Virus record (IMG/VR): IMGVR_UViG_3300036791_000807 | Span: 1-59,374 of that record | Source: a virus | Taxonomy: Duplodnaviria > Caudoviricetes | Reading direction: 5' to 3' (one strand) | DNA length: 59,374 nucleotides | Shown: piece after piece, positions 1-59,374 of the stretch | Numbering within the stretch: position 1 is the stretch's first letter | Layout of the letters: every line of letters starts with the position of its first letter | The notes under the pieces: generated by a model | What the model saw: the letters and a program-made list of their open reading frames with translations, nothing else | Databases searched by the model: none | Told to the model about the DNA's origin: nothing | Position numbers and translations under genes: made by a program

Positions 1-127
1 ACTGGTGTCTCAGTTGCTAGCGCAGGTGGCAGTAACCAGCATGAGAATATGCCGCCGACGGTCGCTATTCCATACATCGTCAAGATGGACGATTAATGTC
101 TCAGCATCTCGTCATCGATCCTGCTAC
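1..127. repeat. 127-bp terminal direct repeat, left copy (circular assembly overlap)
   Basis: 1-127 is identical to 59248-59374. It lies inside coding sequence, and 127 is a common assembler k-mer size. Confidence 0.95.
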
Positions 128-1031
128 GGCCGTCCGCGTAGATAGCGGAATCCCGCCAAACGCTCTTGGCGAAGATACTGACCTGTTTATTGATCAAGAC
201 AGTGGTATCTGGTATCTGCGCGAGACCGGGGCATACATTTCCATCTCAGGGGCCACTAGTAGTTCAATCGCTTACAGCGGACATTGGGCTTGGCAGGCTG
301 GGATTGGAGCGCCCTCAACAGGAGCCATCAATATTGATGCGACGACTTGGGCTGCTGCGACGCATGTACTCATCAATAAGATAAACACGGCTGGCACCGA
401 TGTCTCACGTTCGCTTGAGTTGATCAATGTCGGAGATGATGTTGATCTTCAAGATGCAGCTGACTCAGCGAACTGGGCCCGCTATGACATCACCGCGCTA
501 CCGACTGACTATGGCACGTATCTGTCATACCCTGTTACTTATGTTGATGGCACCGGAGCAATCCCTGGCAACAATCGAGATACCACACTCTCACTGATCA
601 CGCAGGGAGCGGTACAAGGTCCATCAGGCCCTACTGGACCAGTAGGGCCAGTCGGGCCGCAAGGACCACAAGGTGTTGCAGGACCGACAGGTCCAGCAGG
701 CCCGACAGGTCCAATAGGTAACACTGGTCTGCAGGGGCCACAAGGTACGCCGGGCGCAACTGGTTCAACAGGTCCAGCTGGTCCAACCGGACCACAAGGA
801 CCCAAAGGTGCGGATAGCACCGTACCAGGACCAGCAGGTCCGGCTGGCGCTACTGGGCCAGCAGGCCCGCAGGGTACACCCGGCGTCTTCTCCGTCTATG
901 AGCAAGTGGCCGAGCCAGTTGGCGCAGTCGTCGGCTCGATCTGGATCAGCAGCGATCCGCCGCCTGTTGCAGTCGGCCCGGTTGCACCTGTACCGTACAG
1001 TTCTCTCTCCGGAAGCACGAGCGGACCATGA
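96..1031 (+). CDS. collagen-like tail fibre / minor tail protein
   Basis: Long Gly-X-Y run ([16 protein letters not shown]...); directly follows the tail-collar gene across the circular junction. Confidence 0.8.
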
Positions 1032-1948
1032 GTGGACCAATCGTAGAGCCGCAGTACACAAAAGCGAATCCAACCGCGATTCGCGTCAAGACCTCGACGG
1101 GCTGGGCAGATCTCGTCATTCAGGGACCACCCGGCGTGCCTGGCTACCCAACACCGGTCGTTAACGGCCAGTGGCTCAAGGGCGTCGGCAATGCGGCCGT
1201 ATGGCAGCCAATCGCAGCGAGCGACGTGTCAGGTCTCGTCGCGAAGACGCAGACCGCGCTCGCTGCGGTGAACACTGACGTCGGGTGGGCAGGTGCGAGC
1301 GCGCCCTCACTGCTTGATGAAGTCACCCCATCGGTGGGTGGGTACAGCCTGCGCTCGTACGGAGCACCCGCAGCGGGCAACGGTACAAGGCTCACGCTGC
1401 GCAACAACGGTCAGCCGTTCACGGTGTTGCACGCGACGACGGGCGGCAGTGGCGTCCCGTTCTGGCTCTACAGTTACAACCAGCCGACGCCGAGCGTCGT
1501 CGTCGGGATCGGTGAGACGATTGAATTCGTCTACGACTCGCAGTACCCGTACTGGTTGCAGGTGACGCGCGGTGTGGCCGCACTCGTCACGCCCGACCAA
1601 CAGTGGCGCTCGATCTCGTCGCTCGGCTACGGGGCCGGCATCGCTGACTATAGCGCTCCGTTCGGTCCTGCCCGCTTCCGCAAGCTCGCGAGCGGTCTCG
1701 TCGTGTGTGACGGCTTGATCCAGGCGACGTCGTTCACGGGCGGGAACGGTGCGTGGACGATGCCCGTCGGCTACCGGCCGCTCGCGACGGGCGGTGGCGC
1801 TCGCCAACTGATCTTCGGCGGTGCGAGCAGCGTGTCACCGGCTCCGAGCGAGTTGTGGCGTATCGCGGAGACAGGAGGGGTGTCTCTGATGGCCTCGGGC
1901 AGCCCGTGGGTGTCAACGGCTTCGATCCACTACTACGCAGACGGATGA
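1028..1948 (+). CDS. tail fibre / receptor-binding protein
   Basis: Lies in the tail module; beta-rich C-terminus ([15 protein letters not shown]...MPVGYRP) typical of fibre tips; shares [14 protein letters not shown] with the next gene. Confidence 0.7.
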
Positions 1949-1952
1949 TCTG

Positions 1953-2714
1953 ATGGCTGGACAGACCGCAAAGTATCAGCTACCGTATCCGCAACAACCG
2001 GACAATGCGAATGTGCCCGTTAATATCAAGGCGCTCTGCGACAGGCTGGAGATTGTTCTCAGTCCTGTCCCGACCCCCGTAGTCAATGGGCAATGGGTCA
2101 AAGGTGTTGGCGGTGCGGCGGTTTGGTCAGCGATTGCCGACGCCGACGTTCCTTCGCTCGTGAGCGGACCAGGTCGCCTTGGACCGAACCCCTGCTACCT
2201 CGGCAGTGCTGGTGCTCCGTCTGATTGGAACGCAATCGTCGCAAGCGGCTGGTACATGGGGTCAAGCATCGCGAACGCGCCCGATGGAAACTGGTACATC
2301 GGGGAATGTATTGTCCATAACACTGCGTGGCAGATTCAGCGCGTCTGGCAATTCACGACAAACCCGGCACCGTACTTCCAGCGGCAGATGATCAACGGTG
2401 CTTGGCAGCCCTGGGCTCGCAACACCGCAGGCGTATCGGCTGGCCAAAGGCATCAGGGAGGGAGCGTCGTTCAAGCAACAGACGCGAATGGTTGGATGTG
2501 GATCACCTTCCCAGTAGCGTTCAGCGGAACTCCGGCAGCCGTTTTCGGGATGAACGGCGACAACTCCGTCGCGGCTTTCGTCGTCGATACGCAAGCTGTC
2601 AACTGGAACGCGAGTTCGGCTGCTCTGCGGGCCATAACGGTCTATACCGGGGCCTGGGCACCGCTCGCGAATGCCACGGTACGGATGAACTGGATGGCAA
2701 TTGGTCCAGCCTAG
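1953..2714 (+). CDS. tail fibre protein (pyocin-knob / gp53-like segments)
   Basis: N-terminal YQLPYP anchor; DWNAIVASGWY..NAP; C-terminal ITFPVAFS...WMAIG fibre motif. Confidence 0.7.
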   Translation: MAGQTAKYQLPYPQQPDNANVPVNIKALCDRLEIVLSPVPTPVVNGQWVKGVGGAAVWSAIADADVPSLVSGPGRLGPNPCYLGSAGAPSDWNAIVASGWYMGSSIANAPDGNWYIGECIVHNTAWQIQRVWQFTTNPAPYFQRQMINGAWQPWARNTAGVSAGQRHQGGSVVQATDANGWMWITFPVAFSGTPAAVFGMNGDNSVAAFVVDTQAVNWNASSAALRAITVYTGAWAPLANATVRMNWMAIGPA

Positions 2715-2726
2715 AAGGGAGAACAA

Positions 2727-2903
2727 ATGCAGGTTCAAGTCAATGTGACGATCACACCCGACGATCAGTGGACGCTGTCGGGAGATGAAGCGGCGGCTGC
2801 CGTGTTGGATGCGCTGGGCGGCGATCCTGACAAGGATCTCTGCAGCGTGATGGTGCACGGGAGTGGCCAAGCTGGGACTCAACCCGCTCCGCCTACTCCG
2901 TGA
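2727..2903 (+). CDS. 58-aa hypothetical protein (possible fibre chaperone)
   Basis: Read manually (MQVQVNVTITPDD...); GGGAGA RBS upstream. Confidence 0.6.
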   Translation: MQVQVNVTITPDDQWTLSGDEAAAAVLDALGGDPDKDLCSVMVHGSGQAGTQPAPPTP

Positions 2904-2909
2904 GACTTG

Positions 2910-3068
2910 ATGAATGGCCAGATCCTGGAATCTCTTGGCGCATTCCTGTCAGGGTTTGGCAGCGTGCTCACCGCCTATCTTGCACTCAGGTATGAACGTC
3001 AACGAAGCAAAGAAGAGTGTGACAAGCGGATGGCCGCGTTTCGCGAAGGTCTGAAGAGAGGTCGATGA
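2910..3068 (+). CDS. small membrane protein, holin candidate
   Basis: Read manually (MNGQILESLGAFLSGFGSVLTAYLALRYERQR...): one hydrophobic helix plus a charged tail, upstream of the endolysin. Confidence 0.55.
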   Translation: MNGQILESLGAFLSGFGSVLTAYLALRYERQRSKEECDKRMAAFREGLKRGR

Positions 3069-3205
3069 GGAGAACGGACATATTCCTCGTTGCTGCGCTT
3101 GTGTTGTCTGGAGTGACTGGATATCTGACCTCGCAGGCTGTCAATGGGCCTAGACAATCGACGACGACAGTCACGATTCATGTGACAACTGAGAGGAACA
3201 AATGA
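3065..3205 (+). CDS. small membrane protein of the lysis cassette
   Basis: Read manually (MRRTDIFLVAALVLSGVTGYL...); ATGA overlaps with the genes on both sides. Confidence 0.55.
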   Translation: MRRTDIFLVAALVLSGVTGYLTSQAVNGPRQSTTTVTIHVTTERNK

Positions 3206-4107
3206 CAGAATGGTGGGAGAAGGGCTATCCCGGAGGGCCGATGGTCGCGGTCAGGGGCTTCCCACGTCCACTCTATCCGCCCGATGCAAAACCTGGACAT
3301 ACGCCATCTGTTGACGGTAGTGATGTCGAAGGTTACAAGCGAACCGTCTCACGGGCAGGTCGTTGGGAATGGCAGGCCTTTGACCAGGCGTTCAGTAACG
3401 GCTTCAGTCATGGCAAGGCGGGTGGGATGGTTCCGGAGACCGGGATCGCCGGAGTGCAGAGACAGGGCAAGATCCAGCCGACCGGTTGGGTCGGTCAGGA
3501 GACGTTCAACCTGCTCCGCTCGATCCGCATCCCGGCAGGTCTGCCGCACGCAGGCGAGCCCGCGATGGACGCCCGGGCAGTCGAGTTGATCAACGCGGCC
3601 TGGGATCGGTTCGGCGGCAAGGAACCTTCTGCACCGCCTGCTACCACAAGCGCCAAGGCTCGGCTCGCCAAAGCTCAGACGCAGATCGGCATCAAGGAGT
3701 CACCGGCCAACTCGAACCAGGTTAAGTACTGCGATTGGTACAACATGGTCGGCCCCTGGTGCGCGATGTTCGTTACCTGGTGCGACCAGCTGTCAGCAAC
3801 TCCATCAAGCTCCTTCAAGAAGGGCTCCAAGTACGCCTACGTGCCGTACATCGTCAACGACGCGCGACTCGGCGTGAACGGCCTTGCCATTACCTCGTCA
3901 CCGAAGCCGGGCGATCTCGTCTGCTATGACTGGGGCTGGGACGGCGAGTATGACCACATCGGCGTCTTTGAGGATGGCAGCGCAGCTTCGTTCGATGCCA
4001 TTGAAGGGAACACCAGTGTTGACAACAACAGCAATGGCGGTGAGGTGATGCGACGGCGCAGACTTTCCGGCGATGCCAGCATAGTGTTCGTCAGAGTCGC
4101 GGAGTGA
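3202..4107 (+). CDS. endolysin with C-terminal CHAP domain
   Basis: PWCAMFV, HIGV and IEGN CHAP catalytic motifs; N-terminal half is a probable cell-wall-binding region. Confidence 0.88.
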   Translation: MTEWWEKGYPGGPMVAVRGFPRPLYPPDAKPGHTPSVDGSDVEGYKRTVSRAGRWEWQAFDQAFSNGFSHGKAGGMVPETGIAGVQRQGKIQPTGWVGQETFNLLRSIRIPAGLPHAGEPAMDARAVELINAAWDRFGGKEPSAPPATTSAKARLAKAQTQIGIKESPANSNQVKYCDWYNMVGPWCAMFVTWCDQLSATPSSSFKKGSKYAYVPYIVNDARLGVNGLAITSSPKPGDLVCYDWGWDGEYDHIGVFEDGSAASFDAIEGNTSVDNNSNGGEVMRRRRLSGDASIVFVRVAE

Positions 4108-4118
4108 AAGGGGTTGAC

Positions 4119-4214
4119 ATGAGTGAGCAGGAAGAGGAGACGCAGACGGAGGAGACAGACAATGACGAGTCAACCGCCACAGACGACAACGAGGACGAGG
4201 ACGAAGATGGTTAA
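4119..4214 (+). CDS. 31-aa highly acidic peptide
   Basis: Read manually: MSEQEEETQTEETDNDESTATDDNEDEDEDG; AAAGGG upstream. Confidence 0.45.
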   Translation: MSEQEEETQTEETDNDESTATDDNEDEDEDG

Positions 4215-4287
4215 CCCCAACTATGGCACGCTTGCCGAGATCGCGATTGCGGTTGTTCTCCTGATCGGCCTGATCCACTTCTGGTAG
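4207..4287 (+). CDS. 26-aa single-TM peptide
   Basis: Read manually: MVNPNYGTLAEIAIAVVLLIGLIHFW; last ORF before the terminator. Confidence 0.45.
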   Translation: MVNPNYGTLAEIAIAVVLLIGLIHFW

Positions 4288-4295
4288 GCCCGCAT

Positions 4296-4335
4296 GAGAC
4301 CGGCGGGTACGCAGGGGCGCAAACCCGCCGGTTTC
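4296..4335. terminator. hairpin terminator between the convergent late and replication operons
   Basis: 13-bp stem GAGACCGGCGGGT...ACCCGCCGGTTTC at the strand convergence point. Confidence 0.7.
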
Positions 4336-4804
4336 ACCTCAAGGCGTAGTCTACCCAGCGGTGTTCGTTGTCGAGCCGGTGGAGCGCTTGATTGCTCCAC
4401 TTGACGTCGTCAAAGCGAACGGCATACGTCGCGACAAAGCGCATACTGCCGAGGATCTCGGTCAGGTGAGACGGCCCCCACGCTTCCCAGATCAAATGGA
4501 CGGCGTTGAGCCGGATCTCGTCGTCAAGCGGCAGACGGCTGTGACGGCGATCCCATGAGCCGAGACTCTTCTCCAGCGCATACCTGACGCGCCGCGCTCG
4601 CTGCTTGTCATCCGCTAGCTCGCGTGGACCGGCATCGGCCCCGAGTCGGCGCGGGATCGCCTCAGCCAGGGTCACAATGGAGAGCCGTCGGAGGATCCGC
4701 TCTACCTCCTGCTTTGAGATGATGCCCCTGTCCAGATGGGACGGCAGAGTCAAGCCGCTATCGAAGTAGCGTTCAATGAAACCGTTGTCTCCGACCCTGC
4801 TCAA
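4334..4804 (-). CDS. hypothetical protein
   Basis: 156-aa ORF ending at the terminator; start uncertain. Confidence 0.55.
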   Translation of the reverse strand: MSRVGDNGFIERYFDSGLTLPSHLDRGIISKQEVERILRRLSIVTLAEAIPRRLGADAGPRELADDKQRARRVRYALEKSLGSWDRRHSRLPLDDEIRLNAVHLIWEAWGPSHLTEILGSMRFVATYAVRFDDVKWSNQALHRLDNEHRWVDYALR

Positions 4805-4969
4805 CGTCGATTCCCGCTCCTAAGCCCTAGCGACGGAGCCGAGAAACACTCCGAGGCTTTGTACGGTGGACGCTCACGCCCTCCGACGGTATCGGGGCGG
4901 TCGGTATACCCCTTTCGGCTCCTACACCATTCTACGGCGTGAGAGGCTTGAAATATAAACTCGTATATT

Positions 4970-5131
4970 TCAAACATACGGCCGAGGGGCTGGCACTGGT
5001 CCTAGCGGATCCCGGATCAGGCGACCTGGGATCTTGCAAGATGGACAGCGGTCTTGGTCTATGAACGTAATCACCTTACATCCAGGAACTTGACAGAACA
5101 TAAGACGATGGTTACGGGACTTCTTGTACAT
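4970..5131 (-). CDS. small Zn-ribbon-like protein
   Basis: CQVPGC...CPSC; start overlaps the upstream stop. Confidence 0.55.
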   Translation of the reverse strand: MYKKSRNHRLMFCQVPGCKVITFIDQDRCPSCKIPGRLIRDPLGPVPAPRPYV

Positions 5132-5544
5132 TAGGCGCATCCGCGCTCCCTCAAGTATTCGATCCATTTCTCATTCGACCAGTTTGGATTCGGTGAGACC
5201 CAAAGACTGGTGAAGAGATCCGTCCGTTCAATCGCTGAGAGCAGGGCATCCGCTTGGGAGACCCCCACGGTTGAATATTCTCCGTTGCAGATGCCCTGCA
5301 CTCGGCGAGGATTGATACCTGTCTTCTCTGCGAGCCAGCCGATTGGACCCACGAAGTCCTTTCCAATGGGCCGCTCCGCGATGTAGGCCCGGACCCAGGT
5401 GAGCATGATTTCACTCAATTGGAATCCGGGCACTACCTCTGCCTCTCCGACGCCATTGTAGTGCTCCCGGAGTTCAGATGGCCGCATTCTCTCGGCGTGC
5501 CGTCTTTGTGTATGCTCACTCCACCTGTACTCCGGGATGCCCAT
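5131..5544 (-). CDS. HTH DNA-binding protein
   Basis: WLAEKTGINPRRVQGICNG is an XRE-like HTH; start re-called at the ATG overlapping the ThyX stop. Confidence 0.6.
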   Translation of the reverse strand: MGIPEYRWSEHTQRRHAERMRPSELREHYNGVGEAEVVPGFQLSEIMLTWVRAYIAERPIGKDFVGPIGWLAEKTGINPRRVQGICNGEYSTVGVSQADALLSAIERTDLFTSLWVSPNPNWSNEKWIEYLRERGCA

Positions 5545-6464
5545 TACTTCCTCTCGATCCGATGGTGCTCTGAACGGAATTGCCGATTGCTCTCCCGCGC
5601 CCAGGGGAACGGGCACTGCCCCTCGACTGACTCCCATCCCTGGAACGTACAGGCGTGAGCCCCAGCCTGAACCGATACCTTGTCGATATCGATGTTGTCG
5701 ATAGACCCGTGTGTCTTCTCGCAGCTGATCTTGACGTAGGGATCGAGCCAAGGGTAGACGCCAACGAGGATCTCGCGGGCCATCCGCATGACCGAGACGA
5801 TCTCCCACTGGAACATGGAACAGCCCCGGTAGGCATAGACGTTGATGAACTCGCGGAGTGGGTACTCCAGCATGATGTAGTTCGTCGTGCCCTCGGGGAG
5901 GATGTAACGAGCGTCCTGGTAACCCACGTCTGCCTCACAGGCCAGGGTGTAGGCATGATGGCAGGCCATCATCGCCTCGATCCACTTCTGTCTGACCTCT
6001 TCTGGCAGACGCCAGACTGACTCAGGTATGCGGAACTCCGGCCGGTCACCGTAGAAGCTCGCCCGCATCGACTGCTGGTGGAACGCGGCTCGTCGTGAGC
6101 GGACCAACTGATGGGTACAGGCACGGCTGACACCGGAGACCTCAAAGACGACCACCTGCGACTCTAGGGCCGTCTGGAGCCCGCCTTTGAGCATCTCCTC
6201 CCAGTCGCGGTCGTCCTCGTCTGGCAGGGACAGGTCGATGCCGATGGTGGCACGCTGTGCTTTCGACAGGACCTGTTTGAACTCAGGATTGAGTCCCTGG
6301 ACGAGCTTGACTGTGATCCCGTCGTCGCCCACCATGATGCGACCGTTATCGTTCGGCGATAGATGTTTGCCGTCCTGCATCGAGTGGCGATTGAAGCTCA
6401 CGTCGCGCAGTAGTGGCGTCTCCTCTTGGTTGTCCCACTCTCGCGATGCGGTGTACGGGTTCAC
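5544..6464 (-). CDS. thyX: ThyX-like flavin-dependent thymidylate synthase homolog with a degenerate motif
   Basis: GVSRACTHQLVRSRxxxxxxxSMR, QDARYILP and QWEI mark the ThyX fold; canonical RHR reads RSR here. Confidence 0.85.
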   Translation of the reverse strand: MNPYTASREWDNQEETPLLRDVSFNRHSMQDGKHLSPNDNGRIMVGDDGITVKLVQGLNPEFKQVLSKAQRATIGIDLSLPDEDDRDWEEMLKGGLQTALESQVVVFEVSGVSRACTHQLVRSRRAAFHQQSMRASFYGDRPEFRIPESVWRLPEEVRQKWIEAMMACHHAYTLACEADVGYQDARYILPEGTTNYIMLEYPLREFINVYAYRGCSMFQWEIVSVMRMAREILVGVYPWLDPYVKISCEKTHGSIDNIDIDKVSVQAGAHACTFQGWESVEGQCPFPWARESNRQFRSEHHRIERK

Positions 6465-6817
6465 TTACTCTTCGCCGCCTTGATGGTCCGGCCGACCTTG
6501 CTCGTCGCGCTCGGAGTCGCGTTCTTGAGCTTGGCGAGCGGTCGAGCCTTGACGGTGATCTTGGCGGGTGTCGCTGCTTCCAACTTCCGCTCGGTGCCAT
6601 CGAACGGGTTGCGGACGGTCTCGCCCTTTCTCCGTCCAGGCCGGTATCCGAACTTGAGTGAGAGGTATCCCGACACCGTGACTTCCTCGCCTTTGTTGAG
6701 TCGGTCGGCCATGGTCTCAAAGAATGTGGTTACAACTTCCTTGATCTCGATACGTGTGTAGCCGCCGTCGAGAGATTCAGCGACATCGGCGATCAGCTGA
6801 GTGGTGCTTACGGCCAT
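6461..6817 (-). CDS. HU/IHF-family DNA-binding protein
   Basis: LIADVAE...GEEVTVSGY...RNPFDG..PAKITVKARP; GGAGGGAGC RBS before the ATG at 6817. Confidence 0.88.
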   Translation of the reverse strand: MAVSTTQLIADVAESLDGGYTRIEIKEVVTTFFETMADRLNKGEEVTVSGYLSLKFGYRPGRRKGETVRNPFDGTERKLEAATPAKITVKARPLAKLKNATPSATSKVGRTIKAAKSK

Positions 6818-6834
6818 GCTCCCTCCATTCAGGG

Positions 6835-7341
6835 TTAAAGGAAATAACCGGCGCAGGGCGGATAGGTGTTCGGCCACTGGTGCCGCATCCATCCGTCGTT
6901 GTAGCCGTGTTCCCTAGCAACTTCGTCTGCGACTGCGATCTGCTCATTGGCTGAGAGGAGGGCAGCATTGCTGACCTTGCCCGCCCAGCCATAGGACATT
7001 TGCAGACCGCCATAGTAGCCATTACCAGTTTGAGAATCCCACGCTCCTTCCCCAGAGTGAATACACATCCACCCGCCGTAGTGAGACGACACCGCCACCG
7101 GATGTAGCGCTGTCATGGTCTGGTTGTACTCGCGCTTGAGCCACTTGACTGCTGTACATGACCACTTCTTCGCGTAGTGTCTGCCGTGCTGGCAGACGTA
7201 CCGAGCGTGTTTCAAGTTCATCAGTTGCGAATGCGCCCTGCACGAGAGCTTCGCGCAGTTCGGCTTCGCTACAAGTTGTGCCTTTGCGTCCGCTGTCCCA
7301 GCCAGGACAAAAGCGGCACAGGTGGCGATAAGAAGTTTCAC
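6835..7341 (-). CDS. secreted resuscitation-promoting-factor (Rpf)-like transglycosylase
   Basis: Signal peptide MKLLIATCAAFVLAGTADA; CIHSGEGAW..TGNGYYGGLQM..EQIAVA..QWP. Confidence 0.8.
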   Translation of the reverse strand: MKLLIATCAAFVLAGTADAKAQLVAKPNCAKLSCRAHSQLMNLKHARYVCQHGRHYAKKWSCTAVKWLKREYNQTMTALHPVAVSSHYGGWMCIHSGEGAWDSQTGNGYYGGLQMSYGWAGKVSNAALLSANEQIAVADEVAREHGYNDGWMRHQWPNTYPPCAGYFL

Positions 7342-7424
7342 ATGGACTCCGTAGTGGATGACTGGCCTCGCTGATTTGCGGCGCAGCGGCTACGCCGACT
7401 TGCGGCTCATGATATGGCTTCCTC

Positions 7425-10400
7425 CTAGACTTGGGCATCTAACACCCAGATGTCGCTGACCTGAATCTCTCGCGCGGCTCGCCAGCCGCGCTTGACTCCA
7501 CGGACGACAAGCACGTCCTCATTGAGTACAATTCTCCAGAGCTTATCTTTCATGACGGGATAGCGCCAGCGCGTGACTCGGAGACTGAGGAGATCGGTAC
7601 CATCGTACCCGGCCATCAACATCCATTCGTTTAACTCCGGATCTCTGACCGTCGTTGGGTCTAGCTCCTCGCCTGTTCGCGCTCGGTTCACCTCAAAGAT
7701 GTCGCGGAGGTTCTTGTGGACGACGACCCCTACCCAAACAACTTCGGTATCCTCACCGCGCTCGTACGGGACATCGATGGCCTGGTGCGTCGGCTCCGGT
7801 AACTCAAGACGTGGGATGTCATCCTTGACCGCCTGGATCATACGCTCTAGCCGGTAGACGCCGAAAGGATCCTCAGCCGTCGCATGATCTACGATCCTGT
7901 CGATGGTCTTCTCGCCAATCCCCTTGACCATGATCAGAGATGACCAGCCGTACCCGCGCCAGTCTCGTATGCCATCGCGCCACTCGATGATTTTGCCGGC
8001 CATCGACGGACCGACACCCTCGATCTGATCAAACCCCGGACGCAGCCCTCGTACGCCCTCATTCTTCCAAGTCATGTCAGACTCGCGCAGGTCGTACGGC
8101 AGGATCTCAAAGTTGTGTGAGATCGCATCGCGGAGCATAATGACCTGTCCGTCGAGCTTGGCCTTGCTCGTAACGGTCGCTTTGGCATTCGCGCTTCCGC
8201 CCGCGCCGCCGCCCTGAGCCGTCTTCTTGTCGGCACGGTCGAGCATGGCCGCGTAGAAGAATTCAGGATGATGCTGCTTGAACCACATCGTCCACCAGGC
8301 TATGTACCCATAGCTGACCGAGTGGGCGAAGTTGAAGGCGTACGATCCGGCGGTTGTACAGAGACCCCAGATGCCCTTTGCGGTCTCCTCGTCCATATCC
8401 GGATGAAGCTCCTGGGCTCCTTCCCAGAACCGCTCCCATTGCCGGTTGAACTCCTGGTCTCCGAGCTTACGGGAGATGATCTTGCGAATGTAGGCGGCGT
8501 GTGTCCAGTCGAAGTTGCCGACCTCGCGGACAATACGCAAGATTTGCTCCTGATAGACGACCTGCCACTGGGTGAAGGCGGTGATGCCATCGAGCGCGGG
8601 ATGGGCGAGCGAGGGACGCTTGATCCCGCGCTTGATGTCCACGTAGTCCGAGACCGCGCCATTGTGCAGCGGGCCAGGACGAGCGAGCGCAGTTATGTGA
8701 CAGACTTCGTTGAAGTCGTCTGGCTTCACGGCGCCATTGACCATTCGCATAGCCCGTCCCTCAAACTGGAAGATCCCTACCACATCGTTCCTCTTGAATC
8801 CCTCGATGACAGTATCATCGATGATCGGGATATCGTAGAGAAATGACGGTCTCTCGCCCAGCATACGACACATCGAGACGAGCGCGTCGATAGCGGAGAG
8901 CCCCAGCAGGTCAATCTTGAGGATACCTAGTTGTTCCGCATCGTACTTGTCGATAGCGATAACTTGTACCGCTCGCTTCTTGACCTCACGTTCCAGTATC
9001 GACGTCACGCTCGTGATCGGCTGATTGGAGACCGCAACCCCGGCCGCATGAACGCCAAATCCTCGGACGTTTCCTTCTAGCTGCGTAGCCTTCATGATGT
9101 CGGGATGGCGCTCTACAACAGCCCGCGCCTGGTCAAACTCAGAGATGGTGTCCTCGATGGTCGCGCTCGCTCGTAGGTCGCCGGATGAACGCTCTAGGAG
9201 GACATCCTTGATCGCATCCACTTCAAACTTCGGGATCCGATAGACGCGAGCGACGTCATCGAGTGCGATTCTAGATTTGTAGGTGGCAAAGGTGCCGATG
9301 TTGGAGACATACTCTCGACCGTACTTTTGAACGAGATGATCAACGACTTCTCCACGCCTGGTGGATTCAAAGTCAAGATCAATGTCCGGTAGATCCTGAC
9401 GGGTGATGTCGATGAACCTGTCGAAGACGAGAAACGGGAAGAGCATCGGGTTGACTTCGGTGATGCGTAGGCAGTAGCAGACCAGACTCGCCGCCGCCGA
9501 CCCTCTAGCCGGACCAACTCCAATGTCCGCATCTTTGGCGTATCGAACAAGGTCAGAAACGACAAGGAAGTAATCGGCAAAGTCTTTCTCCTTGATCATG
9601 TGCATCTCGTAGCGGAGCCGCGCCTTGTACTCGCGCTGCTCCCGCAGGGTGAGTCGGTCGAAGCCTCGATACTGCCATCCCTCGCGAATCCAGTCCTCAA
9701 ACAGCTGCCAGCCGGTCTCGTATCCGGGTGGGAGCGGATAGCGGACCATTGGGAGATGAGGCAAGGTCACTTTGCAGTCCTCGGCTAACTCGGCCGTCAG
9801 GTTGATGGCCTTGATGGCCTGGTCGCGAGGGATCCCGGTCTCGACCAGAAGCTTGAGCAAGTAGCGGTCGTTCATGGGCGGGCAGAGATCGGCCGCATAA
9901 CCCCAACTGCGAGCCTGTTCCTCGGGTGTCTGCTTTCCGCCCCCGCGAATCGAGTGCAGTACCTGCTGCATCTCCTTCTCGGTCGGCATTGTGTAGTGGC
10001 AGTCGAGCGTTGCTACCATTGGGATCCCTAGCTCGCGGCTGATCCGTGCGATCATCGGGTTCGCCTGTCTGGTCTTTACGAGCGATGGGAATGCTTGCAC
10101 CTCAAGCACGTAAGAATCGCCAAGGGAGCGATGAAAACGCCAAGCGACATCTCTGCCTCGCTGATATCCTGCCCCGTCTTCAGGAATATGTTTCCCGCCC
10201 ACCAGCGAAGTGAAGAGCAAACTGCCCTGGCATCCGCTGAGTACAATAAGTCCGGCTCCATGTTCCCGGAGCATAGATCCAGAGACAGTTGGCTCGTAGT
10301 AGAACCCCTCGGAGTGGCTCCGTGAGACGAGTTGAAGGACATTCTGATACCCCTCCCGATCTTTGGCGATCACGGTCAGATGGTTCTTCAACTGTGTCCT

Positions 10401-10808
10401 GCGTTCCGGGTCGATCTCGCCGCAGTAAAGCTCGATGCCGAAGATCGGTTTGACCCCTGTCTTCTGAGCCGCCTGCTCGAACTTCACGTGGCTCATAACG
10501 TTTCCATGCTCAGTAAGAGCCAGCGCGGAGCCATTGAGTTCGCCAATTCGCCGGCAATGCGCTTCGGGTAGTGCATATCCGTCGAGGAAGGAATAGGTAC
10601 TGTGATGATGCAGTGAGACGAACCGCATCGGTCTGCAAAGACGAGGATTGCGACGGGTTTTGGTTTCCTTGCGAACAAGCGCCGGATCATCATGCTTATG
10701 CCCATATGCTCCTAGCTTTGCGTGTTCAGGGGATTCGCCGCGCTCAATGCGCCCGGTGGCCCCGAGCTTCGCATGGCCTGGTGACTCGCCTCGTTGAACC
10801 TCAGTCAT
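7425..10808 (-). CDS. dnaE: DNA polymerase III alpha subunit (DnaE-like, family C)
   Basis: PHP domain HHHSTYSFLDG/TEHG/DCHY; GPARGSAAASLV; PDIDLD; HAAGV; KIDLLGL; YAFNFAHS. Start placed at ATG 10808 after a GGGAGA RBS. Confidence 0.95.
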   Translation of the reverse strand: MTEVQRGESPGHAKLGATGRIERGESPEHAKLGAYGHKHDDPALVRKETKTRRNPRLCRPMRFVSLHHHSTYSFLDGYALPEAHCRRIGELNGSALALTEHGNVMSHVKFEQAAQKTGVKPIFGIELYCGEIDPERRTQLKNHLTVIAKDREGYQNVLQLVSRSHSEGFYYEPTVSGSMLREHGAGLIVLSGCQGSLLFTSLVGGKHIPEDGAGYQRGRDVAWRFHRSLGDSYVLEVQAFPSLVKTRQANPMIARISRELGIPMVATLDCHYTMPTEKEMQQVLHSIRGGGKQTPEEQARSWGYAADLCPPMNDRYLLKLLVETGIPRDQAIKAINLTAELAEDCKVTLPHLPMVRYPLPPGYETGWQLFEDWIREGWQYRGFDRLTLREQREYKARLRYEMHMIKEKDFADYFLVVSDLVRYAKDADIGVGPARGSAAASLVCYCLRITEVNPMLFPFLVFDRFIDITRQDLPDIDLDFESTRRGEVVDHLVQKYGREYVSNIGTFATYKSRIALDDVARVYRIPKFEVDAIKDVLLERSSGDLRASATIEDTISEFDQARAVVERHPDIMKATQLEGNVRGFGVHAAGVAVSNQPITSVTSILEREVKKRAVQVIAIDKYDAEQLGILKIDLLGLSAIDALVSMCRMLGERPSFLYDIPIIDDTVIEGFKRNDVVGIFQFEGRAMRMVNGAVKPDDFNEVCHITALARPGPLHNGAVSDYVDIKRGIKRPSLAHPALDGITAFTQWQVVYQEQILRIVREVGNFDWTHAAYIRKIISRKLGDQEFNRQWERFWEGAQELHPDMDEETAKGIWGLCTTAGSYAFNFAHSVSYGYIAWWTMWFKQHHPEFFYAAMLDRADKKTAQGGGAGGSANAKATVTSKAKLDGQVIMLRDAISHNFEILPYDLRESDMTWKNEGVRGLRPGFDQIEGVGPSMAGKIIEWRDGIRDWRGYGWSSLIMVKGIGEKTIDRIVDHATAEDPFGVYRLERMIQAVKDDIPRLELPEPTHQAIDVPYERGEDTEVVWVGVVVHKNLRDIFEVNRARTGEELDPTTVRDPELNEWMLMAGYDGTDLLSLRVTRWRYPVMKDKLWRIVLNEDVLVVRGVKRGWRAAREIQVSDIWVLDAQV

Positions 10809-10914
10809 AGACTCTCCCGACCCAGGCCCATTCGCCCCAGCGAGCATAGCTAGACCAGACAAGTGATGACCAGTAGCACCAGGGGCAGTTCTCGGCCATG
10901 AACAAGGTAATCAT
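10801..10914 (-). CDS. 37-aa CPWC-containing, Trp-rich peptide
   Basis: Read manually (MITLFMAENCPWCYWSSLVW...); start overlaps the upstream stop and its end overlaps the DnaE start. Confidence 0.35.
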   Translation of the reverse strand: MITLFMAENCPWCYWSSLVWSSYARWGEWAWVGRVYD

Positions 10915-11207
10915 CCCGACATTCCTCGTTCGATCTGCTTAACCAAAAAGTCGATGTAGTTGATGAGGTCAATGCCGTCCTCGATAATGACGCGGTCGAG
11001 ACCTTCATGATCGTGACCTTGTTTGATCAGCCGCTCGCGGTTCGCGTAAGCAGCTTCGATCCTCATGATGCGTTCGCGCATCTCGCGAATCTTGTCGGAT
11101 GGCGGCCACTCTAGCCACATCTGTCCGCGAACGGACGACTTGGCTTTGAAGAGGTTCATCGCTTGGGTTAGCACCTTCTGGTGCTCGGCTGCAAAGTCTT
11201 CAACCAA
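10911..11207 (-). CDS. DUF1599 / nucleotide-modification-associated (MazG-like helical) protein
   Basis: Pattern FKAK...GQMW...RIMRI...EDGIDLINY resembles DUF1599 all-alpha NTP pyrophosphatase-like proteins. Confidence 0.6.
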   Translation of the reverse strand: MVEDFAAEHQKVLTQAMNLFKAKSSVRGQMWLEWPPSDKIREMRERIMRIEAAYANRERLIKQGHDHEGLDRVIIEDGIDLINYIDFLVKQIERGMSG

Positions 11208-11850
11208 TGGGTACCCTCCAATGCTGGATCTGCGCCACCATGATTTCGAGGGCGGCGTCTAGGGTTGTCGTGATCGCCGCCGGATCCATAACATTGTACG
11301 GTGTCGCGGCCTGGAACACCTTACCGGGGAATAGCTCCTCAGCAGCTTCGCACATCTCCGCGAGATCGTCCAGGATCATGATGACGCGACTAGGCTCTAC
11401 TCTCTCCGCCAACTGAGCGTACTTCAACTCATCGAAGAGCAGACCATCGTACTCGATCCCGTGACGCCTGAGCCATTCGACTGTATCCGGCACGACGTTG
11501 TCGAGTGAGAGGTAGGGTCGAGTTGTCGTCATCCAAAGTTCAGCACTCATGCCCTTCGCCGTCTCACAAAGCTCGACCGCGCCTGGACGGATCGGCATGG
11601 TACGCTTCATACCTCCCTGTCGGTAGGCGAGCTTGATCTGCCGGTAGGTCTCTAGCTCGATCATGTAAGCACCCATGCACCATGTGCTAAACGGAATCGA
11701 GCCATCATACTGTTCCATGTTCTCGTCGGGATCATACCCCAGCCAATCCTCGGCGAAGCTCAGGAAGTGGTTGTGGTAGTCGCCTAACGTGCCATCAATG
11801 TCAATAGCTACTACTGGCCTGATGATTCGTCCGCAGTCGCTGCAGCGCAT
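11200..11850 (-). CDS. HAD-family 5'(3')-deoxyribonucleotidase-like phosphatase
   Basis: AIDIDGTL (motif I), TTRP (motif II), K and ILDD (motifs III/IV). Confidence 0.85.
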   Translation of the reverse strand: MRCSDCGRIIRPVVAIDIDGTLGDYHNHFLSFAEDWLGYDPDENMEQYDGSIPFSTWCMGAYMIELETYRQIKLAYRQGGMKRTMPIRPGAVELCETAKGMSAELWMTTTRPYLSLDNVVPDTVEWLRRHGIEYDGLLFDELKYAQLAERVEPSRVIMILDDLAEMCEAAEELFPGKVFQAATPYNVMDPAAITTTLDAALEIMVAQIQHWRVPIG

Positions 11851-12598
11851 TGAATGCTCCTTCGTAGACATGGTGAGTCAGGATCTGCTTCTCCCAGACT
11901 CCAAAGCGCCCTAGTTTGACAACATCCGGGTAGCACACGCAGTTTGTCTCTGTTGGCTTGTACCCTTTCGTCAGAATGCAGCCGGCAAGCTCGCCCTTCG
12001 GCTCAAAGCTGTACTCCCAGGACCGATAGCCGTTGATCTCAGAGTAGCGGTAGTAATCCCCCAGATCGCTACCGTTGTAGACCATCATGTCTTGTCCACC
12101 AAGTCGTCCACTCGATGGTCCATGCTTGACCCAGATGTTTTGAGATCTGAACTTGTGTCCCTGGTAGCAGATGGCCGGTCTCGGAATTGTTGAGAAGACG
12201 AGATCGTGTTTCTGAGCCAGCATAGTTATGGTGAGGGGTGCTATTTGCACGTCCATGATACGGTGCGAGTAGAGGTTCCAGAGTCGGTCATAGGCGCTGG
12301 ACAAGTTCCAAGCCTTGATCGTACCTGGCTCAAACTTGTCCCAGGAAACCGGATGCTTCGGGTCACCGTAGACCTTTTCTGCGTATCCTTCGCGAGTACC
12401 CCGCTTGAAGATGCGAATGTTCAATTCCGGTTCGTCGGGGCAGATCACCGGAATGAACTTGTGCAAGAACATCGCCGCGTAGATCTGTGACTTCTCTTTG
12501 CGTGAGTAAATGACCGGATCGAGGCCTGCCCGGACACAGGCATGCATGACCATCAGACCGGATGGCCCACAGCCGAGAATTGCAACCGATGGCGTCAC
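11801..12598 (-). CDS. FAD/NAD-binding oxidoreductase or mutase (Glf/HemY-like)
   Basis: N-terminal VAILGCGPSGL Rossmann motif; C-terminal LGRFGVW. Confidence 0.8.
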   Translation of the reverse strand: MTPSVAILGCGPSGLMVMHACVRAGLDPVIYSRKEKSQIYAAMFLHKFIPVICPDEPELNIRIFKRGTREGYAEKVYGDPKHPVSWDKFEPGTIKAWNLSSAYDRLWNLYSHRIMDVQIAPLTITMLAQKHDLVFSTIPRPAICYQGHKFRSQNIWVKHGPSSGRLGGQDMMVYNGSDLGDYYRYSEINGYRSWEYSFEPKGELAGCILTKGYKPTETNCVCYPDVVKLGRFGVWEKQILTHHVYEGAFNALQRLRTNHQASSSY

Positions 12599-15372
12599 CA
12601 GTGTACGTCCCTAATGACGCTTTGCAGAGTAGGAGATACCACCGAGTCCGCTCCTTCCTTTGAGATCATTCTCATGTTCCACAGCTTGTTGATAACTGCA
12701 TTCGCCTGTTCGCGATCTACATTCAGTGCTTCCTCAAGATCCTGTCGGCGGAAGCGGCTCTTGGTTCGCAAGAGCTTCGACAGACCTCTTCGCTCCAACA
12801 ACAATCTGCGAGCTTCGTCGCGGTGCTCCTCTGCCTCTTCCATCTCTAGGAGCCGTTCGCGTGAGTGCTCGGCATATCCGAACGCTGGCATCTCATAAAG
12901 CATGTTGGTGAATCGAGCCGCGTCTTCGACATGCTCCTTGGTAACGACGACCTTCTCGCATTTTGCGTCAGTACTGAATGTTCTCGCGGCGAGTGCGCAG
13001 GCAACACGAGCGATCTTGATGCGGACGTTCGCGCCCTGGACGAGCGGCGGATCCTCGATGTACTTGTTGCCTAGCTCTAGAGCGAGCCTGTAGACTGCAT
13101 CCTCCGCGCCGCGAGCCCAGACGATCTGTTCTGGTTGTCTCGTCCAGACCCACATGAGAAGAGTGTGACAAGCCTCGCTCGTAAATCTGAGTACGCCTTT
13201 CGGCACCAACGGCTGATTGATTCTCTCGCGAGCTACATCACGCATCGTCACCGACATCGCGAGATCGAAGCGTGCTATGTCCTCGGGGTTACCAATCATC
13301 GGGCCGAGCGCGTCTACGCCGTACGTGTATTGATCCATCGAGCCGGAGCGCGGGTTGCCCATCCAGATAAGCCTTGTGCGGGCAGACGTTGCATCCTGCT
13401 CGATCTTGGTGAGCCTGGCGATACCTGAAGATCGTATGTCAGACATCTTCGATATGTCTTCCGGTCTCAGGCCGCTGATCTCATCAATGACGACGGCTCG
13501 CCGGTCGTTGATCGGGATTACACCCCATGTGATGATCCACTGCTGTCCCGCAACTTGCTGTAGACCACCGACCAAACCGGCGAATGTGGCCGCTTCCCCT
13601 CCGACGATCTCCCCCGCGCCGTAGTGCCGTACAAGTCTCTCAGCTGCTTCGGACTTTCCAGTTCGCGTATCACCCGCGATGATACTCTCAAGCCATCCAT
13701 GATGTTCAACTTTGCCTCCGAATTTGAACGAGAGGACGCTGTGGAACGTTAGGTCGATGAGGGCATGCATCTCGGGTCGGCCGACGATATGCGTTACATG
13801 GTCGGCCAGCTGGCGATTAATCTCGCCAAGCTTCTTGAGCGGACGCTGCCCCTTACGAGGCTTGAACCGCGACATGAGCCTGATAGCCTCGGGCGTGACA
13901 TCAAAGTGATCCACGCTCGTCTCCTGGCGCACGATGTCCCAGACGAGGAACTCGTTGCTCTGGTCGCGAGGATTTGGGTAGAGGGATCCCGTCAATAAGA
14001 CGGTCGAATTGCTAGGAGTGTTGTGTCTTCCGACGCTTGTGATTCGGAGCGTCTTGTACTCGTGAGCTTTTGTCCCGTCGCTGTGGTCGATGGACGGACG
14101 GCCGTAGAGGATCTCAACCGCCTGGTGCTCCTCGATGACGATCTCTAGCCGGTTGCACTTGACTGCCCCGTACTCCTCGCGGATCGCGTCGTGGACCTTC
14201 TCCTTCGATGACTCCATCAGCGAGAGGATCCGGGGAGAGGATGGGTTGACCTCAACTTCGTCCTCGCCTCCGGCCGCGAAGAGAGGACAGATGGGGCATT
14301 TGGTAGGGCCGGCATCCCTGGTACAAACTAGCTTAGCCTTCATTGGGATCGAGTAACCCGGCTCCTTGCGACCCTTGATTGTGACTTGAACTTTGGCTGG
14401 CTCGGCTACCCGCTTGGAGTCAAAGGTGTCCAAGACGGTGATGACTTCTGGCTCTTTTGTTCGAGTCGCGTTCCATGTCCTCGCGTCCGACAGCAATGAC
14501 TCGAAGTCGGCACGGTCGTGTTCCAGCCAGTAGTCGGTCAGATCCTTCCCATGCTTGGGCTCGATCTCGTAGGGCAGGTCAACAACTCGTACGTCAGCGA
14601 TGCGTGAGAGAGCGCGAGCGATCTTACGCATCCCGGCCTGCCCCTCGGCGTCTCGATCCTGGCAGATGTAGACAAGCTTGTCCTTGAAGCTGATGTTCCA
14701 GCGAGGGTACCAGGTCCCAGCGCCAGACGTTCGTGTGACGGTTGGGAAGCCCATTTGTATAGTTAGCAGTGCGTCCCATTCACCTTCGCAAATGACGATA
14801 CGTTCGGCGTCAGCGAGGATCCCGAACGGGTACAACTCTGTCGGTCGCATACCGGCGATGTTCCAGATCTTGGTCGAGCCCTTGGGATGAGGCGTGTACC
14901 GACGGACGTTCCAAATCTCATCCTTGTCACCGTAGACCGGGATGGTGTATACCTCTCGACCGTCATCCCAGCCAATGTCAAAGTCCATAAGTGTCTTGGT
15001 ATGGATTCCGCGCTCGGTGACGAGGTAGTCCAGCGCATACTCGTTCGACAGTAGAGCCGACGCCCAGCCCTTAATCGTAGAGATGTTGACTGATTCAATT
15101 GCCCGGCTGTGTAGCTTATGGCGGTGTCCGCCGTTTGTCGCCGCGACCCCTGGTGGGAACCAACGTGACTTGGCGCGGATGAGGTCAAGTACGCCGCCGC
15201 CACCGCAGCCGCCAAAGCAATACCAGGCTCCCGTAAGCACGTTGATTGATGCTGATCGTTTCTTGTCTTCGTGAATGGGACAGTACATATCCCACTCACC
15301 ATTCTCCTTCGGGCCATTACCGACGAGGTACGGTCGCAGCTGTTTGATGTGCCGCTCACTTACACGTGGCAT
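12595..15372 (-). CDS. DnaG-type primase fused to an MCM-like AAA+ helicase
   Basis: CPIHED..CFGGC Zn finger; TOPRIM CEGEWD/QDRD; Walker A GDTRTGKS; AGLVGG; VVIDE; MGNP; ARFDL arginine finger. Confidence 0.88.
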   Translation of the reverse strand: MPRVSERHIKQLRPYLVGNGPKENGEWDMYCPIHEDKKRSASINVLTGAWYCFGGCGGGGVLDLIRAKSRWFPPGVAATNGGHRHKLHSRAIESVNISTIKGWASALLSNEYALDYLVTERGIHTKTLMDFDIGWDDGREVYTIPVYGDKDEIWNVRRYTPHPKGSTKIWNIAGMRPTELYPFGILADAERIVICEGEWDALLTIQMGFPTVTRTSGAGTWYPRWNISFKDKLVYICQDRDAEGQAGMRKIARALSRIADVRVVDLPYEIEPKHGKDLTDYWLEHDRADFESLLSDARTWNATRTKEPEVITVLDTFDSKRVAEPAKVQVTIKGRKEPGYSIPMKAKLVCTRDAGPTKCPICPLFAAGGEDEVEVNPSSPRILSLMESSKEKVHDAIREEYGAVKCNRLEIVIEEHQAVEILYGRPSIDHSDGTKAHEYKTLRITSVGRHNTPSNSTVLLTGSLYPNPRDQSNEFLVWDIVRQETSVDHFDVTPEAIRLMSRFKPRKGQRPLKKLGEINRQLADHVTHIVGRPEMHALIDLTFHSVLSFKFGGKVEHHGWLESIIAGDTRTGKSEAAERLVRHYGAGEIVGGEAATFAGLVGGLQQVAGQQWIITWGVIPINDRRAVVIDEISGLRPEDISKMSDIRSSGIARLTKIEQDATSARTRLIWMGNPRSGSMDQYTYGVDALGPMIGNPEDIARFDLAMSVTMRDVARERINQPLVPKGVLRFTSEACHTLLMWVWTRQPEQIVWARGAEDAVYRLALELGNKYIEDPPLVQGANVRIKIARVACALAARTFSTDAKCEKVVVTKEHVEDAARFTNMLYEMPAFGYAEHSRERLLEMEEAEEHRDEARRLLLERRGLSKLLRTKSRFRRQDLEEALNVDREQANAVINKLWNMRMISKEGADSVVSPTLQSVIRDVHW

Positions 15373-15448
15373 GATCATTACCCTGGTTAGAAGCGAGGCG
15401 GGTGCGTGTGCACCCGCGCTCGCCAATGGCCTGCTGGCCCATCGGGGA

Positions 15449-16420
15449 TCAGAAAGGCTCGCCCGATGAATCGTCCGCGCGCAGGGCCGCAATCATCTTG
15501 TCCTTCGTCTTGCGGCCGCTGATCTTCAGTTCCGCTCCCTGCTCAAGTCGGGTGTTGATCTCGTCCTTGAGGTCGTCGTCGGGCCACTCGTCGTAATCGT
15601 CGGTTGTCTCACCCTTCTCGGTAGCCGTCGCGCCGTTCTGCGACTCCGCGAAGGAGACGATGTGCTCGATCATCTTCGCTCGCGTCTTGCGTCCGGTCAG
15701 GTTGCCCGAGATCCCGAGGTCATCGATGAACTGCTTGATGTCTTCGTCATCCCACTCCTCGTAGTAGTCGGCATCCGCCTTGAGTTCTTCGAGCAGTTCG
15801 GCATCGATGTCAGCCTGGCCATTGCCTTCGGCTTCGGTCTCCTCTTCTGCCTCGGCCTCGCCTTGGTCTTCCAGGATGGCGTCGATGGCCTTGGCGGAAG
15901 CGAACCGCCCAGAGAGCTTCAGACCGCGAGCTTCCAACTCCTCTTTGAGGTCGTCGATGCTCCAGTCCTCAAGCTCCTCGCGGGTGAGCGGCTCCTCACT
16001 CTCGGACTCGTCTGGAGCCTCATCTTCGCTGACCGTCTCGGATCCCGGCTTGAAGAGGTTCTTGACGCGACCCCGGTAGTTGCCGTCCAGGTCGGTGTCC
16101 GCGGAGACCTTGACCGTGACAGGCTTGCCCTTCAACTTCGCAGGATCGATGTTGCCCTTGGGGGGCAGACCCATCGCGTCGGTAAACTCACGGAGCTTCC
16201 AGGCCGACGCAGGGTTGTCCAGCTGAACGTACGTCCAGAGGCGAGCAAAATCGTCGCCTACGTCAACGATGATTTCCATATCGTTGACGGCTTCGCCACG
16301 GACGTTCTTCGTCCGGTGGGTGACCGAGACGATCTTGCCCTTGTACAGAGCAGGTTGCGGCTGTTCTTGCCCGCCACCCGACTCGACATCAGATACGTCA
16401 TACTTGATTACAGGACTCAA
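15449..16420 (-). CDS. ssDNA-binding protein (DUF669-like) with an acidic, repeat-containing tail
   Basis: OB-like N-terminus (PALYKGKIVSV..KLKGKPVTVKV); acidic C-half; ends GEPF like an SSB tip; follows the AAA ATPase. Confidence 0.7.
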   Translation of the reverse strand: MSPVIKYDVSDVESGGGQEQPQPALYKGKIVSVTHRTKNVRGEAVNDMEIIVDVGDDFARLWTYVQLDNPASAWKLREFTDAMGLPPKGNIDPAKLKGKPVTVKVSADTDLDGNYRGRVKNLFKPGSETVSEDEAPDESESEEPLTREELEDWSIDDLKEELEARGLKLSGRFASAKAIDAILEDQGEAEAEEETEAEGNGQADIDAELLEELKADADYYEEWDDEDIKQFIDDLGISGNLTGRKTRAKMIEHIVSFAESQNGATATEKGETTDDYDEWPDDDLKDEINTRLEQGAELKISGRKTKDKMIAALRADDSSGEPF

Positions 16421-16454
16421 ATTGCTCCCTTCATCGTCTTTGACCTACGCACCT

Positions 16455-17318
16455 TCATTGTTGTCTTGATGGCTCCTCCTTCCTGCGGCGTCTCCTGCGA
16501 GCGATGGGCTGTCCGTTCCGCGCGGGGCGTGCTGGCGCTAGAGCTTCCATCATCTTTGGCAGGGTTGGGTTGATGAGATCTCCGTCACCGAATGGACTCT
16601 TCCCATCCGGCAATTTGAACTGACACTTCGCGTAGTAGCGTTCGGACTTGTTGGTATGCATGACCCGCTGCGTCATCTTCCGGCCGTTCCGCTCGCGCTC
16701 TCTCGTATCCATGAAGGCGACGATGTTCATCATCCCGGAGATCTTGCTGGGCATGTTCTTGCCCTGGATCCAGGGATAGAGCGCCGGTATCGTTAGCTCA
16801 TCGAGCGGGTTGTTCGGCTCGTACCAGAAGCTGTGAGCCGTGATCCCAAGGTTGACGACGCCCGCGCCGACGATGTGACGGATGTACTGCGCGAGTCGCC
16901 ACATATTGACGCGGTACTCGCCGCGATCCGGGCCGAACTGCTCCCGATCCTTACGGGCCTGTGAGCCTGGCGGTCCCTTCTTGTCGAGGACACCCGTGTA
17001 GACGTCATCGAGTCCTACGTCCTGGAGCAGGCTGATCGAGTCGAGCCAACACCAATCCCACTCATGACCCTCGTGGCGGACGTACTCCAGTGTCTCAAAG
17101 ATCTCTTCCCAATCGCGAACGATTGTCTCCTGGACACCGCTGCCTATGATCGGATCGGTATGGTCAATGGGCGGACGGATGAGTAGGATTTTGTAGTCCT
17201 TTCCACCTGTGCCGATAAAGCTTGTTTTGCCGACGCCGATGTCCGCATGGATCATCATGTTGACCTTACTCGACGCGCCGACGGGGTTGATGCTAGGCAT
17301 CCGACTCCGCCCACTCAT
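16455..17318 (-). CDS. AAA_24-type P-loop ATPase (recombination)
   Basis: ADIGVGKTS, WLDSIS, ITAH; sits between the exonuclease and SSB genes. Confidence 0.82.
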   Translation of the reverse strand: MSGRSRMPSINPVGASSKVNMMIHADIGVGKTSFIGTGGKDYKILLIRPPIDHTDPIIGSGVQETIVRDWEEIFETLEYVRHEGHEWDWCWLDSISLLQDVGLDDVYTGVLDKKGPPGSQARKDREQFGPDRGEYRVNMWRLAQYIRHIVGAGVVNLGITAHSFWYEPNNPLDELTIPALYPWIQGKNMPSKISGMMNIVAFMDTRERERNGRKMTQRVMHTNKSERYYAKCQFKLPDGKSPFGDGDLINPTLPKMMEALAPARPARNGQPIARRRRRRKEEPSRQQ

Positions 17319-17487
17319 CCGCCAGGAGCGCGATCTTCTCCTGGTTTTGTATCAGCTGCTCAACGAGGTCCTGCTGCGCCGCCGGGTCCATCATCTGTCG
17401 CTGCTCGGCGTATCGAGTGAGATCATTTGACATCACAACCGCAGCGAGGAACTCAGGGGCGATCTCTAAGCGTGACCTTGCCATCAC
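17293..17487 (-). CDS. hypothetical protein
   Basis: Fills the gap with overlaps on both sides. Confidence 0.5.
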   Translation of the reverse strand: MMARSRLEIAPEFLAAVVMSNDLTRYAEQRQMMDPAAQQDLVEQLIQNQEKIALLADEWAESDA

Positions 17488-18662
17488 CGAGTCTCCTCTG
17501 TGTAGACTTCATGTTCTGAATACGGCAACCACTCTCGGGTTGAATGGTCTAGCATCTCATGCCAGTCGCCTCCCATCTCGTGAACCTCGCAAGTATCAAA
17601 GAGCCAGCACCCTGGGCAGGTGAACATACCTGGGTTCTTGTATGCCTCGGGTGGCGGTGGACTCGTTCCGTCCCGCTCGTTGAGAGAGCGGAGTTCTTCG
17701 ATGTCCTTGAATTCTGCGAACGCTGACTCTCTGGCTAGCTCGCGCTCGTTCCAGTCGCGATAGATGGGCGTGCGAGAGAAGTACGGGGTGGGCTGCTTCT
17801 TGGAGAAGCTCCCGTCCTTGTTGAGGTGAACGCGCTTCCCGTTGACGACTTCAAACGGGCGCTCGTCCGGCATCGCCTTACGGAGATGGTTGTAGAGCAT
17901 GCCCGCCGGTTTCTCGCGGGGAGAGAGCAGCCCCTGCTCATACACCCAATCGAGTCCCCAGGTCCAGTACGCGGTTGCCTGCGCATCGAGAGCGAGGTAC
18001 ATGACCTGGATGGCTTTTGCAGTCTTATGATCGACGATGCTCAGCTTCTTCGACCGACGGTTGCGCCAGATCCCATCGAGGATCCCAACGTAGATGAACC
18101 AAGGCTCAGCGTTTTGCTGAGCCTTAGCGGGGTGATTTGGATCGACCGTCTCCGGGCGATAGATGATCTGTTCAAACGGCTGCTCCGTGACGATGACCTC
18201 CCACTCGTCGTCCGAGCCCCAGAAGTCAACATAGTTGTTGAGCATCGCTTCACCCAGCGTTCCCGCCTCAACCCAAGTCTCATCGTCCTCGATGTCCCGA
18301 ACCTTGAAGCCGAACTGCTCCTGCAGCTTCAACTCCGCGTCGTAGTGCTTGCGAAAAGAAGCGGCCGGATGAGGGCCGCGCTTCTGACCTGGTATGTAGT
18401 AGTCGGCCAACGCTTTGTGGACGAGCGAGCCGAACCTGAGGGGAGGTACATCGGTCGTGGGCTTGAGGGTCTCCTCAAACTCAAACCACCACTTCCAACG
18501 GCAACGCTTGAACGTCGAACGCTCTGACGTACGAAGCATAGGGAGACCGGCAGCGGTCGGGCGGCCGTTGCCAGTCCCCACACTCGCAAGGCTGACACTA
18601 CTACCGGTCTCCTTATGCCTCGCACGTCGTTGCGCTCGCGTCCTGTTCCGCGTCACGGACAA
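17484..18662 (-). CDS. Cas4/RecB-like PD-(D/E)XK exonuclease
   Basis: FKRCRWKW, FGSLVH, GILD..IVDHKT, QATAY, C-terminal CPGCWLFDTC. Confidence 0.85.
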   Translation of the reverse strand: MSVTRNRTRAQRRARHKETGSSVSLASVGTGNGRPTAAGLPMLRTSERSTFKRCRWKWWFEFEETLKPTTDVPPLRFGSLVHKALADYYIPGQKRGPHPAASFRKHYDAELKLQEQFGFKVRDIEDDETWVEAGTLGEAMLNNYVDFWGSDDEWEVIVTEQPFEQIIYRPETVDPNHPAKAQQNAEPWFIYVGILDGIWRNRRSKKLSIVDHKTAKAIQVMYLALDAQATAYWTWGLDWVYEQGLLSPREKPAGMLYNHLRKAMPDERPFEVVNGKRVHLNKDGSFSKKQPTPYFSRTPIYRDWNERELARESAFAEFKDIEELRSLNERDGTSPPPPEAYKNPGMFTCPGCWLFDTCEVHEMGGDWHEMLDHSTREWLPYSEHEVYTEETR

Positions 18663-18741
18663 TTCAAATCCCCTTTGGTTTGCTGGCCCTGCCCCGGAGT
18701 CGAAATGGCTGGGGAATCCGGAGGAGGGAATAGCCTACCGG

Positions 18742-18770
18742 ATCCGAGATGTGAAGTAAAGCCCGGTTTT
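18742..18770 (-). promoter_or_regulatory. sigma70-like promoter for the replication genes
   Basis: TTTACT-tcacatctcggatccgg(17)-TAGGCT on the minus strand; the spacer resembles those at 33932 and 35766. Confidence 0.6.
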
Positions 18771-18798
18771 TCCCGGTATTTCCGCTCGCAGGATGGCC

Positions 18799-19077
18799 CT
18801 AGTCGCGGCCGAAGCCGAGCGGCAACTCGATCCCTTCTGCCTCATCAATCGCGGTCTCTGCCTCACTCAGGCAGTCAAAGTCGAGATCCACAACTGCACT
18901 GAGCTTCTCTCCGAGCGCGGAGTTGGCGAGGTTCTCTGGCAGATTGCCCTGCCAGTCCTCGTACTCGGATTTGATCTCATCCAAGGTCTCCATCGCGGCC
19001 CTGAGGTTGTCCAATGCAACACGAGCCTCACCTGCCGCAGTCAACCAGCGGGTGGAACGGCTTAGTGGTTTTGGCAT
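18799..19077 (-). CDS. hypothetical helical protein
   Basis: 92-aa ORF with AAGGAGG RBS. Confidence 0.7.
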   Translation of the reverse strand: MPKPLSRSTRWLTAAGEARVALDNLRAAMETLDEIKSEYEDWQGNLPENLANSALGEKLSAVVDLDFDCLSEAETAIDEAEGIELPLGFGRD

Positions 19078-19086
19078 GTGTCCTCC

Positions 19087-19293
19087 TTAGCAGGCACATT
19101 CAGTCGTCAGAGCTTTGAACATCGCTGACGGTTCTTGTTCGTCGGAGTATGTAGCTGTGATCCACCAGTTCGTCGGGGTCCCATCGATGGGTCCGAAGTC
19201 AACCATGTCAAGAACTACCTTGACATTTCGCGCTTCTGCCTTCTCTCGCATCCTCATGTAGGTATTGAAGTTGCAAGGTGTTAGATCGCTCAT
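19087..19293 (-). CDS. hypothetical protein
   Basis: ORF with GGAGA RBS. Confidence 0.6.
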   Translation of the reverse strand: MSDLTPCNFNTYMRMREKAEARNVKVVLDMVDFGPIDGTPTNWWITATYSDEQEPSAMFKALTTECAC

Positions 19294-19302
19294 CGCGTTC
19301 TC

Positions 19303-19503
19303 CTATCTCATCTTGAGATGAACAAGCGCATTCCCAGTCACCTCAACCTTTCCCATGTTCGTGAACGATAAGTAGCTGCCGCAGCCTGGGCAGTAGTCCA
19401 CGCCGCAGCTAGCGTCATGTGCGTGCGCGTCGTCTGGCACCTGCACGATGACGACGCCTTCATCGGTATCGCAGTCAGAGCAAATAAACAACTGCCACTG
19501 CAT
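19303..19503 (-). CDS. small Zn-ribbon-like protein
   Basis: CSDC...CPGC; AAGGAGG RBS. Confidence 0.65.
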   Translation of the reverse strand: MQWQLFICSDCDTDEGVVIVQVPDDAHAHDASCGVDYCPGCGSYLSFTNMGKVEVTGNALVHLKMR

Positions 19504-19695
19504 GCAAAACCTCCTTTACTACGGACGCCCGCGACCCCAGCCTATATGAAAAGTCCTCTCCTACGCGGACGCGTGCGCGAACGCGAACAGAGTTCATGGG
19601 TAGCTGCCTCGCGGGCGTCCGTATTATAGGTGTTCATGATTTGGCCAGACCTATAAGCTCCCCCTTCGGGGGAGCTATATAGGGCTGACTCCTTG

Positions 19696-19902
19696 TCATT
19701 TCGATCTGTCGCGCTTGCGGACCAGAAGTTCAACCGGAATCGAGAATGCCCGCTTCGTCGGAGCATGGTAGACTTCAGGCTCTTCAGCGATCTCTAGGCC
19801 AATGATGACCACCTGAGTATTCGGCGACCATTCACCGAACGACTTGCGGATCAGGCAGACATCACCGATCTTCGGCGGTGTGTAACCCTTCAGCGATGCC
19901 AT
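19696..19902 (-). CDS. hypothetical SH3-like small protein
   Basis: ORF with AAGGAGG RBS. Confidence 0.6.
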   Translation of the reverse strand: MASLKGYTPPKIGDVCLIRKSFGEWSPNTQVVIIGLEIAEEPEVYHAPTKRAFSIPVELLVRKRDRSK

Positions 19903-19926
19903 CGTTCCTCCTTTGGGATTGGTACC

Positions 19927-20178
19927 CTATTCATAGTCTTCAGGTCTGGTACCCTCTGAAAACCATTCCTCCATCTCGTTCAGGTCCTCCTTGGAGAGGA
20001 CTTTCGGACTCGAAACGACGCTCAGGTGCCGTTTCGCACGGCCGCTAGTGGTGCTAGGATGGCCTCTCACCGGCCGGGAGACTCCGGACGGCTCCTTTTC
20101 CTTCTTCGTGCTGAACTCGGCGCAGGCCCTGGCGGTGCCAAGGATGACGCACACTGCGAGGAGGATCCAGAACATCAT
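19927..20178 (-). CDS. small membrane-anchored protein
   Basis: N-terminal hydrophobic helix; overlaps the helicase stop. Confidence 0.55.
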   Translation of the reverse strand: MMFWILLAVCVILGTARACAEFSTKKEKEPSGVSRPVRGHPSTTSGRAKRHLSVVSSPKVLSKEDLNEMEEWFSEGTRPEDYE

Positions 20179-21971
20179 CCGGATCCCTTCAGAGCGCGGA
20201 ATCCCTGGCGCCGCAGGTCGAGGATGTTCTTGTTAATATCCCACTTCTCATCGTTCACTTCCTTGATATACTGCTCAACCGTGCCACGGCTTCGGTAGAC
20301 AAACGCCGTAACCTGATGGTAACGGTTCGTGTCAACGGCTCGGTCGGTTAGCTGCTCCTGGTCGTCCGGGTTCCACGTCTCATCGAGAACGTGAACCGAA
20401 TCCGCACGGTTCAGGGTGATGCCGACTCCAGCCGCTGATGTTACGATCACCATCACGCGGAGCTTGCCACTCTGGAACTCAGCCTGCAATCGGTTGCGCT
20501 CCTTCTGTGACACTCTGCCGCTGATGATCTCACAGCCGATCCCCTGCGACACCAGGTGTCGCTGGATCATCTCGGCGGTCTCGCGGAACTGACTGGCAAC
20601 GATGGCCTGCTCATCACCTTCCGGCTCCTCAGGGTCAATCCCTGCCTCATAGAGGCGTTCAAGTAGCTCTGGGATCTTGCCCGATTCCTCGGTCGCTCTG
20701 AGCTTCATCTCAACCTTGCCGGTCTCCTCGTCCACCTTCATCACCTCAATCGTATTCCGGTGATTCGCGAACTGCTTGAGGCGGACATACTCCGCGAGGA
20801 TTGACGTCGCAGACAGGTGGTACTCGTCGATGCGGATCTCTGCCTGCTTGGCGAACTCGTTGTACTGAGCCGCCTGCTTGGGCACCATCTCACACCATAC
20901 ATCCACCCACTGCTTCTCGGGGATCTGAGGTAGCACCTCAGTCCTCAGCCGTCGTACTGTGTGCTTCGCAAGCATACGGTAGAAGTGATCCTCCAAACCG
21001 CGCTTGATGCCACCGATCTCCTTGTGGTTGCCCCACACTGTATTGATCACCAGCCACTGGGAAGCCCACGTCCACTTCGACGTATACTGCTGCGGCTCGA
21101 TGAAGTGCAGAGCGCCCCACAACTTGATCGGCTTGCCGCCCATCGGTGTTCCGCTGAGGGCATACTTCCGTTCAGCCTTGATCTTGCCAACTGCCTTCGG
21201 AAACACGTTCTTGATCTCGGGCAGGCCGGTCTTGTGGAACTCGTCAATGGTCAACGAGCCCCACTCCTTCACCTGCGGGTACGACTCGCGCCGGATCATG
21301 TCCGGCGTCGTGACGAACCAGAACGGCTTGTCCTTGTCGAGACATCGCTCCACGGTTCTCTCAGCCTCCGCTTTCTCGCGGATGTTGAGGTCACCGTGAT
21401 ACGAGACGACAACGTGATCCGTCCACCGCTCGATCTCCATCCTCCAGACAGAGTCGATGGTAGACTTCGGCGCGACGACGAGATGAGGCATGTTCTCGAT
21501 ACCGGCCTCAAAGACCGCACCGATGACCTCTGTCGTCTTGCCCAGACGCGGCTCGTTCAGGTTCAGGCAGTTAGCCGTCGCCATGAACTTGACGTCTGCA
21601 CGCTGATACGGACGGAACCATTCAACCAGATCGGGGAGCTTCTTCGCTATCACCAGATCATCGATGGCCACATCGTCCATGACCGACAATGACTGGAGAC
21701 TCTGCTCCTTCTGGACCTGCCCCCGACCCCACGCCTTGATTCCACTTCCCAGTTCAAGTCCGTTGCCGAACTCTCTGCGAAGTGATCTCATGACGTCAAG
21801 GTCGAGAGGCAGAGTCCAGTGGGCCTGGCCTACATCTCCCGCCTTATCTTTCGGGACAAACCGAGCACCAGGAACGCGCTTGATTGCAGCGACAGCATCT
21901 TCGCTGTAACGGAAGATGACCAGACATCGGTCACCAGGGCCGTTCAACTCTAGGAACGCTGCGAGAGCCAC
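20175..21971 (-). CDS. SNF2/DEAD-like helicase
   Basis: FRPYQ, NEPRLGKT, IDEFH, LSGTP, GVGITLNRA, WNP..QLTDR. Start re-called to GTG 21971 after GAGGAGG. Confidence 0.9.
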   Translation of the reverse strand: MALAAFLELNGPGDRCLVIFRYSEDAVAAIKRVPGARFVPKDKAGDVGQAHWTLPLDLDVMRSLRREFGNGLELGSGIKAWGRGQVQKEQSLQSLSVMDDVAIDDLVIAKKLPDLVEWFRPYQRADVKFMATANCLNLNEPRLGKTTEVIGAVFEAGIENMPHLVVAPKSTIDSVWRMEIERWTDHVVVSYHGDLNIREKAEAERTVERCLDKDKPFWFVTTPDMIRRESYPQVKEWGSLTIDEFHKTGLPEIKNVFPKAVGKIKAERKYALSGTPMGGKPIKLWGALHFIEPQQYTSKWTWASQWLVINTVWGNHKEIGGIKRGLEDHFYRMLAKHTVRRLRTEVLPQIPEKQWVDVWCEMVPKQAAQYNEFAKQAEIRIDEYHLSATSILAEYVRLKQFANHRNTIEVMKVDEETGKVEMKLRATEESGKIPELLERLYEAGIDPEEPEGDEQAIVASQFRETAEMIQRHLVSQGIGCEIISGRVSQKERNRLQAEFQSGKLRVMVIVTSAAGVGITLNRADSVHVLDETWNPDDQEQLTDRAVDTNRYHQVTAFVYRSRGTVEQYIKEVNDEKWDINKNILDLRRQGFRALKGSG

Positions 21972-22287
21972 GTCTCTTCTTGCCTCCTCTGAAGATTGCG
22001 AAGAGTGAACAGTCGCGTGCTGCGAACTCCCACTCTCCTTCTTCCATCGGGATGCGAACTCCATTTCTGGCTCGCCCCGCTAGGTTGCTCTGGGCGTTGT
22101 TAGCCTGTTCGGGTGAGTCAAACACCGCGACTTCGGCCCATTCGCCCGGAGTGTTAACCAACGGCGCCAGCCTGATGGCCCATGTAATCCCAGGACCACC
22201 CTTCTGAGGAAGTTCACCAACAAACGTGACCTCTTGCGATTCAATCCTGCGATTGAACCGTTCCTTTTCCTTTCGGGTTCTTGGCAT
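21931..22287 (-). CDS. hypothetical protein
   Basis: Start MPRTRKEK after an AAGGAG RBS. Confidence 0.6.
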   Translation of the reverse strand: MPRTRKEKERFNRRIESQEVTFVGELPQKGGPGITWAIRLAPLVNTPGEWAEVAVFDSPEQANNAQSNLAGRARNGVRIPMEEGEWEFAARDCSLFAIFRGGKKRRGSRSVPRVERPW

Positions 22288-22423
22288 ACCCCACTCCTTT
22301 CTGTATACGGCCAAGCTTGTGTGTGGTGGGGAGCCCAGGCGGAGGGTACCACCGACGCCCAGGCTCCCCCATCGCGCCAAGAGCAGATCCGCTGCTCGGC
22401 GCGAACTTGCACGCGCGTCGATC

Positions 22424-22693
22424 CTATTGGATCTCGCTGCGCTTCGGAAGACGACCTGCCCTAAAGCAATATGGACAAGATCTTCCAATGATCACAATCG
22501 GTTGTTTCGGCCTGGTTGGCGACTCGCGGATCAGGCGGTTGGGCCTCATCCACTCGCGCTCCGCTACCAGGAATGGTCTGCCCGCCTTGGTGCCAGGACA
22601 GTCCGCGTATCCACAGGTGACGACCAAGAAGGCAGGGAATGTCTCGCTGCGCTTCGCGGTGTACACCGGCAATCTACTCTCGATTGCTTCCAT
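22424..22693 (-). CDS. Zn-binding hypothetical protein
   Basis: CGYADC...CPYC; GGAGG RBS. Confidence 0.6.
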   Translation of the reverse strand: MEAIESRLPVYTAKRSETFPAFLVVTCGYADCPGTKAGRPFLVAEREWMRPNRLIRESPTRPKQPIVIIGRSCPYCFRAGRLPKRSEIQ

Positions 22694-22694
22694 C

Positions 22695-22793
22695 TCAACT
22701 AAACCTCCATCTGAAGATAAGTGTCAAGATGACCAGCACCAGGATGATTAGGATCAGCTTGATCCAGCCTAGCACTGGTGGCTCATCGTGCAA
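22695..22793 (-). CDS. 32-aa membrane peptide
   Basis: TTG start right after AGGAGGGTACC; MHDEPPVLGWIKLILIILVLVILTLIFRWRFS. Confidence 0.55.
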   Translation of the reverse strand: MHDEPPVLGWIKLILIILVLVILTLIFRWRFS

Positions 22794-22795
22794 TT

Positions 22796-22855
22796 GGTAC
22801 CCTCCTTATGAGACTTCGGGATGCGCAGGTCGAACCTGCGGCACCCGCAATCTCA
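22796..22855 (-). promoter_or_regulatory. stop-anchored stem + GGAGGGUACC RBS element (copy without the second hairpin)
   Basis: UGAGAUU-G-CGGG...CCCG-A-AGUCUCA followed by AAGGAGGGUACC. Confidence 0.7.
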
Positions 22856-23191
22856 CTTCTTGGCCCTACCTGGATCCTTCAGTCGAATGTCAGCGACGGC
22901 TACCGTGCGAAGCCCACCAGGATCGGTGTAGACTTGTACGAGCGTACGTGCGCGCTCACCGACAATCTCATCATCGATCTTGATTGGTCCTCGCGGCAGG
23001 AGCTTCTTGAGTGACAATACTCGACCCGCATCGTAGACTAGAGCGGGCATATGCCACATCCTGCCTGTATCCGGATTGGGTCTTTCGTCCGGCTTGAAGT
23101 CCAGCCAGATCCGGTGACCTTCCAGAAGCTGTTGAAGCTCTGAAAGGTCACCGGTCTGACTAGCTTCGGTGGCCGCCGCTATGAGGGGTTT
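22853..23191 (-). CDS. open frame, probably a -1 frameshift extension of the 23179-23697 gene (or a separate gene from ATG 23059)
   Basis: The frame stays open from 23191 but has no start codon until 23059; A-AAC-CCC slip site plus a strong downstream stem. Confidence 0.5.
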   Translation of the reverse strand, partial: KPLIAAATEASQTGDLSELQQLLEGHRIWLDFKPDERPNPDTGRMWHMPALVYDAGRVLSLKKLLPRGPIKIDDEIVGERARTLVQVYTDPGGLRTVAVADIRLKDPGRAKK

Positions 23192-23697
23192 TCAGACCGC
23201 GCAGCGCGACGCTGAGCCAGAGTGCGGGCACGTCCGCGAGGACGCGCAGCCGCCGACTTGCTCTTGGTCTTGCTGCCCGACTTCGCAGCCGACGACTTCT
23301 TGGAAGAAGCCTTGGTTGCGGTGCCGGTCTTGCGGGCCGGACCCGACTTGCGATTGCCCCGACTGGGTGCCTCGTCCGCCTCACCATTCAGGGGCGGCAG
23401 AGGAGCGCTGGCGTCTCCGCCAGCCTCCTCGTACAACTCCTTGGCACGAGCGACGGACTCGCCGATGCGAGCGGCGATCAGTTCCCAGCGGTTCCGTTCG
23501 TTGTCCCGCAGGTTCATGACCGACTTCGCGGTTGCCGGCGCACTGTCCTCTCGTCCGGAATCGACGAGTGCCTGCGAGAATGCCAGCGAGGAGATCCCGC
23601 TGACGGGCAGCCCCAACTCTTCGGCGGCTGCCGAGTGCCCGATGTCCTGCTTCTGCAGCAGTTTCACGAGCTTGTCGTAGTAATCACCAACGGCCAT
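23179..23697 (-). CDS. HTH DNA-binding protein with a histone-H1-like basic tail
   Basis: AAAEELGLPVS and RWELIAARIGESVARAKELY HTH-like segments; K/S/A-rich tail; AAGGAGGGAGC RBS. Confidence 0.7.
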   Translation of the reverse strand: MAVGDYYDKLVKLLQKQDIGHSAAAEELGLPVSGISSLAFSQALVDSGREDSAPATAKSVMNLRDNERNRWELIAARIGESVARAKELYEEAGGDASAPLPPLNGEADEAPSRGNRKSGPARKTGTATKASSKKSSAAKSGSKTKSKSAAARPRGRARTLAQRRAARSENPS

Positions 23698-23731
23698 TCT
23701 GCTCCCTCCTTTGTAGGATAACGGCCATTAA

Positions 23732-23765
23732 GGGTGAGTATATAGGTAACTCACCCCCGCGTCTA
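23732..23765 (-). promoter_or_regulatory. promoter with an overlapping palindromic operator
   Basis: TAGACG-N17-TATACT on the minus strand; inverted repeat GGGTGAGT-N9-ACTCACCC overlaps the -10. Confidence 0.65.
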
Positions 23766-23838
23766 CCCCAAATTTCCAGGGTAAACGGGAGCCATGGGGG
23801 CTCCGGGCGGTGGCAGCTGACGCCGCCCCACCCGCAAC

Positions 23839-24423
23839 TCACAGCTTCTCGAACGCGCTCCGATATGTGCAGAGGAAGTCTTCAACATCATCCGGCTCTC
23901 GATGCGAGATCGGCCGGGGCAGCTTGTTCATCGGGATGACCTTCTTCTTCCTGACGTCGATGCCGATGGCCTCCAGCCCCGCTCTTGTCCCAGCATGGAC
24001 ATAGATAGCTTCAGGCTTCAGCCCGAGGTACGCGCCGAACCTGACCGCGACATCGTAGACTGTCATCGGTCCGATTCCACTCGTCTTCAGGAACTCAAAC
24101 CCCGCATGAAGCGTGGCGAAGTCTCGCGATCTCATCAGCATCGGTAGATGACTGACCACTCGTCTGCGGTAGCGCGGCAGAGCCGGGCTGACCTTCGACT
24201 GGTGATTGTGCATCCTTCCGTTCGGTCGAATGCTCATCACCGCTCGATGGGCAGCGACGACCGGCGTTGGAGCTTCAGCGCACCAGGCCGGGATGTTGTC
24301 TGAGTAGCGACGAATGGGAGAGTCAGGATCGTCTCGCCTCCAGACGAAGTCACGCCACAACGCGTGCATGCTCGTCATCGGTTCCAGCGGTGGATTCTGC
24401 TCCCACACTCGCTCAATGTTCAT
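23839..24423 (-). CDS. HhH-GPD / DNA-glycosylase-fold protein
   Basis: SGIGPMTVYD HhH motif, YVHAGT, C-terminal VEDFLC. Confidence 0.6.
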   Translation of the reverse strand: MNIERVWEQNPPLEPMTSMHALWRDFVWRRDDPDSPIRRYSDNIPAWCAEAPTPVVAAHRAVMSIRPNGRMHNHQSKVSPALPRYRRRVVSHLPMLMRSRDFATLHAGFEFLKTSGIGPMTVYDVAVRFGAYLGLKPEAIYVHAGTRAGLEAIGIDVRKKKVIPMNKLPRPISHREPDDVEDFLCTYRSAFEKL

Positions 24424-24424
24424 T

Positions 24425-24496
24425 GGTACCCTCCTTTGGTGAATCGACAGGATTGTCGATTCGGAGGGGCAGCTAGGCTGCCCTACCGGATCGTCA
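24425..24496 (-). promoter_or_regulatory. two-state stem + GGAGGGUACC element
   Basis: Stem starts on the upstream UGA; alternative hairpin GAAUCGACA-AUCC-UGUCGAUUC. Confidence 0.75.
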
Positions 24497-25465
24497 ACTA
24501 CCGATCTGCTTCCCGGATCCCGGCTTGACGCCGCGACCGGGGTGGCTGCTGATGTTGGCCCGATTGCCGGCCGACTGTCCGCTGTTGTAGGCAGCGGTGT
24601 CGAACTTGCGGCTGTTGCCTTTCACCAGTGTCCCGCGCTGTCCCATATCCGGGAACATCTGTCTCATGAACTCGCGGTTGATATCGCGCTGCTCGCGCAG
24701 AACGAGATCCATCCCGGTTCCATCGACCTTCACCTTGTTCTGAGCGTCACGCATCTCGCTCAGCCGCGAGGCTACCCGCGTTGCGAAGCCGTCCGCGAAG
24801 TTGCGGCGGTACGTCTTCCAGTTGGCGTAGTCCTGCGGGACATTCATGCGCTTGCACCAGCGGCGGTACGCATGAGCGGTCAGATGCCGAGCCTTGTCTG
24901 TCGTGACGTCCGTATGGAAGCCATGATCCTGCATGATCTTGGCCGTCTCCAGCCAATTCCATCCAGCTTCCCTGAACGTCTGAAGGTTCCGATAGTAGTC
25001 CTTGTCCGGATCGTAATGCGGACGAACCTTCTCGATCAGCTGCGTCATGAGAGATGAGAAGAGAAGCTCCATGTACGCCAGGTCGGTCTCGGTGCCGATC
25101 ACCGGAATGACGTTGGACACATACTGCTTCCGTTCTCCGCTGTAGTGCTGCTTGTGGAAGACGAGGATGCAGTTCGTGTACGATCCCACCGAGTAGAACA
25201 GACGCCACAAGGCGTCGTGGATCTCGGGGAATGGTCCGGACTCAAAGGCGAAGCCGTAATCAAAATCCTTGACAATCGGCTCGCGCTCGGAGATCCGGCC
25301 TACCTGATGCTGCTGAAGCTCCCACATCTCGATGCGGTACTTCATCATCAGTTCCTCCGCCTTGGCGAAGAAAGCGTCACGCTCACCTTCATGCGTGGAC
25401 GATTCCGCCTTGGCCAGGAGTCCCTGAATCTTGCGCATCAGGTCGTCCTTCCTGGTTTCTTTCAT
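24494..25465 (-). CDS. DUF2786-domain protein
   Basis: KIQGLLAKAES..ERDAFFAKAEELMMKY; RNFADGFA..RL; AYNSGQSAG. Confidence 0.8.
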   Translation of the reverse strand: MKETRKDDLMRKIQGLLAKAESSTHEGERDAFFAKAEELMMKYRIEMWELQQHQVGRISEREPIVKDFDYGFAFESGPFPEIHDALWRLFYSVGSYTNCILVFHKQHYSGERKQYVSNVIPVIGTETDLAYMELLFSSLMTQLIEKVRPHYDPDKDYYRNLQTFREAGWNWLETAKIMQDHGFHTDVTTDKARHLTAHAYRRWCKRMNVPQDYANWKTYRRNFADGFATRVASRLSEMRDAQNKVKVDGTGMDLVLREQRDINREFMRQMFPDMGQRGTLVKGNSRKFDTAAYNSGQSAGNRANISSHPGRGVKPGSGKQIGS

Positions 25466-25467
25466 TT

Positions 25468-25560
25468 GGTACCCTCCATTCGGCTTTCGGAACATACACC
25501 ACGTAGGTTCCAGACCGCGCCCGCCACCGCAGAGGCGGGCACGACCTGCGACCTACTTGG
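25468..25560 (-). promoter_or_regulatory. two-state stem + GGAGGGUACC element
   Basis: GUAGGU...ACCUAC stem on the upstream UAG; alternative GGAAC...GUUCC hairpin. Confidence 0.7.
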
Positions 25561-25861
25561 ACGCGATGCTACCAACTTCGTATGAAGCGACGACCCATTC
25601 ATCGGCGTCGTTTTGAGGATCAACTGCGAGCGCGTACCAGTGGCCGCGCCAGCCGATATCCTCATTCCGATCACGCATCTTCCAAGCATGTTCACCGATC
25701 GGATCCCAACTCTCGGCGAGCGAGTCCCAGATGTGTTCGACTCGCAACATCATCGGGATTCCTTCGGTGCCTTCCATGAGCTTCAGGTAGACGATGTCAC
25801 CCACCTTCGGCTTGGGCAGGTTGTCGTGCGGGTCGAACGGCTGAGGACTGTCCTCAAACAT
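25553..25861 (-). CDS. hypothetical protein
   Basis: Start MFEDSPQ overlaps the upstream stop region. Confidence 0.6.
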   Translation of the reverse strand: MFEDSPQPFDPHDNLPKPKVGDIVYLKLMEGTEGIPMMLRVEHIWDSLAESWDPIGEHAWKMRDRNEDIGWRGHWYALAVDPQNDADEWVVASYEVGSIASK

Positions 25862-26105
25862 CGAGCCGCAGGAGCCCTTCTTCAACCAGAAGAGCCTCAT
25901 AGGCAGCAAACACTGCCTTCTTTGTTCGTCCCGGATTGGGTCTACCAACCCCAACCAGCAGTTGACGAGCTTGCTTGGCAGGGCTGACCCGCCAGGTCGG
26001 GCCATCCGGCTTCTCGACCTCCAGCTTCAGCTTGTGATAGATCTGAAGCAGAGCGAACGCCTGAATGGCATGGGGGTTGTCAAGGATGATCGGTTGTTCG
26101 CTCAC
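25854..26105 (-). CDS. hypothetical protein
   Basis: Coupled ORF in the early operon. Confidence 0.65.
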   Translation of the reverse strand: MSEQPIILDNPHAIQAFALLQIYHKLKLEVEKPDGPTWRVSPAKQARQLLVGVGRPNPGRTKKAVFAAYEALLVEEGLLRLDV

Positions 26106-26341
26106 AGGTCCTCATCCTCGTCGAACGACGACGACTCCCTGACAATGTAGATCAGGTCGGTCCGGAACAGGTGCTCCTTGGAGGAGTTGTACCCATTACG
26201 CGGGAAGAACTTGATCCACTGGAAGCCATGTTCGTCCTTGAACACGATAGCGCCGTCGGCGTAGAAGTGCTCATCCTTGAAAACGACGATCAGCCGGTAG
26301 TCCAACTGGATATTGTCCTCTGAGAGAGGATCTTCGTCCAT
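26102..26341 (-). CDS. hypothetical acidic protein
   Basis: ATG directly after AGGAGGGTACC. Confidence 0.7.
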   Translation of the reverse strand: MDEDPLSEDNIQLDYRLIVVFKDEHFYADGAIVFKDEHGFQWIKFFPRNGYNSSKEHLFRTDLIYIVRESSSFDEDEDL

Positions 26342-26342
26342 T

Positions 26343-26414
26343 GGTACCCTCCTTTGGTCCGTGCTCAGTCATCTGAACACGAGGCAGGGATTTCTCATCC
26401 CTGCTTCCTGCTCA
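26343..26414 (-). promoter_or_regulatory. two-state stem + GGAGGGUACC element
   Basis: UGAGCA-G-GAAGCAGGGAU..AUCCCUGCCUC-G-UGUUCA; alternative GUGUUCAG-AUGA-CUGAGCAC. Confidence 0.8.
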
Positions 26415-26684
26415 GCCTGAAGGTCGCAGATCGTCTGCGGCATCCGGGTCATCCTGAAGTTCCAGGGGCAGACTCGCGATCTCCTGCATGATGTTGAAGT
26501 AGAGGAACAACATATGCTGGTTGAGAAGGGAGATGTCGGTCAGTGTCGCTGCGTTCAGAAAGTTCTGAAGCGCAACGCCAGCTGCCTCCGACGAGACGAC
26601 GAAGCCGCCGCCATCATGATCGATGGCGTGAACAATTCTACCGTCGTCCATGATCTGTTGATGGTAGAGTGCTCTGGCCTTCAT
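26412..26684 (-). CDS. hypothetical protein
   Basis: Coupled ORF; its stop sits in the stem. Confidence 0.65.
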   Translation of the reverse strand: MKARALYHQQIMDDGRIVHAIDHDGGGFVVSSEAAGVALQNFLNAATLTDISLLNQHMLFLYFNIMQEIASLPLELQDDPDAADDLRPSG

Positions 26685-27067
26685 GTTCTCACGCTCCAGT
26701 CGTCGTCCTTGCGCTCGTGCGTCTTGCCACGAGCGAAGAAGTCCTCCAGAGCATCGACAATCGTGTCGTGGTATTCACCCCACGAGCACGTGTCCACGAT
26801 CTGGTAGCCTCCGGTCGCCAGTGGCGAGTCGCTGGTCACCCAGCGATCCCAAGTCGCAAACGACTGCTGTGACTGCGGGCAGAGGCAGAGCACGATGGAC
26901 TGACGCCTGACGACGTTGCCGTTGTCATCCGTCTGCTCCGCGTAGACGTTCTCATCGATGATGATCGTGCCATTCGGGAGCTTCTGCCCAGGCTTCTTGG
27001 GGAAGCGGCTCCTATCGAGATCCAGCGGGATCTCAGACCGCTCGCCCAAGTAGGCGAACTCTTTCAT
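26681..27067 (-). CDS. hypothetical protein
   Basis: ATG after AGGAGGGTACC. Confidence 0.7.
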   Translation of the reverse strand: MKEFAYLGERSEIPLDLDRSRFPKKPGQKLPNGTIIIDENVYAEQTDDNGNVVRRQSIVLCLCPQSQQSFATWDRWVTSDSPLATGGYQIVDTCSWGEYHDTIVDALEDFFARGKTHERKDDDWSVRT

Positions 27068-27068
27068 T

Positions 27069-27142
27069 GGTACCCTCCTGTTCGGTCTGAAGCCAGGATT
27101 GACTTCGGCGCAGGGTTGCTTTCACAACCCTCGCCGCAATCA
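27069..27142 (-). promoter_or_regulatory. two-state stem + GGAGGGUACC element
   Basis: UGAUU-G-CGGCG...CGCCG-A-AGUCA; alternative GAAGUCA-AUCC-UGGCUUC. Confidence 0.75.
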
Positions 27143-27421
27143 CCTGAGCTTAGCTACCTCATAGTGAGGCTTGATGTACTTGGCCAGGTATGCACCGCTC
27201 GACTCGGCTCGCGCCAAGGCGTTCGCCCGTTGTCGGCTGACGCCGACATAAGCGTAGCGGCTGCCATCAGCGAACTGGACGACCATCGTTTTGTTCCCGT
27301 TCTGGGGCCATCCAACCCAGTCGATATTGCTGCTTTCGACTCGGCGGATATTGAGCTTGATCGGCCCGGCTTCGGAGATGATCGTGTGCTCGTCCTTCGG
27401 CTCCCATTCACTGAGAGGCAC
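27140..27421 (-). CDS. KTSC-domain protein
   Basis: VESSNIDWVGW..VQFADGSRYAYVGV..AESSGAYLAKYIK. Confidence 0.85.
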   Translation of the reverse strand: MPLSEWEPKDEHTIISEAGPIKLNIRRVESSNIDWVGWPQNGNKTMVVQFADGSRYAYVGVSRQRANALARAESSGAYLAKYIKPHYEVAKLR

Positions 27422-28230
27422 TACTTCGCTCCCTCGATGTAGCGGATCTGGAGCTTGCCGGTCTTGCGACCTCGGTTGTACATCTCGCAGATGTCCCGTG
27501 CCATCCAGTACATACGCGGGTGCCGCGAGTTGTACGCCTTGTCCTCGGCCCGACCGAGCAGGACTTGCGGGTTCTGTCCAGCAAGTATGTCGGTCAACCA
27601 GGCCATGTCCACGTCTTCGTCGCCAAAGCTCTGGAAGAACTTGCCGAGTCCACGAATCAACTCGCCTTCCTTGCCTTGCTTGCGGCCGAAGAAGCAGGCG
27701 CGCAGGACATGCAACGTTGGACTGAGGCTCTGCTTCCGCGCCAAACTACTCATGCGGTAAGCATCCTCGACGGCACGGATCGCCTGGAGCATGTTCTCCT
27801 GGCCTGCGCCGATGCCGAGCTTGTAGTCTTCCGACTCGACAATCCGATTGATGTCCATAGCCTCCCTGTTGCCGGTGACCAGGAGTGCGCGGAACTGGTA
27901 GAACGGGTGTACGCTGCGGCGATTGCGATTCTTCTTGTAGAAGAACATCGCCTCATCCGCGAGCGACATCCCCTTGTACACTGCGCACCAAGCTGCGTTC
28001 TTGAACTTCGTGCAGGCTTGGTAGCGCTGTGCTCCATCGAGGATGGCGTGTGTCCCGTTCTTCCGTTCAGCTACATCCAGCGCACCGACAAGAGTCTCGT
28101 CGAATTCAGCGATCAGCTTCTCGACAAAGACTTCCTGGGGTGGCCTCTGATATCGCAGATCGACTATAAGGTCATCGAGCGATATCAACTCGACCGTGAA
28201 CGGCCAATTGTTCACGATTCTTGTTGCCAT
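27421..28230 (-). CDS. ParB/Srx-like (DUF6551-type) protein
   Basis: LIVDLRYQR...ILDGAQR...EAMFFY.KN; start re-called to the ATG after AGGAGGGTACC. Confidence 0.75.
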   Translation of the reverse strand: MATRIVNNWPFTVELISLDDLIVDLRYQRPPQEVFVEKLIAEFDETLVGALDVAERKNGTHAILDGAQRYQACTKFKNAAWCAVYKGMSLADEAMFFYKKNRNRRSVHPFYQFRALLVTGNREAMDINRIVESEDYKLGIGAGQENMLQAIRAVEDAYRMSSLARKQSLSPTLHVLRACFFGRKQGKEGELIRGLGKFFQSFGDEDVDMAWLTDILAGQNPQVLLGRAEDKAYNSRHPRMYWMARDICEMYNRGRKTGKLQIRYIEGAK

Positions 28231-28232
28231 TT

Positions 28233-28303
28233 GGTACCCTCCTTTCGGGTCTGGACATGATGTCCGGGCGGCGCAGCTTGGTGTCTGCGTCCGCCGCACA
28301 TCA
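28233..28303 (-). promoter_or_regulatory. two-state stem + GGAGGGUACC element
   Basis: UGAUGU-G-CGG...CCG-G-ACAUCA; alternative GGACA-UCA-UGUCC. Confidence 0.75.
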
Positions 28304-28537
28304 GGTTCGTTCCTTCTCGTCCAAGAGGACGATGACACTGACTTCTCCGGCGATGAAGGCTTCATACGAGGCTGTGGCCTCAGCTTCTGTCGCGTAGTAG
28401 CAGTTGACCTTGCCGAACTCGTCCATGAACTCCAGACGAATTGTCTCGTCTGGATCTCCTGGTCTGTACCACTTGACTCGCCTGGAGTCTGGCTTCAGCG
28501 GCCGGTCACTCTGCCAGCTTTTGTGATACGCTCTCAT
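28301..28537 (-). CDS. hypothetical protein
   Basis: Coupled ORF. Confidence 0.6.
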   Translation of the reverse strand: MRAYHKSWQSDRPLKPDSRRVKWYRPGDPDETIRLEFMDEFGKVNCYYATEAEATASYEAFIAGEVSVIVLLDEKERT

Positions 28538-28731
28538 CGATTGCTCGGCGGGTTGTTCGCGAGGTCGTGAGCAGCCGCATCGTCTTCTGCCGGGTTGCGT
28601 GCGAGTCGATTCTCACCGACCCATCCACAAGCATCGCAGTGAGCGACATAGCCGACGAAGTTGTTGGCCACATTCACAACTCGACTTACTTCAGCGAGAT
28701 GGTAATCGTAGCCGACGCCGATGTCAGTCAT
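28534..28731 (-). CDS. hypothetical protein (CxxC)
   Basis: Coupled ORF containing HCDACGW. Confidence 0.6.
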   Translation of the reverse strand: MTDIGVGYDYHLAEVSRVVNVANNFVGYVAHCDACGWVGENRLARNPAEDDAAAHDLANNPPSNR

Positions 28732-29087
28732 GACTTCCTCAACTTATGACGGATCTCGGCCCGCTTGGCGAGGTATGTCCGAGCGCTGCAGTCTTGGTTC
28801 TCATAGAACCAGGGCTGCAACTCCTCTTCGATGTCGCTCTCCAGGCTGCTGATTGCCATATCGGCTTCGGCCTTGCCGTCGTTGAGACCTTCGGCATAGG
28901 CCAAATCATGAGTGATCTGGACGAGCTTGACGATGCCGTCGGTATCGTCCCACCACTCTTCGGGTAGGTGATCATCCGGTGCATGGTCAATCAAGACTTC
29001 CCAGAAATGTTCTTGCCGGAAGTCCTCTGGCCGGTTGCCAGGGACCATGGATTCTGAGACCCCTGGCGGTAGGTTTGAGCCTGTCAC
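28728..29087 (-). CDS. hypothetical protein
   Basis: N-terminal NLPPGV..VPGNRPED, a motif often seen in phage early proteins. Confidence 0.65.
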   Translation of the reverse strand: MTGSNLPPGVSESMVPGNRPEDFRQEHFWEVLIDHAPDDHLPEEWWDDTDGIVKLVQITHDLAYAEGLNDGKAEADMAISSLESDIEEELQPWFYENQDCSARTYLAKRAEIRHKLRKS

Positions 29088-29269
29088 GGTGTCACCATAT
29101 AGCCACCAGTGAACCGTGAGACGATGTGACCATCAACCGTCACGCCGTCCTCGGCGATGGCTTCCACGACAGCGTCGAGGTCGTCATACGCCCGATCAGC
29201 AACCTCAACGATTCTACAATCCTTGAGTGCCGAGTAGGTCTTGCCATCAGACAAAACCATTACATACAT
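29084..29269 (-). CDS. hypothetical protein
   Basis: ATG after AGGAGGGTACC. Confidence 0.65.
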   Translation of the reverse strand: MYVMVLSDGKTYSALKDCRIVEVADRAYDDLDAVVEAIAEDGVTVDGHIVSRFTGGYMVTP

Positions 29270-29272
29270 ATT

Positions 29273-29347
29273 GGTACCCTCCTTTCGTCCATGTTCAGTT
29301 TATCTGAACACGAGGCAATCCGGGTGACCCGGACTGCTTCCTGCTCA
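29273..29347 (-). promoter_or_regulatory. two-state stem + GGAGGGUACC element
   Basis: UGAGCA-G-GAAGCAGUCCGGG..CCCGGAUUGCCUC-G-UGUUCA; alternative GUGUUCAG-AUAAA-CUGAACAU. Confidence 0.8.
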
Positions 29348-29551
29348 GAGCCTGGAGACGATCTTGATTGGCTTCTCGCCAATCGAGCCATCCTCCTGCT
29401 CTGTGACCTCATCGACGACAACGGTCATCAGCAAGCTATCGTTCTTCTGCTGTTCGATCCTACATGAGAATCGCAACTCACTTCTGAACCAGATATCAAC
29501 AATGCTGAGATCGTCGTCGAGATCGACGGTGTAGTGAGAGACCTCGGTCAT
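29345..29551 (-). CDS. hypothetical acidic protein
   Basis: Coupled ORF. Confidence 0.6.
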   Translation of the reverse strand: MTEVSHYTVDLDDDLSIVDIWFRSELRFSCRIEQQKNDSLLMTVVVDEVTEQEDGSIGEKPIKIVSRL

Positions 29552-29919
29552 TAGAAGCCCATCAGGTTCATGAGGTCGTCCTCGGTTGCGCCGATCTCGT
29601 CCAGCCGCTTGTTGGCGGTCTCATCGTCAACCAGGCCGGTCTCGATCTCGACCATGAGAGCTTGAAGCTGAGCTTTCTTGGTCGGCCTTGCTTCCGGCTC
29701 AGCCTGGTCCTCTGTGATCCAGAGTTGGCCAGAGCCGGTGCCGAGATTTGGACTGGCTCGGTAGAGCTTCCAGTGCGTCTCGCAGCCGTTGGCCCAAGGC
29801 CCCATGATCGTTGCGAAGTCGTACGGGCCTGGCGTTCCATCCTCGCAGAAGTTGCAAGCAGGGATAGACGAGACTAGGATGACTTCGTGCGGAATCAGCT
29901 TCGGCATGTCAGTCAACAA
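29551..29919 (-). CDS. hypothetical Zn-binding protein
   Basis: CNFC..YDFAT..GPWANGC..H. Confidence 0.65.
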   Translation of the reverse strand: MLTDMPKLIPHEVILVSSIPACNFCEDGTPGPYDFATIMGPWANGCETHWKLYRASPNLGTGSGQLWITEDQAEPEARPTKKAQLQALMVEIETGLVDDETANKRLDEIGATEDDLMNLMGF

Positions 29920-30181
29920 CCCAGCCGTCAGCCTGAATGGCCTTGACGTCGGCGTAGACGATCTTCTTGCTTTCGTCCTTCATGTCGATTGTGCTGTACA
30001 TCGACTGCAGGAAGACCGTTGTCAGATGCCCTTCGACGGCCATCATGACGCCGACCTCGATCTGACCTTCCCACTTGGGATCGCTCCGCTTGACGGGCAG
30101 ACGCGGCCAGTAGGGCCACTCTATCGGAGAGGACATCATTTCCATGTCCTTCTCCGCGCCGTACATTGGCGTTAGTGCCAT
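29909..30181 (-). CDS. hypothetical protein
   Basis: ATG after AGGAGGGTACC; WPYWPRLPVKR...GWVVD. Confidence 0.7.
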   Translation of the reverse strand: MALTPMYGAEKDMEMMSSPIEWPYWPRLPVKRSDPKWEGQIEVGVMMAVEGHLTTVFLQSMYSTIDMKDESKKIVYADVKAIQADGWVVD

Positions 30182-30254
30182 GGTACCCTCCTTTGGCCGT
30201 GTTCAGGTTATTCTGAACACGAGGCAACCGTTCGTGACGGCTGCTTCCTGCTCA
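30182..30254 (-). promoter_or_regulatory. two-state stem + GGAGGGUACC element
   Basis: Same lower stem as the 26343 and 29273 copies with a different upper stem (GCCGU..ACGGU). Confidence 0.8.
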
Positions 30255-30437
30255 GATGACGCGAAGTTCATCCATTACAACTTTATACTCGATGCCGTAG
30301 CGGGTGACGATAACTGCGTCGCCTGTACTTTTGCTAACGGCTTCACCTTCCCATTGAGCATGAATGTGTCTGACCTTGGAGCCGACGTAGATCGGCTCCA
30401 GGTCAGCGTCATACCCTATTGAGGAGTCTTGCGGCAT
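30252..30437 (-). CDS. hypothetical small beta protein
   Basis: IYVGSKVRH pattern; start uncertain. Confidence 0.5.
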   Translation of the reverse strand: MPQDSSIGYDADLEPIYVGSKVRHIHAQWEGEAVSKSTGDAVIVTRYGIEYKVVMDELRVI

Positions 30438-30693
30438 TGCCAAGTGCCTCCCGCTTGAGGCGGTGGACACTGTAGGTATGCGTATTGACGTGACCGCGAT
30501 GTCCCTTCACGACGTACTTGTTACGCAGGGAGTCATCTTCGGTATGGCAACCGTGAGTCTCGATCACCATCACGTCCTTGCCGTTCTTCTGAATCGCCGT
30601 GCCCCAGACCGGCGGCCAACCCTCGATGAAGTATTCCTCGATGGTGTAGCCCAACGCGGCGAATGCATCGCGATGTCTTTTGCGAGTTGCCAT
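30409..30693 (-). CDS. hypothetical protein
   Basis: Coupled ORF. Confidence 0.6.
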   Translation of the reverse strand: MATRKRHRDAFAALGYTIEEYFIEGWPPVWGTAIQKNGKDVMVIETHGCHTEDDSLRNKYVVKGHRGHVNTHTYSVHRLKREALGNAARLLNRV

Positions 30694-31238
30694 TACTGGT
30701 CACCTCGGCAGACCGGGCCAATGCCCAGTTCTCTCGATGTCTCGTCTGTGAGAGTGCGACCGCAGACATAGCAGCGGCCGATCTCGCGTCCGAACCTGGG
30801 TCCGGCATCGTCGTCCTTTTCGATGGCTGTGAGAATCCGCAGCCGCTCGGCGAGGTTCTGAACCGGCCAACGAGCATCGCTCGCCCATACATCGACAAAC
30901 GTCTTGCTGTGCCCGTTCTTGATCGAGTAGAACATCAGCGTGCCATCCTCTTTCTCGATGGCGTAGCGTCCGTCAGCGACCTGCGGCCAACCCTTCTGGG
31001 GTGAACCGGCCTGCTTGTCCTTCGGCTTCCAGGGCAGAGCGACGAGTTGCTCGATGACCGAGCTTGCTCGCCGCTTCGGCACTGTTGCGAAGTCCGTATT
31101 GCAGAGCCAGCTGATCTGCTCCTGCGTCAAGCTGGAGAGATCCTTGCCATCCCGCAATGCACTCATGTAGCTTATCTGAGGCTCTGTTGCGAGCGGTTCC
31201 TCATTTCTGAGGTGGTCTGGTATTGCAGACCTCTTCAT
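30693..31238 (-). CDS. DUF6011-domain protein
   Basis: GRCYVCGRTLTDETSRELGIGPVC. Confidence 0.8.
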   Translation of the reverse strand: MKRSAIPDHLRNEEPLATEPQISYMSALRDGKDLSSLTQEQISWLCNTDFATVPKRRASSVIEQLVALPWKPKDKQAGSPQKGWPQVADGRYAIEKEDGTLMFYSIKNGHSKTFVDVWASDARWPVQNLAERLRILTAIEKDDDAGPRFGREIGRCYVCGRTLTDETSRELGIGPVCRGDQ

Positions 31239-31240
31239 TT

Positions 31241-31312
31241 GGTACCCTCCATTCGGTCCGCACTCATTATTGAGTACGAGGAGGCCATCTTGCGATGGCT
31301 ACCTCCTACTCA
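31241..31312 (-). promoter_or_regulatory. two-state stem + GGAGGGUACC element
   Basis: UGAGUA-G-GAGG..CCUC-G-UACUCA; alternative GUACUCA-AUAA-UGAGUGC (covaries with the other copies). Confidence 0.8.
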
Positions 31313-31408
31313 GGCCTTTTTGGCGGCCTTGACCATTGCTGCGCCGACGTTGCCGAAGTTCGACTGCTTCGGATGGATGATCTGGTCGGCGATCTTGTTC
31401 TTCGTCAT
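31310..31408 (-). CDS. 32-aa basic peptide
   Basis: Read manually: MTKNKIADQIIHPKQSNFGNVGAAMVKAAKKA; bracketed by two elements. Confidence 0.65.
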   Translation of the reverse strand: MTKNKIADQIIHPKQSNFGNVGAAMVKAAKKA

Positions 31409-31411
31409 TTC

Positions 31412-31478
31412 GGTACCCTCCTTGTAATCGTGCCCAGATGAGCACGAGGCAACGGGGGATGCCCGTTGCTTCCTGCTA
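31412..31478 (-). promoter_or_regulatory. two-state stem + GGAGGGUACC element
   Basis: UAGCA-G-GAAGCAACGGG..CCCGUUGCCUC-G-UGCU; alternative CGUGCUCA..UGGGCACG. Confidence 0.75.
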
Positions 31479-31556
31479 CCGAGCGGCTATTGCGAGCCAG
31501 GCGAACACAATCGTGAGCCACGGGGTCATAAGGCAGATCCACATGACATCGGTCAT
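31476..31556 (-). CDS. 26-aa membrane peptide
   Basis: Read manually: MTDVMWICLMTPWLTIVFAWLAIAAR. Confidence 0.5.
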   Translation of the reverse strand: MTDVMWICLMTPWLTIVFAWLAIAAR

Positions 31557-31729
31557 GACTCGTTCAATCCGAACGCCGTTGGGTCGGACTCGACAACGTC
31601 GAGATCGACGACGTCACCTTCCTTGAGGTTTGGGTGCTTCTTCGGATCCAACGTTCGGACTTCGTTGAAGCCGTCCTTGACGAAGATAACTTCATCGCGG
31701 ACCTGGATGACGGTCGCGTTGTACGTCAC
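31553..31729 (-). CDS. hypothetical small OB-like protein
   Basis: GTG start overlapping the upstream TGA; LKEGDVVDL. Confidence 0.55.
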   Translation of the reverse strand: MTYNATVIQVRDEVIFVKDGFNEVRTLDPKKHPNLKEGDVVDLDVVESDPTAFGLNES

Positions 31730-31875
31730 GAGATGCGGCCCATCATGAAGTCGCCATACCAGCGAGGCATGCTCGTCCACTTGATGACGCCGAAGTGGCT
31801 CGTGAGCGTGCGGCTGTTGAGGACGCGCTTCTGGATGGGGCGCTTGGTCGCGACCCTGCGGTGATGAACTCTCAT
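31726..31875 (-). CDS. 49-aa basic protein
   Basis: Read manually (MRVHHRRVATKRPIQKR...) after AGGAGGGTACC. Confidence 0.6.
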   Translation of the reverse strand: MRVHHRRVATKRPIQKRVLNSRTLTSHFGVIKWTSMPRWYGDFMMGRIS

Positions 31876-31878
31876 TTC

Positions 31879-31947
31879 GGTACCCTCCTTGTATTGGCAG
31901 CCTTTTGGCTACCGGGATGTCGCTCGGTGAGCGACTCCCGCTAGTCA
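31879..31947 (-). promoter_or_regulatory. two-state stem + GGAGGGUACC element
   Basis: UGACUA-G-CGGGA..UCCCG-G-UAGCCA; alternative GGUAGCC-AAAA-GGCUGCC. Confidence 0.75.
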
Positions 31948-32166
31948 ACTAGCCTTGAGCTTCGGGTTGATCCTGCCGAGCGCGGCGTTGATCTTGCCGA
32001 GCGTATGCTCGTGGTTATCAACTGCCTCGTCGATCAACATGGCCGGAATGCCGTTCTTGGGTAGCTTACGTTTTGACGCTTTTGCGTCCTTGATCCTGGC
32101 CTCGATGAGAGACCTGATGTTGAGAAGGTCAAGCGCGTCGAGCGTAATGCTCGTCTCTTTGTACAT
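31945..32166 (-). CDS. hypothetical protein
   Basis: ATG after AGGAGGGTACC. Confidence 0.7.
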   Translation of the reverse strand: MYKETSITLDALDLLNIRSLIEARIKDAKASKRKLPKNGIPAMLIDEAVDNHEHTLGKINAALGRINPKLKAS

Positions 32167-32169
32167 TTC

Positions 32170-32243
32170 GGTACCCTCCTTATTTTGATAGCCGGTTGAC
32201 TACCGGGCGGCATCGCTTGGTTATCGATGACCGCCGCTAGTCA
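32170..32243 (-). promoter_or_regulatory. two-state stem + GGAGGGUACC element
   Basis: UGACUA-G-CGG..CCG-G-UAGUCA; alternative GGUAGUC-AACC-GGCUAUC. Confidence 0.75.
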
Positions 32244-32510
32244 CGACTTGATCGACTTGATCCAGTCAAATATCGAGCGAACTGCCGCTCCGATGTCGTT
32301 CTCCAACTCCATCGCAGCGTCGCCGCCGGTCTCGGTATGGGGCTCGTACAACTCCCAATCGTTGCCTCTTCCCATCGCAGAGTAGAGCTTGCCGTCGCGT
32401 TCTTCCCAACGGATCTTGCCGTACTCGGCATCGTTCGAGGTGACTTCGATCCATCCGTCGGTCAGGTCGATCTCGATGCCTAGCAGATATGAAGTAAATG
32501 GCGTCTTCAT
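32241..32510 (-). CDS. hypothetical acidic protein
   Basis: Start MKTPFTSY overlaps the upstream stop. Confidence 0.6.
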   Translation of the reverse strand: MKTPFTSYLLGIEIDLTDGWIEVTSNDAEYGKIRWEERDGKLYSAMGRGNDWELYEPHTETGGDAAMELENDIGAAVRSIFDWIKSIKS

Positions 32511-32905
32511 TCGCTTTTGGCCTCGTTGTAGTCCGCGAGCAACTGCTCGACATTGTAACCGTACGGATGGAACCCGAGGTCCCATTGCGCGTTGAAGGAG
32601 CGGCGTAGCACCGGCTCAAGCAGATCGCAGCCGGCATACGCAACCCAAGCGCCTTCTTTGGGGTTCTCGGTCTCGTCGATGATCGCCGAGATCCAATCGC
32701 GGATCTCCTTGAGCATGTCAAGATCGTTCTTCTTGAGTCCGCCCTCATCGCGGATCGTCGTCATACCCGAGAACGGGTATTGGGCGGCTGCCATGAGGCC
32801 GCTTCCCGGTTGCGAATCGCGATATTGATCTGAGCCTACCTCGTTGCCGAGGTAGTTGTCGAGCGCCCATTTCTTCACTTCTTGAGGTAGCTCCTCGATC
32901 TTCAT
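32507..32905 (-). CDS. hypothetical protein
   Basis: Start MKIEELPQEVK after GGAGGGTACC. Confidence 0.7.
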   Translation of the reverse strand: MKIEELPQEVKKWALDNYLGNEVGSDQYRDSQPGSGLMAAAQYPFSGMTTIRDEGGLKKNDLDMLKEIRDWISAIIDETENPKEGAWVAYAGCDLLEPVLRRSFNAQWDLGFHPYGYNVEQLLADYNEAKSE

Positions 32906-32908
32906 TTT

Positions 32909-32979
32909 GGTACCCTCCATTTCGGCTTTTCGCACTCGGTTGAGTACGAGGAGGGGCGGATTTGCCGCCCTACCTCCTA
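32909..32979 (-). promoter_or_regulatory. two-state stem + GGAGGGUACC element
   Basis: UA-G-GAGG..CCUC-G-UA; alternative CGUACUC-AACC-GAGUGCG. Confidence 0.7.
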
Positions 32980-33270
32980 GTCTCCGATGTGCGCGAGGCA
33001 CAAGTGTTTTGAACCTTTCTTCACTTGCGCTCTCGCTTTACATCTCGTTCCGCCTACTTGGATCATCAAGGTGTAATGCGTTCCGTCCTTCCGCTTGCGC
33101 CGGATCGGGACTTTCTTGCCGCCCTCGACATGAGCGCAGATTGAATTCGGAAGCCGCTCGGACGGCTTGTTCTTCCGTCCAACGAACTTCGGAGCCATCG
33201 GGCTAAGTTGCCCTCTTGGCGTTACGTCCGCCTTGATCTGCGCGCGGAGCTTTCTTGTCGCTTTGTCCAT
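32977..33270 (-). CDS. basic Cys/His protein, first gene of the early operon
   Basis: C..H / C..C..H residues, very K/R rich; AGGAGGGTACC RBS. Confidence 0.7.
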   Translation of the reverse strand: MDKATRKLRAQIKADVTPRGQLSPMAPKFVGRKNKPSERLPNSICAHVEGGKKVPIRRKRKDGTHYTLMIQVGGTRCKARAQVKKGSKHLCLAHIGD

Positions 33271-33271
33271 C

Positions 33272-33348
33272 GGTACCCTCCTTTTTGAACGGGGATCCGT
33301 TCATCCAGCGGGGGTTTCGCGTTCGCGATTTGCCCGCTCGATGAACGG
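33272..33348 (-). promoter_or_regulatory. two-state stem + GGAGGGUACC element (leader copy)
   Basis: CCGUUCAUC-G-AGCGGG..CCCGCU-G-GAUGAACGG; alternative UGAACGG-AUCC-CCGUUCA. Confidence 0.75.
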
Positions 33349-33802
33349 AGGGATGACGTCGGGATGACGCCTTCCCTCCGTTCGGCCGTAAGGAGGGGGT
33401 ACCAATCCCCTCAAGTCCGCCCGTAGCTCCCTGCGATGTACGGTTGCGCGTTTCTCTCTCCTTCGGTTCGCGTCCTCATCCTCCGTTACTCGGTTCTTCA
33501 AGAGTTCTTTTCACGGCCCTTTGGTGGCGGATTGTCTACCGCGCTCGCTCGCCTCGGAGTACGCGGCCCCGATGTTGTCGAGGGCGCTACGTCCGGACTT
33601 GGGTTCTCGTTTTCAAAGATCGGCGATCTTTGTAGCTCGGATCTAACCTCTTCCGCCAACTTTCGGCGGCCCTCGCGTCCCGGCGTTTCAACCTAGCTTG
33701 AAAGGATTCGGGTCTCTTCCCGCACATCCGTACCTAATCATCTTTCGGCGGTTCTATGCGGTAGTCGGGGGTTCTCGGGCCTCGCGTGGCGAGGACTTGT
33801 CG

Positions 33803-33831
33803 AGTATGCCCTACCGGGTATCGGGGGTCTA
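33803..33831 (-). promoter_or_regulatory. possible early promoter
   Basis: TAGACC-N17-CATACT on the minus strand. Confidence 0.4.
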
Positions 33832-33931
33832 CGCGCGACGAAATGTCGTCCTTTTTCGGGGCGACTCGCGCGGATCCAAGTTTTCAAAGTTCGGGGTTCC
33901 GGGGCGTCCTCGGGAGGACTCCCCTACGGGG

Positions 33932-33960
33932 AGTCTACCGGAATCAATACGTGACGTCTA
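33932..33960 (-). promoter_or_regulatory. early leftward promoter
   Basis: TAGACG-tcacgtattgattccgg(17)-TAGACT on the minus strand. Confidence 0.65.
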
Positions 33961-33999
33961 GTCGATCAACTACTGAGTTTCGCGTGTGGCGGGAAAGCT

Positions 34000-34490
34000 T
34001 GAGTTGGTTGTGAGAGAGGCTGAAAATGTGGCAAATGTGGGTGTTTCGACATGAATTGTCGTCCTTTACACACGATTGTCGTCCTTTTTGGTGGGTGTTA
34101 CGTGGTCAATATACACCCTCATCTAGCTTCTTTGACTTGATATGATATGGATCAGACGATTTACACGTTCATGTGGTCATTAAAATGCCGGTTTCGCAGG
34201 CTTCTGATGTCTTGAGTTGTCGCTCGGGCTGGTCACATTGACATGAGTTGTGATGTGGGGTGGGGGTCTGGTTCTGTCACATGTCAAGTCATTGGACACG
34301 CCTCGGCTGGTCGAGGTGTCGCATGACTTGAGTTGTGACGCTCGACCATGGCCGAGGCGATGGTTGAACAGCCGTCTGGTCCTTGTCGGGCGTTCAATGT
34401 TCACCCGCATGGTCATTCAATTGCCAGTTTTGCAGGCTTCTGATGACTTGAGTTGAGCGTTGAGTTGAGTTGACTTGAGTTGTCACGGGC
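34000..34490. repeat. TG-rich non-coding tract with a 46-bp direct repeat and TGAGTTG iterations
   Basis: 34174-34219 and 34410-34455 match at 41/46 positions; TGAGTTG occurs near 34213, 34244, 34329 and clusters at 34448-34482. Confidence 0.75.
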
Positions 34491-34701
34491 CCAAGCCTCA
34501 CGCCGCCAAACCATCTCAAGCCCCGAACCATTTCAACTCAAAACAATTCGCGCGGCAAAACATCTCGACGCCAAATCAACCTCGCGCGAACTAAACGAAA
34601 GTCTAGTAAAACCCCCCGTACGGGGGAGGCGGCTACGGACTCCCTACCGGTACCCTACGGTCGTAGGGCGGATCCGCCGCCCCGAGTAAAGGAGAAAGAC
34701 G

Positions 34702-35169
34702 ATGGAAAAGCTCGAACTAGCCCGCCGCGAAGCCCGCCGCTACTACCGGGCGACGGAGAAGAAGGACGGCGGCGAGGGGTACCCGTACTCGCCCGCCGAC
34801 GCGACGAAAAGCGCCGCGCGGAAAAGCGGTCTCCCCGCGTCGCGCCTCGTCCCGGTCGTCGCGGCCGTTTACTACGAGGAGAACGGCTCCCGCTCCCCGC
34901 TCCCCGCGTCGGCCGCGAAGGGCGCCGCCGCCCTCGCCCGCGCGATCCGCTCCCGCCGCGACGCGGGCGGCCGTCTCGGACGCTGGGAGGTCGTCGCAGC
35001 GTCCGCCGCCGCGACCCTCGGCCGTCCCGTCCCGGTCGCGGCCGTCCGCGCCCTCTACGAGAAGGGCGGCGGGGATCTCGCCCTCTCGTATACGGGTCGC
35101 GGTACTCGCGTCGGCGCTCCGGCGACGCGCGAGGACGAGACCGCCGAAATCGAGGCGACGCTAAGCTAG
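34702..35169 (+). CDS. lone HTH-like protein, paralog of 23179-23697, in a CA/TG-free island
   Basis: AAAGGAGA RBS and its own terminator; RWEVVAA...LYEKGGGD matches RWELIAA...LYEEAGGD. Confidence 0.75.
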   Translation: MEKLELARREARRYYRATEKKDGGEGYPYSPADATKSAARKSGLPASRLVPVVAAVYYEENGSRSPLPASAAKGAAALARAIRSRRDAGGRLGRWEVVAASAAATLGRPVPVAAVRALYEKGGGDLALSYTGRGTRVGAPATREDETAEIEATLS

Positions 35170-35272
35170 CGGCGTCGCCCCGGTCGCGGACTCCCTTCCC
35201 GCCGAAGCCTCTCTACCCTCCGCGCGACGCGCGACCTCGGAGGCGAGACGCGAGGAGAGAGACCGCCGAACC

Positions 35273-35302
35273 GAAGCCGCCCCCTCCGGGGGCGGCTTTT
35301 TT
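35273..35302 (+). terminator. intrinsic terminator
   Basis: GAAGCCGCCCCC-TCC-GGGGGCGGC followed by TTTTTT. Confidence 0.85.
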
Positions 35303-35339
35303 CCGGCCGGGACTCCGGCGGTGCGGGTGCGCCCCCGCA

Positions 35340-35620
35340 TGCTGAATGAACAGTTCAAAAACAACCACACAAACCTGCCCCCGAGAGCAAATTTCACACA
35401 CACCCGCTCCCTACCACACACCCTAATCCAATGGCGAGTCGTCGAGCGAAACACCTGCATACACCCACTTTCTGCCGCACAAGTACCTGAATTTCTGCCC
35501 CACACCTCTCGGAAAACACACATCCTACGGCATCTCAACCGCCGCGTCTACGGCATCTCAACTGAAATCCGCACAACCAATACACATAACCACACAAAAA
35601 AATCAAACACCTCGCGCGAA
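35340..35620. other. C/A-rich non-coding tract (candidate genome-end / pac region)
   Basis: Runs of CACACA/ACAAC with few G; no credible ORF; lies upstream of the operon leading to terminase. Confidence 0.45.
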
Positions 35621-35765
35621 GATACGGACGCGAGGCCCAGAACAGACCCTCCATTCCATTCCTCTCGATCGCGCACGCCTTTTAGTATAATCGGGAATTC
35701 AACGCGTGCGCGGAGGAGAGGCTGATGGGTTGAAGCTCGGCTCGCGGGCGTCCGTAAATAGGGAC

Positions 35766-35794
35766 TAGACTTCACACCTGAACTCCGGTAGAAT
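35766..35794 (+). promoter_or_regulatory. rightward promoter
   Basis: TAGACT-tcacacctgaactccgg(17)-TAGAAT. Confidence 0.7.
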
Positions 35795-35863
35795 CCCCGA
35801 GAACCCAACCATATCGGGGCGACCCCTTTAGGGGTCGCAACCTGAACAAACCAAGGAGGGAGC

Positions 35864-36214
35864 ATGGCACGAGCAAGACAAGCCCCCGGACAAGCAAAGC
35901 CAACTAACGACCAGTTGTTGAAGTTGGCGGGCTTTGTCCAGGGCACGTTCAACTTCGTCGGCACGGACGACATCCATCCGGTCGCGGTCAACAAGACAGA
36001 GTTCTATCCGCAGGCCTTGTCCAAGATGTATGGTGGAGAGGCAAAGCCGTTTGTGACAAAGAACGGCAAGCACATGCAAGGCTGGTTCGTACCACTCAAC
36101 ATGCGCCTCTCGTACCTCAAGCAGATGGAGAAGGAAGGTCTGCTCACAGAGATCGACCCCGACCAGCTGCTCGTGTACATCGACAGACTTGAGAAGATTG
36201 TTGGCGCGAAATGA
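35864..36214 (+). CDS. hypothetical protein
   Basis: AAGGAGGGAGC RBS; first gene after the promoter. Confidence 0.75.
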   Translation: MARARQAPGQAKPTNDQLLKLAGFVQGTFNFVGTDDIHPVAVNKTEFYPQALSKMYGGEAKPFVTKNGKHMQGWFVPLNMRLSYLKQMEKEGLLTEIDPDQLLVYIDRLEKIVGAK

Positions 36215-36438
36215 AGCTCGCCATACAAATGGCGGACAAGATCGAGGACATCATCATCGAGGACGTGACCTGCGTCACGGCAGACATGCTGGATGATGAC
36301 CAAACAAGCTTCAGAATCGAGGACCCAGGATTTCAATTCCTGGTGATGATGGAGACTCGTAACCCCTTCACCGGTGAGATGGATGAACAATGTCTGCAAG
36401 CCTGCACTCCGGAGAACGAGCCCCATGACCAGGACTAG
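36211..36438 (+). CDS. hypothetical acidic protein
   Basis: ATGA overlap with the previous gene. Confidence 0.6.
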   Translation: MKLAIQMADKIEDIIIEDVTCVTADMLDDDQTSFRIEDPGFQFLVMMETRNPFTGEMDEQCLQACTPENEPHDQD

Positions 36439-36705
36439 CCCCACATGTCCATACGTCCTGGAAGGCACATGGGCAGCCTGGCCCTGCCAGGCAACCAAGC
36501 CCCGCCCGAAACCGAAGAAACCATCCAGCCCGAAAAACCCCCGGAAACGACCCCCTAGCGCGGCCGAGCGGGATCCGGTAGACTAGGAGGCGAGGGAAGC
36601 CGCGGTTCACGTCCGGTCGGCTCCTCTCCCCGGCGGCGGTGGTGGGTGTCGGATTGCGCGGTATACCTGCCACCGCCGCCTTCAAGAACACGACAGGGAG
36701 GTAAC

Positions 36706-36906
36706 ATGGACCTGAGCGTGTACAGAGGCAAGGCGCAGGTCGAGTTCCTCACCAACGCCACCCGCGCCGAGACAGTGATGGTGGTACACGGTGAGGAGCA
36801 GTACAAGGTCTTCATACTGGACGCAGATGACAGCCTTGACGTAGTGGTGCACTATCCTTCCGGGGAGCGAGAAATTGTCTGGAGCCTGATCAAGGACACC
36901 GTATGA
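36706..36906 (+). CDS. hypothetical protein
   Basis: GGGAGG RBS before MDLSVYRG. Confidence 0.65.
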   Translation: MDLSVYRGKAQVEFLTNATRAETVMVVHGEEQYKVFILDADDSLDVVVHYPSGEREIVWSLIKDTV

Positions 36907-37244
36907 GTGAGGCAGACGAATATGGGCCAGGAGGTTTCTATGAGTCTGGCCCCAACACCGAGTACGACAGACCAGACATCGAGTTCAAGCCATGGCGGTA
37001 TCGCAAGAAACCAGTGGTGATAGAAGCACGGCAGCTGGGGCAAGACTACGACACTGACTGCGAGATCGTCCGCTGGTGTGGCGGCAAAGCTACGGGCGAA
37101 CACGGGTACCTCTTGTACATCAAGACGCTTGAGGGGACCATGGGTGCCGGTCCCGGCGATTGGATCATCAAGGGCGTCAATGGCGAGTTCTACCCATGCA
37201 AGGACAACATCTTCAAACAGACCTACGAACAGGTTGGCCCGTGA
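36903..37244 (+). CDS. conserved phage protein (YRKKPVVIEA...GDWIIKG..GEFYPCK family)
   Basis: Recognisable, widespread phage motif; function unknown. Confidence 0.8.
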   Translation: MSEADEYGPGGFYESGPNTEYDRPDIEFKPWRYRKKPVVIEARQLGQDYDTDCEIVRWCGGKATGEHGYLLYIKTLEGTMGAGPGDWIIKGVNGEFYPCKDNIFKQTYEQVGP

Positions 37245-37654
37245 AAAGCAGCAAGGCGCGGATCTGGTACGGGAAGATCCCCGGCTCGCACGAGCCAGGT
37301 TTCAAAGAACAGAAGATCATCCAGAGGGCGATGCCGCAGGCGGCCAGGGCGCTCGTGCACGGTGTTGCGGACTTACAGCTTTACCGATTCAAAATGGGCG
37401 AGTGCACAATTCTGCTCGCACACGAGCCGGGAGGCATTCACGGTGAGATGCGCTGGCATCTTTCAATCAGCTGTCCCGACCGACACCCGACCTGGGACGA
37501 GATCAAGGTCGCCCGCTACCGTCTGCTTGGGCCAGACATGGTGGCCGCGATGATTCTGCCGCCGACAAAGGACTACGTGAATATGCCTCAGCAAGATCAC
37601 GTCTTCCACCTACACGAGATCGTAGACACCGCCGAAGTCTGGAGATCCCTATAA
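37241..37654 (+). CDS. conserved phage protein (WHLSIS..R.PTWDE family)
   Basis: WHLSISCPDRHPTWDEIK..MILPP..YVN..HLHE. Confidence 0.75.
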   Translation: MKSSKARIWYGKIPGSHEPGFKEQKIIQRAMPQAARALVHGVADLQLYRFKMGECTILLAHEPGGIHGEMRWHLSISCPDRHPTWDEIKVARYRLLGPDMVAAMILPPTKDYVNMPQQDHVFHLHEIVDTAEVWRSL

Positions 37655-38028
37655 TGTGCCGTCTGATCGTGCATGGTAGGATCACCCGCACCTGGGCCAA
37701 ACTTCAACTCGATGCGGTCAAGATCTTCAACCCGGAGACCATCATCAAGTATGAGCCGTGGATGCCGCCAAACACAATCATGGTAGTGGAGCCGCCGCCA
37801 AATGAGACTGTTTAGCTACGACAAATACAGGTCGAAGGAGGAACGCATCTGGCTCGGCGCGTTCTGGATCGGCATCCTCCTCTTCATCCTCTGGTGTGAG
37901 ATCGTCATCGGGGTCGCGGTCGCGAGGTTGCTCCTCCGATGAGCATTGCAGCCATGGCCATAGGTCTCGTCATCTGGGTTTTGATCATCGCCGTGATCAT
38001 TTTGATATGGTTCTGAAGGGAGCGCACA

Positions 38029-38562
38029 ATGAACGTTGGTATCTTCGCAATTGACCCCGGTGAGTACACCGGTCTCGCCTGGGTGATCGTCAACCCGCAT
38101 GAACGACTCGCGGCAGACGTGCTGAAAAATTCTCTACGCAAGGGCTCGATTACCATCCAGGGTGACCCCATGGAACAGGCACGCAAGATTTGGAACCTCT
38201 GGTCCAAGTTCAAGACAGAGGCCGTCTCTGTCTCGCTTCTGCCGGCTGACAACATCTACCTGGTCTGCGAAGACTTCCGGCTCGTGCCCAACGCGACTCC
38301 TGGTAAGCGGACGACCGCACCAGAGCGCGTGGCCTGGGCTTTTGAGGGATACAGGAATGGACGTCACGACACGTACAGACAACTGCGTCACTTCAGCAAT
38401 GTCATCTGGCAAGACCCAGGGGCGGCCCACAGGTTCAACGACAGGAACCTTTTGGGACCGGCGGGCTGCTGGATCTCTGGCAAGCAGCATGAGCGTTCTG
38501 CCTTTGCCCACGTTTACCTATATATAGCTCGGCTCCTCGACCGGCAGCCTATACGCGCGTAA
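38029..38562 (+). CDS. RuvC-like Holliday junction resolvase
   Basis: FAIDPGEYTGLAW, VCEDF, H.RSAFAH RNase H-fold motifs. Confidence 0.7.
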   Translation: MNVGIFAIDPGEYTGLAWVIVNPHERLAADVLKNSLRKGSITIQGDPMEQARKIWNLWSKFKTEAVSVSLLPADNIYLVCEDFRLVPNATPGKRTTAPERVAWAFEGYRNGRHDTYRQLRHFSNVIWQDPGAAHRFNDRNLLGPAGCWISGKQHERSAFAHVYLYIARLLDRQPIRA

Positions 38563-38648
38563 CGCGCACGCCTAACGCGTGCGCGGAGGAGTGCCACGAT
38601 TCGTGGCAGCTAGACGAACCGGCTCGGATCGGTTAGGCTTCTCGACGG

Positions 38649-38849
38649 ATGTCCTCCGACCCATTCCGCCTCCGCTCCGACGCCGTTGAGGGCACACTCT
38701 ACCGTGAGCCCGAGTGGGAGCCTGTTGAGCCGGGCATTGGGCAGCCTCCCACCATGCGTGAATACTTCTTTGATCCCATCCATGGCTGGTACTATTCCAC
38801 CGGCCCCAAGGTCGTGGTTGTACGCTGGCCACCGGTGGCGCCGCCATGA
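38649..38849 (+). CDS. hypothetical protein
   Basis: ORF whose stop overlaps the start of the terminase small subunit. Confidence 0.4.
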   Translation: MSSDPFRLRSDAVEGTLYREPEWEPVEPGIGQPPTMREYFFDPIHGWYYSTGPKVVVVRWPPVAPP

Positions 38850-39658
38850 GCAACAACCCGAGCATGCAGGGGATGAACAACCACAATGGCAAGGGGCCAG
38901 GCCGTCCTCGCCGCCGCAAGAAAGTAGTTGACGCGCAGACCATCAATGGCACAGCAAAGCTCGACGCCATCCGCAGTAAGACAGGCAAGAATGCATGGGG
39001 CGTCAAGAGCCGTGACCCGGTGACCTCGGCGCAACTCAAAGCACTAGGCTACTGTGGCGCCAAGAAGCGGAAGCGCGAAGAGGATGAAGGTATCACCTAC
39101 TGCCGGCAGAAGGCAGGATTTGGAACGACTCATCCCGGCGTCGGCCGCTGCAAATATCACGGCGGCAACCGTGCCATGGAGCGTGCCAAGCTCGAACGGG
39201 ACAGGCAGATCGAGTTTATGGGACGGCCGAAGGACATCAACCCGATTGATGCCATCGTCTGGGCCATCAAGATCACCGCCGGTGAAGTCGAGTTCCTCGG
39301 ATCGCAGATCGTTGAGATCAACAAGAAGGACGAGTGGATTGAGAACACGTTGCAGGGCAAGCAGCTGCATGTCTTCCAGCGAGCGCGGGCGGACGCCATG
39401 GACCGGCTCGTACGGTACAGCAAGGACGCCATCGCGCTCGGACTCGCGGAGAGGGCAGTCCGGCTGGCCGAGCAATTCGGTGCGACGATTGCGAGACTCC
39501 TGGAGAACGTGGCGCAGGATCTCGTGCTGACCGAGAAGCAGCAGAAGCTCTGGCCCATCATCGTACGCAATCAACTGATCCTTCTGGAGGGCGGGCTGAG
39601 CGAAGCGCAGAAGGAAATGAAAGACCAACTCCCGGTGATCCAGCATGCCAGCCGCTAA
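38846..39658 (+). CDS. terminase small subunit
   Basis: CGAK..C...GRCKYHGG Zn motif plus a helical region; directly upstream of TerL. Confidence 0.75.
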   Translation: MSNNPSMQGMNNHNGKGPGRPRRRKKVVDAQTINGTAKLDAIRSKTGKNAWGVKSRDPVTSAQLKALGYCGAKKRKREEDEGITYCRQKAGFGTTHPGVGRCKYHGGNRAMERAKLERDRQIEFMGRPKDINPIDAIVWAIKITAGEVEFLGSQIVEINKKDEWIENTLQGKQLHVFQRARADAMDRLVRYSKDAIALGLAERAVRLAEQFGATIARLLENVAQDLVLTEKQQKLWPIIVRNQLILLEGGLSEAQKEMKDQLPVIQHASR

Positions 39659-41192
39659 GCCAAGTGGAAGACCTGTCCCCAAGGCCCGGAGGGCAAAGGA
39701 GCCCGTGGCCGCCCAAGCTCTCTCCCCGGATGGCTATGGTGCAGCTTTGCCCTCCGGTTCCGCAGCTGCGGCTCTGCGGATCATGTTCCCGGAGCCGCAG
39801 CCATATTTGGACAGCCCTGCCGTCTGGGTCGAGGAGCGCCTGGGCGAGTTCATCTGGAGCAAGCAAGAGGAGATCTGTCAGTCTGTTGTCGAAAATCAAT
39901 ACACGGCGGTTAAGGCATGTCATGGCCCCGGCAAGTCTTTCATCGCCGCGAGGATCGCGCTTTGGTGGCTCGATGTTCATGAGCTAGGTGATGCCTTCGT
40001 CATCACGACCGCGCCGTCATGGCCGCAGGTCCAGGCGATCCTCTGGAGGGAGATGCGCCGGGCTCACCGACGCGGACGGCTACCCGGCCGCATCACCCTC
40101 GACTGTCAGATGTACATGGGAGAGGGGAACAGGAACGAAGAGTTGATCGCAATGGGCCGGAAACCGGCAGACTATGACGACACAGCATTCCAGGGTCTGC
40201 ACGCCCGGTTCATTCTGATCCTCTTTGACGAGGCGTGCGGGATCCCGGAGCAGTTGTGGGTTGCAGCGTTGACGCTGATGACGAACGACAACGCTCGATT
40301 CCTGGCCATAGGAAACCCTGACGATCCGGGATCCCGTTTCGCACATTACTGTAAGCATGGCTCCGGTTGGAATGTCATCAAGATCGCTGCGTATGACACT
40401 CCAAACTTCACCGGTGAGCCGGTCCCAGAGCGGGTTGCGGAAGAACTCGTGAGCCAACACTGGGTGGAGGATCGAACGCGAGACTGGGGAGAGGGCAGCC
40501 CGCTCTGGACATCCAAGATCATGGCGGAGTTCCCCGACGTCAGCGACGAGTACCTGATCACGCCGAAGATGATCGAGACCGGGATCAACACTGATCTGCC
40601 TGGCTTCGACAGCGGTAGGTACGGCATCGATGTCGCTCGTATGGGACAGGACAAGTCGGTCGTGTACAGGAACCGGGGTGGCCGGATACGCTTTGTGCAG
40701 GCCTGGGGTCATACCGACACGATGCAATCGACCGGCAAGATCAAGAACATCCTCGACAACAACCATCTCTCAATCAATATGCCGCCGTCGGTGATCGATG
40801 TGGTGGGGCTCGGCGCTGGTCCATTTGACCGGTTGCGCGAGCAGGGCTACCCGGTGGTGCCGTTCTCGGGAGGCGAGCGGGCATACCGCCCGGACAAGTT
40901 CAAGAACCGCCGCGCCGAGGCATACTGGCAGTTCAGGATGGACTTAGAGGCGGGCCTGGTTGACCTGGATCCAAAGGACGAGATTCTTCACAAGCAACTA
41001 CAGACGGTCAAGTGGTTCGTGGACTCAACCGGCAGGATTCAGATGGAGTCCAAGGACGACATGCGAGCGCGAGGCGTCGATTCACCAGACTTTGCCGACG
41101 CGGCTATCATGTCATGCCAGGGTCGGCCTCCATTTGTCCAGATGAATTTGGAAGGATCGTTAGCGGCCGATCTGCTAGACAAGGCGATGTAG
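39645..41192 (+). CDS. terminase large subunit
   Basis: ACHGPGKS, ILFDEA, IGNP, GIDVAR.G.D, SPDFADA. Confidence 0.93.
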   Translation: MPAAKPSGRPVPKARRAKEPVAAQALSPDGYGAALPSGSAAAALRIMFPEPQPYLDSPAVWVEERLGEFIWSKQEEICQSVVENQYTAVKACHGPGKSFIAARIALWWLDVHELGDAFVITTAPSWPQVQAILWREMRRAHRRGRLPGRITLDCQMYMGEGNRNEELIAMGRKPADYDDTAFQGLHARFILILFDEACGIPEQLWVAALTLMTNDNARFLAIGNPDDPGSRFAHYCKHGSGWNVIKIAAYDTPNFTGEPVPERVAEELVSQHWVEDRTRDWGEGSPLWTSKIMAEFPDVSDEYLITPKMIETGINTDLPGFDSGRYGIDVARMGQDKSVVYRNRGGRIRFVQAWGHTDTMQSTGKIKNILDNNHLSINMPPSVIDVVGLGAGPFDRLREQGYPVVPFSGGERAYRPDKFKNRRAEAYWQFRMDLEAGLVDLDPKDEILHKQLQTVKWFVDSTGRIQMESKDDMRARGVDSPDFADAAIMSCQGRPPFVQMNLEGSLAADLLDKAM

Positions 41193-41199
41193 GAGGACC

Positions 41200-42567
41200 A
41201 TGGCGCCACCGATAGTCAAAACGCAAACTGGATCGCGGCCTCCCACCAACGAGATTGGTGCCGTCGTCAACTCTGGGGTTGCTATTGGCGGTCTTGCCGG
41301 TTGGACAACCTTCGTTGATCTTGACGAGTACGTGCCGGAGTTGATCTGGCCGACCTCCGTTCGCACATACGACAGGATGAAAACTGACGGGCAGGTCGCT
41401 GCTTTGTACCAAGCGACGGTTATGGCGATCCGGCGCTTCGACTGGTACATTGACCCAAACGGGGCAGAGCGCCCCATGGTCGAGAAGCTGTCAAAAGACT
41501 ACAACCTGCCGATCCTCGGTGATCCGCCGCGCAACCGTCTACGGTTCAAGGGCCGCTTCCAGTTCGACGACCACCTGCGTAAGGCGCTCAAGGCTGGTCT
41601 CTATGGTCACTACTACTTTGAGCAGGTCGGAGAGATCGACCCTGTGGACCGGATGTGGCACCTGCGTAAGCTCGCGGAGAGACCGCCACGGACCATCTCC
41701 CAGTTCCGGATCGCTGAGGATGGCGGTCTGATCTCGATTGTCCAAAACATAACATCCCAACAGTACGCCCCCGGTGGTAGCTGGATGGGCCTGCCGGAGA
41801 TCCCGATAGATCGTTTGGTTGGCTACGTCTGGGATCAGGAGGGAGCAAACTGGACCGGTCGATCCTGGCTTCGTGACATCTACAAGAACTGGCTGATCAA
41901 GGATCGTCTGATCAGAATCGATGCCGTCAACCACGAGCGAGCCGGTGGTGTACCATACATCGAGGCTCATCCTGGGGCGACGACCGATGAGATCAAGGCG
42001 CTGAACGAGATGGCGCAGGGATTCAGGATTGGCGATACCTCGGGTGGCGCGGTACCGGCAGGAGCGAAGCTCAATGTGGCTCGTGGGACAAACAGCACCG
42101 TCGTCAACTCGATTGAGTACCACGATCAGGCGATGGCCCGTCGTTTCATGCTCATGGTCATGCAGCTGGGTCAGACTCAAACCGGCTCTCGCGCTCTCGG
42201 CTCGACGTTCATCGACTTCTGGCGCTTTGGTCTCCTTACCATAGCTGGTTGGATCTGTGATACTTTCAACGAGCATGTGATCGAGGATGACATTGACTGG
42301 AACTGGGGTCCAGATGTCGATCAGGTCCCACTACTTGATTTTGAGTACGATCCTGAGTTCGTACCTCTGGACTTCGCCAATATGGTGAAGGCCACTGCAC
42401 TCGTCATGGACGACACACTTGAGGCGTTTGTCCGAGACGAGATGGGATTGCCGGAGAAGGATCCGGCGACAGCTAGACCGCTTCCCGCAGTACATATGGG
42501 AAACGAGCCACCCAATCCCGGCGACACGTCACCAGGTGGCGGCGGGAGCGCTGGTGTCGGTGGGTGA
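41200..42567 (+). CDS. portal protein (DUF935 / Mu gp29-like)
   Basis: Follows TerL; YDRMKTDGQV, IEYHDQAMA, GSRALG, IDWNWG. Confidence 0.88.
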   Translation: MAPPIVKTQTGSRPPTNEIGAVVNSGVAIGGLAGWTTFVDLDEYVPELIWPTSVRTYDRMKTDGQVAALYQATVMAIRRFDWYIDPNGAERPMVEKLSKDYNLPILGDPPRNRLRFKGRFQFDDHLRKALKAGLYGHYYFEQVGEIDPVDRMWHLRKLAERPPRTISQFRIAEDGGLISIVQNITSQQYAPGGSWMGLPEIPIDRLVGYVWDQEGANWTGRSWLRDIYKNWLIKDRLIRIDAVNHERAGGVPYIEAHPGATTDEIKALNEMAQGFRIGDTSGGAVPAGAKLNVARGTNSTVVNSIEYHDQAMARRFMLMVMQLGQTQTGSRALGSTFIDFWRFGLLTIAGWICDTFNEHVIEDDIDWNWGPDVDQVPLLDFEYDPEFVPLDFANMVKATALVMDDTLEAFVRDEMGLPEKDPATARPLPAVHMGNEPPNPGDTSPGGGGSAGVGG

Positions 42568-42622
42568 GGACAGGGTGCTCCCTCCATCCAAACCCGCCGA
42601 CACCACAAAGAAGGAGGAGTAG

Positions 42623-42829
42623 ATGGCAGACAATCTGCTAGGGCCAGCAAGTGACGGCAAGAGCAACATCAAGGGCGCGAATGCGTGGCAGGCCAATCCT
42701 GGCGATCCGGCCATGGGGTATCTGGGCGGCCAGCCGGACAACCTGTCCCGCATGAACGCCAACTCGACCGGCAAGCTGCTCTCGGTTCAGCTGAAGAAGA
42801 ACAAGAGCACCGGGCTGAAGGTGCCGTAG
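42623..42829 (+). CDS. small virion-region protein
   Basis: AAGGAGGAG RBS. Confidence 0.65.
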   Translation: MADNLLGPASDGKSNIKGANAWQANPGDPAMGYLGGQPDNLSRMNANSTGKLLSVQLKKNKSTGLKVP

Positions 42830-42951
42830 TGCCCGCGAGGTCCCAAAAGCAGCGAGCCTGGGCATATGCTGTGAAGGGGCCAGCTTGGGCCAAGCGGCAT
42901 CACTTCAACAACAAGGGCAAGCTGCCGAAGAGAGCCAGAAAGAAGAAGTGA
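42829..42951 (+). CDS. 40-aa basic protein
   Basis: GTG start overlapping TAG; PARSQKQRAWAYA...KLPKRARKKK. Confidence 0.65.
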   Translation: MPARSQKQRAWAYAVKGPAWAKRHHFNNKGKLPKRARKKK

Positions 42952-43055
42952 TGGCCAAAAGCAAAAGCAAATCCTTCGGGGGCAAGAAAGCTGCGCCATT
43001 CAAGAAGGGCGGCGGCAGATCCAAAAGCAAGACCAGTTCCAAAAAGGCGAAGTAA
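42951..43055 (+). CDS. 34-aa Lys/Ser-rich basic protein
   Basis: Read manually: MAKSKSKSFGGKKAAPFKKGGGRSKSKTSSKKAK; 1-nt stop/start overlaps. Confidence 0.65.
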   Translation: MAKSKSKSFGGKKAAPFKKGGGRSKSKTSSKKAK

Positions 43056-43261
43056 TGGCACGCAAGGGTAGAGCGCCGATCAAGATCAAGAAGTCGAATC
43101 GGGGCAAGCTCCGGAAGACTGCTGGTGTCAAGAAAGGCAACAAGATTCCGGTCTCCAAGCTTCAGCAGATGAAGCGCAGCAAGAACCCAACCACTCGCAA
43201 GCGTGCGACGTTCGCGCTGAACGCTCGCAAGTGGAAGAAGGGAGGCAGGAGAAAGCACTAA
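43055..43261 (+). CDS. 68-aa basic protein
   Basis: IKIKKSNRGKL..KRATFALNARKW. Confidence 0.7.
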   Translation: MARKGRAPIKIKKSNRGKLRKTAGVKKGNKIPVSKLQQMKRSKNPTTRKRATFALNARKWKKGGRRKH

Positions 43262-44703
43262 TGAAACCGTACAAGGATGAGAACGGTGTCTGGCATTTCG
43301 ACGATATCCCGATTTGTTCAACCGGGATTGAGTACCCGCTTGGCACCGGCAAGCATACCTTCACCCAAAAGGAGTTGGAGGATGCGGTCCAAGCTGCGTC
43401 GGGGAGCGACGTGGCCGTCAACGCGCCCCGGTTGAAGCTCGGGCACAAGTCGAAAGCCAACGATCTCTTCCTTGGCGAAGACGAGCCTGCCTTCGGCCGG
43501 GTCGAAGGCATGCACCTCAGCGACAACAAGCAGACGATCATCGGCAACTATGTCGGTACGCCGGAGTGGTTGGCCAAAGTCCTGCCTACCGCCTACCCCA
43601 ACCGTTCGGTCGATGCGCAGTTGGGGGTTAACACGGTGACTGGCAAGCAGTATGAAATGGTCATCACTGATGTGTCCCTGCTCGGGGTGCGGTGGCCCGG
43701 TTGCACGGTTCTGGAGGACTTGCCTCTCTGGTATGGAGATGAGACTCCGGAGGATGTCGAGATCGCCGCCGCGCTCGATGTCTCCTCGATCCGGCGCAAG
43801 TTCTACCGCGAAGGGCCGGGCAAAGAGAATGTAGCATGGTGGATCCGAGGGGAGCGGTTCGACTCCCAGCATGGCTACAATCTCATCGTGGACGAGGGGA
43901 ACGGTGACATTTGTCGTATCCCTGTCACGGTCGATGACGATGCGGTGGAGTTCGGTGATGCGATGCAAGTCACCGAGGAGTACCCAGACAAGGCGGTCGC
44001 GGCTGCGGCTGTCATCGCAGGGATGAAGATGGCGGATCCCGCCATGGTCATCTATGCATCCAGGGCAGACAGCCCTGATCAACCGACCAGGGAGGGCATG
44101 ATGGACGAGGCAACTCGTACTTCGCTCGCCGCCAAGCTTGGCCTGCCCGAGGATGCCACCGAGGGCCAGATCAACGCGAAGATGGCCGAGCAGGTCATGG
44201 CCGAGGCACCCGAGACCGAAGAGGGTGACGAGACAGAGACCGAGACAGAGACCGAGACAGAGACAGAGACCGAGACCGAGACGGAGACCGAAGAGGGCAA
44301 CGGCGACGAGGCGAATGCCAGCGCAACCGTCACCCTCGACCGTGCGACGTTCGAGCGGATCAAGGCCGGATCCGAACTCGCAACTAGGCACGAGAAGGAG
44401 CGGCAGGGCAACCTGATCCGTGACACCGTCGAAGCGGCCGTCGATGATGGCCGCATCCCTCCCGCCCGTCGCGAGCATTGGCGCAAGGCGCTCGCGGCCG
44501 ACTACGAGGGCAGCAAGGCCGTTCTGGACAAGCTGGAGAAGGGGCTCGTGCCTCTCCGGGAGCGCGGTGCGTCCGGCGGTGAAGCAGAGGGAGTCGAGGC
44601 AGGGGCAGCGATTGGTCTGCCCGAGGCATGGTTCCCGGAAATCGCCGTCATGCGACAGACTGCGGCTGCTGGCCGTCCTGTCGTCCAGGCAAAGGAGGGC
44701 TAG
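43261..44703 (+). CDS. capsid maturation protease / scaffold (Mu gpI-like)
   Basis: LKLGH, AYPNRS, VSLLG..P; C-terminal LGLPEDATE..VEAAVDDGRIPPA scaffold. Confidence 0.82.
   Translation: MKPYKDENGVWHFDDIPICSTGIEYPLGTGKHTFTQKELEDAVQAASGSDVAVNAPRLKLGHKSKANDLFLGEDEPAFGRVEGMHLSDNKQTIIGNYVGTPEWLAKVLPTAYPNRSVDAQLGVNTVTGKQYEMVITDVSLLGVRWPGCTVLEDLPLWYGDETPEDVEIAAALDVSSIRRKFYREGPGKENVAWWIRGERFDSQHGYNLIVDEGNGDICRIPVTVDDDAVEFGDAMQVTEEYPDKAVAAAAVIAGMKMADPAMVIYASRADSPDQPTREGMMDEATRTSLAAKLGLPEDATEGQINAKMAEQVMAEAPETEEGDETETETETETETETETETETEEGNGDEANASATVTLDRATFERIKAGSELATRHEKERQGNLIRDTVEAAVDDGRIPPARREHWRKALAADYEGSKAVLDKLEKGLVPLRERGASGGEAEGVEAGAAIGLPEAWFPEIAVMRQTAAAGRPVVQAKEG
44229..44291 (+). repeat. (GAGACM)n hexamer repeat encoding poly-ET
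   Basis: About 10 tandem GAG-ACN units. Confidence 0.85.
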
Positions 44704-44706
44704 GGG

Positions 44707-45141
44707 ATGGCCAACGATCTCATCCCGTTCAAGCTACCAGGTGACGATATCACCGGAGTGGCAACGGCCGCAATCACCGGCAAGAAGTGTGTCCAGATCA
44801 CGGCAGCCAAGCCGGCAGGTCCGTCTGGCACACTCGCGGCCACCGCCGACACCGGTCATCTCTACCAGGTCGGGCATCCGGGTGCAGGAGGTCGGGCACT
44901 TGGAGCGGGCAAGCGCATCTTCGGAGTCGCGAAGTGGGATGCGCCAATCGGCGGCAAAGTCGGCATCGCCAAGGACGGCATCGTGCCGATCACGTGCAGT
45001 GCCGCTGTTCTAGCAGGGGCGGAAGTGGAGGTCGCCGCCGATGGGAGCATCATCCCCAATGCGGCAGGGGTTGCCATCGGCCTCTGTCTCAACGACGCGG
45101 CAATCAACACCGACGCCGAAATCGACCTGTACGAGATCTAG
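44707..45141 (+). CDS. capsid decoration protein (DUF2190-like)
   Basis: FGVAKWDA..GGKV..GIVPIT..AGAEV..ADG..IG; between scaffold and MCP. Confidence 0.75.
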   Translation: MANDLIPFKLPGDDITGVATAAITGKKCVQITAAKPAGPSGTLAATADTGHLYQVGHPGAGGRALGAGKRIFGVAKWDAPIGGKVGIAKDGIVPITCSAAVLAGAEVEVAADGSIIPNAAGVAIGLCLNDAAINTDAEIDLYEI

Positions 45142-45152
45142 GGAGGAGGAAC

Positions 45153-46130
45153 ATGAGAATCGAGTCCGACATCGTCTGGGTCCCTGGGCAGCCTGGGATC
45201 CTTCGTGCGGGCGAGGCGATTGAGGCGCAGTTGGTTCCGAACCCCGTCGCCCATCCGCTCGGCCCGCCGACCGTCAACCAGACTTTGATCACGGTTGACA
45301 CCGCTCTGAACGCGCCAACGCGCGTGACACGAACGTTGATGGACCTCACGCTCCAGAGGTTCTTCGCAGATCGTGTCTTCACGAACTCGGGAGGAGTGAC
45401 CGGCGGGGCAGTCATCTATGACGACCTGCAGGCCAATGACCTCTTCACGGATCGTGACATCCAGCTGATCTCGCCTGGCGAAGAGTTCCCGCTCATCGTC
45501 TCAAGTCGGCGCTTCCCGAAGGTCGCCGAGGTTGAGAAGTGGGGCGGCAAGTTCTTCGTCACGGTCGAGGCTCGTGACCGCAACGATGTGTCTGTGTTCG
45601 TGCGGAACACTCGCATGCTCGGGAACACCATCGTTCGCAAGATCAATCAGCGGGCGGTCGGCGTATTGGAAGCGGCCGTTCAGGTTGCGCCGACCCGCGT
45701 CATCACTGGCAACAACTGGTCAACGGTCATCACCGCCGGTGCTTCAGCGTCCAACTCGACTCTGTGGCCTGGGTACGACTTCGCCCGCGCCCAGTCCATC
45801 GCAGAAGTCGAGGAACTCGGCATCGTGTACGACCTGTGGATCATGAATCCGCAGGAGTTCCTGCAGCTGACGCGGATCTACGGGCCTGCCCTGAACGATC
45901 TGCTGGCATCGCTCTCACTCAGCGTCTTCGTGACGAACCGGGTGACGGCGGGTACGGCATACGTCGTGCAGGCGGGGCAGCCCGGCCAGATGCGGGTCGA
46001 GCAGCCGCTCGCAACCGAGCAGTGGTACGAGCAGGAGACGCAGCGCTACTGGACACAGTCCAGCGTGCGGCCTCTCATGTTCGTAGACAACCGATTCGCC
46101 GTCCTGAAGTTCCAGGGACTGGCGGGCTAG
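45153..46130 (+). CDS. major capsid protein
   Basis: Position and 325-aa size; PGEEFPL..VEKWGGKF.VT.EARDRN; GGAGGAGG RBS. Confidence 0.85.
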   Translation: MRIESDIVWVPGQPGILRAGEAIEAQLVPNPVAHPLGPPTVNQTLITVDTALNAPTRVTRTLMDLTLQRFFADRVFTNSGGVTGGAVIYDDLQANDLFTDRDIQLISPGEEFPLIVSSRRFPKVAEVEKWGGKFFVTVEARDRNDVSVFVRNTRMLGNTIVRKINQRAVGVLEAAVQVAPTRVITGNNWSTVITAGASASNSTLWPGYDFARAQSIAEVEELGIVYDLWIMNPQEFLQLTRIYGPALNDLLASLSLSVFVTNRVTAGTAYVVQAGQPGQMRVEQPLATEQWYEQETQRYWTQSSVRPLMFVDNRFAVLKFQGLAG

Positions 46131-46140
46131 GAGGGGCAAC

Positions 46141-46668
46141 GTGGCTGAGCTTCATGGCAAGCCGCTGACTGCTCGGGTGGAGGAGTACGAAAGCCCTGAG
46201 GAGTACAGCGGGCAGGGCGACACGCGGATTGTACGTGATCTCATGTTCGCCTACACAACGTCGTCGGAAGACGCGGCGGGCTTCGCAACAATCGACACCG
46301 TCGATGTCACTCGTGGAACCGAGTTGTCGGTCGATGACATGGGTCTCCTTGCCCTGGCGAAGGGCGAGAAGAACCATTCATTCTACACCGACGACGAGCG
46401 CGAGGCTCTGGAGTCCGGACAAAACCCTGATGCACCCCAGAGCCTGGCTGGGGAGTCCGAAGTGTCCGAGATGGGCGAGTACGAGCTTGCCGAGTACATC
46501 AAGGGCAACAACCCGTCGGGGAAGCAACTGACGGTGGATGAGACCATCGCTCTTGCAGGCGATGACAAAGATCTTGCTCATCGTCTGCTCCAGGCCGAGA
46601 ACATCGCCACCGACGGCGATCCTCGCAAGGGCGTCGAAACGGGCCTGACCTCGGTCATCGAGAGTTAG
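46141..46668 (+). CDS. acidic virion-associated protein
   Basis: Follows MCP; C-terminal AE....PRKGV...L motif. Confidence 0.6.
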   Translation: MAELHGKPLTARVEEYESPEEYSGQGDTRIVRDLMFAYTTSSEDAAGFATIDTVDVTRGTELSVDDMGLLALAKGEKNHSFYTDDEREALESGQNPDAPQSLAGESEVSEMGEYELAEYIKGNNPSGKQLTVDETIALAGDDKDLAHRLLQAENIATDGDPRKGVETGLTSVIES

Positions 46669-46681
46669 GAGGGATCTGAAC

Positions 46682-47149
46682 GTGCCGGTTGACGATTACC
46701 GCCCGACGTTGGAACAGGTGGGAGAGATCGACGCAGCACGTACCGTCGATGAGTCAGGCAACATAACCGGCACGTTCAGCGACCCAGCAGGCAGTTCTCA
46801 GGGTACAAAGCCGACAGCAACTCAGGTCAACGACCTAATCGACCGTTCGCTCCAGGAAGTGGAGATCTTCTTTGGGACGGATATCCCGGACGTTCTCTTC
46901 GACAACGCTGCGTACGTGGTGGCGATTCGGACGGCGTTCTGGATTGAGTTGACGTACTACGCGGCCGAGGTCATGCTCAACCGTTCACCATATCCTGAGT
47001 ACAAGCTCTTGTTTGACGAACTGAGACAGGAACTTGTAAACGCAATTCAGGCAGTTGAGGGCGGCGGCGACATCGGAGATACTCTGAGTCAGAACATGCC
47101 CCAATGGGCGTTTCCAGCGGACATCGACATCCTGGAGAGACCGTTCTGA
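46682..47149 (+). CDS. head-to-tail adaptor
   Basis: Position; PTATQVNDLI..IELTYY. Confidence 0.65.
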   Translation: MPVDDYRPTLEQVGEIDAARTVDESGNITGTFSDPAGSSQGTKPTATQVNDLIDRSLQEVEIFFGTDIPDVLFDNAAYVVAIRTAFWIELTYYAAEVMLNRSPYPEYKLLFDELRQELVNAIQAVEGGGDIGDTLSQNMPQWAFPADIDILERPF

Positions 47150-47616
47150 TGGCCATCAAAGTTACGATCTTTGGCGACAATGCAGTCGAGGCCAATCTCA
47201 TTCATGGAGCCGAAGCTCTGGCTAACATGGAGCCTGTCCTGACTGAGGTAGCCAAGGACGTAATGCGGGTCATCAGGGTGACTATTGAGGGGCAGGGTCG
47301 GCGCTACGGAGGTAGCTGGCATGCGCTTGACCCGGCGTATCTTGCCAGGAAAATCAAGAAAGGGCTCGATCCAAGGATTCTGATTGCTACGAAGAAGATG
47401 TTGAATGCGTACAGCGAGTTCGGGAATGAGAATCAGGCGTTGCAGATTCTTCCTCACAGTCTGTTCCTTGGGTCACACCTTGACTATCCTGGGTATCACG
47501 AATACGGGACTAGCAAAATGCCGGCACGCCCCTTCCTGGAGTTTTATCCACAGGATCGGAAGCGCTGGTCAACTATGGTCTCTGAGTACATAACTGTGGC
47601 GATGGGTCTACCATGA
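47149..47616 (+). CDS. virion morphogenesis protein (Mu gpG-like)
   Basis: W..L.PAY..RK..IL; YHEYGTSKMPARPFL. Confidence 0.8.
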   Translation: MAIKVTIFGDNAVEANLIHGAEALANMEPVLTEVAKDVMRVIRVTIEGQGRRYGGSWHALDPAYLARKIKKGLDPRILIATKKMLNAYSEFGNENQALQILPHSLFLGSHLDYPGYHEYGTSKMPARPFLEFYPQDRKRWSTMVSEYITVAMGLP

Positions 47617-48257
47617 GCACAGTCGTCAATGACATCTTTGGTCCAATCTTCAGCGCGGACGTTCTGGAGGAAGCGGTCATGGCGACTCTAGGTGAATGGA
47701 TGCCAACGTACATCCAGGAGATGGAACATCAGCGAAACATCCGACGTGGTACGATCCCGCCGCCTCGACTCTACACCACTCGTAATGAGTTCTCTGCCTT
47801 CCCTGATGAGCAGATGCCGCTCTGCGTAGTTGTCTCTCCTGGAATGGCAGCGATCCATAGCGAGAGTAGTGGCATTCTCATGGCTTGGTACGGAATCGGG
47901 GTTGGTGTCGTTGCTCGGGCGAACACCGAGGTCAACACGAATAAGATGACAAAGGTCTATGGTGCTGCGGTTCGCGCCGTCATGTTGCAGAAGCAAGCAC
48001 TAGACGGATCTTGGAACTACGCGGGCGTCGAACTGATGGACGAGACGTTTGTGGATATCCCCACTCCAGAGCGCGAGCGGTCTATGCGTTCTGTTCAGGT
48101 CATCTTTCGTGTTCTTGTTGACAACATCGTCACCCGGTACGGTGGACCACCATATCCGACCGACCCAGATCCCATGACCCAACCGGGAACGCAATGGCCG
48201 GACGCAGAGACGGCTGATGTCACAGTCGTAATTGAAGGCGAAGGAGAGTTGCCTTGA
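47613..48257 (+). CDS. tail completion / terminator protein
   Basis: Position before the sheath gene. Confidence 0.55.
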   Translation: MSTVVNDIFGPIFSADVLEEAVMATLGEWMPTYIQEMEHQRNIRRGTIPPPRLYTTRNEFSAFPDEQMPLCVVVSPGMAAIHSESSGILMAWYGIGVGVVARANTEVNTNKMTKVYGAAVRAVMLQKQALDGSWNYAGVELMDETFVDIPTPERERSMRSVQVIFRVLVDNIVTRYGGPPYPTDPDPMTQPGTQWPDAETADVTVVIEGEGELP

Positions 48258-48448
48258 CAGAATACAGGTATGTTGGCAGTTATGCCACCGCACTTAGGAG
48301 CGGCCGTCCAGTCGGGCCGGGTGAGACGATGGAGTTGACCGACGAAGAAGTCAACGCCAACGGAGCCATGATCGAGGACGGTCTCTTGCTCGAAGTCCAG
48401 CCAACCAAATCGAGTAGGCAAAAGAAGTCCGCAGGAGAGGAGGAGTAG
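48254..48448 (+). CDS. small pre-sheath protein
   Basis: 64 aa; VGPGETMEL..LL; typical position. Confidence 0.55.
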   Translation: MTEYRYVGSYATALRSGRPVGPGETMELTDEEVNANGAMIEDGLLLEVQPTKSSRQKKSAGEEE

Positions 48449-49882
48449 ATGACCCGTCCTGGCACTGTTGTTCTTCAGCGCTCTACTCCGCCAGTCCGTT
48501 CTGCTCCCACAGATACCGGCGTTTGGTATGTAGTCGGTCTCACGGATGCTGGACCGACAGTTCCGACTCTCATTCGGAGCATGGCGGATTACGAGAGCAT
48601 CTTCGGCGCGAGAGTCTCGTACAGCATCTTGTACGACGCGCTCGACGTGTACTTCCACGAGGGAGGCAACCGAGCCTACGTCTCGCGTGTTGTTGGTTCG
48701 GCTGCTGCCGTCGCCACCCTCAACCTTCAGGACTCAGCCGCCGCCACATCGCTGGTTGTGTCGGCGCTTGGGCCAGGGGCCGTTACCTGGGAGGTAGGCG
48801 TTCGCGCTGGTCTCGCGGCCAATTCGTTCGTCATCTTCACCACCGACGGCACCAACGAGGTCGAAGCCAGTCCCGACATGATGACACAGGGGGATGCGGT
48901 CGCCTGGGGGCAGGGCAGCCAGTACATCAGAGTCGCTCTTGGAGCCAGTTCCGAGGTTCCTGCGGTGGCTGCGGCCGTCGCACTCGCGGGCGGCGACGAC
49001 GACCGTGCCAACATCACCGACGCCGACTGGCAATCGGCGCTCGATCACATCACCACCGACTACGGCATTGGGCAGGTCTCGGCTCCGGGTCGAACGAGTG
49101 ATCTGGGGCACCAGCAGCTTCTGCAGCATGCGAACGACATGCGTCGAGTCGCGATCCTCGATGCGCCAAACGTCGCATCCCAAGGTGCTCTGATCACTTC
49201 ATCGCATGCCTGTCGCGTCGGCAATCAAAGGTACGGCGGGATGTTCTGGCCCTGGTTGATCGTTCCGGGCGTCGTCTCGGGGACAACGCGGGTTGTTCCG
49301 CCATCCGCGTTGGTAGCCGGCAAGTCATCGGGCAACGATGCCGCCGGTCTCGGCCCTGCGACCCCTGCTGCCGGAGTCAACGGAGTCAGCGCGTTTGCGA
49401 CAGGGCTAACGCAGGATCCGACGAGCCTGGACACCGAGACGTTGAACGACAATGGCGTCGATGTCGTCCGTCAGCTGTACGGGACGATTCGTGTCTACGG
49501 CTGGCGCTCACTCGTCGATCCTGTCCAGGACCCAAACTGGGTCAACCTCGGCAACGTTCGTCTCTACATGGGGATCGCGGGGGAGGGCGCGGCGATTGCC
49601 GAGCAGTATCTCTTCACCAAGATCGACGGGCAGGGTCTCACGATCTCGTCGTTCAACGGAGCCCTGGCAGCGATGCTCAGTCGGTACTACAACAATGGAG
49701 ACCTCTACGGCCCTTCGGCCGCAGATGCCTTCTTCGTCGATACAGGGCCGACGGTGAACACTCCAACCACTCTCGCGAACAACGAGCTTCACGCCGTGCT
49801 CTACGTCGTGATGAGCCCGTTCGCCGAGTACGTCGTCATCGAGATCTACAAGCGTGCAGTGACAGAGGGGGTGAGCGGCTAA
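48449..49882 (+). CDS. tail sheath protein
   Basis: MTRPG..; RVAILD; PPSALVAG; LNDNGV; VYGWRSL; VRLY; PFAEYV. Confidence 0.92.
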   Translation: MTRPGTVVLQRSTPPVRSAPTDTGVWYVVGLTDAGPTVPTLIRSMADYESIFGARVSYSILYDALDVYFHEGGNRAYVSRVVGSAAAVATLNLQDSAAATSLVVSALGPGAVTWEVGVRAGLAANSFVIFTTDGTNEVEASPDMMTQGDAVAWGQGSQYIRVALGASSEVPAVAAAVALAGGDDDRANITDADWQSALDHITTDYGIGQVSAPGRTSDLGHQQLLQHANDMRRVAILDAPNVASQGALITSSHACRVGNQRYGGMFWPWLIVPGVVSGTTRVVPPSALVAGKSSGNDAAGLGPATPAAGVNGVSAFATGLTQDPTSLDTETLNDNGVDVVRQLYGTIRVYGWRSLVDPVQDPNWVNLGNVRLYMGIAGEGAAIAEQYLFTKIDGQGLTISSFNGALAAMLSRYYNNGDLYGPSAADAFFVDTGPTVNTPTTLANNELHAVLYVVMSPFAEYVVIEIYKRAVTEGVSG

Positions 49883-49883
49883 C

Positions 49884-50345
49884 ATGGCAGTAATCCTGAG
49901 TCCTGGACCAACCCGTAAGGACACATGGAAGATCACCCTTCGGGTTGAGCATCCGCACAATCCCGGCAGCATGATCGACTATGGAATCTGGGACAAGAAG
50001 ACGGGTGGCGCCATCGACTCCGAGGAGCGCATCTACTACCCAGGAGCGATGGCAAGCGCCATTTCGCTCGGCGGTCGTAAGACGGTCAGCGAAGTTGTGC
50101 TGTCAAGGCTCTATCGTCTACAGAGGGATCACGACCCGATCCAGCAACTGATCGACGCAGCCGGTAGAAGTGCCATCGAGATCCACCAACAGCCAATGGA
50201 CATCCATGGGAACGTCTATGGATCGCCTATCGTCTACGGTGGCACCCTGAAGACGGTCACCCTGCCGGAGCACGACTCGGAGTCAAACGATCCGGCTCTG
50301 CTGGAGATCACCTGCACGATTCCTGCACCGCCGACAAGCACGTGA
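49884..50345 (+). CDS. tail tube protein
   Basis: Follows the sheath gene; 153 aa, beta-rich. Confidence 0.8.
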   Translation: MAVILSPGPTRKDTWKITLRVEHPHNPGSMIDYGIWDKKTGGAIDSEERIYYPGAMASAISLGGRKTVSEVVLSRLYRLQRDHDPIQQLIDAAGRSAIEIHQQPMDIHGNVYGSPIVYGGTLKTVTLPEHDSESNDPALLEITCTIPAPPTST

Positions 50346-50366
50346 TTGTAACCGGAGGGAGCAAGC

Positions 50367-50921
50367 ATGAGTGAGCAAGAGACAGAAATCAACGAGCCGC
50401 TGATTCACGATCTCGTCAGCGGCGAGGCGCAAGGCCCGCAATCGCTACATGAGCAGTTGCGGGCCAAGCGCGAAGAGATCGCGGAAACTCGCGACACTCT
50501 GATCGGCATCATCGGGTACACCGAGCCGTTGCTGCTCACCAGGCACGGTCTCATGGACCGTGTTGAGGTTGAGCAGATCGGCAAACGAATCCTTCGTGAG
50601 ACCAAGGATCGTGGTGAGCGTAACATGCGTCTGGTTTGCGATCAGATCATCAACTCGACCAAGGCGTTCTTCTTCCAGCGGGCGACTGACATCGAACCGA
50701 TCCTGCTGGAGGACGAACATGGGACGCCAATCGAGCGCTGGGATCAACTGGCGACCTATCTCGGCTGGGAACAGGCCGGAAACGGAACCGCTCGTGCGGC
50801 TCTGTACTTCGTCTTCGGTGACAACGAGTTCGCCATTGGCCAGTACGCCATCAAGCTTAACCGCTGGATGGGGAACACGGCTTACGATGTGGATACGGAG
50901 CTATTGGGGGAAGGGGTGTAA
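50367..50921 (+). CDS. tail assembly chaperone
   Basis: Between tube and tape measure; ends with a G-GGG-GAA slippery site. Confidence 0.75.
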   Translation: MSEQETEINEPLIHDLVSGEAQGPQSLHEQLRAKREEIAETRDTLIGIIGYTEPLLLTRHGLMDRVEVEQIGKRILRETKDRGERNMRLVCDQIINSTKAFFFQRATDIEPILLEDEHGTPIERWDQLATYLGWEQAGNGTARAALYFVFGDNEFAIGQYAIKLNRWMGNTAYDVDTELLGEGV

Positions 50922-51124
50922 GCCCGCAAGGTGAGGTTGAGAGCGCTGTGCTTGTTGCCCTCTCCGGGCAGGATCCATTCACCTACCTTCACACGAAGGA
51001 CCCGGAGGAACGGGCACTTATGCTCAAGATCGCTATGCGGGCTGCGGAAGTGCGCTCCGACGAACGTGAAGATCAAGCGGTGCGAACCATCAATCGTCTA
51101 TCGCAAGCGATGAAAGCGAAGTAA
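50906..51124 (+). CDS. -1 frameshift extension of the tail assembly chaperone
   Basis: The -1 frame is open from the GGGGGAA at 50906-50912 to the TAA at 51122-51124 (GRGVSPQ...QAMKAK). Confidence 0.7.
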   Translation, partial: GGRGVSPQGEVESAVLVALSGQDPFTYLHTKDPEERALMLKIAMRAAEVRSDEREDQAVRTINRLSQAMKAK

Positions 51125-53169
51125 TGTCAGCCAGCGAGAGATCGACCATTCGTATCGTCCTGACAGGGGCGAGAGAGGCAATGGCTGGCCTCATTGGAGT
51201 CTCCGAGGGGGTCGTGAGACTCGGAGAAGCCGAGAACATGCAAGGTGCTGCCGCTCTCAGAGCGGCAGAGAAGGAATGGCTTCATACACAGGCAATCTTC
51301 ACCTTGCGTCGTTATGCCTACGGAGCTACCCTGGCCCTGACTGCCATGATTGCTGAGACACTTCGCTGGGGTTACACGTTCGATCAGACGATGGCCTCCT
51401 CGCGTGCCGCGCTCTCTCCGGTGATCACTGGTGCCCAAGATCTGAATGCCGAACTGTTTCATCTCTTCAACTTCGCGAAGTACACCCCGTTCCAGTTCAA
51501 GGATATCACGACTGCCTTCCGGCAGATGTATCTTGGGTTTCGGCCATTCGGGATCTCGGTTGGCGAAACGAACAATGTAATTCAGGCCATGGTCGATAAC
51601 TTGTCGGCTACAGGCAGAACAACTCCTGGCGCTCTTAACCGAGTCGCGGTCGCTCTACAGCATATGGCGAACCTCGGGCATTTGACCGGGCAGGCGGTAC
51701 AGCAGCTAGCTCGTGACGGAATTCAAATCATGCCAGCCCTGCGAAAAGAACTCCATCTGACTGGCGACGATATGCATCGAATCGGTGCGCTCGGGATTCC
51801 GGTTCAACAGGTTTTGGATGCGATTGTCAAATACACAGAAACGACTCCGGGGCTTATGAATGCGGCGTACCGTCAGTCGCAGACGTTTGGTGGATCTCTA
51901 ACGACGTTGAAGGACAACATCTCTGAAGTGATGGGCGCTATGATCTCTGGACCGTTCAGTCATGGGCCTAGTTTCATATCAGGTATCAATAAGACATTCG
52001 ACACAATTACCAATCAGATTGAGGCGAATGTACGTGCAGGGAAGGGCATGGGCATCACCTGGAACTATGTCGCTGGCGTCTTTGAGAGTCGGTATCCAGT
52101 CTTGAGAGGATTCTTCACCGCTCTCAATCTTGCCTTCCAGTATGCCAAGGCGCTCGCAAACATTATCGCCAACTCTCTTCTACCAGCGATCAAGAACGCG
52201 GCATATACGCTCCTGCCGCTCTACATTCTACTCAAGCTCTTTGCCGATATCCTCTCGCTTGTAGGGCATCATGGAACGGTTCTTACATGGATCTTGACAA
52301 TCCTGATCGGGAACTGGCTCGTCTATCGGCAGATACTGATACTTGTGGCAATCAAACAGGCTATCATGACTGCCTTGACTTGGGCTCAAGTAACGGCCAC
52401 CTTGGTTCTCACTGCTTGGAATGAAAGATTGATTCTTTCAGAAGAGGGCGTAGTTGCCGGGGCAGGCTCGATGGGCAGGGCGCAAAAGGCATTGGTTCTA
52501 GTCACTATGGCTCTTGGTGCCGCAGTTGCTTGGGTAACAGAAACTGTGACGCTCATGTACTATGCCTTTGGATATGCTGAGGGGATTATTCCTGGACTGG
52601 CGGCCGCTTTTGAAGTCCTCTGGGCCGCCATGGGCCCGGTTGGCTGGATCATCCTCATCATCTCCGCTATTGCCATACTTGGGATCCTCTACTGGAGGGT
52701 GAAGTCGTTCCGCGATCTTGTCAACGATACTGTGACATGGATCTGGCGCCATGGGTGGATGCTTGGAATTGTCTTCCTCGGTATGATTGGTCCTATTTTG
52801 CTTGTGGCCAAGGCTATCGAATTGCTGGTGAAGCATTTCCAGACTCTCGTTCGTTGGGCGAAGGAGGCCTGGAAGTACACAGGTGGTGCAGTTGTCGGTG
52901 CTGCATCCGATACCTGGAAATTCTTGGGTCTGCAAGAGGGTGGCACCGTCTCGCGGTCGGGCATCTTCTTGGTCGGAGAACGCGGGCCGGAACTTGTGGC
53001 GCTGCCGGGTGGAGCGTCTGTCACCCCAGGAGCGGGGATGGCAATCAATACTGGCGGCGGCGGGATCTCTCTCCCGGACATCAACTTGAGGTCGATCATT
53101 CAGATTGATGGCAAGCAGGTTGCTGAGGCTGTCAGTAGACACAGACTCGATGCGGCGGCGAGAGCATGA
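51124..53169 (+). CDS. tape measure protein
   Basis: FAKYTPFQF, QSQTFGGSLTTLKDN, hydrophobic helices, VGERGPELV. Confidence 0.88.
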   Translation: MSASERSTIRIVLTGAREAMAGLIGVSEGVVRLGEAENMQGAAALRAAEKEWLHTQAIFTLRRYAYGATLALTAMIAETLRWGYTFDQTMASSRAALSPVITGAQDLNAELFHLFNFAKYTPFQFKDITTAFRQMYLGFRPFGISVGETNNVIQAMVDNLSATGRTTPGALNRVAVALQHMANLGHLTGQAVQQLARDGIQIMPALRKELHLTGDDMHRIGALGIPVQQVLDAIVKYTETTPGLMNAAYRQSQTFGGSLTTLKDNISEVMGAMISGPFSHGPSFISGINKTFDTITNQIEANVRAGKGMGITWNYVAGVFESRYPVLRGFFTALNLAFQYAKALANIIANSLLPAIKNAAYTLLPLYILLKLFADILSLVGHHGTVLTWILTILIGNWLVYRQILILVAIKQAIMTALTWAQVTATLVLTAWNERLILSEEGVVAGAGSMGRAQKALVLVTMALGAAVAWVTETVTLMYYAFGYAEGIIPGLAAAFEVLWAAMGPVGWIILIISAIAILGILYWRVKSFRDLVNDTVTWIWRHGWMLGIVFLGMIGPILLVAKAIELLVKHFQTLVRWAKEAWKYTGGAVVGAASDTWKFLGLQEGGTVSRSGIFLVGERGPELVALPGGASVTPGAGMAINTGGGGISLPDINLRSIIQIDGKQVAEAVSRHRLDAAARA

Positions 53170-53819
53170 ACATACCAGGGGCATTTGGGCAGATCCCGAC
53201 TAGACACTTCTACGTCTTTCAGTCATCCGACGGACATCAGGTTCAAGTGCTTCGTGGCGCAGATGCGCCTAAGGCTACGGACGGTATGGGAGGCTGGACG
53301 GTTGTAGCGCGTCCGCGCAGGACTGCGCTCACCCAATGGGACGGTAGAAACCCATACGCGATGGATGTCCCAGTCCTGTTCGATGGATGGTCTGAACGGA
53401 TCAATCTTGAGTCCGCGATCTCGACGCTCTTTCAAATGAGCGTTGGTAGTGACTATAGCCCGCCGCCAACCGTCAAGATCACCGGAGGCGTTCCGATCAA
53501 GAATGCCACCTGGGTCATCAATGGGATCGACTGGGGTACTGATGTCATCTGGGGAACTGATGGACCTGGCACACCGTATCGGCTACGACAGGATGCCGTC
53601 GTTCATTTGATCCAGTACAACCCGGAGAGGGATGTCAAGATCCTGACGACCAAATCCCTGCCCAACATCTACATCGTCCATCGAAAGGGCGAGACGATGC
53701 GGACAATCGCCAAGGCGATGTATGGAGACGCGAGACGATGGACAAAGATCAAGGCGGCCAATCCGAGTCATCGTGATCCGAACCATCTCAAGGTCGGCAC
53801 AAAGCTGAGGATCCCGTGA
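53166..53819 (+). CDS. LysM-domain tail tube initiator
   Basis: C-terminal YIV..GETMRTIA...YGD..W..I..AN..L.VG..LRIP. Confidence 0.82.
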   Translation: MNIPGAFGQIPTRHFYVFQSSDGHQVQVLRGADAPKATDGMGGWTVVARPRRTALTQWDGRNPYAMDVPVLFDGWSERINLESAISTLFQMSVGSDYSPPPTVKITGGVPIKNATWVINGIDWGTDVIWGTDGPGTPYRLRQDAVVHLIQYNPERDVKILTTKSLPNIYIVHRKGETMRTIAKAMYGDARRWTKIKAANPSHRDPNHLKVGTKLRIP

Positions 53820-55951
53820 CGAAATCTGCTGCGACCGCCGTACACAAGCTTGAGTTAAGTCAACTCGATCCCAAGTCAATTCAGCAGGAGTTGATGGGAG
53901 ACGATCTTGACCTTGAGAAGCTTGTCGTCTATCTCAAGAGTCAGATCAAGTTTGATGCTGCGGAGCAGGTGATCGACGTTCAGATTCAGAGGTCGATTGA
54001 TCAGTCGTCTACCGTCGTCGTCAGCCTTCATGACTACGAGCGGTCGATACTGAACAGTGGCCTCCTCAACTCTCGTCTCGACATTCAGATTGATGGTCTC
54101 TGGTTCCGGCTCGTCAAGGTCAGTCGGAATGCCGGGTCTTCCCAACTCGATTTGACGTTTGAGGATCGCGAGATTGCTCTGCTACGGAGCTACCCCAAGA
54201 AGGGTGTCGCGCACAATGGTCTGAAGTTTGCACATCGCTCGAAGACTACACGAGCGGAGTTCATCCTGAACCTGATTCGGGAAGTGAAGGAAGTTCATAT
54301 CCCGGTTGTGATCCCGGAACTCCACAAGGTGCTGCCAATCGAGAAGACAACCGACGCGCCTGCGGCAACTCCTGTTAGCGGGCAGGGTGGGATCCCCACT
54401 CATGTGAACCAAGTGACCGAGGCTCATCTCAACCCAAGAATGAATATCCCCGGAGTAGCCGCTCAGTACTTTCTGACCGTCAAGGGTGTCCCGGCTACAA
54501 AGGAACAGATCACCAACGCCAATACCATTATCGCCGTCGGGCAGCAGATGAACGTCCCGCGTAAGCTCCTCGTTTGCGCCATCATGACGGCAACCACGGA
54601 ATCGACACTTCACAATTACTCGGGCGGCGATCTCGATTCCGTCGGTTTGTTTCAACAGCGAGCTAGCTGGGGTTCGTATCGAGACCGTCATGATCCGGCG
54701 ACGTCAGCGAGGATGTTCTTCAACGCTGCGATCAAGACGTACAATGAAGAGCCCAATGCCCCCTTCTGGCAGATCTGTGCCGACACTCAGCATCCGCGTC
54801 AAGACTTGCGTCGTGAATATGACCGCTGGCATGTTGAGGCGGATCGTACCGTGACGGCATCTGGCGATACAACCGATGTTGCCGGCGCCAACCTGATGAA
54901 TCCGACGGCGTTCAGCGGCACGGCAGCAGATTACATTTTCTATCGTGGCATCCCGACATTCCGAGGGAAGATCTGGAAGCGCGAGGACAGCTGGACGTGT
55001 ATCAAGAGGCTGGCCAATGAAGTCAATTGGCGGGCGTTCATGGTGAGCGGGGTGTTCTACCTGATTACTGATCAGGATCTGATCAAGATGCAGCCGATCA
55101 TGATTATCGATGAGACCAGCCCTGGTGTAGAGGGGATTGGTTTCGACTACGACATCGGCAAGAAGATGGCAACGGTCAGTATCAACGCTCACGTTGGTCG
55201 CTGGCTCGCGCCGCCCGGAGCGGTCATCGCCCTGCAGCATATGGGGCCGGTCAACGGTCGCTGGCTCGTTAATGACTTCAGCCGGTCTCTCTTCAATCCG
55301 AGCGCGCAGATCAACTGCAGCAAGCAACAACCGCTGCTTCCGGAACCGGCCACCGAGGCGATCCAAGCCGCCAACATTCCTACTTGGGCAAGTGGTTCAG
55401 GAAAGACCACCGTAACTGACCCGACTGTTGACACCAGTAGTGGACCGCTTGCGAGTGCTGCATCCAATGCTGAAAAGCTCCTTCACGATCCTCACTGGCA
55501 TGATGACAATGGTCAGGGTCGCGGTCAGCTAATGAAAGTTGCTTTAGGATCGCAATTGTTTGGGGCCGTCGGGCCGGTTAACCTCGATCCGCGAGTACCC
55601 GGTGTCATTCTCTGGCTCATCCAAAAGGGATACAGAATTGGAACGTATGCCTGGTGCACCGATCACAGCAATGATGGGCTTCACGGTCATGCCGGAGGAT
55701 TCGCGGTTGACATCTCCTCGATCAACGGCATCTCGATCAACACCGATAGCTTGCAGGCTCGTTCCCTCGTGCTTGAGGTCGGTACTCTGCTCCATAACCT
55801 TCAAGGGCCGCTCCATCCGCGTCAGCTGATCACCGGCGGCTACGGCAACCATGCCGATCTTCAAATCGCAGAGAACACGATCCCCAATCCTGGCTACTAT
55901 GGTGCGACGACGATGTCGGAGCATTGTAACCATATTCATGTAGGGTACTGA
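53816..55951 (+). CDS. baseplate hub with lysozyme-like and Zn-peptidase-like domains
   Basis: TES..DSVGLFQQRASWG; C-terminal H..GFAVDI...HCNHIHVGY. Confidence 0.78.
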   Translation: MTKSAATAVHKLELSQLDPKSIQQELMGDDLDLEKLVVYLKSQIKFDAAEQVIDVQIQRSIDQSSTVVVSLHDYERSILNSGLLNSRLDIQIDGLWFRLVKVSRNAGSSQLDLTFEDREIALLRSYPKKGVAHNGLKFAHRSKTTRAEFILNLIREVKEVHIPVVIPELHKVLPIEKTTDAPAATPVSGQGGIPTHVNQVTEAHLNPRMNIPGVAAQYFLTVKGVPATKEQITNANTIIAVGQQMNVPRKLLVCAIMTATTESTLHNYSGGDLDSVGLFQQRASWGSYRDRHDPATSARMFFNAAIKTYNEEPNAPFWQICADTQHPRQDLRREYDRWHVEADRTVTASGDTTDVAGANLMNPTAFSGTAADYIFYRGIPTFRGKIWKREDSWTCIKRLANEVNWRAFMVSGVFYLITDQDLIKMQPIMIIDETSPGVEGIGFDYDIGKKMATVSINAHVGRWLAPPGAVIALQHMGPVNGRWLVNDFSRSLFNPSAQINCSKQQPLLPEPATEAIQAANIPTWASGSGKTTVTDPTVDTSSGPLASAASNAEKLLHDPHWHDDNGQGRGQLMKVALGSQLFGAVGPVNLDPRVPGVILWLIQKGYRIGTYAWCTDHSNDGLHGHAGGFAVDISSINGISINTDSLQARSLVLEVGTLLHNLQGPLHPRQLITGGYGNHADLQIAENTIPNPGYYGATTMSEHCNHIHVGY

Positions 55952-56220
55952 TGAGCTACGTTACTCAAGACCTACCAGCACCGCCCGCTCTCGGAGATAT
56001 ATGGAGAGGCTTGGTCAACCGCGCTCCGGTAGACTTCGCGGATCGACTCGACATTCGGATCCCGGAGATGAACGACTTGCTCGTCTTTCCTGACTTGAGA
56101 TGGATGCCTCGTGGTAACACAACTCTGCCAAGTGTGGGTGATCATTGTCTTGTCGTCTTTGATAACGACTACGAGCCGTGGGTGATCGCATGGTGGCCCT
56201 TCGATAACCTGGAGACGTGA
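55951..56220 (+). CDS. short baseplate spike OB-fold protein
   Basis: LPSVGDHCLVVFD...PWVI (gpV-like N-terminus). Confidence 0.65.
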   Translation: MSYVTQDLPAPPALGDIWRGLVNRAPVDFADRLDIRIPEMNDLLVFPDLRWMPRGNTTLPSVGDHCLVVFDNDYEPWVIAWWPFDNLET

Positions 56221-56553
56221 ATGAGTACAGTCAATACGCCACACTTCAACTTTCCGTTTACATTGACCTCTGCTGGGGCGCAGGTGGTCGAGCAGGATTC
56301 GGAAGATGACATCACAAACTGTGTGAGGGCCATCCTCAGTACTCCAAAGGGATGGAGAGACGAAGTGCCCGAGTTCGGGATCGACCCTCCCACCTTCTCA
56401 CTACAACCCCTTGGCGCGGAAGAGATCGCTGCTGAAGTGATGATGCAAGAGCCCCGTGCGGATTTGGTTGCGACAGAACATCCGGGTTATTTGGATGAGC
56501 TAGTTGCCGACCTCAATATCATGGTCTCTCCCATCAAGGAGAGTGAAGCATGA
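56221..56553 (+). CDS. baseplate wedge protein (gp25/gpW-like)
   Basis: ILSTPKGWR..PEFG..EPR. Confidence 0.85.
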   Translation: MSTVNTPHFNFPFTLTSAGAQVVEQDSEDDITNCVRAILSTPKGWRDEVPEFGIDPPTFSLQPLGAEEIAAEVMMQEPRADLVATEHPGYLDELVADLNIMVSPIKESEA

Positions 56554-57746
56554 GTTCAACCTTTGGATACGTCGGCTACCCAATCGAGGTCAACCCTACG
56601 GATCTCCTTGACGAGGCGGTCAGTTACATTCAGTCCCTTGCCCCCGCTTGGGTTCCGAATGATGGGAACCTCGATACTTGGATCCTTCAGGTCCTGACGT
56701 CGCAGGATGCCGATCTGCGCATGACAGCATCGGATGTTCCCGACACGATCTTCCGTTACTTCGGGAGCACTCTACTCAACATCATGCCGATTGATGCAAC
56801 TCCGGCTCGTTGCACCTCGACCTGGATTGTCAATGACGCGGCTGGGTACGTCATCCCGGATAGCACATTCGTCACGATTCGGAGTAGTACCGGTGTTGAT
56901 ACACCGTTCCAGACTGATGGCGATACAACCATTCCGCCCGGATCGACACAGACGCAGACCGGGCAAGTTCAACTGGTCGCCGTCAGTCCAGGGGCAGATA
57001 CTTCGGGTCTGGGCTCGATTGGAGGAATCATTGTCCTGCTCGATACACTGGACTATGTCGCCTCCATCACCCAAGAAGAGGTAACGACCGGCGGCGTCGA
57101 TGCGGAGACATCATCCCAGTACAATGATCGGCTTGCTCGTCACCTGCGCCGTCTCTCCACCCGTCCGATCCTGCCCGACGATTTTGCGCTCCTGACCTTT
57201 GACGTATCTCCCGCTGTTGCCCGAGCTATCGCCATTGACCTGTACAATCCGGCTGATAACACGTACAACAATGCAAGGATGGTTACGGTCTCCGCCATTG
57301 ACGAAAACGGAAACAATCTCGACGGCGCGACCAAGACATTGATCCAACAGGCCATTGCTGCGAACCGGGAAGTCAACTTCATCGTCAACATCATGGACCC
57401 GAATCGGACTCAAGTTGACGTGACCTTCACGGCGATCTCTGTTCAGGGGGCCGACCCTGCTGTTGTGCAGGCGGATGCTATCACCGGACTTCAGAATTAC
57501 TTGAGTCCGTCGGTTTGGGGCAGAGATCCGCGTTACTTGGATAACCAGGCTACATGGATTCAGGTAGACAAAGCCTACTACTTTGAGATCGCCGAGGTCA
57601 TCAATACAACTCAGGATCTTGACAGGATTGTGAGCCTGCAGATTGGGCCGCACGGAGGAACGATGGCGACAACCGATGTTCCGCTGGCGACTCCGGCAAC
57701 GTTGGGTATCGCAGGAACGATCACAGGCACGGTGACGTCGTCATGA
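56550..57746 (+). CDS. baseplate J-like protein
   Basis: TGGVDAET...Y.DRL; DF. Confidence 0.85.
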   Translation: MSSTFGYVGYPIEVNPTDLLDEAVSYIQSLAPAWVPNDGNLDTWILQVLTSQDADLRMTASDVPDTIFRYFGSTLLNIMPIDATPARCTSTWIVNDAAGYVIPDSTFVTIRSSTGVDTPFQTDGDTTIPPGSTQTQTGQVQLVAVSPGADTSGLGSIGGIIVLLDTLDYVASITQEEVTTGGVDAETSSQYNDRLARHLRRLSTRPILPDDFALLTFDVSPAVARAIAIDLYNPADNTYNNARMVTVSAIDENGNNLDGATKTLIQQAIAANREVNFIVNIMDPNRTQVDVTFTAISVQGADPAVVQADAITGLQNYLSPSVWGRDPRYLDNQATWIQVDKAYYFEIAEVINTTQDLDRIVSLQIGPHGGTMATTDVPLATPATLGIAGTITGTVTSS

Positions 57747-58435
57747 GCACTCTAAGTCCGTCACTGCAGTTGAGCATTTCCTCGATGGATCCCCATATCG
57801 TCCTGCCCTACCCGGTCGATCCGGTTGCCGAGCGTGTCTACAACATCCTTGCTCCGATGGCCGTCTATGATCCAGCGGCTTCCTACAGCTTGCTCGCGTA
57901 TATTGCGATGCTTGCGTACAATATGGAAGAGGTTGCGAATCTGGCGGAGACGGATACGGATGGCGAGGTCGGCTGGTCTAAGATCATCGACATCACTCGT
58001 TGCCCGGACAAGGCTCTGCCATGGCTGGCGCAGTTCGTCGGTGTCTATCTGCCTCCGGGGATCTCGGCCGATGATCAGCGGCAAAGGATCCAGGCGACCG
58101 ATGGATGGAATCGAGGAACGCCAGCAGCCATCATGGCCGCTCCTGCGCCATTTCTGACCGGGACCAAATCTGTTCTCATGCGTGAACGATTCGATCCGGG
58201 GGCTGGCGCCGATCCATACCATCTTCAGGTTGTCACGAAGACCAGCGAGACTCCAGATACCAGTACGGTACTTGCTGCTCTCATGGCGCAGAAACCAGCC
58301 GGGATCGTTCTCCACTATTCGACGATGGTTGGGCAAGACTTTGAGATTCTCTGGGAGAATCATGCGAGCTTCCAGGCAGTGTTCACGTACTACGCGACCT
58401 TTGAAGGAGTTTACACCGATACGCAAGGAGCGTAA
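57743..58435 (+). CDS. baseplate / tail protein (P2 gpI-like)
   Basis: CPDKALPWLAQFVGV; RGTPAAI; QKPAG. Confidence 0.8.
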   Translation: MSTLSPSLQLSISSMDPHIVLPYPVDPVAERVYNILAPMAVYDPAASYSLLAYIAMLAYNMEEVANLAETDTDGEVGWSKIIDITRCPDKALPWLAQFVGVYLPPGISADDQRQRIQATDGWNRGTPAAIMAAPAPFLTGTKSVLMRERFDPGAGADPYHLQVVTKTSETPDTSTVLAALMAQKPAGIVLHYSTMVGQDFEILWENHASFQAVFTYYATFEGVYTDTQGA

Positions 58436-58440
58436 GGATC

Positions 58441-59343
58441 ATGCCAGACGCACCATCAGCAAGATTCGGGATTGTTGCGCCAGCGGCGGATCGCTCCGAC
58501 CCGGCTGACGTCCCTGTCTATGATCGTAACCTACTTGCGGGGTTGGAATCGCTTGGGGCGATCTACTCGCAGGGGTCGATGGCCTCTCGTCCGATCAGTA
58601 CTCCCGCGAGCCCAGGCAAGCAGGGACGGTTCTACTTCGCGAATGACACCAACATCATGTGGTACGACTATGGGACAGGTTGGGCACAACTGACGAGCAC
58701 GGTCAAAGCGTCAGCTGGAACCATCCCCGGAGAAATCAGGGCCTGGTCGGGATCTGCGGTGCCCGATCAACCTACTTATGGGCACTGGGTCTTTGCCGAT
58801 GGGACGGTCTACCCAGTTGCTACATATCCACTTGCGGCCGCGAACATCGCGAGTCAATGGCGCACCGCCCATGGAGCGGCAGATCCGGGCGCTAGCAACT
58901 TCCGTGTTCCTGACCTTCGCGGGATGAACCTGATGGGGCTTGATCAGATGCCAGGTGGAGTTCGTGCCAATCGCGTCACCCGTCCTTCCGCTATCATCAT
59001 CGCGACGCGCTTCGGAGAGGAGTACCATATCCTCGCGACCGCCGAGATGCCATCTCATGCTCACACCGTGAGTGACCCCGGTCACAATCACGGCGTCAAT
59101 GACCCTGGTCATGCACACGGGTTCCCAGGGCAGACAGTGGTACAGCAGGCCGCTGGTGCGCCAGGTGGCTATGAGAACGGCTTTGTCATGAGTGGCGCTG
59201 CTGGCACGTACGGTGCTGGGACTGGTATCTACCTGGGCGCATCCGGCACTGGTGTCTCAGTTGCTAGCGCAGGTGGCAGTAACCAGCATGAGAATATGCC
59301 GCCGACGGTCGCTATTCCATACATCGTCAAGATGGACGATTAA
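58441..59343 (+). CDS. tail collar-domain fibre protein
   Basis: PGEIRAWSG..W.FADG..FRVPDLRG..GEEYH.L...EMPSH.H..HENMPP..YIVK. Confidence 0.88.
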   Translation: MPDAPSARFGIVAPAADRSDPADVPVYDRNLLAGLESLGAIYSQGSMASRPISTPASPGKQGRFYFANDTNIMWYDYGTGWAQLTSTVKASAGTIPGEIRAWSGSAVPDQPTYGHWVFADGTVYPVATYPLAAANIASQWRTAHGAADPGASNFRVPDLRGMNLMGLDQMPGGVRANRVTRPSAIIIATRFGEEYHILATAEMPSHAHTVSDPGHNHGVNDPGHAHGFPGQTVVQQAAGAPGGYENGFVMSGAAGTYGAGTGIYLGASGTGVSVASAGGSNQHENMPPTVAIPYIVKMDD

Positions 59344-59374
59344 TGTCTCAGCATCTCGTCATCGATCCTGCTAC
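59248..59374. repeat. 127-bp terminal direct repeat, right copy
   Basis: Identical to 1-127. Confidence 0.95.

Follow-up and report, generated by a model that had tools for sequence, protein, structure and literature searches.

Stop-codon-anchored, two-state RNA stems precede an invariant ribosome-binding site in the early operon of an actinophage-like virus

The window analysed here, a stretch of 59,374 bp from an uncultured, actinophage-like virus, contains a leftward early operon on the minus strand in which long RNA stems recur between the genes, raising the question of what such a repeated junction does for the genes on either side of it. The positions at which a preliminary description had located fourteen of these stems proved to be the low ends of exact minus-strand copies of the 10-mer GGAGGGTACC. 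In the whole 59,374-bp record, the exact 10-mer occurs 15 times on the minus strand and once on the plus strand, with 14 of the copies situated within the array of early ORFan genes. With up to one mismatch allowed, 20 matches are found against 2.89 ± 1.81 expected, a number reached in 0 of 100 shuffles. The 14 array copies lie 0–3 nt ahead of a start codon (ATG in 13, TTG in 1); hence, the GGAGG core ends 5–8 nt from the start. The fifteenth exact copy (Table 1) has no typical two-state stem (covariance model E = 0.22).

From 5′ to 3′, each junction is composed of the stop codon, a long stem (state A), the segment of an alternative hairpin (H2), an A-rich linker of 5–13 nt, and the ribosome-binding site (RBS) GGAGGGUACC. 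The stems had been described as ending in the next RBS; they actually end in the A-rich linker, 5–13 nt before the Shine–Dalgarno sequence, and this linker is unpaired in every copy. State A is an imperfect, GC-rich stem of 15–22 bp (−25 to −39 kcal/mol), present upstream of each of the 14 10-mers, and its 3′ arm finds its best partner in its own 5′ arm in 12 of the 14 copies. A hand-built gene chain assigns an upstream gene to 13 of the 14 stems, and in all 13 the 5′ arm contains the stop codon of that gene, as the preliminary description held. Pairing begins at nt 1 of the stop in 12 of these 13 window copies and at nt 2 in the remaining one, and across 59 elements the stem starts on nt 1 in 38 and within nt 1–3 in 52. 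The stop-to-RBS distance is 57–65 nt in 11 of 13 copies. Copy 33272, the first in the operon, has no upstream gene and still keeps the three-way complementarity. Above a lower stem of ~6 bp, a purine–purine mismatch is located at a distance of ~7 nt from the stop's first base; of the 59 elements, 34 have their first mismatch at +6/+7 from the stop, and in 33 the first mismatch is G.G. Taking the first mismatch per copy from the automated fold, the 13 window copies give G.G 8 times and G.A, C.A, A.C, A.A, and A.G once each, close to the tally given earlier. The pair of adjacent hairpins listed separately in Table 1 is followed by a promoter-like site (23765-23737), then a different RBS, and ATG 23697.

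Table 1. Coordinates of the junction elements and associated features (H2, alternative hairpin; CM, covariance model; SAS, start-associated sequence)
Feature	Position	Strand	Upstream context or stop codon starting the stem	Pairing and statistics	Downstream start or context
Element 1	33272..33347	-	first in operon; no upstream gene	long stem CGUUCAUCG.../...GAUGAACG; H2 GAACGG-AUCC-CCGUUC, then GGAGGGUACC; H2 p = 0.001; CM E = 0.0037	ATG 33270
Element 2	32909..32979	-	UAG of gene 33270-32977	H2 and 10-mer	ATG 32905
Element 3	32170..32243	-	UGA of gene 32510-32241	UGACUA/UAGUCA, G.G at +7; H2 GGUAGUC/GGCUAUC	ATG 32166
Element 4	31879..31947	-	UGA of gene 32166-31945	H2 GGUAGCC/GGCUGCC	ATG 31875
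Element 5	31412..31478	-	UAG of 26-codon ORF 31556-31476	H2 CGUGCUC/GGGCACG	ATG 31408
Element 6	31241..31312	-	UGA of gene 31408-31310	UGAGUA/UACUCA, G.G at +7; H2	ATG 31238
Element 7	30182..30254	-		UGAGCAGGAAG...CCUCGUGUUCA type; H2 CGUGUUCAG/CUGAACACG	ATG 30181
Element 8	29273..29347	-	UGA of gene 29551-29345	type as element 7	ATG 29269
Element 9	28233..28303	-		lower stem UGAUGU/ACAUCA, G.G at +7; H2 5 bp	ATG 28230 (DUF6551 protein)
Element 10	27069..27142	-		lower stem UGAUU/AGUCA, G.A mismatch; H2 GAAGUCA/UGGCUUC	ATG 27067
Element 11	26343..26414	-		UGAGCAGGAAG type	ATG 26341
Element 12	25468..25555	-	UAG	longest; UAGGU/ACCUA; H2 interrupted, p = 0.075; CM E = 0.2	ATG 25465 (DUF2786 protein)
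Element 13	24425..24496	-	UGA of gene 25465-24494	H2 9 bp (GAAUCGACA/UGUCGAUUC)	ATG 24423
Element 14	22796..22855	-	UGA of gene 23059-22853	no H2; CM E = 0.047	TTG 22793 of 32-codon hydrophobic ORF
Stop-anchored pair of adjacent hairpins	23775..23841	-	after gene 24423-23839		no 10-mer behind
15th exact 10-mer copy	11210..11219	-			precedes TTG of ORF 11207-10911, upstream of DnaE gene
GC-rich hairpin ('anti-SAS')	22328..22369	-		14-bp stem; apical loop GGUACCCUC(C), exact reverse complement of 10-mer	
Leader motif UGGUACCCCCUCCUUA	33389..33404	-		imperfect 10-mer complement, two extra C	~110 nt upstream of first copy

The 3′ arm of state A can re-pair with a downstream segment to form H2 in 13 of the 14 copies, the proportion given earlier, and copy 22796 is the exception. 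H2 is detected by folding with the first 13 nt masked and is a hairpin of 5–10 bp. Compared with shuffled tails, it is more stable in 12 of 13 copies (p ≤ 0.013), with p = 0.075 for copy 25468; its best partner is its own tail in 8 of 13 copies, and the own tail is among the best four in all 13. The energy difference between the two states runs from −3.3 to +5.4 kcal/mol in the 12 copies that combine a stop codon with H2. The predicted equilibrium share of state A ranges from 0.03 to 1.0 across copies; thus, the array has no uniform set point.

A covariance model built from 7 copies, with a hit threshold of E ≤ 0.01, finds 62 elements in 8 related viral contigs (phages), every one on the array strand. 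The claim that sequences differ between copies while pairing is kept is borne out here, as both alternative helices covary across the 62 elements. For the lower stem, which was left out of the structure of the covariance model, 80.1% of 307 cells are paired compared with 67.0 ± 1.5 after shuffling (0/500) and only 29–48% when the stem is slid, and double-sided changes occur in 45 cells compared with 17.2 ± 3.7. For H2, to which the alignment was fitted, 81.5% of 460 cells are paired compared with 55.7 ± 1.6 (0/500), and double-sided changes occur in 124 cells compared with 41.2 ± 6.4. Alignment columns 88–94 are common to both helices, and the overlap is kept in 70 of 85 copies in the 8 phages. 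In the orthologue of element 24425 in one related phage, G004, a base that is mismatched in state A and paired in H2 has changed along with its H2 partner. Covariation of two helices sharing the same 7–9 nt is hard to explain other than by selection on both pairings.

The kept overlap and the covariation of both helices, together with a similar overlap in a cluster M phage described below, argue against junctions that act as passive insulators without switching, in which local hairpins would keep the intergenic RNA from pairing with the RBS, attracting Rho, or exposing ends to nucleases, and the helix overlap would be functionless. Such a role is unlikely, even though the 10-mer opens somewhat more easily than the RBS windows of 25 non-SAS starts taken as controls (mean predicted opening energy 3.8 compared with 6.5 kcal/mol, control median 5.3), and the unpaired A-rich linker is always there.

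The junctions bound cassettes of 1–4 overlapping genes, which overlap within the cassette as ATGA/GTGA. Homologous genes and cassettes occur in differing order across the 8 phages; compared with G004, the window loses nucleotide homology at an RBS copy, and where the window has a single copy, G004 has an additional cassette with an RBS copy on either side. These features are what would be expected if the junction ends served at the DNA level as recombination sites shuffling early cassettes between co-infecting phages, a role proposed for the promoter–stem-loop cassettes of T4-type phages. However, recombination needs identity rather than covarying stems, and the upper stems of different copies show no sequence relationship. 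Furthermore, G-U pairs (29 of 480) and a strand asymmetry, the sense strand giving the more stable fold in 11 of 14 copies, point to RNA. The elements work as sense-strand RNA structures; a recombination role is quite improbable, and cassette shuffling is more plausibly an effect of the repeats than the reason for them.

Comparison with curated Rfam models, including self-cleaving ribozymes and the C4 antisense RNA, gives 0 matches at the gathering score over the whole window, and just 3 unrelated matches (E 1.9–4), none on any element, over 22000-34800. Within the 14 elements, no sigma-70-type promoter hexamers are found. The stems are not simple intrinsic terminators: none of the 14 is among the 16 terminator-like sites in 22000-35000, and all 14 are followed by A-rich sequence and not by a T run. 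Factor-independent terminators without U tracts ('I-shaped') have been reported in actinobacteria and in the early region of phage phiC31. The strong, GC-rich stems of this actinophage-like early region could in principle be leaky terminators of that kind, or attenuators at which translation prevents termination. This is very improbable, as the terminator-like sites and T runs are lacking at the stems, transcribing past 14 terminators within a single 10.5-kb operon would call for an antitermination system, of which none is seen, and no role would be left for H2 or the invariant RBS.

The early mRNAs of T7 and SP82 contain imperfect intercistronic stems that are cut by RNase III, and 5′ hairpins protect bacterial mRNAs. 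On this pattern, and in line with the preliminary description, we tentatively take the junctions to be standardised intercistronic modules that would be cut by host RNase III, thereby insulating each cassette. State A would form first during transcription and present a substrate for a double-strand-specific endonuclease, host RNase III. A cut near the conserved purine–purine mismatch would free the 3′ arm, which would then fold as H2, leaving the upstream cistron with a structured 3′ end and providing each downstream cistron with an identical 5′ hairpin, linker, and RBS. Cassette expression would thereby be insulated from its neighbours, and such insulation matters because related phages exchange cassettes at exactly these junctions. 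The three-way pairing kept by element 33272 without an upstream gene fits a trigger independent of the ribosome. Conversely, stems of 15–22 bp carrying two or three mismatches are rather short for RNase III, and copy 22796, which has no H2, the uneven share of state A across copies, and the lack of an RNase III gene among those encoded by the virus also count against processing.

Processing also leaves unexplained why the stems of most of the 59 elements start on nt 1 of the stop; this points to the ribosome. A terminating ribosome, whose footprint size is established, would have the stop in the A site and might unwind the first ~9–12 nt of the 5′ arm, allowing H2 to form and coupling the translation of successive cassettes across the ~75-nt spacer. 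The two closed hairpins might then bring the next RBS near the terminating ribosome, or mark the upstream cistron as translated. The geometry agrees with such a switch: the stems start on or within the stop, the lower stem of ~6 bp ends at a first mismatch at +6/+7, and the segment with which the 5′ arm of H2 pairs in state A, about nt +1 to +8, matches the stretch that a terminating ribosome would hold open. In addition, the ATGA/GTGA overlaps within the cassettes indicate that coupling is already the habit of the operon. However, the first element keeps its three-way pairing without an upstream gene, which argues against the ribosome as sole trigger, and masking of the first 13 nt shifts the predicted opening energy of the RBS inconsistently, up in some copies and down in others. 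The ribosome-driven switch is somewhat doubtful; RNase III-type processing, the preferred reading, and this switch are about equally likely.

A further feature that may bear on the invariance of the RBS is the 'anti-SAS' hairpin (Table 1). The hairpin (−33.2 kcal/mol, z = −2.7) is situated between two minus-strand genes, 22693-22424 and 22287-21931, where the early ORFan array gives way to the replication genes; the last array copy is 446 nt upstream of it. Every sufficiently complete relative has exactly one inverse 10-mer, located downstream of the array, and in 7 of 7 phages it is located in the apical loop of a GC-rich hairpin, the stem of which differs in sequence from phage to phage. The loop is perfectly complementary to the RBS of all 14–15 tagged cistrons and is, from its sequence, a candidate antisense loop against all early RBSs. 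The invariant RBS and the single inverse copy could possibly constitute an RNA–RNA circuit, in which the loop, once transcribed, would pair with the tagged RBSs, for which fair accessibility is predicted, and stop or time early translation. Such a circuit, which we put forward with reserve, would account for the conservation of the RBS beyond the Shine–Dalgarno core, and the two-state stems would then keep all RBSs accessible to the loop in a uniform setting. Upstream of the array, the leader motif UGGUACCCCCUCCUUA is present in 5 of the 8 phages, and the DNA of the other 3 may stop short upstream.

Among known systems, the RNase III sites of T7 and SPO1/SP82 are likewise imperfect stems between cistrons of a long early transcript, spanning some two helical turns and having an internal mismatch to which cleavage could be directed. 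T7-type sites are imperfect intercistronic stems of ~20 bp, and the present stems, of 15–22 bp with mismatches at a fixed distance from the base, are of the same kind; no sequence similarity exists between the two. To our knowledge, T7 RNase III sites do not begin on stop codons, and neither a conserved alternative hairpin nor an invariant RBS follows them. The c4 antisense RNA of phages P1 and P7 (Rfam C4) belongs to the same transcription unit as its targets, and its loops are complementary to their ribosome-binding regions. The 'anti-SAS' hairpin is likewise in the same transcription unit as its presumed targets, with a loop complementary to ribosome-binding regions, but it has a single loop, complementary to a motif common to 14–15 genes, is located downstream of its presumed targets, and has no Rfam match. 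In the PeSL cassettes of T4-type phages, a stem-loop and an early promoter flank each small early gene; only cassette shuffling is common to both systems, as the elements here have no sigma-70-type promoter.

The likeness to the SAS of cluster K mycobacteriophages is closer. Like the 10-mer, the SAS is an asymmetric invariant motif that combines a Shine–Dalgarno core with conserved bases having no rRNA partner; both are located a few nt before the starts of 11–19 non-structural genes, in one orientation and with a strong preference for ATG. The cluster K SAS lies 3–9 nt from the start codon, in positional agreement with the 10-mer. Each also has one opposite-orientation copy away from gene starts, and in Anaya the SAS consensus of that phage occurs 16 times in the forward and once in the inverse orientation. 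However, GGAGGGTACC does not fit the cluster K SAS consensus 5′-GGGATAGGAGCCC at ≤ 2 deviations. In subcluster K1 mycobacteriophages, the single opposite-orientation SAS is also in a predicted hairpin loop, and a like circuit may exist there. The cluster K ESAS, an imperfect inverted repeat of 17 bp conserved in sequence, is now interpreted as a promoter/operator, and its departures give no support for pairing at the RNA level; unlike the ESAS, the stems here vary in sequence, covary, and hold no promoter-like site.

The stem-loops associated with CR3/CR4 in cluster M mycobacteriophages were reportedly first described by Pope et al. in 2014. Gaps of 75–110 nt lie between the leftward right-arm genes of the cluster M phage Estes (MT657341), and each contains a stop-anchored long stem and a conserved RBS repeat before the ATG. 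A hairpin reuses the 3′ arm of the stem, with overlap in 10 of 11 cases and H2 p ≤ 0.05 in 9 of 11. The Estes lower stem, UGAGCAGGGAGG...GUGUUCAG, is close to UGAGCAGGAAG...GUGUUCAG here, and the G.G mismatch is common to both. As far as one account of cluster M extends, conserved repeats CR3/CR4 are situated at many right-arm gene starts, with stem-loops upstream (PMC7953290). The start-proximal repeat of Estes, CGGAGAAGGGA, is assumed to correspond to CR3/CR4 and differs from GGAGGGUACC/GGAGGGTACC here. At E ≤ 0.01, the covariance model does not reach any element of Estes; the Estes repeat occurs in one orientation only (0 forward and 14 reverse at ≤ 1 mismatch), whereas one inverse copy exists here, and the host and phage lineage of Estes differ from those of the present virus. 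Since Estes has the same architecture and a similar lower-stem sequence, the junctions are a new, better-resolved variant of the start-associated repeats (cluster K SAS, cluster M CR3/CR4) that have been described but are little understood.

The 14 positions at which the preliminary description placed paired RNA elements between early genes prove to be the low ends of exact minus-strand copies of the RBS 10-mer GGAGGGTACC. At up to one mismatch, this word has 20 matches against 2.89 ± 1.81 expected, a number reached by none of 100 shuffles, and its exact copies in the whole genome amount to 15 on the minus strand and one on the plus strand. The array copies end 0–3 nt ahead of the start codon, thereby placing the GGAGG core 5–8 nt from the start, and the mean opening energy of the 10-mer is 3.8 kcal/mol versus 6.5 kcal/mol for 25 control starts. 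According to reading frames traced by hand, each of the 14 copies heads a cassette of one to four genes, within which the gene overlaps are ATGA, GTGA or TAATG and no ordinary intergenic junctions occur. A 6-bp palindrome, GGTACC, is embedded in every copy of the motif; hence, any two copies could pair with each other over 6 bp.

Upstream of the 10-mer, a long imperfect stem of 15–22 bp (state A) contains the stop codon of the preceding gene within its 5′ arm in all 13 copies having an upstream gene, in agreement with the anchoring proposed earlier; the first paired base is nucleotide 1 of the stop codon in 12 of these copies and nucleotide 2 in the other. The two-state folding likewise holds: with the first 13 nt masked, a small hairpin of 5–10 bp (H2, state B), reusing the 3′ arm of the lower stem, forms in 13 of the 14 copies, the exception being copy 22796. 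For the copies in which a stop codon and H2 are both present, 12 in all, the energy gap between the two states ranges from −3.3 to +5.4 kcal/mol. An unpaired A-rich linker of 5–13 nt is situated 3′ of H2, and the stop-to-RBS distance is 57–65 nt in 11 of 13 window copies. Stop codons were identified for 59 elements; the stem begins at nucleotide 1 in 38 of them and at nucleotides 1–3 in 52. The mismatch noted in the preliminary description recurs in the same set, with the first mismatch at +6 or +7 in 34 elements and G.G in 33.

Seven related viral contigs (G001–G007), found by scanning IMG/VR for the motif AAAGGAGGGTACCA, carry arrays of the same 10-mer and form, together with the window, a group of eight phages; the DUF2786 protein, used as a query for related loci among viral contigs, gave no confirmed relative. 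Across the 85 exact copies in the eight phages, an automated pipeline detects an H2 of at least 5 bp sharing at least 4 nt with the stem 3′ arm in 70, and an H2 exceeding shuffles at p ≤ 0.05 in 62. A long-ORF stop codon lies within −4 to +6 of the stem base in 58, a count that is too low because the pipeline caught just 11 of the 13 hand-verified window stops.

Tested against 1000 shuffles of the downstream tail, H2 in the window is significant (p ≤ 0.013) for 12 of 13 copies, with copy 25468 at p = 0.075. The best partner of a 3′ arm is the 5′ arm of its own copy in 12 of 14 cases, and its own tail ranks first to fourth of 14 as the H2 partner in 13 of 13; since the sequences differ between copies, this preference for the own arm indicates covariation among paralogues. 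RNAalifold, applied to a plain MAFFT alignment, recovers H2 with compensatory changes in all seven H2 pairs. Searched against the eight phages at E ≤ 0.01, a covariance model built from seven window copies, with a structure covering the upper stem and H2 only, retrieves 62 elements, each of them on the strand of the array. Its top 14 window matches are the 14 window copies, seven of them training copies; among the others, four score E ≤ 4.5e-5, and 33272, 22796 and 25468 score 0.0037, 0.047 and 0.2, respectively.

The lower stem, located outside the model structure, is paired in 80.1% of 307 cells versus 67.0 ± 1.5 in shuffles (0/500 as high) and in 29–48% when the partner is slid by 1–3 columns, and its double-sided changes occupy 45 cells versus 17.2 ± 3.7 in shuffles. 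Of 460 H2 cells, 81.5% are paired, versus 55.7 ± 1.6 in shuffles (0/500) and 30–40% when slid; double-sided changes appear in 124 cells versus 41.2 ± 6.4, a count that leans towards H2 because the alignment was fitted to it. The covariation claimed at the outset is therefore borne out for both helices on an alignment from eight phages. Furthermore, columns 88–94 are common to both covarying helices, so that two mutually exclusive pairings are both under selection. The sense-strand fold is more stable than the antisense fold in 11 of 14 copies and G-U accounts for 29 of 480 pairs, which favors a function in sense RNA rather than in DNA. The junction feature is strongly supported as real: a sense-strand RNA element anchored to the stop codon, it can adopt either of two mutually exclusive conformations, both maintained by selection, and precedes an RBS that is invariant and of moderate accessibility.

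Several early genes are common to the eight phages at 65–80% nucleotide identity in differing order; in the window, for instance, the gene for the DUF6011 protein comes ahead of that for DUF2786, and this order is reversed in the six relatives with matches to both. The homology between the window and G004 spans the 24425 junction and resumes approximately 930 nt further along in G004, which thus holds an additional cassette, flanked by an RBS copy on either side, at a place with a single RBS copy in the window. The junctions are therefore the seams of the mosaic. If the junctions do insulate cassettes, they would be a natural counterpart of the insulator parts in synthetic operons and would help explain the free shuffling of early genes in actinophages without loss of expression. 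Passive insulation is an unlikely explanation of the elements, and a primary role in recombination appears less likely still. Between window element 24425 and its orthologous counterpart in G004, a base that is mismatched in state A but paired in H2 differs, and its H2 partner has changed along with it.

The elements are not simple intrinsic terminators. No stem of the 14 coincides with any of the 16 terminator-like sites in the region, and the sequence after the stems is A-rich, not U-rich; terminators dispensing with the U-tract would be a highly improbable reading. Promoters within the elements were also considered and rejected, none of the eight promoter-like sites falling in the 14 stems. 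No Rfam family reaches its gathering score, and at E ≤ 5 over 22000–34800 three weak matches all lie outside the elements; accordingly, the elements fit no known family of ribozymes, riboswitches or antisense RNAs. A full-text literature search for GGAGGGTACC returned no phage-genomics paper among the matches listed (titles and abstract openings).

In the processing model put forward in the preliminary description, the state A stem, of a length suited to a double-strand-specific nuclease, would be the cleavage substrate, the purine-purine mismatch at its fixed position could guide cleavage, and H2, starting at the mismatch, would cap the new 5′ end. This model is slightly, and tentatively, preferred owing to the stem length, the fixed mismatch, the H2 starting there, and the first element, which keeps the design though no ribosome terminates there. 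The window virus encodes no RNase III gene, and a Pfam scan of 20 small early proteins left 19 without a match and one with a KTSC domain, yielding no candidate RNA-binding factor. A switch driven by the terminating ribosome is possible too, being nearly as likely as processing. It would best account for a stem beginning on nucleotide 1 of the stop codon, and the segment common to both helices pairs with approximately the first eight nucleotides, the stretch held open at termination; however, predicted RBS accessibility shows no consistent change between the states. Direct Shine-Dalgarno gating by the switch was therefore dropped, the comparison being that of the 10-mer opening energy with and without the 5′ arm masked.

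Seen from the minus strand, the only plus-strand copy of the 10-mer is GGUACCCUCC, which fills the apical loop of a hairpin with a GC-rich stem of 14 bp (−33.2 kcal/mol, z = −2.7). This hairpin sits in the gap between minus-strand genes 22693–22424 and 22287–21931, 446 nt downstream of the array's final copy and bordering the replication genes. Its intergenic placing rests on the stop at 22424 and the RBS and ATG at 22287; stop-to-stop open stretches at the inverse-copy hairpins are long in all frames, a weak coding test in GC-rich genomes. One inverse copy exists per sufficiently complete relative, always downstream of the array: it is exact in G001, G004, G005, G006 and G007 and has a single mismatch in G002, where it comes from a one-mismatch search; G003 is a fragment ending before that point. 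The reversed-pattern control occurs in none of the genomes in exact-match searches. In all seven phages with the copy (window, G001, G002 and G004–G007; loci L022, L026 and L116–L119), it occupies the loop of a 12–16 bp GC-rich hairpin whose stem sequence varies between phages, and on the opposite strand it is not followed by a start codon. Pairing of loop and RBS over 10–11 bp is predicted at −19.3 to −20.9 kcal/mol; opening would cost approximately 4–6 kcal/mol at the loop and approximately 3.8 kcal/mol at the RBS. The inverse-copy hairpin is a candidate antisense loop that might act against all tagged RBSs.

In addition, the leader of five of the eight phages contains UGGUACCCCCUCCUUA, an imperfect complement of the 10-mer, ahead of the first array copy; in the other three, the fetched DNA may end short of this position. 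A TATAAT-like hexamer precedes the leader motif in G001, G003 and G005, so the motif may mark the start of the early transcript.

The 59,374-bp virus record is complete, with direct terminal repeats at its ends. It encodes a DnaE-type polymerase, a primase-helicase, an SNF2 helicase, a PD-(D/E)XK nuclease and a Mu-like portal, and further proteins carry DUF2786, DUF6011 and DUF6551 domains. Within the phage collection, the portal is closest, at approximately 40% identity, to those of Gordonia, Arthrobacter and Mycobacterium phages, and megablast and blastn of the region against this collection gave no nucleotide match to a named phage; hence, the window is treated as an uncultured actinophage-like virus. 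Minus-strand genes extend from approximately 34 kb down to approximately 4 kb, and the 14 elements occupy the first 10.5 kb of this leftward block. Between the divergent gene blocks, several copies of the words ACAACTCAAG(T/A)CA-like, AAAGGACGACA(A/T)TT and CGGTAGGG/CCGTAGGGG were read by eye and could be iterons or operators, or possibly an origin or early promoters. Two stop-anchored or stop-following hairpin structures and two very short hydrophobic ORFs also lie on the minus strand, and the region of the double hairpin may be a second transcription start within the leftward block.

Location of the junction array and of other features in the window and in two named phages
Feature	Position	Strand	Remarks
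Junction array, 14 elements	22796–33348	−	10-mer low ends at 22796, 24425, 25468, 26343, 27069, 28233, 29273, 30182, 31241, 31412, 31879, 32170, 32909, 33272
Inverse-copy hairpin	22328–22369	−	
Inverse copy of the 10-mer	22341–22350	+	
Leader motif UGGUACC(C)CCCUCCU(U)	33389–33404	−	Extra C relative to the RBS complement; also in leaders of G001, G002, G003, G005
Region between divergent gene blocks	33350–34700		About 1.35 kb without convincing genes
Very long hairpin	23095–23181	−	After stop codon of gene 23697–23179; about 32 bp, −53.7 kcal/mol, z = −8.3; no RBS 10-mer downstream
Stop-anchored double hairpin	23737–23841	−	No 10-mer; followed by TAGACG-17-TATACT, the sole promoter-like site near the array on this strand, then a different RBS, AAAGGAGGGAGCAGAATG
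Short hydrophobic ORF	31476–31556	−	26 codons; within the cassette system
Short hydrophobic ORF	22695–22793	−	32 codons; within the cassette system; own 10-mer, TTG start
Estes junction region	L128 18900–25870		Right arm
Anaya inverse-SAS hairpin	L120 31845–31905; record ~59,845–59,905		Predicted

Start-associated repeats and stem-loops have been recorded in mycobacteriophage genomes since 2011–2014, in accounts that still call their role unknown (PMC3203893, PMC11373665, PMC12699233). The start-associated sequence (SAS) of cluster K is described there as a 13-bp element at 11–19 non-structural genes, consisting of a Shine-Dalgarno core and conserved bases unable to pair with rRNA (PMC3203893; PMC11373665; PMC12699233); on this description, the window 10-mer behaves alike with a different sequence. 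The extended SAS (ESAS) is portrayed as a conserved inverted repeat for which RNA pairing is unsupported and which is now read as a promoter (PMC3203893; PMC11373665), unlike the covarying stems of the window. Pope et al. report a single opposite-orientation SAS in each of four K1 phages, away from gene starts (PMC3203893). In the cluster K1 Mycobacterium phage Anaya, the inverse SAS, with one mismatch, lies downstream of the last forward copy, between gp96 and gp97, and a hairpin predicted there has the complement GCCUCCUAUC as its 10-nt loop. Among the eight cluster K records compared, the complement-bearing loop is kept in five, altered in Ekdilam, and absent in Keshu and SirPhilip. The Anaya site overlaps a TTGACC hexamer and may thus belong to an ESAS-type promoter. 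The cluster K parallel to the inverse copy is suggestive, not general.

In the cluster M phage Estes, the leftward right-arm genes are separated by junctions of 75–110 nt that resemble those of the window, each with a stem that starts at the stop codon, a second hairpin overlapping it and, before the ATG, a conserved RBS repeat. This repeat, CGGAGAAGGGA, is presumed to correspond to the cluster M repeats CR3/CR4. Of 11 Estes junctions run through the same pipeline, 10 show the overlap and 9 a significant H2; some of the lower stems have sequences similar to those of the window, including a G.G mismatch at the corresponding position. An inverse copy of the repeat is absent from Estes. In Estes and the window group alike, approximately half of the lower stems have an SD-like GGAGG/GGGAGG directly after the stop, which pairs with CCUC(C) in the 3′ arm. 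The Estes comparison identifies the window elements as a variant form of a described but unexplained kind of start-associated repeat and stem-loop.

The window elements join the start-associated repeat and stem-loop systems of actinophages, and add to them a stop-anchored bistability backed by covariation and a conserved, loop-displayed complement of the common RBS, both of which render such systems experimentally tractable. A descriptive repeat is thereby turned into three testable mechanisms, namely processing, termination-coupled switching and antisense control of the common RBS. Among systems of this kind, the window and its seven relatives provide the clearest anatomy so far, with two covarying exclusive helices, an exact stop anchor, a fixed mismatch distance and a constrained RBS spacing.
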